From: a bacterium
GTDB taxonomy: Bacteria > UBP18 > UBA7526
Assembly (NCBI GenBank): GCA_030615855.1
Contig: JAUWYL010000011.1
Location: 1 to 37,029, forward strand
Direction of reading: 5' to 3'
DNA length: 37,029 nt
Part shown: piece by piece, positions 1-37,029 of the stretch
Layout of the letters: every line of letters starts with the position of its first letter
How positions within the stretch are numbered: the first letter of the stretch is position 1
Program-made: the position numbers and the translations under genes
The notes under the pieces: generated by a model
Told to the model about the DNA's origin: nothing
Seen by the model: only the letters and a program-made list of their open reading frames with translations
Database searches by the model: none

Positions 1-870
1 CATTTCAACGAAGACCTGAGTCAGGGTCTGTTCCCTCTCATCATGGCCTCCTCCCAATCCAGCAAACCTTTGCCTTCCCACGGCATCTATTTCATCAATG
101 AAGATTATAGAGGGAGCGTTCTTCTTCCCTTGCTGGAATAGGGAACGCACCCTACTGGCTCCCACACCAACGAACATTTCAACGAAGTCTGAACCAGAGA
201 TGCTAAAGAAGGGAACCCCAGCCTCACCAGCCACCGCCTTGGCCAAGAGGGTCTTTCCCGTTCCTGGAGGACCCATTAAGAGTACTCCCTTAGGAATCTT
301 CCCTCCCAGCTTCTGGAACTTCCTGGGATCCTTCAAGAACTCGATGACCTCCTTTAATTCTTCCTTTGCTTCATCACATCCGGCGACATCCTTGAAGGTG
401 ATCTTCGTCTTGGGCTCGGTATGTAACTTGGCCTTCGCCTGACCGAAGGACATGGCCTGGCGACCAGCCCCCTCCACCCGGCGGAAGAGGAAGAACCAGA
501 GAAGACCAAAGATAAATACTATTGGAAGGACATTAATCAAGAGGGACTTCCACATCGTCTGGGCAGGCTTACCCACAATCCTTATTCCCTCGGCCTGCAA
601 GGTCTCAGCGAGCTTCGGATCCTGATAGGGGGTGTAGGTTTTGAACCTCGTCTCATCCCGCAGTCTCCCCTCGATATTATTCTCCATAATGACTACTTCC
701 TGAACCTCTCCTTTATTCACTTTCTCTATAAAAGTAGAGTAGTCAAGAGGGATAATGGGGGAAACTTTTGCCTTCTGGGCCTGATAGAAGAAGGCGATGA
801 TGAGGGCTAATAGAAGCCAGAAGCCGATGGATTTAATGGATTTTGGGAATTTATTTACTTTCTTATTCAC
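1..870 (-). CDS. ftsH: ATP-dependent zinc metalloprotease FtsH, 5' part (runs off the window's left edge)
   Basis: Manual translation (absent from ORF track): two TM segments, then [15 protein letters not shown], Walker [27 protein letters not shown], Walker [27 protein letters not shown] at 870 with GGAGG 8 nt upstream (alternative ATG at 885). Confidence 0.97.
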
Positions 871-889
871 TTTCTTTACCTCCATACAA

Positions 890-918
890 ATAATAGCATA
901 TCTTGCTTAATCCAGCAA
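890..918 (-). promoter_or_regulatory. Putative sigma70 promoter for ftsH
   Basis: Minus strand TTGCTG-17 nt-TATTAT with extended -10 TG. Confidence 0.5.
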
Positions 919-1467
919 CTATTTCAGTCTCTCCTTTGCCTTATCTGTCAGGGTTGCGATATAGGGAAGATTTCTGTATAACTCCAGATAATCTAATCCA
1001 TAGCCCACCACGAACTCATCGGGAATGGTGAAGCCCACATAGTTTGGCTTCACTTTTACCAGACGGCGGGAGGGCTTATCTAAAAGGGCGCAAATCTTGA
1101 TGCCCTTTGGATTATGGGCCTTCAAGTATCTCTTAAGATAGGAGAAGGTCAACCCAGTATCAACAATATCCTCAACAATTAAAACATGCTTATCCTCAAT
1201 ATCCTCTTTCAGATCCTTGATGATCCTTATTACCCCACTTGATTTGGAGGTTTTTTTGTAGCTGGTGACGAACATAAAGTCTATTGCTGCCGGAACCGTG
1301 ATGTGGCGCACCAGATCCGCCAAGAAGAGCATGGCTCCCCTCATAATGGCCACAATGACCAGTTCCTTTCCTCTATAATCTTTAGATATCTTCCTTCCTA
1401 ATTCTTGGGTCTTCTTCTGAATCGCTTTTTCAGATATTAGAACATCCTTTATGATTTTGGGCTTCAT
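919..1467 (-). CDS. hpt: Hypoxanthine phosphoribosyltransferase
   Basis: PRPP-binding VLIVEDIVDTGLT, FVVGYGLD, YRNLPYI; tilS-hpt-ftsH synteny. Start moved to ATG at 1467 (or 1470) behind GGGAGGG. Confidence 0.96.
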   Translation of the reverse strand: MKPKIIKDVLISEKAIQKKTQELGRKISKDYRGKELVIVAIMRGAMLFLADLVRHITVPAAIDFMFVTSYKKTSKSSGVIRIIKDLKEDIEDKHVLIVEDIVDTGLTFSYLKRYLKAHNPKGIKICALLDKPSRRLVKVKPNYVGFTIPDEFVVGYGLDYLELYRNLPYIATLTDKAKERLK

Positions 1468-1487
1468 CATCCCTCCCTTCGGTCGTA

Positions 1488-1700
1488 AGTAACAAGTAAA
1501 AAGTAAAAATTTGAAAACAGTTGACAAAAGTCTGAAAACTGTAGGGAAATCTGAAATCAGCCCGCCCCGCTTCGCGGAGCGAGGCCGGGGAAAACTGTTT
1601 TCGGTTTTGCGTTTTCTCTACCGATTTCTGTTTTCCCTCCGGGTCAGGCTCCGCCTCAGAGAGGCTTCTGCCTCGGAGAGAGACCCTCTGGGTCGGAGAC
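1488..1700. repeat. Composite intergenic repeat: degenerate inverted GAAAAC(A/T)G / CTGTTTTC array with embedded GC-rich palindromes
   Basis: gaaaacag, gaaaactg, gaaatctg, gaaatcag then ctgttttc, ggttttgc, ctgttttc; GC-rich element at 1561-1590 and GC-rich degenerate palindromes at about 1637-1700. Confidence 0.6.
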
Positions 1701-1714
1701 TAACAACCGACTTC

Positions 1715-3151
1715 CTATTTTGCATTTTTCATTGCTAATTTTGCATTTTGCATTGATCTCTTAACTTCTATCATCAATACTTTCTTTGTTTTATTAGTGA
1801 CTTTCGCCTTATCTGATATGCGATGGCCAATCACCCAGACAATCTCCTTTCCACTAACCAGTAAGGGTATTCTTTCCCTTTCTTTAAGGGGTATCTTCTC
1901 GTCTATGAAGAAGTTCTTTAACTTCTTACTCCCTCTCATACCCAGAGGTTGAAAGCGGTCTCCTGTTTCCCTATTGCGCAAGAAGAGAGGGGCCTTGATT
2001 CTTCCATAATCGAAGTAGGCCCTCTTCTTCAAAGCCTTTTTCAAAGCCCTCGGTCTTTCTTTCAGGATCTTAGTCCGGAAGGAGAGGCCAAGCTCCGGAA
2101 TCTTAGTGATTCCAGGCACCTTTAAAAAATAGTTAAAGGAGGGGGCTCTCTCTTCTTTCTTAAAGCCCAGGGATAGCCTTCTATACTCCTTAGTAATTAG
2201 AATATTTCCTGGTAGATCTAAGGAAGCCCTCCCTCTTGCCTTCAATAGGTCAAGAATATCATCTATATGTGAGAGCTGAATATCGAGTTTATTACCTTTT
2301 ATTAATCCCAAAGATTCTCTTAAGATACGTCTCTGGATGGGAAGGGAAAGGGATGAAAGTTTAATAATGTCTAATGTAATCCCCTCTTTCCTCTTCTTCA
2401 CTATTCGCTTAAGGTGTTGACTAACGATTCTTTCTAGATAGCGATCTTCTTCACCAAGAATTTGAGCGGTACGTATCAATATAGATTTAATATTGGGATT
2501 GTATTTAGTAAGGAGGGGTAAGAGTTTCAACCTTATTCTATTGCGCAGATAGGCGGGCTTTATATTTGAGGCATCGAGCCTGCTTTTAATTCCCTGTTCC
2601 TTTAGATACTCCTCAACCTCTTCTCTGGTGGCCTCAATCAAAGGTCGAATAACTTTAACCTTAGACCCTGGCTTTAGTTCCCTTACTGGAGGAATGCCTC
2701 CCAGACCCTCCCTTCCTGAACCGCGCAGAAGCCTCATAAGAACCGTCTCTGCTTGGTCATCTGCGTTATGGCCCAGGGCAATTTTATTTGCTTTTACTCT
2801 TTTCACTACCCGGGCGAAGAAATCATACCTCGCCCTTCTTGCCCCATCTTCTAGAGAGAGGCCCTCTTCCTTAATGAAAGCCGGGACGTCTCTGGATTCC
2901 ACGATAACGGGCAGGCCCAGTTCTAGAGCCAATTCTTGAACATATTCCGCATCTTTATCCGATTCCTTTCCTCGGAATCCGTGATTGAGATGGGCAAGGG
3001 ATAAAGAGATCTTGAGTCGGGGAGCCAGCTTCTTTAATATATGCAATAGAGCAATGGAGTCTGGGCCTCCCGAGACCCCAACCGCTACTCTATCACCAGG
3101 AGAGAGCATCTCGAATTTCTTTATTGTTTCTCTTACTTTCTCTTTTAACAT
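1715..3151 (-). CDS. tilS: tRNA(Ile)-lysidine synthetase
   Basis: PP-loop VGVSGGPDS, AHLNHGFR, GHNADDQAETVLMRLLRGSG, RNRIR, C-terminal GDRFQPLGM..KKLK..FID domain. The last residues (MQNAKLAMKNAK) come from a heptamer array. Confidence 0.97.
   Translation of the reverse strand: MLKEKVRETIKKFEMLSPGDRVAVGVSGGPDSIALLHILKKLAPRLKISLSLAHLNHGFRGKESDKDAEYVQELALELGLPVIVESRDVPAFIKEEGLSLEDGARRARYDFFARVVKRVKANKIALGHNADDQAETVLMRLLRGSGREGLGGIPPVRELKPGSKVKVIRPLIEATREEVEEYLKEQGIKSRLDASNIKPAYLRNRIRLKLLPLLTKYNPNIKSILIRTAQILGEEDRYLERIVSQHLKRIVKKRKEGITLDIIKLSSLSLPIQRRILRESLGLIKGNKLDIQLSHIDDILDLLKARGRASLDLPGNILITKEYRRLSLGFKKEERAPSFNYFLKVPGITKIPELGLSFRTKILKERPRALKKALKKRAYFDYGRIKAPLFLRNRETGDRFQPLGMRGSKKLKNFFIDEKIPLKERERIPLLVSGKEIVWVIGHRISDKAKVTNKTKKVLMIEVKRSMQNAKLAMKNAK
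1718..1753. repeat. Degenerate TTTGCAT heptamer array forming the tilS C-terminus
   Basis: tttgcat ttttcat tgctaat tttgcat tttgcat. Confidence 0.75.
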
Positions 3152-3159
3152 TTTCTACA

Positions 3160-3182
3160 AGAAAGGCGACCTTAAAGGTCGC
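3160..3182 (-). terminator. Hairpin/intrinsic terminator after the tRNA pair
   Basis: GCGACCTT/AAGGTCGC inverted repeat followed on the minus strand by CTTTCTT. Confidence 0.55.
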
Positions 3183-3183
3183 A

Positions 3184-3260
3184 TGGTGGCGGTGCAGGGA
3201 CTCGAACCCCGGACACGGGGATTATGATTCCCCTGCTCTAACCAGCTGAGCTACACCGCC
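3184..3260 (-). tRNA. tRNA-Met(CAU), elongator type
   Basis: GGCGGTG TA GCTC AGCTGGTTA GAGC A GGGGA ATCATAA TCCCC GTGTC CGGGG TTCGAGT CCCTG CACCGCC A CCA folds as a cloverleaf; G1-C72 paired; encoded CCA. Confidence 0.92.
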
Positions 3261-3381
3261 AAATTTTTGATGCAATCAAAAATTTGATTTCGAGTTCCGA
3301 CTTTGTTGGAACGAGAAACCTCAATATTTTCAGGCATCTCACCCTTTTAGGGCTCGATGTCAAATTTTCCTCTGGAAAATT

Positions 3382-3458
3382 TGGTTGCGGGGCCCGGATT
3401 TGAACCGGGGACCTCGAGGTTATGAGCCTCGCGTGGTACCTGACTCCACTACCCCGCT
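3382..3458 (-). tRNA. tRNA(CAU), initiator (fMet)-like with non-canonical features
   Basis: AGCGGGG TA GTGG AGTCAGGTA CCAC G CGAGG CTCATAA CCTCG AGGTC CCCGG TTCAAAT CCGGG CCCCGCA A CCA; unpaired 1:72, TTCAAAT T-loop and GCGGGG/CCCCGC acceptor stem as in initiators. Confidence 0.9.
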
Positions 3459-3467
3459 TTATTACAT

Positions 3468-3496
3468 AATATACCACAGATTAGTTAATTTGTCAA
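3468..3496 (-). promoter_or_regulatory. Strong sigma70 promoter for the tRNA pair
   Basis: TTGACA-17 nt-TATATT with extended -10 TG, about 10 nt upstream of the tRNA 5' end. Confidence 0.85.
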
Positions 3497-3499
3497 ATT

Positions 3500-3802
3500 C
3501 TACTTCTCTTCCTCAGAAGAGATGATCTCATAGACGATTTCGCCTTTCTTCACCATTCCCAGCTCTTCTCGAGCAATTTTTTCAATATAGAAGGGGTCCC
3601 CCTCCAGGGCCTTTATCTCCTCCTCCAGCCTCTTGTTCTCCTGAACGAGCCTCTCATTCTCCTCTTCTATTCTTGCCAGTCTCTGACCCACCTTTCTCAG
3701 GTCGAGATATCCAGAGAAAAAGAGATAAGTGAAAAAGAAGGCTAATAAAAGGACGGCTATTAAGATTACTTTAGGGAAACGCTTACCTTTTTTCTCCATC
3801 AT
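3500..3802 (-). CDS. ftsB: Septum formation initiator (FtsB/DivIC family)
   Basis: Single TM, coiled coil, YIEKIAREELGMVKKGE motif; follows eno (eno-ftsB synteny). Confidence 0.88.
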   Translation of the reverse strand: MMEKKGKRFPKVILIAVLLLAFFFTYLFFSGYLDLRKVGQRLARIEEENERLVQENKRLEEEIKALEGDPFYIEKIAREELGMVKKGEIVYEIISSEEEK

Positions 3803-3811
3803 TTACTCTTC

Positions 3812-6148
<2,337 letters not shown>

Positions 6149-6151
6149 AGT

Positions 6152-7393
6152 TTACTCCTTTAGTTTCTTCTCATATTCTTGAGCGAGCTCCTCAAGTCTT
6201 CCCAACTTCTGGCAGAGTTCGATGAGCCTTCTCTGGGCCTGGTTGACAACCCAATCCTCTTTGACCGTTTCAATAATCCTCTTATACTCAGAGATGGCCT
6301 CATCATACCTCTTGGCCATCTTATAGGTATCTGCCAAGTCAAGAGAGGTGCGGGCAAGAAGCCAGCTCTCTGTGGTTATTTCAAGAACTTTCTTATACTC
6401 CTTGATTGCTTCGCCATACTTCCCCTGTTTCTTATAGATATCAGCCAGGCTCTTGCTATAGCGCTCCCTCTCAGGATCAAGTTCCATGGCCTTCTGGTAA
6501 GCCTCTATTGCCTCATCATACATCCTGTTCTGAGAATAGATGCTTCCTGCCATACTATACACCCAGCCACTCTCTGGTCTTATTCCGATAAGACTATTTA
6601 GAGCAGAGACACCCTCTTCCTTCTTCCCCAGCTTGAAGTAACAACTGGCCAGACTCTGATAATAGGAGGTGCTATTCGGTTTTAGTTCTACTAACCTTTT
6701 GAATTCAGCCAGGGCCTCTTGGTATTTACCCTGGCGCTCATATACCCTGGCCAAGGAATTACGGATCTTCTCATCTGTGGGCTCAATCTTTAAGGCCTTT
6801 TGGTAAATAGAAATGGCCTCTTCATACTTTTTCTGCTTTTCGTATATTTCTCCCAGGAACTTATAGGAACTGATATCCTTTGGCCTCTTCTTAATTCTCT
6901 TCTCATAATCCTGGGCGACCTTGAGTCCTTCCCCGGTTTTTATATAGGTCTCGGCCAATCCCCTCTGGGCCTGAGTAATGACCCACTCCGAGGTAGCAGT
7001 CTCCAGAACCCTCTTATATTCCGTTATTGCTTCCTGATATTTTCTCTGCTTGCTATAGACTTTGGCTAATTCCAGCCTATGGCGCTCTTCTTCAGGTCTA
7101 AGCAGAAGCATCTTTCTATACTCCTCAGCAGCCTTCTCATACATCTTTCTTCTCTTATAGATCTGAGCAAGCTCTTTATGAAGTTCAATATCCTCTGGAG
7201 CAATCTTCAATGCCTTCTCATAGACTTCAATCGCCTTCTCAAACTTCTCCTGCTTCTGGTAGATCTCCCCCAACATCTTGTAGTCCTCTAAGGTCGCCTT
7301 GGGACCTGAAGTTTCTTGTGCCCAGACGATTGCTGAAATGGATAGTACCAGAATTAGAATAATCACCCCAAAAGACTTTCTAAATTGTTTCAT
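6152..7393 (-). CDS. Exported TPR protein
   Basis: Signal peptide (..AIVWA-Q), tandem TPRs (LG.IY......A...Y.KAL...P). Confidence 0.88.
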   Translation of the reverse strand: MKQFRKSFGVIILILVLSISAIVWAQETSGPKATLEDYKMLGEIYQKQEKFEKAIEVYEKALKIAPEDIELHKELAQIYKRRKMYEKAAEEYRKMLLLRPEEERHRLELAKVYSKQRKYQEAITEYKRVLETATSEWVITQAQRGLAETYIKTGEGLKVAQDYEKRIKKRPKDISSYKFLGEIYEKQKKYEEAISIYQKALKIEPTDEKIRNSLARVYERQGKYQEALAEFKRLVELKPNSTSYYQSLASCYFKLGKKEEGVSALNSLIGIRPESGWVYSMAGSIYSQNRMYDEAIEAYQKAMELDPERERYSKSLADIYKKQGKYGEAIKEYKKVLEITTESWLLARTSLDLADTYKMAKRYDEAISEYKRIIETVKEDWVVNQAQRRLIELCQKLGRLEELAQEYEKKLKE

Positions 7394-9234
7394 CTCATTT
7401 CTCCTTTCTTAACATCCTTCAATTTCTTCTCCAGTTCTTCGGCAAGTTCATCCAGTCTGCCTGCCTTTTCATATAATTCAACCAATTCTCTTCTAGCCCA
7501 CTCTTTGCTCCACTTATTCCCCAATTGTAGGGCCTTCTCGTAGGCTGAGATGGCTTCATTATAGAGTCTACGTTTTTTATATATCCTTCCCACCTGCATA
7601 TAGGAATAAGCATTGTTTGGATTTAACTCTATAATCTTTTGCCAGGTAGCAATGGCTTTCTGTTTTTCTCCCATCTCGAAGTAGGTCTCACCTAATTTCT
7701 GATAGTTTCTGGTATTATTGGGTTCTAAGGTAATCAATTTTTCATAGGAGGGGATGGCTTTATTAAACTTTTTTTCTCCAGAATAGAAAGCACCCAACAG
7801 GCTGTATAATCCACAATTCTCAGAATTCTTGGCCAATAATTCTTTAACCTCTTTAACCGCCTCTTGATACATATTCTGACTCTTGACCATTCTTAGGATC
7901 TTATTCTCTACTCTCCCTACTCCACAGCCACAAGGGCCACAGCCTAGGCCATAACCAAGATTCTTCTCTATAATCTTCAAATAAGTATCGAGAGCCTCAC
8001 TATATCTCCCTTCCTTTTCATATACCTCTCCTAAGCCCAGGTAAGCAGGAGCATAATCAGAATCTAATGCTATGGCATTCTTATATTGGGAGAGGGCTTC
8101 TTTTAGATCACCCTTCTTTCTATAAATCTTTGCTAAATAAGCATAGTTTTTGGCCTTCCCCGGCTCCAGAGCCATAAGGTTCTTCCCTACTCTAATAGCC
8201 TCCTCATACATTCCCTTCTCTTCATAGATCCTGCTCAATAGATAATGGCTCGCTTTATCTTGGGGATTCTCTTTCAGAATTTTCTCATACTCAGTCATTG
8301 CTTTATCTAAGAGGCCCTTTCTCTTATAGAGGGCAATGAGGCGGGAGTAAGGCCATTCCTGTTCGGGAAGGGTCTCCATCGCCTTCTTATAGAAAGTGAT
8401 GGCCTCGTCTATCTGACCTTTTTCCTCATAGATTCGGGCAAGGAACATATAGGCTGAGGCCTTAATCTGAATATCCTTAGACTCTAAAGTAATGACTCTC
8501 TTGAGTTCTTTTATTGCCTCCTCCCATCTACTTTCTTGGTAATAGAGCATACCTAACATAAAATGGGCCCTGATTGCTTTGGGGTTTATCTCAATGGCCT
8601 TCTTTAACTCCGCTATAGCATCCTTTGTATCACCTGGGAAGGCGAACATGGCAAGAGAAGTTCTGGGCGTAGACCATTTCGGTGCCAATTCTATGGCCTT
8701 TCTATATTCCTCATTGGCTTCCTTCTTTTTCCGGGCAAGGTAATAGGTTAGTCCCAATAGATAATGGGCAATAGCGTTATTGGCTGAAGTCTCAATTGCC
8801 CTTTGAAGGTCCTTCATTGCCGGTTCATAATTCCGCTTGCCCATTAATCCTTTCAATCTATTCCCATACTTTTTCTTATATGTTCTTCTCGCTTCTTCAG
8901 TAATTTCTTTACTTTCTATTATATTGCTCAAGAGATGGTAGGGAATGATATTCTCTGGGGATAATTGAATGCTCTTTTGAAACTCAGCCAGGGCCTTGTC
9001 ATACTTTTCCTCCTTCATCAAAACGTATCCCAAGTTGATGCGAAGATAGAGATTATTCGGCTCTAAGGCTACTCCCTTTTTATACTCCTCAATCGCCTGG
9101 CCATACTTACCCTGGTTAAAATAGTTATTTCCTAAATTAAGATACTCTTCTACTTTGCCCTGTGCCCAGACGGTAGAAACGGTAACGGTCAATATTAAAA
9201 CCAATCCAACTATGACTTTCTCTTTTAGATTCAT
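7390..9234 (-). CDS. Exported TPR protein with a CGPCGC motif
   Basis: Signal peptide (..STVWA-Q), many TPRs; GLGCGPCGCGVG between repeats; AAGGAGG RBS. Confidence 0.88.
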   Translation of the reverse strand: MNLKEKVIVGLVLILTVTVSTVWAQGKVEEYLNLGNNYFNQGKYGQAIEEYKKGVALEPNNLYLRINLGYVLMKEEKYDKALAEFQKSIQLSPENIIPYHLLSNIIESKEITEEARRTYKKKYGNRLKGLMGKRNYEPAMKDLQRAIETSANNAIAHYLLGLTYYLARKKKEANEEYRKAIELAPKWSTPRTSLAMFAFPGDTKDAIAELKKAIEINPKAIRAHFMLGMLYYQESRWEEAIKELKRVITLESKDIQIKASAYMFLARIYEEKGQIDEAITFYKKAMETLPEQEWPYSRLIALYKRKGLLDKAMTEYEKILKENPQDKASHYLLSRIYEEKGMYEEAIRVGKNLMALEPGKAKNYAYLAKIYRKKGDLKEALSQYKNAIALDSDYAPAYLGLGEVYEKEGRYSEALDTYLKIIEKNLGYGLGCGPCGCGVGRVENKILRMVKSQNMYQEAVKEVKELLAKNSENCGLYSLLGAFYSGEKKFNKAIPSYEKLITLEPNNTRNYQKLGETYFEMGEKQKAIATWQKIIELNPNNAYSYMQVGRIYKKRRLYNEAISAYEKALQLGNKWSKEWARRELVELYEKAGRLDELAEELEKKLKDVKKGEMR

Positions 9235-9254
9235 AGAAAGCCTCCTTGATTAGA

Positions 9255-9283
9255 ATTGTATCATAATCCCGAAGATTAGTCTA
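9255..9283 (-). promoter_or_regulatory. Putative sigma70 promoter for the TPR-TPR-TPR-eno unit
   Basis: TAGACT-17 nt-TACAAT with extended -10 TG. Confidence 0.65.
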
Positions 9284-10412
9284 TTCTGATTTTGATTAGT
9301 CTCATCAATTGCTCTGAAGCGTCTGGGATTAGTTGGGAGGATTTTCCTACTGCCTGGGAGCGGGTCATGGGATAAGGGGTGGTGGTCATTATGCCGTCTA
9401 TTCCATGCTTATAGACTACTTCGACGCCTTCGCTTACTTCTCCTACAATGGCTATTACTGGGATATTGTATTTCTTGGCCAATTTTGCTACTCCGATGGG
9501 CGTCTTTCCATAGATTGTCTGAGAATCCATCTTTCCTTCCCCAGTAATGACTAAATCAGCATCTTTTAAGTGCTTTTCTAACCCGACGGTTTCAATGACG
9601 ATATCCACTCCCAATCTTATCTTGGCATTCAAGAAAGCAATCAAGCCTGCGCCTAAACCTCCTGCTGCTCCTGTGCCAGGAATATCTTTGATGTCCTTCT
9701 TCAGATCCCTTTTGATACTTGAGGCATACCTTTTCAGATTCTTTTCTAACCTCTTGACCATGGATGGAGTAGCTCCCTTCTGTGGAGCATAGACCTTGGC
9801 TGCCCCCTTCGGCCCAGTCAGAGGATTATCGACATCAGAGGCTATCAATACTTTTGTCTTTTTAAGCCTTTTATCCAATTTAGAGAGATCAATTTCCTCC
9901 AAATTTTCTAATGCTCCACCTCCGAAATCAATTTCTCCTCCCTTCCTATCCAATAGTCTTGCTCCTAAGGCCTGAGCCATCCCTGCTCCACCGTCTACCG
10001 TGGCGCTTCCTCCGATGCCCACGATAATCTTTCTACATCCCCTGTCTAAGGCAGCCCTTATCAATTCACCTGTTCCATAGGTAGTGGTCAATAAAGGATT
10101 CCTCTTCTTTTTAGGAACGAGGGGAAGGCCAGAGGCAGAGGCCATCTCAATCACCGCAGTCTTTCCATCCCCCAAGATTCCATAAAAGGCCTTTATTTTC
10201 TTTTCTAATGGCCCGGTTACTTCTTTTCTTATTATCCTTCCTTTGGTAGCATCTACTAAAGACTGAACCGTCCCTTCCCCTCCATCAGCCATGGGAACTT
10301 TGACTATTCTTACTTTAGGATAGACTCTTCTTATTCCCTTCTCTATTAGTTTAGCAACTTCTAAAGCGCTTAGATTTCCCTTGAATGAATCAGGGGCAAT
10401 AACAATCTTCAT
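9276..10412 (-). CDS. glxK: Glycerate kinase (GlxK/GarK family)
   Basis: MKIVIAPDSFKG, PMADGGEGT, GIGGSATVDGG, GAAGGLG, VITGEG. Confidence 0.95.
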   Translation of the reverse strand: MKIVIAPDSFKGNLSALEVAKLIEKGIRRVYPKVRIVKVPMADGGEGTVQSLVDATKGRIIRKEVTGPLEKKIKAFYGILGDGKTAVIEMASASGLPLVPKKKRNPLLTTTYGTGELIRAALDRGCRKIIVGIGGSATVDGGAGMAQALGARLLDRKGGEIDFGGGALENLEEIDLSKLDKRLKKTKVLIASDVDNPLTGPKGAAKVYAPQKGATPSMVKRLEKNLKRYASSIKRDLKKDIKDIPGTGAAGGLGAGLIAFLNAKIRLGVDIVIETVGLEKHLKDADLVITGEGKMDSQTIYGKTPIGVAKLAKKYNIPVIAIVGEVSEGVEVVYKHGIDGIMTTTPYPMTRSQAVGKSSQLIPDASEQLMRLIKIRID

Positions 10413-11353
10413 TATTCCTCCGCTATTAGATTGCTCAACCTTGCAAACTCTTCCAGGCTCAGGGTTTCTCCTCTTCTCAAGGATTTAATATCCGCTTTCT
10501 CTAAGATTTCCAAAACTTTTTTCTTGCTCAATTTTAAATCCTTTGTTCGACTGAGAGCATTCTTTAGGGTCTTCCTTCTCTGTTCAAAGGCAGCTCTCAC
10601 CACCTTGAAGAATAACTCCTCATCCTTGACCTCGACCGCTGGCTTCTCCAGGACCTCTAAATTCACTACACAAGAGTCAACCTCTGGCTCGGGAAGAAAG
10701 GCACTCCTGGGAACCTTAACCGTAATCTGGGGCCTGGTATAATACTGAACCAATAGAGACAGAGCCCCATAATCCTTAGTGCGGGGCTTAGCTATCATCC
10801 TTCTTCCCACTTCCTTCTGAACCATGATGACGATACTAGACAGGATTTTCCTCGCCTTCAGAAGATGGATAATGATGGGGGTAGTGATGTAGTAGGGAAG
10901 ATTAGCCACCACTTTGACTTTGTTTGCCCGACCTGGCTTCGCCAGGTGCCCGCCAGTTCGCCAGTCTGCCAGTTTGCCAGTTTTAAACTGGGTAACTGGG
11001 TAACTGGGTAACTGGGTAACCAATTTCTTAAGATTTATCTTGAGAATATCAGCATGGATGATTTCTATGTTGGAATAGGGCCTTAAGGTTTCTTTGAGAA
11101 GTTTAACCAGATTTTCATCGAGTTCTATAGCTAAGACCTTTTGGGCTTTTTCTGCCAACTTCTTTGTCAGGGTTCCCATTCCTGGTCCAATCTCAATGAC
11201 GATATCATCTTTACCAAGATCGGCTACTTCTACTATCCTATTTAGTATTCCTTCATCTATTAAAAAGTTCTGTCCCAGCCTCTTCTTTATTCTTATTCCA
11301 TGTTTTCTTAAAAATTCCTTCGTTATTTTAGGCAAAGCCATCTCTCTAGACAT
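10412..11353 (-). CDS. rsmA: 16S rRNA adenine dimethyltransferase KsgA with a repeat-derived insertion
   Basis: KRLGQNFL, EIGPGMGTLT, VANLPYYITTP, RRKTLKNAL, RRGETLS. Confidence 0.97.
   Translation of the reverse strand: MSREMALPKITKEFLRKHGIRIKKRLGQNFLIDEGILNRIVEVADLGKDDIVIEIGPGMGTLTKKLAEKAQKVLAIELDENLVKLLKETLRPYSNIEIIHADILKINLKKLVTQLPSYPVTQFKTGKLADWRTGGHLAKPGRANKVKVVANLPYYITTPIIIHLLKARKILSSIVIMVQKEVGRRMIAKPRTKDYGALSLLVQYYTRPQITVKVPRSAFLPEPEVDSCVVNLEVLEKPAVEVKDEELFFKVVRAAFEQRRKTLKNALSRTKDLKLSKKKVLEILEKADIKSLRRGETLSLEEFARLSNLIAEE
10926..11020. repeat. In-frame insert in rsmA: hairpin plus two oppositely oriented octamer arrays
   Basis: ACCTGGC-TTC-GCCAGGT (10931-10947) flanked by GCCC; GCCAGT(T/C)(T/C) x4 (10952-10983); AACTGGGT x4 (10986-11017). 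Confidence 0.92.
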
Positions 11354-11369
11354 AATAGGCTATCCTTAG

Positions 11370-11478
11370 AAGGTTACGTTAAAGGGTTAGGGTTAGGAAG
11401 CCCGTATCGGTAACGTTAAGGGATTAGGTAGTAACGTAACCGTAACCGAACTACGAAACGGGTATCGTAACCTTAACT
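11370..11478. repeat. Degenerate inverted hexamer array (GGTTA.. / CGTAAC) between pdxA and rsmA
   Basis: ggttac, gggtta gggtta ... cgtaac cgtaac, cgtaac cttaac; related short copy at 13651-13674. Confidence 0.6.
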
Positions 11479-11480
11479 GA

Positions 11481-12489
11481 TCACCGATCACCTTTCTTTG
11501 CTTTGGCCAATTTGACTGCTAATTTTATAGCTTCTATTAGGCTGGTGGGATTGGCAATTCCCTTCCCCACAATTTCATAGGCCGTTCCATGGTCAACAGA
11601 GGTTCTGATAATGGGGAGGCCCAGAGTAATATTCACCCCCTTATCAAAGGCAAGCATCTTCAAAGGGATTAATCCCTGATCATGATACATACATACCACA
11701 CAGTCAAACTCGCCTTTTAGAGTGCGTTGGAAGACAGTATCTGGAGAGATAGGTCCTTCTGCTTTTATCCCTTTCTTCTTCGCCTTTTTCACTGCCGGAA
11801 TAATAAACTTTTTCTCCTCTTTACCAAATAGCCCTTCCTCTCCTGCATGGGGGTTTAAACCTGCTACTCCAATCCTTGGCTTTCTAATACCAAAATATTT
11901 CATATTATCCCAGGCCAGTCTTATGGTCTGATAGATCTTCTCTTTACTCAAAGAGGAACTTACCTTACTTAAAGGTAGATGAGTGGTTACCAGGACTACT
12001 TTTAAAGGACCTCCCATAAGCATCATGGCATAATTCTTTGTCTTGGTAAGATGGGTTAAAAGTTCTGTATGACCAAGAAACCTAAATCCCGCCCTTTGTA
12101 ATCCTTTTTTATTTACTGGAGCAGTAGTAATAGCGTCGATCTCACCCTCTTTTGCCAAAGAGACCGCCTTCTTTATATAGTCTACTGCTGCTTTAGCAGC
12201 CATTTTATTAACCTTTCCTATTTTGAGGCTTCCAAGCCTGATATTTTTTAAATCTATCAGATCAATGGTCCCAAATTTAAACTCTGCTTCTTCTATTTTT
12301 GAGATAGAATTGATTCGGCAGGAAGACTTCACTAGTTTAATTGCTTTCTGCAATATCTTCCCATCTCCGATGACTAATGGGGAGGAGATTTTATAAATCT
12401 CTTTTTCGCTTAAAGGCCTTTACAATAATTTCTGGCCCAATCCCCGCCGCATCCCCCATAGTAATCCCAATCATCGGTCTTTTACTCAT
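11481..12489 (-). pseudogene. pdxA: 4-hydroxythreonine-4-phosphate dehydrogenase PdxA with a +1 frameshift (pseudogene or sequencing error)
   Basis: ATG at 12489 gives MSKRPMIGITMGDAAGIGPEIIVKA. One extra base at 12412-12414 shifts the frame; removing it gives KALSEKEIYKISSPLVIGD, which joins the 290 aa ORF (TAPVNK, GHTE, GLNPHAGE, MYHDQG, RTSVDHGTA). Confidence 0.9.
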
Positions 12490-12506
12490 CCAAAACTCCT
12501 TAAGTG

Positions 12507-12532
12507 AAAAAAGAGAGCATCCATCCGCTCTC
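12507..12532 (-). terminator. Intrinsic terminator-like hairpin between the surA-like gene and pdxA
   Basis: GAGAGC-8 nt-GCTCTC followed by TTTTTT on the minus strand. Confidence 0.55.
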
Positions 12533-12552
12533 CCTAATTATTTTTCTTGTGA

Positions 12553-13428
12553 TCAGAGTCTGATCTCAATCTCCTGTTTTGTTTTTAGTTTTTCCAGATA
12601 TTCTTTAAGTTTCTCTTCCATTTTCTGGGAAGAGAGGATATTTCTGATTATTTCCTTTACTTCTGAAAGTTTCCTCAATCTCGCTTTCTCTTTCTTTTCC
12701 AGTTTGATGATATGATAGCCAGCCTCTGTCTTAATTATCGGACTTATCTCTCCCTTTTTCAGACTAGAGGCTACCTCTTCAATTCTCCTATCGAGCTGGC
12801 CCCTTTTAAAAGAGCCCAGATATCCTTCCTTTACTGTCTCTTCAAAAGGTGCCCCAGACTTTAACTCTTCCAGTATCTTGCGAGCCTGAGAATAATCCTT
12901 AAAAAGAACGTGTCTTATTTTCACCCTCTCTTCTTCTCTAAACCTTCCTTTGTTCTTCTCATAATAGTCTCTAATCTCTTTCTTTGTTACCTCAACCTCG
13001 GGCTTCACCTCTTTATCAATGAGTTTTTTAATTATGAGTTCTTCTTCATATTTTTTTTCCAAATCCTCTATCTTTATTCCTTCTCGTTCCAGGGCCAGCT
13101 CAAAGGCCTTCTCAGAAAGAAACCCTGCTTTTACTCTCTCAATGTTCTCCTGAATCTCACCTTTTGATACCTTAATCCTCTTTCTCGTGGCTTCCTGAAG
13201 AAGGAGTCTATTCTCAATCATCCTCTCCAGTAGCTCCCTCTTAGAAGGCATTCTTTCCCCTTCAGGGAGAGCGCTCTTTAATTGCTGGTAAGTCTCCCCC
13301 AGTTCAGAGAGGGTAATGATCTCATCGTTTATCCGGGCAACGACACGCTCCACGATCTCGGCCTGGGAATAACTGGTAAAAATCAGTATTAAAAACAGAG
13401 AAAATAGGAAAAATTTATTGGGATTCAT
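12553..13428 (-). CDS. surA: SurA-like periplasmic chaperone/parvulin PPIase
   Basis: Signal peptide, VERVVARINDEIITLSEL, parvulin domain (IRHVLF..GEISPIIKTEAGYHIIKL); surA-pdxA-rsmA synteny. Start set at ATG 13428 with AAGGAG. Confidence 0.82.
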   Translation of the reverse strand: MNPNKFFLFSLFLILIFTSYSQAEIVERVVARINDEIITLSELGETYQQLKSALPEGERMPSKRELLERMIENRLLLQEATRKRIKVSKGEIQENIERVKAGFLSEKAFELALEREGIKIEDLEKKYEEELIIKKLIDKEVKPEVEVTKKEIRDYYEKNKGRFREEERVKIRHVLFKDYSQARKILEELKSGAPFEETVKEGYLGSFKRGQLDRRIEEVASSLKKGEISPIIKTEAGYHIIKLEKKEKARLRKLSEVKEIIRNILSSQKMEEKLKEYLEKLKTKQEIEIRL

Positions 13429-13471
13429 ATTTATTCGCTCCTTACTTGTTATACTTTGAAGGGTTGCACTG

Positions 13472-13623
13472 AAAAAATTAAATATCAAAATTAAATATCA
13501 AAATTACATATTAAAAATCAAGATGATTTAAAACAGCATAGATACACATTAATAGGGTAAGCATAAGTTTAATTTTACATTTTACATTGTCATTTTGCAT
13601 TTTCATTTTTGATTTTTGATATT
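13472..13623. repeat. AT-rich inverted heptamer-type array
   Basis: aaattaaatatca x2, aaattacatatta, aaaatca ... ttttaca x2, ttttgca, ttttca, tttttga x2. Confidence 0.7.
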
Positions 13624-13688
13624 ACACTATATCATTTGGTGCGGGCTTCGTTACCGTAACCCTTAGACGTAACCTATCTCCTTCTATA

Positions 13689-14591
13689 TTATCTCAACAT
13701 TTCTTCATTGATCTCAATCTCTACCCGGACACGGAGACCCAAGAGCCACTCTTTTAATGCCCCCTCCCTTCTCTCAAGAAGGAGCTTCTCTTTAATCTCC
13801 TTTCTGGCCTCTTTCAGACTCAGTATCCGAGGAGTTTTTATCTCCTCCAGCTTAAAGATATGCCAGCCATAGGGAGATTCTACGGGATAGCTCACTTCGC
13901 CTGGAGAAAGCTTGCCCACTGCCTCTTCCCATTCAGCGAGCATCTCTTCCTTAGAGAAGTAGCCCATATCCCCTCCCCGCTCCTTATCCGGACTCAAAGA
14001 TCTCTTCCGGGCCAGTTCTTCAAACCCTTCTCCCTTTCCCAAGGCCTTGAGGATCTCCTCGGCCTCTGCTTGGCTTTCCACCAGAATCTGACGGATCCTG
14101 AACTTCTTTGGTTCTCTGAATTGGTCTTGATGCTCCTGGTAGTAAGCAGTAATTTCTTTCTCGTTCACCTTTATGGGAAGATAGACCTGGGAGGTAATGA
14201 GTTTCTCAATCAGGATATCCTTTCTTATTTTTTCCTTCCATTCCTCAAAGGTTGTTTCCTCCTTATTTAAAAAAGTAATGAACTCGCTCTTGGGATAGGA
14301 ACCCATGGTCTCTCTTATTCTCTGGTTTAACTCCTCATCAGTAACCCTCAATCCCAACCTTCTCGCTTCCTGAAGCTTGAGCCTCTTCTCAATTAATTGA
14401 TCGAGAACCCTTCTCTTTAGGGCAGGGATCTCCTCTCTACTCGGAGAATAGGGTGAGAGGGCTTTATTGAACTCCTCTAAGGTAATGGGCTCTCCATTAA
14501 ACCGAGCAACTATCCCCTTCTCCTCCGGCTTCTTCCTACAACCACAGATTAAAAGCAAAAGAGCCAAAAATAAAAGAATTATTTTTTTCAC
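13689..14591 (-). CDS. PrsA/PpiC-type parvulin PPIase lipoprotein
   Basis: Lipobox-like LLICGC, IRQILV, FEELARKRS, GGDMGYF, VESPYGWHIFK; follows mfd. Confidence 0.88.
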   Translation of the reverse strand: MKKIILLFLALLLLICGCRKKPEEKGIVARFNGEPITLEEFNKALSPYSPSREEIPALKRRVLDQLIEKRLKLQEARRLGLRVTDEELNQRIRETMGSYPKSEFITFLNKEETTFEEWKEKIRKDILIEKLITSQVYLPIKVNEKEITAYYQEHQDQFREPKKFRIRQILVESQAEAEEILKALGKGEGFEELARKRSLSPDKERGGDMGYFSKEEMLAEWEEAVGKLSPGEVSYPVESPYGWHIFKLEEIKTPRILSLKEARKEIKEKLLLERREGALKEWLLGLRVRVEIEINEEMLR

Positions 14592-14786
14592 TTTCTCCCT
14601 CCATTAAATTATTCGTGTCAATTCGTGTTTTGTTTATTTCATTATTTACTTTGCAGTTCGTGCCAATGCTTAATATTAAACGGCGCACTTCGTTCTCCGC
14701 CGTTGATGATTAAATGTTAATCAATTTGATGCTCTCTAGGATGCCAGCAAAGTGCATCCTGTTATTCGTGTTTACAGTTTAACATA

Positions 14787-17700
14787 TCAAAGGAGTTTTT
14801 GCAAAACATTCGATAAAGTTCCTACGCTCTTCCTTTTCAGGAGAAAAGAGATTCTATTCTCTTCTTGGAATATCTTACCTTTAATGAGATTCTTAATATT
14901 TTTAGGAACTTCTTCCTTGCTTCTCCACTTTAGCCCTATTTTTTCTTTTTCTTTAGTGATCTCTACAATCCCCAATCTCTGGGCAAGGATCCTCAAGTCC
15001 ATAATCCCTAATAGATTCTTTGCCTCTTCTGGTAGAGAGCCAAACCTATCCTTTAATTCCTCTTCTAAATCCTTAATCTTTTCTTCTCTTAGGGAGGAAG
15101 CCATTCTTTTATAGAGAGTAATCCTCTGTGTCTGATCTGGGATATATTCTTGGGGGAGATAGGCTTTAATATCCAGAGTAATTTTGGGAGAAGGAAGAGG
15201 AGCAAGAGGCTCTTTCCCCTTTAGTCTGGCCACCGCCTCTTCCAGTAACTTACAGTATAAGTCGAAGCCCACCTCCATGATATAACCCGATTGCTCCGGG
15301 CCTAAGATATTCCCCGCTCCTCGGATCTCCAGATCCTTCATGGCAATCTTAAAGCCAGAACCCAACTCTGTAAAGTGAGAGATGGTGGCCAGCCTCTTTG
15401 CCTGAACAGAAGAGAGGGGATATCTCCTGGGATAGAAGAAGTAGGCGTAGGCCTTATTGCGGCCCCTTCCCACGCGACCCCTAAGCTGATAGAGGGTAGA
15501 GAGCCCGAAGTCCTGGGCATCTTTAACAATGAGGGTATTGACATTCGGGATATCCAGTCCAGACTCCACGATGACGGTAGAGACTAAGATATCAACCTCT
15601 CTTCTTACGAACTTTAGCATCACCTCTTCTAATTCTCTTTCCGCCATCCTTCCATGGGCTATGGCAATCCTTGCCTTGGGAAAGACCTTTTTTAAACTTT
15701 TGGCTAAGCCAGGGATATTTTCTATTCTATTATGGACGAAGTAGACCTGTCCCTTTCTCAAGAGTTCAAATTCAATGGCTTTCTTTACTATCCTCTCATC
15801 ATACTCTGTAACATAGGTAGCGATGGGTAGCCTTCCTTCTGGTGGGGTGTTGACAATACTCATGTCCCAGATCCCGGATAGTGAAAGATGTAGGGTGCGG
15901 GGAATGGGTGTGGCACTTAAGGTTAAGACATCGACCAGCTTTCTCAAGGCCTTCAACCTTTCTTTGTGCCTCACCCCAAAGCGTTGCTCCTCATCAATGA
16001 TGACCAGTCCCAGGTCCTTGAAGTCCACATCCTTCTGGATAAGCCGGTGGGTTCCGATGATGATATCGACCAGTCCCTTCTTCAAATTCTTTACGATCTT
16101 CTCCTGCTCGGTCTTGGTCCGGAATCGGGAGAGCATCTCGATCCTGACTGGCCAGTCGGCGAACCTCTCTCTGAAAGTATGATAGTGCTGCTCTGCCAAA
16201 ATGGTGGTCGGGGTTAAGAGTGCCGCCTGTTTCCCATCCATGGCCGCCTTGAAGGCTGCCCGCATGGCGATCTCTGTCTTGCCATACCCTACATCCCCGC
16301 AGATTAGTCTATCCATGGGATGGGGGTCTTCCATATTTCTCTTCACCTCTTCTATGGCCCTTGCCTGATCCGGGGTCTCGGAATAGATGAAGGCAGAGTC
16401 AAACTCCATCTGCCAGTGGTCATCTTCGGGAAAGGGGTAACCTTTAAAGGCCTTCCTTGAGGCATAGAGGTTCAGAAGTTCCTCTGCCAATTCTCTCACC
16501 CTCTCCCTTATTCTCTCCTTCACCCTCTTCCAAGAGACTCCTCCCAATCTATATATTCTCGGCCGATATCCCTCTGTTCCGATATACTTACTGATAAGAT
16601 GGCTTTTATCTATAGGAATGTAGAGTCTATCCCCACCGGCATATCTCAGAGATGAGAAGTCCATCTCTCCTCCCCCCACCTTCAACCTCTTCAGACCCTC
16701 ATAGATTCCGATGCCATAATCCTGATGGACAACATAGTCTCCTTCTTCTAATTCAAAGAAGGTAGAGATAGGAACCCCTTCCCTATATCTAAACTTCTCC
16801 AAATACTTTCTCTGGCCATATCTTCCGAAGATCTCTTCATCTGTAAGAATGGCCATCTTAAGTCTTAGAGCTAAGAAACCACTTGAGAGTGGCCCTATCT
16901 TTACTTTCAATCCCTTCAAATCCTTGAGAAGTTCAAGGTATCTTTCTCTTTGACCCTGGTTATCGGCAAAGATGAGTATTCTATAATTTTCTTTCTGCCA
17001 TTTTTTTATTCTCTCTTTTAAGAAGTCGATTTTGCGATGGAAGTTTTCCATAGGCTGGGTGGTGAAGTCAATTGCTCCTTCTTGAAAAAATGGAAGAAAA
17101 TGAATTACTTGGTGATGGGTGATGGGTGATGGGTGATGGGTTTCTTCTGTGGCAATTAAGGTATTCTTCGGTAAATAGTCAAAGAGGGTGGCTTTTCCCT
17201 GAGAGGTAAAAGGAATAATCTGGGCCTCTTTTATTCTTTCAATTGACCTCTGGGTAAGGGGATCAAATCTTCTCAGGGATTCTGTCTTTTCTCCAACCAA
17301 TTCTATTCTCAGAGGATTCTCATCCTGGGGTGACCAGATATCTATGATCCCTCCCCGCATGCTAAACTCTCCTCTCCTCTCAATCATAGGGGCTCCCTCA
17401 TATCCCGAAGAGACCAACCTTTTGATAAATCTTTCTCGCTTTAAGTCCTTATTTACCTTTATTTTAGAGGAAAATTTTAAGAAGTCATCTGGCGAGATTA
17501 TTCTCTTTTTAAGTGTTTCTTGCTCTATCACAAGGAGAAAATTGGTAAGGGAAAGAAGATAAAAAAGACAGGACAGTCTTTCATTTGCTCCTTCGCTAGG
17601 AAAAGAGAGAAGGGGGTTCTTAATGCCAAAGATGCGAAGGTTTTCCTCCATCTCGATTCTTTTCTCTTCGTCTGAAGTAATAATCAAGATGGGGCGGGAT

Positions 17701-17837
17701 AATTTCTTAGATAAAGAAGAAAGGAGAAGGGCCTTAGCGCTTCCCCAGAGCCCAGAGACCCTGACTTCTCTCTCGCCCTTTTTTAAATCGTTTAAGACTC
17801 TCTTTAATCCTTTTGACTTCCCAAAATCCATTAGCAT
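14787..17837 (-). CDS. mfd: Transcription-repair coupling factor
   Basis: RGGIIDIW, GDYVVHQDYGIG (CarD-like RID), DRLICGDVGYGKT, IDEEQRFGV, SATPIPRT, QLRGRVGR, DLEIRGAGNILG, DRFG. Confidence 0.98.
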   Translation of the reverse strand: MLMDFGKSKGLKRVLNDLKKGEREVRVSGLWGSAKALLLSSLSKKLSRPILIITSDEEKRIEMEENLRIFGIKNPLLSFPSEGANERLSCLFYLLSLTNFLLVIEQETLKKRIISPDDFLKFSSKIKVNKDLKRERFIKRLVSSGYEGAPMIERRGEFSMRGGIIDIWSPQDENPLRIELVGEKTESLRRFDPLTQRSIERIKEAQIIPFTSQGKATLFDYLPKNTLIATEETHHPSPITHHQVIHFLPFFQEGAIDFTTQPMENFHRKIDFLKERIKKWQKENYRILIFADNQGQRERYLELLKDLKGLKVKIGPLSSGFLALRLKMAILTDEEIFGRYGQRKYLEKFRYREGVPISTFFELEEGDYVVHQDYGIGIYEGLKRLKVGGGEMDFSSLRYAGGDRLYIPIDKSHLISKYIGTEGYRPRIYRLGGVSWKRVKERIRERVRELAEELLNLYASRKAFKGYPFPEDDHWQMEFDSAFIYSETPDQARAIEEVKRNMEDPHPMDRLICGDVGYGKTEIAMRAAFKAAMDGKQAALLTPTTILAEQHYHTFRERFADWPVRIEMLSRFRTKTEQEKIVKNLKKGLVDIIIGTHRLIQKDVDFKDLGLVIIDEEQRFGVRHKERLKALRKLVDVLTLSATPIPRTLHLSLSGIWDMSIVNTPPEGRLPIATYVTEYDERIVKKAIEFELLRKGQVYFVHNRIENIPGLAKSLKKVFPKARIAIAHGRMAERELEEVMLKFVRREVDILVSTVIVESGLDIPNVNTLIVKDAQDFGLSTLYQLRGRVGRGRNKAYAYFFYPRRYPLSSVQAKRLATISHFTELGSGFKIAMKDLEIRGAGNILGPEQSGYIMEVGFDLYCKLLEEAVARLKGKEPLAPLPSPKITLDIKAYLPQEYIPDQTQRITLYKRMASSLREEKIKDLEEELKDRFGSLPEEAKNLLGIMDLRILAQRLGIVEITKEKEKIGLKWRSKEEVPKNIKNLIKGKIFQEENRISFLLKRKSVGTLSNVLQKLL
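17111..17141. repeat. (GGTGATG)x4 heptamer array inside mfd
   Basis: Perfect tandem copies encoding THHPSPITHH. Confidence 0.92.
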
Positions 17838-17847
17838 CCTTAAGATA

Positions 17848-17958
17848 TCCTCGCTACGCTCGGAATCTGATTACACAGATTTTAGGATGATTACACAGAT
17901 TTCCTCGTCAATAACTAATCTGTGTAATCTTGTCTTTAATCGGTGTAATCAAGGATTT
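17848..17958. repeat. Inverted repeat module upstream of mfd
   Basis: TGATTACACAGATTT x2 followed by inverted AATC(T/G)GTGTAATC x2; short degenerate palindrome tcctcgctacgctcgga at its edge. Confidence 0.85.
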
Positions 17959-18002
17959 CTGATTTTTTCAGAAATCTTCTCTAATTTTAGCACAATCTCC
18001 CC

Positions 18003-18039
18003 AAAAACACAAAACGCAGAAGCCTATTAAGACTCCTGC
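18003..18039 (-). terminator. Intrinsic terminator downstream of acr3
   Basis: Minus-strand GCAGGAGTCT-taat-AGGCTTCTGC (with G-U pairs) followed by GTTTTGTGTTTTT. Confidence 0.65.
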
Positions 18040-18144
18040 TTCAATTCATTCTCTGGTGGCGCAGAGTAATAGTGTGCTGTTAGATTGGATTTACAAAATA
18101 TTTAAGGTTAAAGTCATAATGTAGGCAATCTCCCTGATGATTCA

Positions 18145-19326
18145 TTAAATAGCTTTTCTTACCTCAAACCATTTGTGTGTTCTTAGACATATCTTCACCA
18201 ACATTAACATCACGGGAACTTCAATGAGCACTCCCACAACTGTTGCCAGGGCTGCTCCGGAAGATAATCCAAACAACATCGTGGCGGTAGCAATGGCTAC
18301 CTCAAAATGATTGCTGGCCCCGATCATAGCAGAGGGAGCGGCATCTTCATACTGGAGTTTAAGAATTCTTGCCAGTCCATAAGTGAGCCAGAATATGAGA
18401 TTCGTCTGAATGAAAAGCGGGATAGCTATCCATAGGATAGTGAGGGGTTTGGTTAAAATTATGTTACCTTTAAATGAAAAGAGTAAAACAAGAGTAAATA
18501 AAAGTGCAATAATTGATACTGGTGTGAGTAAATGTAAAAATTTCTCCCTGAACCATTCCTCACCTTTTACCTTTATTATCCATTTTCTTGAAAAATATCC
18601 GGCAACAAGGGGCAGGGCGACATAAATACTGATGGAAAGTAATAATGCCTGCCAGGGAACAGGTAACCTGCCTATACCAAGTAGAAATCCACCAAGAGGC
18701 CCATAGAGAACAAGCATTGTTAGAGAATTTATTGCTACCATAACCAGGGTATGTCCGTCATTACCTTTTGCCAGAAAGCCCCAGACGAGAACCATTGCCG
18801 TGCAGGGGGCAATCCCCAGAAGAATACATCCGGCAAGATAACTCCTCCACAGTGGAATCTCAAGCATTTTCAATCCGTTATGCACAACAACAGTGCCAGC
18901 ACCATGAACCGCTCCCACTATCCAATCAGTAGCACCGGGTGGTAGTTTGACATAATCAACCGCATTGGTTCCAATAAATTTCTTGAAAAGAAACCCGAGA
19001 AAAAAAAGAGAGATAGCATACATAGTAAATGGCTTAACAGCCCAGTTGGCAAATAAAGTTAATCCTACTGGCTTGGGAGATTTCCCGGCTTTAAGTACCT
19101 CGGCAAAATCTATCTTAATCATAATGGGATACATCATAAAAAATAAACAGACTGCAATGGGAATGGAAACTACCGGTGCTTCCTTAACATAAATTGCCAG
19201 TCCATCCAGAAATTTCGCCATATTCGGCGCAATTTTACCAATAATAATGCCGGCACCAATGCATAATAAAACCCAGAAAGTAAGATACTTTTCAAAGATA
19301 TTAAGCTTTCTTCCTCCGTTAGCCAT
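18145..19326 (-). CDS. acr3: Arsenite efflux transporter, ACR3 family
   Basis: [53 protein letters not shown]; downstream of arsR. Confidence 0.96.
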
Positions 19327-19353
19327 AATTATTTCTTCTTCAAACGTCCCAGA

Positions 19354-19443
19354 TTAATTATAATCCTTCCCGGCAACCGTTATTAAGATAACAATATATT
19401 CTCTTAAAGCAATTAAACCTGCTTTTAATATTTCTAATAACAT
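19354..19443 (-). pseudogene. 29-codon ORF, possible remnant of a deleted permease gene
   Basis: MLLEILKAGLIALREYIVILITVAGKDYN starts 1 nt after the arsR stop with a GGGG SD; the N-terminus resembles my recollection of ArsP/DUF318 permease starts. Confidence 0.35.
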
Positions 19444-19444
19444 A

Positions 19445-19783
19445 TTACCCCTTCTTGCATTTTTCTCTTATCTTCTCTTTTTTGCATCTATCAAGATTCC
19501 TTAAATCCTGAGTTGATAATTTCAATTCATCTCTTAATCCTTGAATAATCTTATTCTTGCTCATCTTCGGATTTACCGAATAGATAATCCATTTACCCTC
19601 CCGGTAGTTATCAATCAAACCTGCTTCCTTGAGGATTCTCAAGCTATGCGAGATTCGGGATTGCTCCATTTTTAATATAGCTACCAGTTCACAAACGCAT
19701 AATTCCCTTTGTAGCAAAAGCAAATAAATGCGTAATCTGTTTTCATCCGCTAAGGCCCTAAATAATTTACCCATCTTCTCCAT
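19445..19783 (-). CDS. arsR: ArsR/SmtB family metalloregulator
   Basis: FRALADENRLRI, ELCVCEL metal site, QSRISHSLRILKEAGLI, REGKWIIY. Start at ATG 19783 behind GGGGGG. Confidence 0.95.
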   Translation of the reverse strand: MEKMGKLFRALADENRLRIYLLLLQRELCVCELVAILKMEQSRISHSLRILKEAGLIDNYREGKWIIYSVNPKMSKNKIIQGLRDELKLSTQDLRNLDRCKKEKIREKCKKG

Positions 19784-19807
19784 AATTTCCCCCCGTTCAA
19801 TCAATCT

Positions 19808-19843
19808 TATGAACATATTAACATATATTCATATAAATGTCAA
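19808..19843 (-). promoter_or_regulatory. ars promoter overlapped by a putative ArsR operator
   Basis: TTGACA-17 nt-TAATAT; inverted repeat TATGAATATA-6 nt-TATGTTCATA (9/10 match) overlaps the spacer and -10. Confidence 0.75.
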
Positions 19844-19880
19844 GAAAAATTCTGCTGTCCAGGTAATCGCGGACAGCAGA
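19842..19880 (-). terminator. Intrinsic terminator ending the Fe-S/sulfur-relay operon
   Basis: TCTGCTGTCC-10 nt-GGACAGCAGA perfect 10 bp stem, then ATTTTTCTT on the minus strand. Confidence 0.75.
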
Positions 19881-19935
19881 AGATTTTCCTCGGAAACAAA
19901 TAATGATGTTTATCCAACTAAGTAGTAGCGTATCC

Positions 19936-20925
19936 TCACATTTTAGAGAATCCATATCCCAGGATTAATGATAAGGCACAGATCACAGATAAATAAAGGA
20001 ACAAGATTTTGGCACCAAATTCTTTTCTGACAACTAAGATGGTGCCGAAACTGGTAACTGGTCCAACAATAAGTAACACTAAACCTGCTCCGATATTCAT
20101 TCCTTGAGTTAAGAAGGCGTGGACTAAGGGAACGCTCGCTGTAGAACAGATGTACATGGCCAATCCAAAAGGAAGGGCAAAGAGATAGCCGAATCCTCCG
20201 CTCAGGTAATTTCCGATTAACCTTCCTACCGGGGTGATAACCATGATGAGAGCTGCCAGGACTAAACCCAGGGCTAACTCTGGGCCGATCTCCTTTACCA
20301 GATCGACAAAGCCAAATTTAAAGACAGATCTTACTCTTTCTGATATGCTCTTTCTATCCTTTCTCTCTAAATACTTCTCTGGTTTTTTCAAAAAAGTCTT
20401 TTTACAACGAGAAGAGCAGAAATAGTAGGTTCTATTCTCATATTCTGTGCTCAATCCTTTTTCTCTATCTACGCACATCCCGCAGACCGGATCCTCCTCA
20501 TGGAGGAGATGGGGAGTAGGAGAGAGTCTAAAGAGGTTTCCCATTAGACCAAGGGTTAAACCAATTAAGATAACAGAGAGACATAAGAAGAGAGTGAAGT
20601 TTAATCCCAAGAGGCGATAGGTAACCAGAAAGGCAGTGGCTGAGGTAGCGGGAGTAGCGACAAGAAAGGCTAAAACTGGCCCGAGACGTGCCCCTTTTTT
20701 GAAGAAACTAATGGCCACCGGTAGAGCACCAAAGCAGCATAGAGGAAGAAGTGCCCCGGAAATGGTGGCATAAATAATGGGTCTTATCCCTCTTCCTCCC
20801 AGGTGCCTCTCCACCCAGGCGGTGGGAAGGAACTCATGGATGAGGCCGCTCAGGAAGAATCCAAGGGCCAGAACAGGAAATAGTTCAATAAGATAATCTT
20901 TGAGAACAACTAAAAGTTGAATCAT
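19936..20925 (-). CDS. DUF318/ArsP-family permease with an internal YHS domain
   Basis: LPLCCFGALP, AFLVATPAT, MYICSTASVP repeat halves; central DPVCGM..YYFCS..C..TF...PEKY. Confidence 0.85.
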   Translation of the reverse strand: MIQLLVVLKDYLIELFPVLALGFFLSGLIHEFLPTAWVERHLGGRGIRPIIYATISGALLPLCCFGALPVAISFFKKGARLGPVLAFLVATPATSATAFLVTYRLLGLNFTLFLCLSVILIGLTLGLMGNLFRLSPTPHLLHEEDPVCGMCVDREKGLSTEYENRTYYFCSSRCKKTFLKKPEKYLERKDRKSISERVRSVFKFGFVDLVKEIGPELALGLVLAALIMVITPVGRLIGNYLSGGFGYLFALPFGLAMYICSTASVPLVHAFLTQGMNIGAGLVLLIVGPVTSFGTILVVRKEFGAKILFLYLSVICALSLILGYGFSKM

Positions 20926-21327
20926 TTATTTAATTATTTTAGTGATCTTGGAACGATAGATGTTTCTGTCTCTTGTTTTCTTGTTGTAAAGCCAGCTAAA
21001 AACGAAGGAGAGGATGAAGAAGGAGAATCCCAAGATGAGACCCCCTGTCTGGAGATTGGTAATCTTTATTCCTAATACCATGCCTAAGATTAAGGCTACA
21101 AGGGGGAGAGTATAGAATAGAAGAGCTCCTTTTAGTATTAGAGAAGAGGGAATCTCTATTCTGACTCTCTCACCCACCTTGGCCCCGATACTATTTTCTA
21201 CTTCTGCGATCATAGTATTTCCCCTCCTTAAGCTACAGAGACCACAGGCCCGGCAAGCGCTCTTCCTCTCAACCTCCACCTGAGCGAGATCTCCTTCTAC
21301 TTTGATTATTCTTCCTTCTTCTCTCAT
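20926..21327 (-). CDS. RseC/MucC family membrane protein
   Basis: EEGRII.V.G..A.V, ACRACGLC, GAKVGERV.I, YTLPL, two TM helices. Confidence 0.85.
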   Translation of the reverse strand: MREEGRIIKVEGDLAQVEVERKSACRACGLCSLRRGNTMIAEVENSIGAKVGERVRIEIPSSLILKGALLFYTLPLVALILGMVLGIKITNLQTGGLILGFSFFILSFVFSWLYNKKTRDRNIYRSKITKIIK

Positions 21328-22262
21328 CTCAACATTCCCTTGACCACAACGTCGATGGCCTCTTCTTTGGAAAGCCCCCGGGCCATTACCGTCTCGAGCT
21401 GTTTCTTATCGATACTGCCGATGGCTGCCTCATGGGTCACTCTTGCTCTATCATCGATTACTTGAACAATGGGCAAGGCCTTTGCTTGCGCCTTTCCCTG
21501 GACGATCTCGATACAGTCCACATGTCCCCTGCTGAAGGGAGCATTCCCCTCTGTGATTCCGATGGCCATGGTCTTTGCTCTATCCTTGACCGCTACCCGG
21601 GCCTTGATGAGGCTCTTGGCATATGGCCCATCCAATATCGCCTTCTCCTTTATTCGGATGTCGTCATCCCCCTTTCCATATACCTTGACCACCAGTTCTG
21701 CTACTGCCTTCTCCTTTGCCCGGGCCTCATAGTCAATCCTTAACTTGCCAACCTTTCCCTTAATTAAGGTGAAACTGGTATCGAGCCTTCCTCCCTTATC
21801 AATATATATCTTACCCTGAGGGATGACCTCTGCCCCCCCTCTCTCTCCATGGTAATGGGTCTCGTGATAGCCTAAGAAGGCCCCCTTCCCGATTCTGAAC
21901 TCGGCGCTCATAACATGCTTGATCTTTACTGCATTGGGGAAGGTGCAGTGGGCAATTAGGGTAATGCTCGAGCCATCCGCTATCTTTACGTCAACATAAA
22001 TCTCCTGCAGTCCCCTTTTGGGAAGGATGCCGAAACAGAGATAGACTGGTTTCTCGATTCTATATCCCTTTTGAGTAATAAGGGTTATCTTTACCCCTTT
22101 GGGCAGTTCCTCTGCCTGAAAGACTCTTATCCCTTCTATCTTTCTCTTCCCTAAGATCCTGTTCTTATTTACTACCAGAGAAGCACACTTAGGGTCTCTT
22201 AAGACCTTGGGATCGCCACCTGCTTTTCGATAGGCCCTGACCATATTCTCATAATCATTCAT
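21324..22262 (-). CDS. SufB/SufD-family beta-helix protein (SmsB-like)
   Basis: PVYLCFG, IAHCTFPNA, GHVDCIEIV, RVTHEAAIGSID..QLETVMARGL; short (312 aa) and follows sufC. Confidence 0.9.
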   Translation of the reverse strand: MNDYENMVRAYRKAGGDPKVLRDPKCASLVVNKNRILGKRKIEGIRVFQAEELPKGVKITLITQKGYRIEKPVYLCFGILPKRGLQEIYVDVKIADGSSITLIAHCTFPNAVKIKHVMSAEFRIGKGAFLGYHETHYHGERGGAEVIPQGKIYIDKGGRLDTSFTLIKGKVGKLRIDYEARAKEKAVAELVVKVYGKGDDDIRIKEKAILDGPYAKSLIKARVAVKDRAKTMAIGITEGNAPFSRGHVDCIEIVQGKAQAKALPIVQVIDDRARVTHEAAIGSIDKKQLETVMARGLSKEEAIDVVVKGMLR

Positions 22263-22266
22263 CCCA

Positions 22267-22995
22267 TTACTCCTTTAGTTTGCCGGGAAACTTATGGGTG
22301 GGACATGGCTTGCAGTGTAACTTAAAGTAATCCATCTCCTCTTTCGGCCTGCCGGTCTTAATGATGAGGCCGTCACACATCAAGGATACCCTATCAGAGA
22401 TAGAAGCCATCTCCTCACGATGGGTAATGAGGAATATGGTGCTCCCTTCCTTTCTCATACTCTTGATGACATTCAAGATATCATCGAGAGAGAGCATATC
22501 GATCCCGGAGTCTGGCTCATCGAGTATGGCCAATTTGGGCCTCATGGCAATTACGCTGGCAAGCTCGATCCTCTTCCTCTCTCCACCAGAGAGGGTCTTA
22601 TTCACTGCTCGATTTAAGAATTCCTTGGGATTTAAGGCAACTAATTCTAAGGCGTGAGTTACTCTTTTGCTATCCTCCCTATTCTTCATTCCTAAGGAGA
22701 GATACTCCCTTGCTAATAGTCCCTCGAAGCGAGCCGACTCCTGCCAGGCAAGGGTTAAGCCCCTCCTCGCCCTCTGGGAGATGGAGAGATTGGTAATATC
22801 ATTTCCTAAGAATCTAATTTTTCCTTCCTGTGGCTTATACCCTTCGCTTCCCATGAGGCAATAGGCCAAAGAACTCTTTCCGGCACCATTCAGCCCTAAT
22901 ATGGTATGGATCTCACCCTTCTTTACTTCAAGGTTTATTCCCCGCAGTATGGGATGCCCGTTTAAGGTCAATTTCAAACCCTTTATCTCAAGCAT
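22267..22995 (-). CDS. sufC: SufC-like Fe-S assembly ABC ATPase (SmsC-like)
   Basis: GLNGAGKS, LSGGERKRIE, ILDEPDSGID, ITH; C-terminal C-X20-C-X2-C. Confidence 0.9.
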   Translation of the reverse strand: MLEIKGLKLTLNGHPILRGINLEVKKGEIHTILGLNGAGKSSLAYCLMGSEGYKPQEGKIRFLGNDITNLSISQRARRGLTLAWQESARFEGLLAREYLSLGMKNREDSKRVTHALELVALNPKEFLNRAVNKTLSGGERKRIELASVIAMRPKLAILDEPDSGIDMLSLDDILNVIKSMRKEGSTIFLITHREEMASISDRVSLMCDGLIIKTGRPKEEMDYFKLHCKPCPTHKFPGKLKE

Positions 22996-22997
22996 TT

Positions 22998-23276
22998 TTA
23001 GCCTCCAGCAATAGGGGGGAAGATATGGAGAATATCGCCCTCCTTTAAAGCAGCTTTCTTGATCTCTTTCCTATCCACAGTATGGCCGGAGAGGAGGAGG
23101 ATGTAATAATTCTTTATCGCTCCATCAGAATTATAGAGTTGATCAGTAAACCGGGAACCGAACTGCCTCTTCAACTCCTCTAAGGCCTGGGCTACAGTAG
23201 GGGCATTCAAGGAAACCTTGCTCTTCCCTATCTTTTCTCTTAAGGTAGTATAGAAACGAACCGTAATCTGAGCCAT
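22998..23276 (-). CDS. MoaD/ThiS/SAMP-family ubiquitin-like sulfur carrier
   Basis: Beta-grasp pattern ITVRFY..LRE, LKEGD.LHIFPPIAGG C-terminus. Confidence 0.92.
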   Translation of the reverse strand: MAQITVRFYTTLREKIGKSKVSLNAPTVAQALEELKRQFGSRFTDQLYNSDGAIKNYYILLLSGHTVDRKEIKKAALKEGDILHIFPPIAGG

Positions 23277-23497
23277 TAGACTGCTTCCACTCTTTTCACT
23301 TCCGGAACCTTAGACTTAATGGCCTTCTCTACCATATCCCGTAGGGTCAATGAAGCAGCGGGACAGCCGGCACAGGCGCCAATCAACCTCACCTTGACCA
23401 CCCCTTCATCCGTCACTTCGATTAAGTCTACACTTCCACCATGCATGGCGAGCATCTCCCTCACCTCTTTTAGGGCCTCCTCAATCCTTTCCTTCAC
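23276..23497 (-). CDS. NifU/Nfu C-terminal domain Fe-S carrier
   Basis: HGGSVDL, VKVRLIGACAGCP, VPEVKRVEAV. Confidence 0.93.
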   Translation of the reverse strand: MKERIEEALKEVREMLAMHGGSVDLIEVTDEGVVKVRLIGACAGCPAASLTLRDMVEKAIKSKVPEVKRVEAV

Positions 23498-23813
23498 CCC
23501 GCACCTCCTCTCCTATCCAACTCAAATAATCCCTATTCCCGCCTGTAATGGGTAGGGCAATTATTTCGGGAACCTCATAGCTATGTATCTTCTTAACCAG
23601 AGTGATAATCCCCTTAAGCATTTTCTTCTTTGTTTTGGCTAATAGTAAAACCTCAAGAGAGGAATCTATCTTGCCTTTCCACCAGAAAAAAGAGTCCACT
23701 TTGGGAATAATATTTACACAGGCCACCTTTCGCTTCTCTAATAATACTTCCTTTATTCTTGCTGCTTCTCTCTTCGAAGAACAGGCAATCATAACCACAA
23801 TACTGTCGGTCAT
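23481..23813 (-). CDS. cutA: Divalent-cation tolerance protein CutA
   Basis: ACVNIIP, SFFWWKG, E.LLLAKT, HSYEVPEII, YLSWI. Confidence 0.93.
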   Translation of the reverse strand: MTDSIVVMIACSSKREAARIKEVLLEKRKVACVNIIPKVDSFFWWKGKIDSSLEVLLLAKTKKKMLKGIITLVKKIHSYEVPEIIALPITGGNRDYLSWIGEEVRGEGKD

Positions 23814-24184
23814 TCTTCCTTCTCCAAGATTATCCTTTCCCCAGGAGAAACCTTTTTGAACTCCTGAGGATTACCCAAAAGACGACCCACCAGATTAACC
23901 CCGCTAGCTGGCCTGATTTCCTCTCCTTTACTTATCGGTGTAGGACCGAAGAAGATGCAGAACGCCGATTCCGGAGGCCAGTAACCTAAATCACCTTTCT
24001 CCACCACCTCTTTAGGGTTATCCAGTTCCGTCTTTACCGGTATGGAGAAATAGATCTCGTCACCCCAGGTATTAACTTTCGCCTCAAAGGGTAAAGCATC
24101 CCAGATAAGAGAAGCGGTCTTTGATTCGTTCAGCTCTGCTGACATCTCTATTCTGCCTGCTTTAATTCGAATTCTCTTAGCCAT
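23810..24184 (-). CDS. Cyclophilin-like fold protein (TM1367/DUF369-like)
   Basis: LPFEAKVNTWGDEIYF, GDLGYWPP..AFCIFFGPTP, EIRPASGVN. Confidence 0.82.
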   Translation of the reverse strand: MAKRIRIKAGRIEMSAELNESKTASLIWDALPFEAKVNTWGDEIYFSIPVKTELDNPKEVVEKGDLGYWPPESAFCIFFGPTPISKGEEIRPASGVNLVGRLLGNPQEFKKVSPGERIILEKEE

Positions 24185-25049
24185 TTTTGCCTCCTGATTT
24201 CAATTCAATGACCTCTGCTACCCCCTCTTTGGCATCGAGATATAATAAACGATTGCGTAGGGGCTTCCCAATCCCAGTTAATATCTTCACCACCTCTTGC
24301 ACCTGCCAGGAGGTGATCATGGTAGGGGTGGCAGAAGGATTACCAAAGGCGACCTCATCCCCTCTCTGGGGATACTCTTTCTTCTTACCATAGATGAGAG
24401 AAAGCCCCTCATCCTCTGGGAAAATAGTCATTACCTGACCAACGAATCCCGCGATAGCACCATAGACGAAGGGGATGCCCAGTTCCCGGACGGCCTTCTC
24501 TACCATAAAACGAGGAGGGAGGAGGTCCAGCCCATCCGCCACCACATCCGCGCCCTTCAGGACCTCTTTTACATTCCCTTCAGTAATGGTATCCGTATAA
24601 GAAGTAACGATGAGACTGGAGTTTATAGCCCTCACCCTATCTGCTGCTATCTGGGCCTTATACCTACCGATATCTCCCTCAGTGGACATGAGTTGGCGGT
24701 TTAGGGTGGATTCTGTAAAGCGATCATTGTCAGCGATGATGATGTGGCCGATCCCCTGTCGGGCCAAGAGTTCTATTATCCCTCCTCCCAATCCCCCGGC
24801 ACCAATAACCGCTACCGTTGATTTGAGGAGTTTAATCTGACCCCTCATCCCAATGGTCCCGATATTTCTCTGATAACGTAAGGGGACGATTCCCTTCTCT
24901 AAAGCGGTGATCTCCACTTCCTTTTTTGAAAGATCGAATTCCTTTGCTACCGTTTCAACAGATTTTAGAGAAAGCCCTCGATATTCCTGGCCATTGGGCG
25001 CCCTATGCCTCTCCTCCAGTTCCTTCAGACGCTTGACAAAATCCTCCAT
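24177..25049 (-). CDS. ThiF/MoeB/HesA-family E1-like adenylyltransferase, cysteine-free
   Basis: RYQRNI, VIGAGGLG, D.D.F..S.LNRQ, K, DGLD; no Cys anywhere in the 290 aa. Confidence 0.92.
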   Translation of the reverse strand: MEDFVKRLKELEERHRAPNGQEYRGLSLKSVETVAKEFDLSKKEVEITALEKGIVPLRYQRNIGTIGMRGQIKLLKSTVAVIGAGGLGGGIIELLARQGIGHIIIADNDRFTESTLNRQLMSTEGDIGRYKAQIAADRVRAINSSLIVTSYTDTITEGNVKEVLKGADVVADGLDLLPPRFMVEKAVRELGIPFVYGAIAGFVGQVMTIFPEDEGLSLIYGKKKEYPQRGDEVAFGNPSATPTMITSWQVQEVVKILTGIGKPLRNRLLYLDAKEGVAEVIELKSGGKNG

Positions 25050-25090
25050 TGTCTCTCCTTCTAATTTGGATCTGGGATTTAATTTAATCT

Positions 25091-25116
25091 GTCCCCCTGC
25101 CTGTCAGTAGACAGAC
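25091..25116. repeat. Small palindromic element between nadA and the thiF-like gene
   Basis: cctgcCTGTC-agta-GACAGacg. Confidence 0.4.
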
Positions 25117-25120
25117 GTAG

Positions 25121-26026
25121 TTATCGCTTAAGCATCCCGTTTAGAGACTTCTTTGCCCTCTCGCACACTCCTATAGGAATCTTGATCTCATATCTCATCT
25201 TCTCTAAGGACTGGACAACTTCTTTTAAAGTAATCAGTTTCATACTGGGGCAGACGAGGTTCTCACTTGCTGGATAGAAATTTTTATCCGGGATCTCCTT
25301 CTTCAACCTATGAATGAGGCCCATCTCTGTACCGATAATAAACTCCTTCGCTTCACATTCTTTGGCATATTCCAGCATACCATTTGTTGAGAGGGTCTCG
25401 TCTGCTAAATCAATTACTGATAGACGACATTCTGGATGGACAAGGACTTTGGCCTGAGGATGCTCTTCCTTAGCTTTTAATATATCCTTGGGCAATAGAT
25501 TGTAGTGTGTTGGGCAGAATCCCTTCCAGAGTATAAAATTCTTATTCGTTTTGCTTTCCAAATATCTTCCCAGGTGCTCATCAGGAATGAAGAGGATTTT
25601 TTCTTCTCTTAAAGAATTTACTACTTCAATGCCGTTGGCTGAGGTGCAGCAGATGTCTGACTCTGCCTTCATTTTAGCACTAGAATTGACATAGCAGACA
25701 ACCGCTGCCTGAGGATTTTCCTTTTTCTTCTTGCGCAGTTCAGAAAGAGTTATCATCTCTGCTAAAGGACAGCTCGCTTCTTTAATCGGAAGGAGGACTG
25801 TCTTCTCTGGAGATAGAATAGCAGCTGATTCTGCCATAAAGTGAACCCCGCAGAAGACAATAACCTTAGCATCTGTTGCTGCTGCCTTCCTTGAAAGGTC
25901 TAAGGAGTCGCCCACCAGATCCGCTAACTCTTGAATTTCTGGCCGCTGATAATTGTGGGCTAAGATGATGGCCTTTCTCTTTTCCTTTAGTTCCCTTATC
26001 TTCTCTTTAAGTCTCTTATCCTTCAT
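25121..26026 (-). CDS. nadA: Quinolinate synthase
   Basis: ILAHNYQ, GDSL, FCGVHFMAE, ASCPLA, YVNSS, CTS.N, GFCPTH, HPEC, CPSMK. Confidence 0.97.
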   Translation of the reverse strand: MKDKRLKEKIRELKEKRKAIILAHNYQRPEIQELADLVGDSLDLSRKAAATDAKVIVFCGVHFMAESAAILSPEKTVLLPIKEASCPLAEMITLSELRKKKKENPQAAVVCYVNSSAKMKAESDICCTSANGIEVVNSLREEKILFIPDEHLGRYLESKTNKNFILWKGFCPTHYNLLPKDILKAKEEHPQAKVLVHPECRLSVIDLADETLSTNGMLEYAKECEAKEFIIGTEMGLIHRLKKEIPDKNFYPASENLVCPSMKLITLKEVVQSLEKMRYEIKIPIGVCERAKKSLNGMLKR

Positions 26027-26049
26027 TATGCCTTTTTGCTTTCTTACCT

Positions 26050-26481
26050 TTATCTTTCCATCTCCAGACAGTCGCCTGCTTTTACCCTTCCTCCTTTAAT
26101 TACCCGGGCAAAGACACCCTCTTTGGGCATGATACATTCTCCCAAGCGTCTGAAAATAGCGCAAGGAGCAGGACACTCTTTGCCTATCTGAGTAATTTCT
26201 AAAATAATTCTTTTGCCAATGAATATTTTCTGTCCCTTAGCCAAAGAGAGAAGATCAACTCCTTCAGTAGTGAGGTTCTCAGCAAAATCGCCCGGTCCCA
26301 CCTTTAGCCCCTTCTCTCGCACTCTTTGAATAGTCTCCAGAGCCAAGAGACTTACCTGGCGGCCAGAGCCAGCATGGGCATCGCCTACCAGACCATAATC
26401 CTTGCGCAGGCGACCAGTAACGATTTCCCTCTTGGCCACACCTTTTTTCTTACTCCGTAAGACAGCAACAATCCTACCCAT
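26050..26481 (-). CDS. MOSC-domain protein
   Basis: GLVGDAHAG..RQVSLL, PGDFAENLTT, QIGKEC...C......G.CIMPKEG.FARV. Confidence 0.9.
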   Translation of the reverse strand: MGRIVAVLRSKKKGVAKREIVTGRLRKDYGLVGDAHAGSGRQVSLLALETIQRVREKGLKVGPGDFAENLTTEGVDLLSLAKGQKIFIGKRIILEITQIGKECPAPCAIFRRLGECIMPKEGVFARVIKGGRVKAGDCLEMER

Positions 26482-27453
26482 GAGAAGGCAAGGCCTTCTC
26501 CCGCTCTTCGAGCAGCACTTCTATGGCAGCGATATCTTCTTTAGAAAGCGTCCATTCGCTGGCGACAGTGGTCTCCTCAATCTGGGAGGGATGCCGAGCA
26601 CCTACGATGGCTGCCGTTACTTCTGGTCTACACAGTACCCAGGTCACTGCCAGCTGGGCCAGGGTCTTACCATTCTTCTCAGCGATGGGGCGCAATTTCT
26701 CAACCAGTTTGAGATTGGGAGAGAGTTCTGGTTCCTGAAAGTGGGGATTCTTTGTCTTTCGCCAGTCATCCAAAGGTAGATTCTGGATGCCTTCTTTAGT
26801 ATACTTACCGGTGAGCAGGCCACACTCCATGGGACTATATACGATTACTCCGATATCATGGGCTTTGCAATAGGCCAGTAGTCCATCTTCAATACCCTGG
26901 GTAAGCATGCTGTAGGGCGGCTGGAGGGATGCTATGGGATGGATGGGGCGAATGCGTTCGAGTTGTTCTATACTGAAATTGGATACTCCGATATAGCGGA
27001 CTTTTCCCTCTCTCACCAGATCCGCCATAGCGCTCCAGGCCTTCTCTATCTCCTGGTCAGGGTCTGGCCAGTGAATCTGGTAGAGGTCGATTACTTCGAT
27101 ATCCAGTCGTTTCAGGCTGGCCTCTACCTCATAGCGAATGCTCTTTCTTTTTAATCGACCAGAGATCTTCCCTCTCTCATTCCAGACCAGACCACACTTA
27201 GTGGCTATGATGACCTTTCCCGCAGGCCCTTAATGGCCCGGCCCACAACCTCCTCGGAGTGACCCAGTCCATAGACTGGAGCGGTATCTATCCAATTCAC
27301 TCCCTGTTCTAAGGCGCAGCGAACGGTAGCGATTGACTCTTCATCGTCCTGTGGTCCCCAGCCAAAAGCCCATCCCCCACCCCCCATGGCCCAGGTGCCT
27401 AGTCCGATAGGGGATAATTCAAGATCTGTGTAGCCTAATCTTCTTTTTTTCAT
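26474..27453 (-). pseudogene. Aldo/keto reductase split by a 1-nt deletion (pseudogene or sequencing error)
   Basis: 5' ORF has GLGTWAMGG and WIDTAPVYG. Adding one A at 27216-27218 restores REKVIIATKCG...IDLYQIHWP, which joins the 184 aa ORF (GKVRYIGVSNF, QPPYS, YSP). Confidence 0.9.
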
Positions 27454-27485
27454 ATTAGCAAGCCTATACTTTTTCGTGCTGGTAT

Positions 27486-27558
27486 ACTATACCATATATA
27501 AGCACTTTGGACAATTTTAAACTAATTTTATTGTAACATATACGAGTATTTTGGTCAA
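27486..27558 (-). promoter_or_regulatory. Two tandem sigma70-like promoters upstream of the AKR-MOSC-nadA-Sms operon
   Basis: TTGACC-17-TACAAT (27558-27530) and TTGTCC-17-TATAGT (27514-27486), both with extended -10 TG. Confidence 0.7.
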
Positions 27559-27664
27559 GTATTAAACATTTTTTTTAATTTGACCTTTTTTCCTAAAACC
27601 ACCAATGAAAATAAGAACCTGCTAAAGCAGAACCTTGTTTTGCTTATCAAAGTTCCGCTATCTC

Positions 27665-27688
27665 AAAAAAGGCGCCTCTTCTGGCGCC
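27665..27688 (-). terminator. Intrinsic terminator after hypE
   Basis: GGCGCC-6 nt-GGCGCC hairpin followed by TTTTTT on the minus strand. Confidence 0.65.
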
Positions 27689-27712
27689 CATACTTAAGAA
27701 TAGTAGACTGCT

Positions 27713-28723
27713 TTAGCAGATTCTGGGGAGCTGTTCGCCAACCAGCATATCGAGGATTCTGCTTCCCCCGATCTGGGTTCTCAGGAGAACTGTCTCTTCT
27801 GGCTTCTTGACTACTCTTCCAATGATCTTGGCATTCCTGCCATATTTGTTTTTATGCATGACCTTTAAGACTTTATCAGCATCTTGTGGGACGATAAGGA
27901 CAATCAGCTTTCCCTCGTTTGCTACATATAAAGGATCATAGCCCAGCATCTCACAGGCCCCCTTTACCTCTTCCCTTATCGGTATCTTATCCTCGAAAAT
28001 CTCAATGCCTACCCCAGAGCTCTGGGCTACCTCGTTCAGGACAGTGACCAAACCTCCCCGAGTAGGATCTCTTAGAACATGGATTTTACCACTCGCCTTT
28101 AGCATATCAGCAACTAAATGGTTTAAGGGAGCGCAGTCGCTTATTAGTTTAGTCCTAAAATCTAATCTCTCCCGCTCACTTATGATAGCCACTCCATGGT
28201 CGCCGAGGTAGCCATTTACTATCACTACATCGCCTACCCTGGCATTGACCCCTGAAATATCTATTCCTTCCCCTATTATCCCTATTCCAGTAGTAGTAAT
28301 GAATAGTCTGTCAGCACCCCCCTTATTGACCACCTTGGTATCTCCAGCCACAATCTCTATCCCTGCCTCTTTTGATGCTTCTTTCATAGACGCAATAATC
28401 CTTTTCAGGTCTTTTAAGAGAAAGCCCTCTTCAATAATGAGGGAGGCGCTTAAGTATAAGGGCCTTGCTCCAGACATGGCAAGATCGTTGACTGTGCCAC
28501 AGATGGCTAACCTACCGATGTCACCCCCGGGAAAGAATATGGGATTGACCACATAGGAGTCGGTTGAGAAGGCCATCCTTCCCTTTTCGATTTTAAAGAC
28601 TGCACTATCATCCAGGACTTCCAGAATGGGATTCCTAAAGGGGGGCAAAAAGGCCTCTTTAATCAACCTCTTGGTCAGGCTCCCTCCTCCCCCATGGGCC
28701 AATGAGATTCTATCTTTTTTCAT
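27713..28723 (-). CDS. hypE: Hydrogenase maturation carbamoyl dehydratase HypE
   Basis: LAHGGGG, TDSYVVNP, GTVNDLAM, GDTKVV, RDPTRGG, ANEG, C-terminal PRIC. Start moved to ATG 28723. Confidence 0.98.
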   Translation of the reverse strand: MKKDRISLAHGGGGSLTKRLIKEAFLPPFRNPILEVLDDSAVFKIEKGRMAFSTDSYVVNPIFFPGGDIGRLAICGTVNDLAMSGARPLYLSASLIIEEGFLLKDLKRIIASMKEASKEAGIEIVAGDTKVVNKGGADRLFITTTGIGIIGEGIDISGVNARVGDVVIVNGYLGDHGVAIISERERLDFRTKLISDCAPLNHLVADMLKASGKIHVLRDPTRGGLVTVLNEVAQSSGVGIEIFEDKIPIREEVKGACEMLGYDPLYVANEGKLIVLIVPQDADKVLKVMHKNKYGRNAKIIGRVVKKPEETVLLRTQIGGSRILDMLVGEQLPRIC

Positions 28724-29816
28724 AATCTTTTCTCCGATGATACTTGTAGTAGGTGGCGCAGGTTCCTTCTGAAGAAACCATGCAGGGGCCGATGGGATGC
28801 TCTGGAGTACACTCTTTAACGAATAGGCTACACTCAACTGGAATCCTTACTCCTCTTAGGATCTCACCACAGAGACACCCTTTCGGCTCCGGACTACTCT
28901 CTATCTGAACATCAAAGGCTTTTTCAGCATTAAAGGAACTAAATTCTTTTCTTAATCTTAATCCACTATTGGGAATGGTTCCTAAGCCTCGCCAGGAAGA
29001 ATCACTAATTTCAAAGACTTTATCTAACTCTTTTTGAGCCTTGATATTTCCTTCTGGTTTCACACATCTTCGATATTGGATTTCAACCTTGGGCTTTCTT
29101 TCTCTTATCTGGAGGAGTAACATATAAATGGACTGTAAGACATCTAATGGTTCAAAGCCGGATATGACACAGGGGGTGCCAAACTCTTTAGAGATGAATT
29201 CATAGGGTCGTGAGCCGATGATGGTGGAGACATGTCCCGGAGAGATAAAACCAGCGAGGTTTACCTCCTTAGCTTCCAGGATGGCTTTCATGGCAGGAGG
29301 AATTAATTTATGAGCAGAGAGAAGAAAGAAATTTTTTATTCCCTCTTTCTTTGCCCTTGAAAGAGTGCAGGCGATGCTGGGAGAGGTAGTCTCAAAGCCT
29401 ATGCCGAAGAAGATGGTTTTCTTCTTGGGATTTTCTTTGGCAATCCTTAAGGCATCCAGACTGGAATAGACTATCCTGACATCTTTCCCTTGGGCCTTGG
29501 CCTCTTCTAAACTCGAGGAAGAACCAGGGACTTTTATCATATCCCCGAAAGTAGTGAAGATAATACCGGGCAGCCCAGCCAGAGCAATGGCTCTATCTAT
29601 GGTCTCCATGGGGGTTACGCAGACCGGGCATCCGGGCCCGGATAATAGGTTCACTCCCTGGGGAAGTAGCTCTTTGATTCCATGTTTAAAGATGGCTACG
29701 GTATGGGTGCCGCAGACCTCCATGAGATTAACCTCTCTATCTGGAGTGAGGCCTTTGATTCCATCTAAAAGTTTCCTGGCTAACTTAGGATCCCGGAACT
29801 CATCAACGAACCTCAT
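28710..29816 (-). CDS. hypD: Hydrogenase maturation protein HypD
   Basis: MEVCGTHT, GPGCPVC, GFETT, PGHVS, GPCMVSSEGTC. Confidence 0.98.
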   Translation of the reverse strand: MRFVDEFRDPKLARKLLDGIKGLTPDREVNLMEVCGTHTVAIFKHGIKELLPQGVNLLSGPGCPVCVTPMETIDRAIALAGLPGIIFTTFGDMIKVPGSSSSLEEAKAQGKDVRIVYSSLDALRIAKENPKKKTIFFGIGFETTSPSIACTLSRAKKEGIKNFFLLSAHKLIPPAMKAILEAKEVNLAGFISPGHVSTIIGSRPYEFISKEFGTPCVISGFEPLDVLQSIYMLLLQIRERKPKVEIQYRRCVKPEGNIKAQKELDKVFEISDSSWRGLGTIPNSGLRLRKEFSSFNAEKAFDVQIESSPEPKGCLCGEILRGVRIPVECSLFVKECTPEHPIGPCMVSSEGTCATYYKYHRRKDYEKR

Positions 29817-30021
29817 TAATTTCCTCTAATAATTTTAAAGTTTCTTGGGCTTCTTTCTCATCTATTCTCTGTATAGCAAAGCCGGCATGGAGAAGGACGT
29901 ATTCCCCTATCCTGACATATTTGAGGAGCTGGATACTAATCTTTCGCCTCACTCCTCCAACATCAACCTCTGCCATCCCCTCATCTATACTGGTTACTTT
30001 GGCTGGAATCCCAAGACACAT
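29803..30021 (-). CDS. hypC: Hydrogenase chaperone HypC
   Basis: MCLGIP, GEYVLLHAGFAI. Confidence 0.98.
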   Translation of the reverse strand: MCLGIPAKVTSIDEGMAEVDVGGVRRKISIQLLKYVRIGEYVLLHAGFAIQRIDEKEAQETLKLLEEINEVR

Positions 30022-30038
30022 TTTTATCTCCTAAAATT

Positions 30039-30092
30039 CCGTCTATCCGTCAGTCCATCAGTCCGTCAAACTATTGACTATCGACTATCGAC
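30039..30092. repeat. Octamer + heptamer array between hypF and hypC
   Basis: ccgtctat ccgtcagt ccatcagt ccgtcaaa then ctattga ctatcga ctatcga. Confidence 0.8.
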
Positions 30093-30095
30093 AAG

Positions 30096-32507
30096 TTACA
30101 GGCTGCAGGCCTGATACTGTTTTGCTGCGATTACTGCCTGGCCAAGCGAAATTCCCCCATCGTTAGTGGGAACTTTAGAATGAGTATAGCAAGTGAAGGA
30201 ATTCTCTCTCAATCTCTCTAATATTTTCTTAAGGAGAAGTCTATTCTGAAAGACTCCCCCGCTTAAGGCTACCCTATCTACACCCGTCTTCTTCTTGAGA
30301 CATCTGCAGATATCTAAGGTAAATTCCGCTACTGTATTATGAAACTTCGCAGCAATAATAGGCCTGGCCACCTTCTTTTTCAAATCCTCAACTATTCCCA
30401 AAATTATCGGCTCAGGATTAATAATAAAAATTCCTTTTTCTTCCTCCATCTCAAATTGGTAGCCTGGAACCCGAAGCTTGGAGCCTGTAACCTTCTCTGC
30501 CTCCTGCTGCAATTCAATGGCTGCCTGTGCCTCATAGCTTGAGATATCACATATTCCAATTAAAGATGAGACAGCATCGAAGAGTCTTCCCATACTGGAG
30601 GCCAGGGGAGAATTGATGCCCTTATCAATCATCTTCAATAATATTTGCACCTTATTTTTATTCCATCTCCTGTCAAAGTCCAATTTTAGTTTTTGAAAAT
30701 CTCTGTCCAGGGTTCGATGGAGATAGCTGATCGCCATTCTATAGGGCTCTTCTATTGTCCTATTCCCTCCAGGGAGAGGAATATATTTTAGATGAGCCAT
30801 CCTTTCAAAGTCTTGATAATCAGCGATTAAGAACTCTCCACCCCAGATCTTCCCATCTGTACCATAGCCCGTACCGTCAAAGGCCACCCCGATCACCTTT
30901 CCTTTCACTCCGTTATCTACCATACAGCTTACGATGTGGGCGTGGTGGTGCTGAATCCCAATAAGTCGCATATCGCATATCGCATATCGCATATCGTGTT
31001 TTAATTGCACTGCGTATTTTGTGGAAAGGTATTCTGGATGGAGATCGTGGGCAATGATCTCTGGTTCAATAGAAAATAGTCTCTTAAAATGTTCCAAGCA
31101 TCTTTCATAGAACCGAAGGTTCTCCCAGTTTTTGAGGTCCCCAATATGCTGGGAGAGAAAGGCATAGCGGCCCCTGGTCAGACAGAAGGTATTCTTCAGT
31201 TCTCCGCCACAGGCCAATACTTGAGGCATCTCAAACTCTAAATCTATGGGGAGGGGAATATAGCCCCGAGATCTTCGTATCATATGCTCTTTACCGTCCA
31301 TTACTTGGACGATAGAATCATCACATGGTATATAGATATCTCGATTATGGATTAAGGAATAGTCCGCTATTCCAGATAGTCTACTTAAAGCATCATGATT
31401 ATCAGTAATGAGTGGCTCACCGCTTAGATTGCCGCTAGTCATAACTAAAGCAAAAAAGGAATTCTCTAGGAGTAAATAATGTAGTGGGGTATAGGGAAGC
31501 ATTACCCCTAAGTAACCATTCCCTGGTGCTATAGATTCCGCAATGGGAAAGCTACCCTTTCTCTTCTTAAGTAGAACAATGGGTCTCTGGGGGCTTTTTA
31601 ATAACTCTCTTTCCTTCTCTCTCACTTGACAATAATTTCTTATCTTCTCAACATCAAAGGACATAATGGCCAAAGGCTTATTCGGCCTCCTCTTGCGCTT
31701 GCGCAGGGCTCTAACCGCCTCCTCACTTGTAGCATCACAGGCCAGATGAAATCCCCCAAGTCCCTTAATGGCTATAATTTTTCCTTTCTTCAGCAATTCA
31801 ATCGTCTTTTCAATTGCCTTTTCTCCTTTCGCTAAACTTTGCATTTTGTCCGCCCCATCCGCCCTAGAGGGGCGAGACCTCGCCTTCGGCGGGCATTTTG
31901 CACCCCGCCCAGCTCCGCTAAGCGGGGCTGGGTTTTGCATTAGATTTATCTGTGGCCCACAATCCGGGCAGGCAGTTGGCTGGGTATGGTATCTCCGCTG
32001 GGAAATATTTAGATATTCTTCCTGGCAGGAGGAGCACATGGTAAACCTATCCATGGTTGTCTTCTCCCGATCATAGGGGAGATCTCGAATGATGGAGAAT
32101 CTTGGGCCACAGTTGGTACAGTTTATGAAAGGATACCTATATCTCCTATCTTTGGCATCGAATAATTCATCCAGGCAATGGAAACAGATACTTATATCTG
32201 GAGAGACTAAAGTGGATTTCTCTTCTTGGATTAGGCTCTCCTTTACCTCAAAGGATCTATAGCCATTAGGGGGGTGAGGCTCTATTCTCTTCTTCTCTAT
32301 TCTTGCCAGGGGGGGAGCCTGAGTAAAGATTTTTTGATAGAAATTCCTAATATTCTCTCTTTCACCTTCAACATCAATAATCACTCCCTTTCCAGAGTTC
32401 AAGACCCAGCCTCTGAGATTGTAGACTTCAGCCAATCTATGAATAAAGGGGCGAAAACCCACCCCCTGAACAACGCCCGATAGCTCTATCCTTGCTGCCC
32501 CTTTCAC
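30096..32507 (-). CDS. hypF: Carbamoyltransferase HypF with repeat-derived insertions
   Basis: GVVQGVGFRPF, FINCTNCGPR, CPDCGP, KGLGGFHL, HDLHPEYLST, QHHHAH, SSMGRLFD, SGGVFQN, NDGGISLGQ. Confidence 0.98.
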   Translation of the reverse strand: MKGAARIELSGVVQGVGFRPFIHRLAEVYNLRGWVLNSGKGVIIDVEGERENIRNFYQKIFTQAPPLARIEKKRIEPHPPNGYRSFEVKESLIQEEKSTLVSPDISICFHCLDELFDAKDRRYRYPFINCTNCGPRFSIIRDLPYDREKTTMDRFTMCSSCQEEYLNISQRRYHTQPTACPDCGPQINLMQNPAPLSGAGRGAKCPPKARSRPSRADGADKMQSLAKGEKAIEKTIELLKKGKIIAIKGLGGFHLACDATSEEAVRALRKRKRRPNKPLAIMSFDVEKIRNYCQVREKERELLKSPQRPIVLLKKRKGSFPIAESIAPGNGYLGVMLPYTPLHYLLLENSFFALVMTSGNLSGEPLITDNHDALSRLSGIADYSLIHNRDIYIPCDDSIVQVMDGKEHMIRRSRGYIPLPIDLEFEMPQVLACGGELKNTFCLTRGRYAFLSQHIGDLKNWENLRFYERCLEHFKRLFSIEPEIIAHDLHPEYLSTKYAVQLKHDMRYAICDMRLIGIQHHHAHIVSCMVDNGVKGKVIGVAFDGTGYGTDGKIWGGEFLIADYQDFERMAHLKYIPLPGGNRTIEEPYRMAISYLHRTLDRDFQKLKLDFDRRWNKNKVQILLKMIDKGINSPLASSMGRLFDAVSSLIGICDISSYEAQAAIELQQEAEKVTGSKLRVPGYQFEMEEEKGIFIINPEPIILGIVEDLKKKVARPIIAAKFHNTVAEFTLDICRCLKKKTGVDRVALSGGVFQNRLLLKKILERLRENSFTCYTHSKVPTNDGGISLGQAVIAAKQYQACSL
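30966..30996. repeat. (TCGCATA)x4 heptamer array inside hypF
   Basis: Perfect tandem copies encoding DMRYAICDMR just before IGIQHHHAH. Confidence 0.92.
31838..31940. repeat. In-frame insert in hypF: TGCAAAA heptamer array interrupted by GC-rich palindromes
   Basis: Minus strand TGCAAAA-[CCCAGCCCCGCTTAGCGGAGCTGGGCGGGG]-TGCAAAA-TG-[CCCGCCGAAGGCGAG...GGGGCGGA]-CAAAA-TGCAAAG. Confidence 0.85.
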
Positions 32508-32609
32508 CCCGCCCCTCCTGTGATTAGAATTTTCATTCTCATTCCTCTCTAATTAAGTCCGCAAAACGCATAGAATGATGATTTAGCCTTCTTAAAGGAG
32601 GGGCGGGGT
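32506..32609. mobile_element. MITE-like element (104 bp, 14 bp perfect terminal inverted repeats) at the hypF start
   Basis: ACCCCGCCCCTCCT (32506-32519) ... AGGAGGGGCGGGGT (32596-32609); (T)GA duplicated at the ends on the minus strand. Confidence 0.75.
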
Positions 32610-32621
32610 TCATTTCAATCT

Positions 32622-32966
32622 CTACTCTCCTTCGATATTCTCTATATAGACGTTCTTGCCCGATATGATCTCAATGTCCTTTCCCCCGCAGTGAGGACAG
32701 CTAAGCCCTGCTTCCTGGGCGGAGATCTTTTTCCCACAATCCGAACATCTTGCTTCTACTCCTTCTTTCTCAATCTCAAGTATTGCTTCTTCAGCAATAC
32801 TTCCCGGAAGGATATGGTCCATAAAACTATGCCTTAGGAATCCCTCCTCAACACCCGAGGCCTCTCCCAGTCTTATCTTAATCCTGGTTATTCTCTTTAA
32901 TCCATTTTCTTTTGCCTTCTCTCTTGCTTTGGCAAATAGATCCTTAGCAATCCCTAACTCATGCAT
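32622..32966 (-). CDS. hypA: Hydrogenase nickel metallochaperone HypA
   Basis: MHE N-terminus, CSDC and CPHC zinc sites. Confidence 0.97.
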   Translation of the reverse strand: MHELGIAKDLFAKAREKAKENGLKRITRIKIRLGEASGVEEGFLRHSFMDHILPGSIAEEAILEIEKEGVEARCSDCGKKISAQEAGLSCPHCGGKDIEIISGKNVYIENIEGE

Positions 32967-33423
32967 TCTTTCTTAACCATCCCTCTATCTTCTCTATTGC
33001 CCCTTTGACTGGAGAAGAGATCCCTTCCCCTAACTTAGCTTCCCTGGGCTGAATGGCCAGCATGAAGACATCTGCTCTGGTTTCTTCTTTCAGATAATTC
33101 ATGAAGACCCTTGGTGAGACATCATGAGTGGAATAACCAATATTTTTTATCGCCTCTATTTCGATTAACTCCATCCTTCCTGGTGTCCATCCCAAATCAC
33201 AGGCATCGATGACCAGGATGGTATCGGGTTTGAGAGAGGCGATCTTGCCCACATAGTTCTCTGGGGCACTTCCTCCATCTAAGAGATGGGCTCTTACTTT
33301 ACCTCTTAGCCTTTTAACCAAATAGGGGCCGAGCCCATCGTCCCCCTTTAAAATATTCCCTACCCCAACAATGACTATCTTCCCCTTTAATCTCTCTTTC
33401 AATCTCTTCTCTATATCCTTCAT
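32959..33423 (-). CDS. hycI: Hydrogenase maturation endopeptidase (HycI type)
   Basis: VGVGNILKGDDGLG, GSAPEN, IDAC, STH. Confidence 0.92.
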   Translation of the reverse strand: MKDIEKRLKERLKGKIVIVGVGNILKGDDGLGPYLVKRLRGKVRAHLLDGGSAPENYVGKIASLKPDTILVIDACDLGWTPGRMELIEIEAIKNIGYSTHDVSPRVFMNYLKEETRADVFMLAIQPREAKLGEGISSPVKGAIEKIEGWLRKNA

Positions 33424-33427
33424 CTTC

Positions 33428-34021
33428 TCAATCGGCCAGGGTTACTTCTCTGCGGCATTTGGGACAGAGGAACTTTATCCTATCAGAGCGCTTGGGCAAC
33501 TTCTTCAAGCGACGAACCTCTTTCTCTGCCAGACCTAGTTCCTTATGGGAAACTAAAAGTAAGCCCAGATTGGCATAGGCCAACAGGCCCAATCTTCTTA
33601 CTACCCACTTAACATGATCTGTAGTGCCAATTATCGCTCCACAGTATTCACAGAGTAAGAGGTCCTTCTCTATAGAAGTCTTTGCTTTCGCTCTATCAAA
33701 AGTGGCCAGGTCATATTCCGGAGTGAGCCTTATTCCCTTCTCTGTAATGCAGTTTGTCTGACACTCTCCGCAGAAGATACATTTATCGTAGTATAGGATT
33801 ATGTTTCTCTTTCTTTTCTTTAGATCATCAAAGAGCTCCAGGGCATCTGAGGGGCAGACCTCAACACAGGCCCCACAGCCCACACATTCGGCTTCATCAA
33901 ACTCTGCCTTACCTCTATACTTAGGAGCGGGACTGGGAACTTTAGGAAACTTGGTAGTATAGGGACCTTTAAAAATGGCTTTAATCGCTTCTCTCAATTC
34001 TCTCAGTTTGGGATATCTCAT
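33428..34021 (-). CDS. NuoI/HycF/MbhN-like 2x[4Fe-4S] subunit with extra C-terminal CxxC pair
   Basis: PYTTKFP, YRG, CVGCGACVEVCP, CIFCGECQTNC, CEYC ... CPKC. Confidence 0.9.
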   Translation of the reverse strand: MRYPKLRELREAIKAIFKGPYTTKFPKVPSPAPKYRGKAEFDEAECVGCGACVEVCPSDALELFDDLKKRKRNIILYYDKCIFCGECQTNCITEKGIRLTPEYDLATFDRAKAKTSIEKDLLLCEYCGAIIGTTDHVKWVVRRLGLLAYANLGLLLVSHKELGLAEKEVRRLKKLPKRSDRIKFLCPKCRREVTLAD

Positions 34022-34039
34022 CTAAACCTCGCTTTGCAC

Positions 34040-34282
34040 GGTTAGTTTACAGTTTACAGCAACGGGTTTACAGCAAAAAGAAGAAGAGTACCAGATTACC
34101 AGAATAGACGCCTAACAAGTTGGCTAGATTCTTCGCGATGCTCAGAATACAGATGGAGAAGGTCAGTTATCAGAGGGTCAGATTAAAAAAATTGAACCTG
34201 GTATTCTGAATTCTCATTCTGATGGTCTGATGTTCTGATAATCTATAGTTTCACTGGTTACTGTTCGCTGGTTACTGGTTAC
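34040..34282. repeat. Nested intergenic repeat complex
   Basis: GTTTACA-type and CTGGTTA-type heptamers on the outside, inverted (T/C)CAGA.. / TCTGA.. octamers inside, and a central hairpin-like gattcttcgcgatgctcagaat. Confidence 0.7.
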
Positions 34283-34607
34283 TTCTCTTATCTTCTTTAT
34301 ATCTATCTACCACGCTCTTCTTCCAGAGTTTAACCCCTGAGATGTGGGCTCCCCGAGCCAGAGCATGGGCAGATACCGGTGCTGTCAATACCAAAAAGAT
34401 AATACAGAATAAGGTTTTTATCCCGGCAGCAGTTATTCCGAGCATTAAGAAGGCTCCAAAGAGGATACTGCAGGTTCCGAAGGTAACACATTTAGTAGAG
34501 GCTTGAAGGCGATTATATACATCAGGAAGTCTTACTAATCCTAAACAACCAAAGAAATCAAAGACCAGTCCCACCACAATAAAAATCATTCCCATAATGT
34601 TATTCAT
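34272..34607 (-). CDS. MrpG/MbhC-like antiporter subunit
   Basis: GLVRLPDVYNRLQASTK, LTAPVSAHALARGA. Confidence 0.93.
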   Translation of the reverse strand: MNNIMGMIFIVVGLVFDFFGCLGLVRLPDVYNRLQASTKCVTFGTCSILFGAFLMLGITAAGIKTLFCIIFLVLTAPVSAHALARGAHISGVKLWKKSVVDRYKEDKRSNQ

Positions 34608-35052
34608 CAAAGTTTCTCCCTTCTATATATTTAGCTAAGGCAATGGTACCAATGAAGCTCTGCAGGGCCCAGGCAATTCCGATATCTATATACCAGGTGC
34701 GACCAGTAGGGATGCCCAAAATGGCGCAGAACCCAACGATCAAGATTCCTAATATATCAATGGCCACTATGCGATCTGGTGCGCTGGGGCCTCTCAAGAT
34801 ACGATAAAGACAAAAGGCACCACAAAGTAAGACTATAAAGAAACAGCGCATAAGGAAAGACGACTGCCATCGTATCAAAGAAGGAAGGGGATAAAAGATA
34901 ACTACGGCGGTTATTCCCAGGATAGTTATCGTCCCCATTAACCAGCGTAACCGCCGATACTCAGGCGCTACTATAGTTTGCCTTGAGATACTTCGCCGCT
35001 TATTTTTTCGTAGAATCTGTGGATTTTTCTTTCCCCTATCTCGCGCCTTCAT
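34600..35052 (-). CDS. MrpF/MbhB-like subunit with N-terminal extension
   Basis: LYRILRGPSAPDRIVAID, SFIGTIALAKY; ATGA overlap with the mrpE-like gene. Confidence 0.88.
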   Translation of the reverse strand: MKARDRGKKNPQILRKNKRRSISRQTIVAPEYRRLRWLMGTITILGITAVVIFYPLPSLIRWQSSFLMRCFFIVLLCGAFCLYRILRGPSAPDRIVAIDILGILIVGFCAILGIPTGRTWYIDIGIAWALQSFIGTIALAKYIEGRNFDE

Positions 35053-35543
35053 TCAAAAATCCTCGAAAGTATCTTTTCAAACCGGTGAACGATCAACCTG
35101 GTAGCCCGCTCAATATCCTTATCTTTAACATTGATCCAGTGGACATAAAGGAAGCCTTTTTCCTGATTGATATCTACACTCAGAGTACCGGGAGTTAAGG
35201 TAATGGAATTGGCCAAAAAAGTTAAGCCGGTATCTGAGGTTAAAATAGTCTTTACTTTGACTATCCCGGGATTGATGGGCACATCAGGATGGCCCACCCT
35301 CCAAGCAACATCGATATTGGCCTTAAAACATTCCCAGATAAAGATAGGAAGATAATAGAGAAACCAGAGATATCGCTTGGGGTTCTTCAGTACATGGGGT
35401 CGCTGTACAAACATGTCTCCAGTCATAAAAGATACAAAACTAGCCACCAAGATTCCGATGGCAAAATGTTGCCAGTCAGGTGGCCAGGTCAGGCCCATCC
35501 AGACTAAAAATGCGAGAAAGAATAAGATAACTCTGCTTTTCAT
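35049..35543 (-). CDS. MrpE/MbhA-like subunit
   Basis: ANIDVA, INPGIV, LANSITLTPGTL, LYVHWI. Confidence 0.95.
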   Translation of the reverse strand: MKSRVILFFLAFLVWMGLTWPPDWQHFAIGILVASFVSFMTGDMFVQRPHVLKNPKRYLWFLYYLPIFIWECFKANIDVAWRVGHPDVPINPGIVKVKTILTSDTGLTFLANSITLTPGTLSVDINQEKGFLYVHWINVKDKDIERATRLIVHRFEKILSRIFE

Positions 35544-37029
35544 TTTATAGCCTCGAACACTAAAATTGCATACTCTTTCCCAGCCAATAGGGCTTCTGTT
35601 GCTGAGGCAAGAAAGACTCCTTTAAGCGCGGGAATTAAAAGTAGTCCTCCGACCAGACAGAGGATAGATAAAACAATCATCGATAGCCTCATAGTTAAGG
35701 GAACCTCTTTTATTCTACTCCACTTTTCTCCTAATTTTCCAAAGAAGGCTAAACGCTGAAGTTTCAAATAATATGCTAAGGTTAAGATGCTTATTAAAAC
35801 AGCTACTGATGCTAATATAAAGTGCCCGGCCTGAACAGCGGCAATAATGATGATCAATTTACTCCAGAAGCCACTCAAAGGTGGAACACCAGATATAGAG
35901 AGGGAAGCGGTCAGACTGCTATACCCCGTAACCGGCATTCTAAGGCCTAATCCACCCATCTTTTTCAGATTCCTGGTTCCCGTAGCATATTCTATGGCCC
36001 CGGAATTTAAGAAGAGTAACGATTTGAAGACCGCATGATTGATGAGATGAAAGAGCCCTCCCAGGATAGCCAAAGGTGTCCCGATACCGATGGCTAAGAA
36101 GATATAGCCTATTTGGCTGATACTGGAATAAGCGAGCATCCTTTTTATATCCTCCTGCCCAATGGCCAAGAATCCGCCCAGTACCATGGAAACGACCCCT
36201 AAAATCATCAAAAGAGTTGATACTGGAGGCGAAATTCCTAAAACGTTGAAAAGAACCCTCATTAAAGCATAGATCCCGAGAACCTTAATTAATACCCCAG
36301 AAAGCATGGCTGAAACTGGTGCTGGAGCAGAGGGATGAGCATCAGGAAGCCACCAGTGAAAAGGCACCAAAGCAGCCTTTAGACCAAAACCCATTAGAAA
36401 CAAGACTGTTACGAAAGGTACTATCTGGCCCGCACCGGTTTTGACCAAAAAACGGCTCATATCAGCCATGTTTAAGGTGGAAGTGAAACTATAGAGGAGT
36501 ACGATTCCTAATAGAATGAAAGAAGAGGCAAGAAGGCCCATCACCATATACTTAAAAGATGCCTCTAACTCCTCATGTTCCGTGCCGAAGGCAACCAGAG
36601 CATAACTTGAGATGGCCGCGATCTCCAAAAATACGAATAGATTGAACATATCCCCAGTAACGATTACCCCATTCATCCCGGCAAGCATCAATAGAAATAA
36701 GCAATAGAACTTCCATTTAGCGGTATATCTTTCCATGTAACTGATGGAATAGATAGTAACCAAAAAGGCGATTGAGTTAACAGTAACCAACATGAAGGAG
36801 GTTAGGCTATCCAGAACCATACAGATTCCTATGGGTGGAACCCAACCCCCTACTTTATATACTAACATCCCATGTTTGCCAACTAAAGATATGGAAAATA
36901 AAGAAAGGAGAAGTAAGGAAAGGGTGGCTAAATTGGATAAAGAATCAGAAAAATTCTTTACTCTTTTTCCAAAAAGAGAGACCAGAAATGCAGTACCCAA
37001 TGGTATAGCCACGAAGAGGGGCAATAGGT
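35540..37029 (-). CDS. MrpD/MbhH (NuoL/M/N-type) proton-translocating subunit; frame open to the window edge
   Basis: GDMFNLFVFLE, EASFKY, GLKAALVPFHWWLPDAHPSAP, KRMLAYSSISQIG, NHAVFKSLLF, GVPPLSGFWSK. Confidence 0.94.
   Translation of the reverse strand, partial: LLPLFVAIPLGTAFLVSLFGKRVKNFSDSLSNLATLSLLLLSLFSISLVGKHGMLVYKVGGWVPPIGICMVLDSLTSFMLVTVNSIAFLVTIYSISYMERYTAKWKFYCLFLLMLAGMNGVIVTGDMFNLFVFLEIAAISSYALVAFGTEHEELEASFKYMVMGLLASSFILLGIVLLYSFTSTLNMADMSRFLVKTGAGQIVPFVTVLFLMGFGLKAALVPFHWWLPDAHPSAPAPVSAMLSGVLIKVLGIYALMRVLFNVLGISPPVSTLLMILGVVSMVLGGFLAIGQEDIKRMLAYSSISQIGYIFLAIGIGTPLAILGGLFHLINHAVFKSLLFLNSGAIEYATGTRNLKKMGGLGLRMPVTGYSSLTASLSISGVPPLSGFWSKLIIIIAAVQAGHFILASVAVLISILTLAYYLKLQRLAFFGKLGEKWSRIKEVPLTMRLSMIVLSILCLVGGLLLIPALKGVFLASATEALLAGKEYAILVFEAIK

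Follow-up and report, generated by a model that had tools for sequence, protein, structure and literature searches.

An SMS iron-sulfur module interleaved with a putative pterin-sulfur module in an eleven-gene unit of a bacterial genome

The window analysed here is the whole stretch of 37,029 nucleotides of a bacterial contig. The nearest named relative of the host is Ca. Euphemobacter frigidus, of the Auribacterota. Genes were called from ORFs, and domains were assigned via Pfam and NCBIfam. On the minus strand, eleven genes follow one another in the order MOSC, NadA, E1, cyclophilin-like protein, CutA, Nfu, ubiquitin-like protein (Ubl, ending in GG), SmsC, SmsB, RseC and ArsP/YHS permease (Table 1). 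The eight junctions from the E1 to the permease measure -8, -4, -17, -1, +2, +4, -4 and 0 nt. The gene order, the domains and this tight spacing agree with an earlier, sequence-only reading of the locus, which had also placed MOSC and nadA just upstream of the E1. The MOSC-NadA and NadA-E1 gaps are 23 and 71 nt, respectively. The genome has another NadA on contig C36, with which the present copy shares 82% identity, and the insertion of NadA at the operon is restricted to the genus g1; both points had escaped the earlier reading.

Tandem promoters and a terminator had also been proposed. The two promoter matches and the terminator-like hairpin are indeed present. However, promoter-like matches over the whole region were found at chance level (13 as compared to 11.7 +/- 3.4 expected) and therefore only the position of the two sites is suggestive. 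A frameshifted aldo/keto reductase gene, previously overlooked, sits between these sites and MOSC. The eleven genes are probably co-transcribed.

Table 1. Features of the locus, from the end of the unit to its putative promoters
Position	Strand	Feature	Basis and remarks
19850..19881	-	Intrinsic-terminator-like hairpin ending the unit	12-bp stem, T run
19936..20925	-	ArsP_1 permease, inserted YHS metal-binding domain	Pfam; SO_0444-like in NCBIfam, below cut-off
20926..21327	-	RseC-family membrane protein, C25-x2-C28-x2-C31	Pfam
21324..22262	-	SmsB, SUFBD, 312 aa	Pfam; MJ0034 match
22267..22995	-	SmsC ATPase, SufC-like; C207/C228/C231 cluster-binding by homology	NCBIfam; MJ0035 match; PMC12192291
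22998..23276	-	MoaD-type ubiquitin-like sulfur carrier, 92 aa, C-terminal GG	Pfam, NCBIfam
23276..23497	-	Nfu-type carrier, NifU C-terminal domain, CxxC at 42/45	Pfam, NCBIfam
23481..23813	-	CutA	Pfam; recurrent smsCB neighbour in other phyla
23810..24184	-	Cyclophilin-like protein (PF04126, TM1367-like)	Pfam
24177..25049	-	ThiF/MoeB-family E1 adenylyltransferase, 57-aa N-terminal extension	Pfam, NCBIfam
25121..26026	-	Quinolinate synthase NadA	Pfam, NCBIfam
26050..26481	-	Small MOSC protein, 143 aa, invariant C103, C107, C116	Pfam, NCBIfam, cross-genome comparison
26474..27453	-	Aldo/keto reductase, frameshifted near 27214-27217	ORFs, Pfam; intact form (322 aa) in relative G004
27486..27558	-	Two sigma-70-like promoter matches (27558-27530, 27514-27486)	Consensus matches only; in gap after HypE terminator (27689-27670)

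The best match of SmsC is M. jannaschii MJ0035, with 255 bits as compared to 132 bits for SufC, and its C-X20-C-X2-C motif (cysteines 207, 228 and 231) aligns with the cysteine triad, which is retained in 29 SmsC sequences. SmsB matches MJ0034 over its full length with 252 bits, also as best match, and smsB is the sole SUFBD gene of the whole genome (93.6% complete). The best PDB matches are the corresponding SmsC2B2 structures (9H78, 9H7X, 9H7Y and 9HBL). The earlier reading had noticed the cysteine motif and the lone short SufBD protein, and had found no cysteine desulfurase, SufD or SufE in the window; all of this was verified. A search of the genome for cysteine desulfurases returned none, the top Aminotran_5 match being a 103-bit AGXT/BhcA-like aminotransferase. 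The iscS-iscU pair has been lost from this genome. Judged from these alignments, the SMS identity proposed by the earlier reading is right and well supported. The pair resembles M. jannaschii SmsC2B2 in its aligned triad, its single SufBD partner of about 312 residues, its adjacent smsC-smsB order and the missing desulfurase. It differs from it by its bacterial host, by its location inside an eleven-gene unit with Nfu, CutA, cyclophilin-like protein, RseC, permease and Ubl/E1/MOSC, and by the IscS-IscU retained in relatives of the same genus and of the same family. As in a classical SUF operon, the scaffold ATPase pair is grouped with potential activated-sulfur carriers and a cluster carrier, in a unit predicted to be co-transcribed. 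Unlike the SufS-SufE/SufU persulfide relay, however, no PLP desulfurase, SufD, SufE or SufU is found here, and the candidate carrier would be a thiocarboxylate Ubl rather than a persulfide protein.

The E1 and the Ubl are the only ThiF-family and the only ThiS/MoaD-family genes of the genome. In NCBIfam, the Ubl passes the threshold of TIGR01687, the archaeal MoaD family (62.1 > 49.5). The nearest relatives of the E1 belong to plain adjacent E1-Ubl pairs at other loci, two of which are near AOR genes (L089, L118). Within its sister clade (11 members, on mostly short contigs), a Ubl is directly downstream in 7 cases and none of the members adjoins smsCB. A MoaD-family Ubl with a terminal GG and a ThiF-family E1 in an AOR-rich genome recall the MoaD-MoeB pairs of tungsten-cofactor/AOR clusters, as described by Iyer et al. 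(2006) and for T. kodakarensis UblB. In contrast with these systems, MoaE is found nowhere in the family, the E1 contains no cysteine and therefore no Zn site, and three Fe-S-linked genes stand between the E1 and the Ubl, which are here linked to smsCB.

The small MOSC protein belongs to the Moco pathway, and genomes tend to have either it or MoaE. Across 88 MoaC-containing genomes of other families, 56 have MoaE only, 26 have a MOSC of this type only, 4 have both and 2 neither (Fisher p = 6e-16). The usual place of this MOSC is directly after moaC (distance 14-530 nt in 19 of 30 genomes), moaA-moaC-MOSC-moaB operons are seen in other genomes, and a MoaC/MOSC fusion family exists in NCBIfam. 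Genome papers on Dehalobacter and Caldithrix mention such operons of MoaE-less anaerobes, and the one on Dehalobacter (2016) suggests, as an aside, that molybdopterin synthase is replaced by MOSC proteins. Our MOSC belongs to the same small subfamily (42-55% identity) and MoaE is likewise absent, from this genome and from the 6 family genomes, so a role as a MoaE stand-in is plausible. In contrast to those operons, MOSC here stands apart from moaC and heads the SMS operon, coupled to the E1; in two of the three genera the two genes overlap at the E1 start. The genome search suggested by the earlier reading also retrieved moaA-moaC-moaB on another contig, moeA together with genes for an ABC transporter and a MobB-like protein, and five AOR genes plus a partial sixth; AOR occurs in all 6 family genomes.

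A survey of smsCB neighbourhoods, also suggested by that reading, showed a Ubl or E1 adjoining smsCB at 3/3 loci of the host's own family as compared to 0/46 from other lineages, and 182 unassigned ORFs neighbouring smsCB gave no ThiS or ThiF match. Of 5 genomes with a Nfu/CutA-smsCB cluster, none has a close E1 orthologue. The proposed pathway from thiocarboxylate to SMS is thus left without support from conservation. Because the linkage is confined to one family, the Ubl scores as a MoaD, five AORs occur with a W-pterin pathway and MOSC is a Moco gene, the alternative that the same reading had stated, with E1, MoaD and MOSC serving Mo/W-pterin synthesis and co-transcribed with SMS, is the better one. 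Its interpretation is therefore partly supported.

We regard it as somewhat probable that the unit, which belongs to an anaerobe with a small genome, is a super-operon for cofactor maturation in which an SMS module and a MOSC-E1-Ubl pterin-sulfur module are interleaved. The Ubl most likely serves tungsten-cofactor synthesis. The chemistry of both modules, all of which we infer, would be as follows. In a genuine SMS Fe-S system, SmsC2B2 would, by homology, build [4Fe-4S] at C207/C228/C231 of SmsC, with sulfide as the most likely sulfur source, and Nfu would transport the clusters onward, with CutA, the cyclophilin-like protein, RseC and the permease as probable accessory proteins. MOSC, E1 and Ubl would form the cell's only thiocarboxylate system. 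The C-terminal glycine of the Ubl would be adenylated by the cysteine-free E1 and converted to Ubl-COSH via sulfide, or via a persulfide on another protein. Ubl-COSH, together with the three-cysteine MOSC substituting for MoaE, would then provide the dithiolene sulfurs of the pterin, consumed by five putative tungsten AOR enzymes; moaA, moaC, moaB, moeA and a tungstate-type ABC transporter would complete the pathway from elsewhere in the genome. Their common dependence on sulfide and Fe-S, as maturation functions, would explain why the two modules are transcribed together, and no sulfur would have to pass between Ubl and SmsCB. According to published work, Fe-S clusters of M. maripaludis are made from sulfide without Ubls.

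A direct relay, in which SmsC2B2 or Nfu physiologically receives its sulfur from E1-made Ubl-COSH, appears quite improbable; it would provide SMS with a sulfurtransferase of its own, of which none is known. TtuB-COSH passes sulfur to the TtuA [4Fe-4S] cluster, which provides a chemical precedent. In favour of a relay, the Ubl lies between Nfu and SmsC, translationally coupled to them, in an order kept in three genera, the genome has no cysteine desulfurase, and the absence of MoaE deprives the Ubl of its classical acceptor. A 2026 review moreover says that SMS has no known sulfurtransferase and treats the sulfur route into it as an open question. Besides the survey counts, the same operon order in relatives possessing IscS-IscU argues against such a relay, as do reports that M. 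jannaschii SMS functions in E. coli on sulfide alone and that the Ubls of T. kodakarensis act in W-cofactor synthesis and in tRNA thiolation, Ubl-deficient strains keeping parent-level activity of a control Fe-S enzyme that the authors deem Ubl-independent. The dependence might conversely be reversed, SMS/Nfu loading an Fe-S cluster on the three-cysteine MOSC or another partner; the sulfur for thiocarboxylating the Ubl or sulfurating the pterin would then come from that cluster or a bound sulfide. The E1, having neither cysteine nor rhodanese domain, has no persulfide relay of its own; IscS is missing; the C-x3-C-x8-C of MOSC is invariant in 8/8 aligned sequences; MOSC and E1 overlap as noted; and, among 49 E1 loci from metagenomes outside the family, 3 (L093, L101, L102) have a FeS_assembly_P (DUF59-type) gene directly before the E1. 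Still, we hold this unlikely: a MOSC cluster is putative, sequence searches found no solved MOSC homologue, the MOSC of other genomes lies in moa operons away from smsCB, and sulfide is reported to thiocarboxylate E. coli MoaD in vitro (PMC11323500), so that a donor protein is not required.

A SAMP/Urm1-like modifier regulating SmsCB or other targets is very improbable. T. kodakarensis Ubls are reported to conjugate to proteins besides carrying sulfur, and the SAMP1 family is the second-best NCBIfam match of our Ubl, but its 51.9 bits fall under the cut-off of 60, the E1 is cysteine-free and no JAMM gene occurs in the window, the genome offering only a sub-threshold JAB match of 22.9 bits. It is also doubtful that Ubl and E1 mainly serve cysteine, homocysteine or thiazole synthesis (CysO/CysM-like or Thi4-linked) rather than pterin, SMS clustering then reflecting general sulfide assimilation only. 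Contig C20 of the host does carry a Thi4-SAT-CysM-HcyBio cluster without its own Ubl/E1, and a preprint describes Thi4-DUF6775-ThiS/ThiF clustering. A counterpart of such clusters directly follows SmsB in G004, where a second, 76% identical Ubl is grouped with a ThiS-ThiF fusion, Thi4, DUF6775 and serine-acetyltransferase-like, PALP cysteine-synthase-like and HcyBio genes. However, G004 keeps both Ubls and therefore the operon Ubl has a role distinct from that of the island. Thi4, DUF6775 and CysM are all absent from our window, DUF6775 was not found in the host genome, whose JAB match is the only candidate to free cysteine from a Ubl adduct, and the E1-coupled partner is MOSC, a Moco gene.

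Some observations count against the super-operon reading. MoaE, the canonical MoaD partner, is absent and therefore the Ubl has no proven acceptor. ThiS-family genes occur in 19/26 MOSC-type genomes as compared to 54/56 MoaE-type genomes, so the MOSC route may need no Ubl. E1 and Ubl are split by the cyclophilin-like protein, CutA and Nfu, and the Ubl has junctions of 1 nt with Nfu and 2 nt with SmsC; the modules are thus interleaved and not juxtaposed, in an order found throughout the three genera. Finally, genes for sulfur transfer gather at smsCB in relatives: FdhD follows SmsB in G002 and at two Dehalococcoidia loci, and the G004 island (Thi4-ThiS/ThiF-Ubl2-CysM-IscU-IscS) lies between SmsB and RseC.

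The operon, on the minus strand, runs from a frameshifted aldo/keto reductase through MOSC, NadA, the ThiF-family adenylyltransferase E1, a cyclophilin-like protein (PF04126), CutA, an Nfu-type NifU domain, a 92-aa ThiS/MoaD-family ubiquitin-like protein ending in GG (Ubl), a SufC-like ATPase, a 312-aa SUFBD protein and RseC to an ArsP_1 permease with an inserted YHS domain. ORF and domain calls bore out the gene order and the tight packing from E1 to the permease that the sequence-only reading had described. The eight junctions over this part measure -8, -4, -17, -1, +2, +4, -4 and 0 nt. The permease is followed by a terminator with a 12-bp stem. Upstream of the operon, on the same strand, are found an Mrp/Mbh-type complex, HycI, HypA, HypF, HypD and HypE. 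Therefore, the whole stretch is a neighbourhood of metal-cofactor maturation. HypE is followed by a terminator-like hairpin and the aldo/keto reductase is preceded by two promoter-like sites, the number of promoter-like matches over the region (13) showing no excess over shuffled sequences (11.7 ± 3.4).

Five genomes of the same family were compared, the next level of kinship being 'same domain' only. MOSC overlaps the start of E1 by 4 nt in G003 and by 1 nt in G004. In the genus of the source genome (g1), and only there, a duplicated NadA is inserted between the two genes, so that NadA does not belong to the conserved part of the unit. The two NadA copies of the source genome are 82% identical. 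The frameshift in the reductase that heads the unit marks either a pseudogene or an error in the assembly; the gene is intact (322 aa) in G004.

Coordinates of features in the window, in the source genome (G000) and in other genomes and loci
Feature	Genome or locus	Position
Aldo/keto reductase	window	26474-27453
Frameshift in aldo/keto reductase (near)	window	27214-27217
MOSC	window	26050-26481
NadA, operon copy	window	25121-26026
E1	window	24177-25049
NadA, second copy	G000 C36	6040-6873
Rrf2 and NadA, without iscS-iscU	G000 C36	6040-7515
Rrf2-IscS-IscU-NadA	L135 (G002:C71)	
Sulfur island between SmsB and RseC	L134 (G004:C51)	453-12207
MOSC domain fused to DUF123	L137 (G000 C34)	1190-3749
MOSC match with in-frame TAA codons	G093:C11	14994-15386
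FdhD immediately after SmsB (G002 and two Dehalococcoidia loci)	L008; L034; L035	3583-4278; 11051-11767; 7410-8099
Intein-split IscU upstream of smsC	L022	7558-9210

The SufC-like ATPase matched M. jannaschii MJ0035 (PDB 9H78) with 255 bits, as compared to 132 bits for T. thermophilus SufC, and with 177.8 bits it stayed under the cut-off of the TIGR01978 sufC model (212.8). Its C207, C228 and C231 align residue for residue, with identical spacing, with M. jannaschii C218, C239 and C242, which bind a [4Fe-4S] cluster in the cryo-EM structure, according to the accessible part of its description (PMC12192291). Of the 29 SmsC sequences of the surveyed loci, all have C228 and C231, and at least 90% have C207. 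The SUFBD protein, whose gene is separated from smsC by 4 nt, matched MJ0034 with 252 bits across residues 8-311. It is the product of the sole PF01458 (SUFBD) gene of the source genome, where no SufD was found. The NCBIfam SmsB model NF052511 was not reached (62.2 bits, cut-off 650); this 'exception'-type model of 445 positions represents another clade, and the protein belongs to the methanogen-type clade of about 312-316 aa. Judged from these alignments, the assignment to the SUF-like minimal system (SMS; SmsC and SmsB), first made in the sequence-only reading, is sound. The closest named relative by SmsB is Ca. Euphemobacter frigidus (phylum Ca. Auribacterota; 80% identity). In the SmsB tree the family stands alone on a long branch inside an unresolved polytomy and, therefore, no donor lineage can be named.

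The sequence-only reading had seen no cysteine desulfurase gene (sufS or iscS) in the window. A genome-wide search found none in the source genome either (1.375 Mb, 45 contigs, of which the window is C40; 93.6% complete), the top PF00266 (Aminotran_5) match being a 103-bit AGXT/BhcA-like aminotransferase. The same-genus relative G002 has Rrf2, IscS, IscU and NadA in a row; at the syntenic site of the source genome Rrf2 and NadA are kept and about 1.8 kb with iscS-iscU is cleanly gone. The absence of iscS-iscU is a real loss. Desulfurase-grade matches were obtained in G002, in G004 and, split, in G005, but not in the source genome, G001 or G003. The operon order is unchanged between genomes with and without IscS, and the single genus g1 includes both SMS-only and SMS plus IscSU strains.

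To see how far the neighbourhood extends, one genome per species was scanned, giving 49 smsB loci, of which 3 belong to the family and 46 to Chloroflexota, Omnitrophota, Nitrospirota, Methanosarcinales, Woesearchaeota, Altiarchaeales and others. Neighbours were scored by searching the same-strand ORFs of each locus (-5/+4 kb) with the window proteins. Ubl and E1 were near smsB in 3/3 own-family loci and in 0/46 of the others. The idea that the Ubl/E1-smsCB linkage would be conserved elsewhere was thus not upheld. SmsC was near smsB in 2/3 own-family and 41/46 other loci, CutA in 2/3 and 7/46, Nfu in 2/3 and 5/46, the ArsP-type permease in 1/3 and 7/46, and the cyclophilin-like protein in 2/3 and 1/46. 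A divergent Ubl was also looked for with Pfam in 182 same-strand unassigned ORFs (of 367) from about 2.5 kb upstream to 1.5 kb downstream, together with 5 ORFs of loci L009 and L010. No ThiS or ThiF match outside the family was obtained among these ORFs beside smsCB. A hidden small Ubl beside distant smsCB was rejected, the ORFs of 74-100 aa being Zn_ribbon_8, thioredoxin, GatC or unassigned, without ThiS. In addition, none of five whole genomes with an Nfu/CutA-smsCB cluster had a close E1 orthologue, the best matches reaching 33-35% identity in two of the five. Overall, the Ubl/E1-smsCB link is lineage-specific and probably regulatory, which saves effort and sharpens the test of a relay. No publication describing a Ubl-SMS link was found in a search that excluded the SMS-defining paper (Garcia et al.) and supplementary neighbourhood tables.

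Several other genes recur beside smsCB: Zn_ribbon_8, with Nfu on one side and CutA or SmsC on the other, transporters of the cation-efflux (CDF) type, FdhD immediately after SmsB, Rrf2, thioredoxin or glutaredoxin and, further, XdhC, Nitro_FeMo-Co and OsmC. CutA, Nfu, the zinc-ribbon protein, the CDF/ArsP transporters and FdhD are better candidates for general SMS accessory factors. Across phyla, CutA, Nfu, Zn_ribbon_8, CDF, ArsP permeases and Rrf2 were seen beside smsCB in L011, L013, L029, L030, L034, L035, L041, L044, L056 and other loci. The cyclophilin-like protein has a solved homologue, TM1367, which presumably adjoins the SUF genes in T. maritima; our literature search found no paper linking CutA or the cyclophilin-like protein to SUF. 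At the Woesearchaeota locus L022, IscU (NifU_N) upstream of smsC is split by an intein bearing a LAGLIDADG endonuclease domain and is preceded by an Aminotran_5 gene.

E1 matched PF00899 with 175.6 bits and remained below every curated MoeB, ThiF or UbaA equivalog (best 147-159 bits, cut-offs 275-450). Classical MoeB and ThiF carry Zn-binding Cys pairs or a catalytic Cys, and a rhodanese domain is found in the MoeZ/Uba4 type. The window's E1 is a single domain with zero cysteines and has neither Zn Cys pairs nor a catalytic Cys nor a rhodanese domain. Among the 120 E1 relatives listed, the cysteine count ranges from 0 to 7, 2 being the commonest. An N-terminal extension of 57 aa is conserved in relatives and matches no family. 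The GG-ending Ubl exceeded the thresholds of PF02597 (37.3 bits, threshold 22.5) and of the archaeal MoaD family TIGR01687 (62.1, 49.5) and stayed below that of the bacterial moaD model TIGR01682 (30.3, 66.15). Marks of SAMP/UbaA conjugation were not found, the SAMP1 score being 51.9, under 60, and E1 having no Cys; the sole JAB match in the source genome, at 22.9 bits, was sub-threshold for a JAMM isopeptidase.

Many full-length relatives of E1 share about 60% identity with it, several of them labelled Dehalococcoidia. Two near-identical loci among 51 metagenome E1 loci share the window's order; smsB was found in 0/49 of the remaining ones, many of which lie on contigs of just a few kb. The window clade, in a tree built from 40 E1 sequences, has a clade of 11 as its sister (99/97 support), and in 7 of these 11 a Ubl of 94-96 aa, 41-47% identical to that of the window, lies directly downstream of E1. 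Pfam searches on 146 of 158 selected neighbouring ORFs showed housekeeping genes, AOR and Fe-ADH (L089), Fe-ADH (L084), AOR (L118), a DUF59-type FeS_assembly_P gene just ahead of E1 (L093, L101, L102) and ArsR-ArsP (L087, L088); MoaE was in none of the Pfam-scanned E1 loci. Judged from these contexts and the sister-clade adjacency, an adjacent E1-Ubl pair is therefore the ancestral state. In the family of the source genome, the pair was split by the cyclophilin-like gene, CutA and Nfu and joined to smsCB.

A single ThiS/MoaD-family gene and a single ThiF-family gene occur in the source genome, and the operon contains both. The source genome also has moaA-moaC-moaB, moeA with an ABC transporter and a MobB-like gene next to it, and five AOR genes with a partial sixth; no PF00384 enzyme (molybdopterin oxidoreductase) was found. 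Of the moaA/C/E and AOR complement that the sequence-only reading had named for a genome search, moaA, moaC and the AORs are thus present, and MoaE (PF02391) is absent, with 0 matches in the source genome and presence in 0/6 family genomes. AOR and MoaC occur in 6/6. A tRNA thiolation role for Ubl was rejected, the PP-loop matches in the source genome being only TilS, MnmA and LarE, without TtuA/NcsA.

Overall, the findings agree with a super-operon in which two maturation modules, both dependent on sulfide and Fe-S, are expressed together, the MOSC-E1-Ubl module serving synthesis of the pterin dithiolene. The literature is in line with this: in the parts accessible, Ubls are used for W-cofactor synthesis and for tRNA thiolation, and Fe-S assembly runs without Ubls. 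A direct relay, with the Ubl thiocarboxylate as sulfur donor to SmsCB, would accord with the interleaved and translationally coupled gene order, with the lack of MoaE and of any cysteine in E1, and with the loss of IscS in the source genome; set beside the family-restricted linkage and the published Ubl functions, we consider it unlikely. There is likewise only a small outside chance that, within the family, a single MoaD-type Ubl is charged with sulfide by one cysteine-free E1 and that the thiocarboxylate goes directly both to SmsC2B2/Nfu and to a MOSC-dependent pterin pathway. Such dual delivery, if true, would give SMS its first known dedicated route of sulfur delivery. SMS is regarded as an ancestral Fe-S machinery, and the Ubl/E1/MOSC-smsCB operon is a natural candidate for testing how sulfur enters it. 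A reverse dependence is rated as rather unlikely.

A cysteine/thiazole role of Ubl and E1 bears on the slot after SmsB and is likewise rated as rather unlikely. The family order is aldo/keto reductase-CDF-MOSC-E1-cyclophilin-like-CutA-Nfu-Ubl-SmsC-SmsB-variable slot-RseC. The slot is empty in the source genome, FdhD included, and holds FdhD in G002 and an FdhD fragment in G003. In G004 it is occupied by a 12-kb sulfur island. This island carries Thi4 and DUF6775, a second MoaD-type Ubl (76% identical) together with a ThiS-ThiF fusion, genes for a hexapeptide transferase, a PALP enzyme and HcyBio, radical-SAM and LarE-like genes, Rrf2, and IscU with a cysteine desulfurase. The smsCB locus is a sulfur hot-spot in relatives. 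On contig C20 of the source genome, a Thi4-SAT-CysM-HcyBio cluster has no Ubl or E1 of its own; Thi4 clusters of this type are described in the accessible part of a recent preprint.

Coming back to the pterin module of the super-operon, MOSC and MoaE were surveyed in 151 genomes. Besides the source genome and its 5 family members, these comprise 145 genomes that all come from different families. Among the 88 MoaC-bearing genomes outside the family, 56 had MoaE only, 26 had only MOSC of the window subfamily, 4 had both and 2 had neither (Fisher exact p = 6e-16, the genomes not being fully independent). The absence of MoaE as an oddity of the family was rejected because it is common among MoaC-bearing genomes (28/88). 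MOSC lies 14-530 nt from moaC in 19 of the 30 genomes having both. Non-family homologues (42-55% identity) directly follow moaC in moaA-moaC-MOSC-moaB operons (loci L142-L148), one such operon also holding a gene similar to E1 and an ORF of 65 aa with a GG end. C103, C107 and C116 are invariant in 8 aligned sequences, and NCBIfam includes a MoaC/MOSC fusion family. Taken together, these sequence comparisons make the small three-cysteine MOSC a candidate for replacing, as a non-orthologous protein, the large subunit of molybdopterin synthase. Its nearly exclusive alternation with MoaE, MOSC standing in place of MoaE in about 30% of the sampled MoaC-bearing genomes, fills a long-noted gap, and many anaerobes, AOR-rich ones included, gain a concrete enzyme candidate for molybdopterin synthesis. 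ThiS-family genes were detected in 54/56 MoaE-type genomes but in only 19/26 MOSC-type genomes; therefore, the MOSC route may not always need a Ubl. Our literature search found no systematic treatment of MOSC replacing MoaE. A 2016 Dehalobacter genome paper says in passing, in the part available, that MOSC proteins may fulfil the molybdopterin synthase function, and the available part of a Caldithrix paper lists MOSC within the Moco locus. The source genome has a second MOSC domain, fused to DUF123, beside lipoyl synthase and lipoate ligase. Finally, a MOSC match in genome G093 contains three in-frame TAA codons, indicating a pseudogene or another genetic code.
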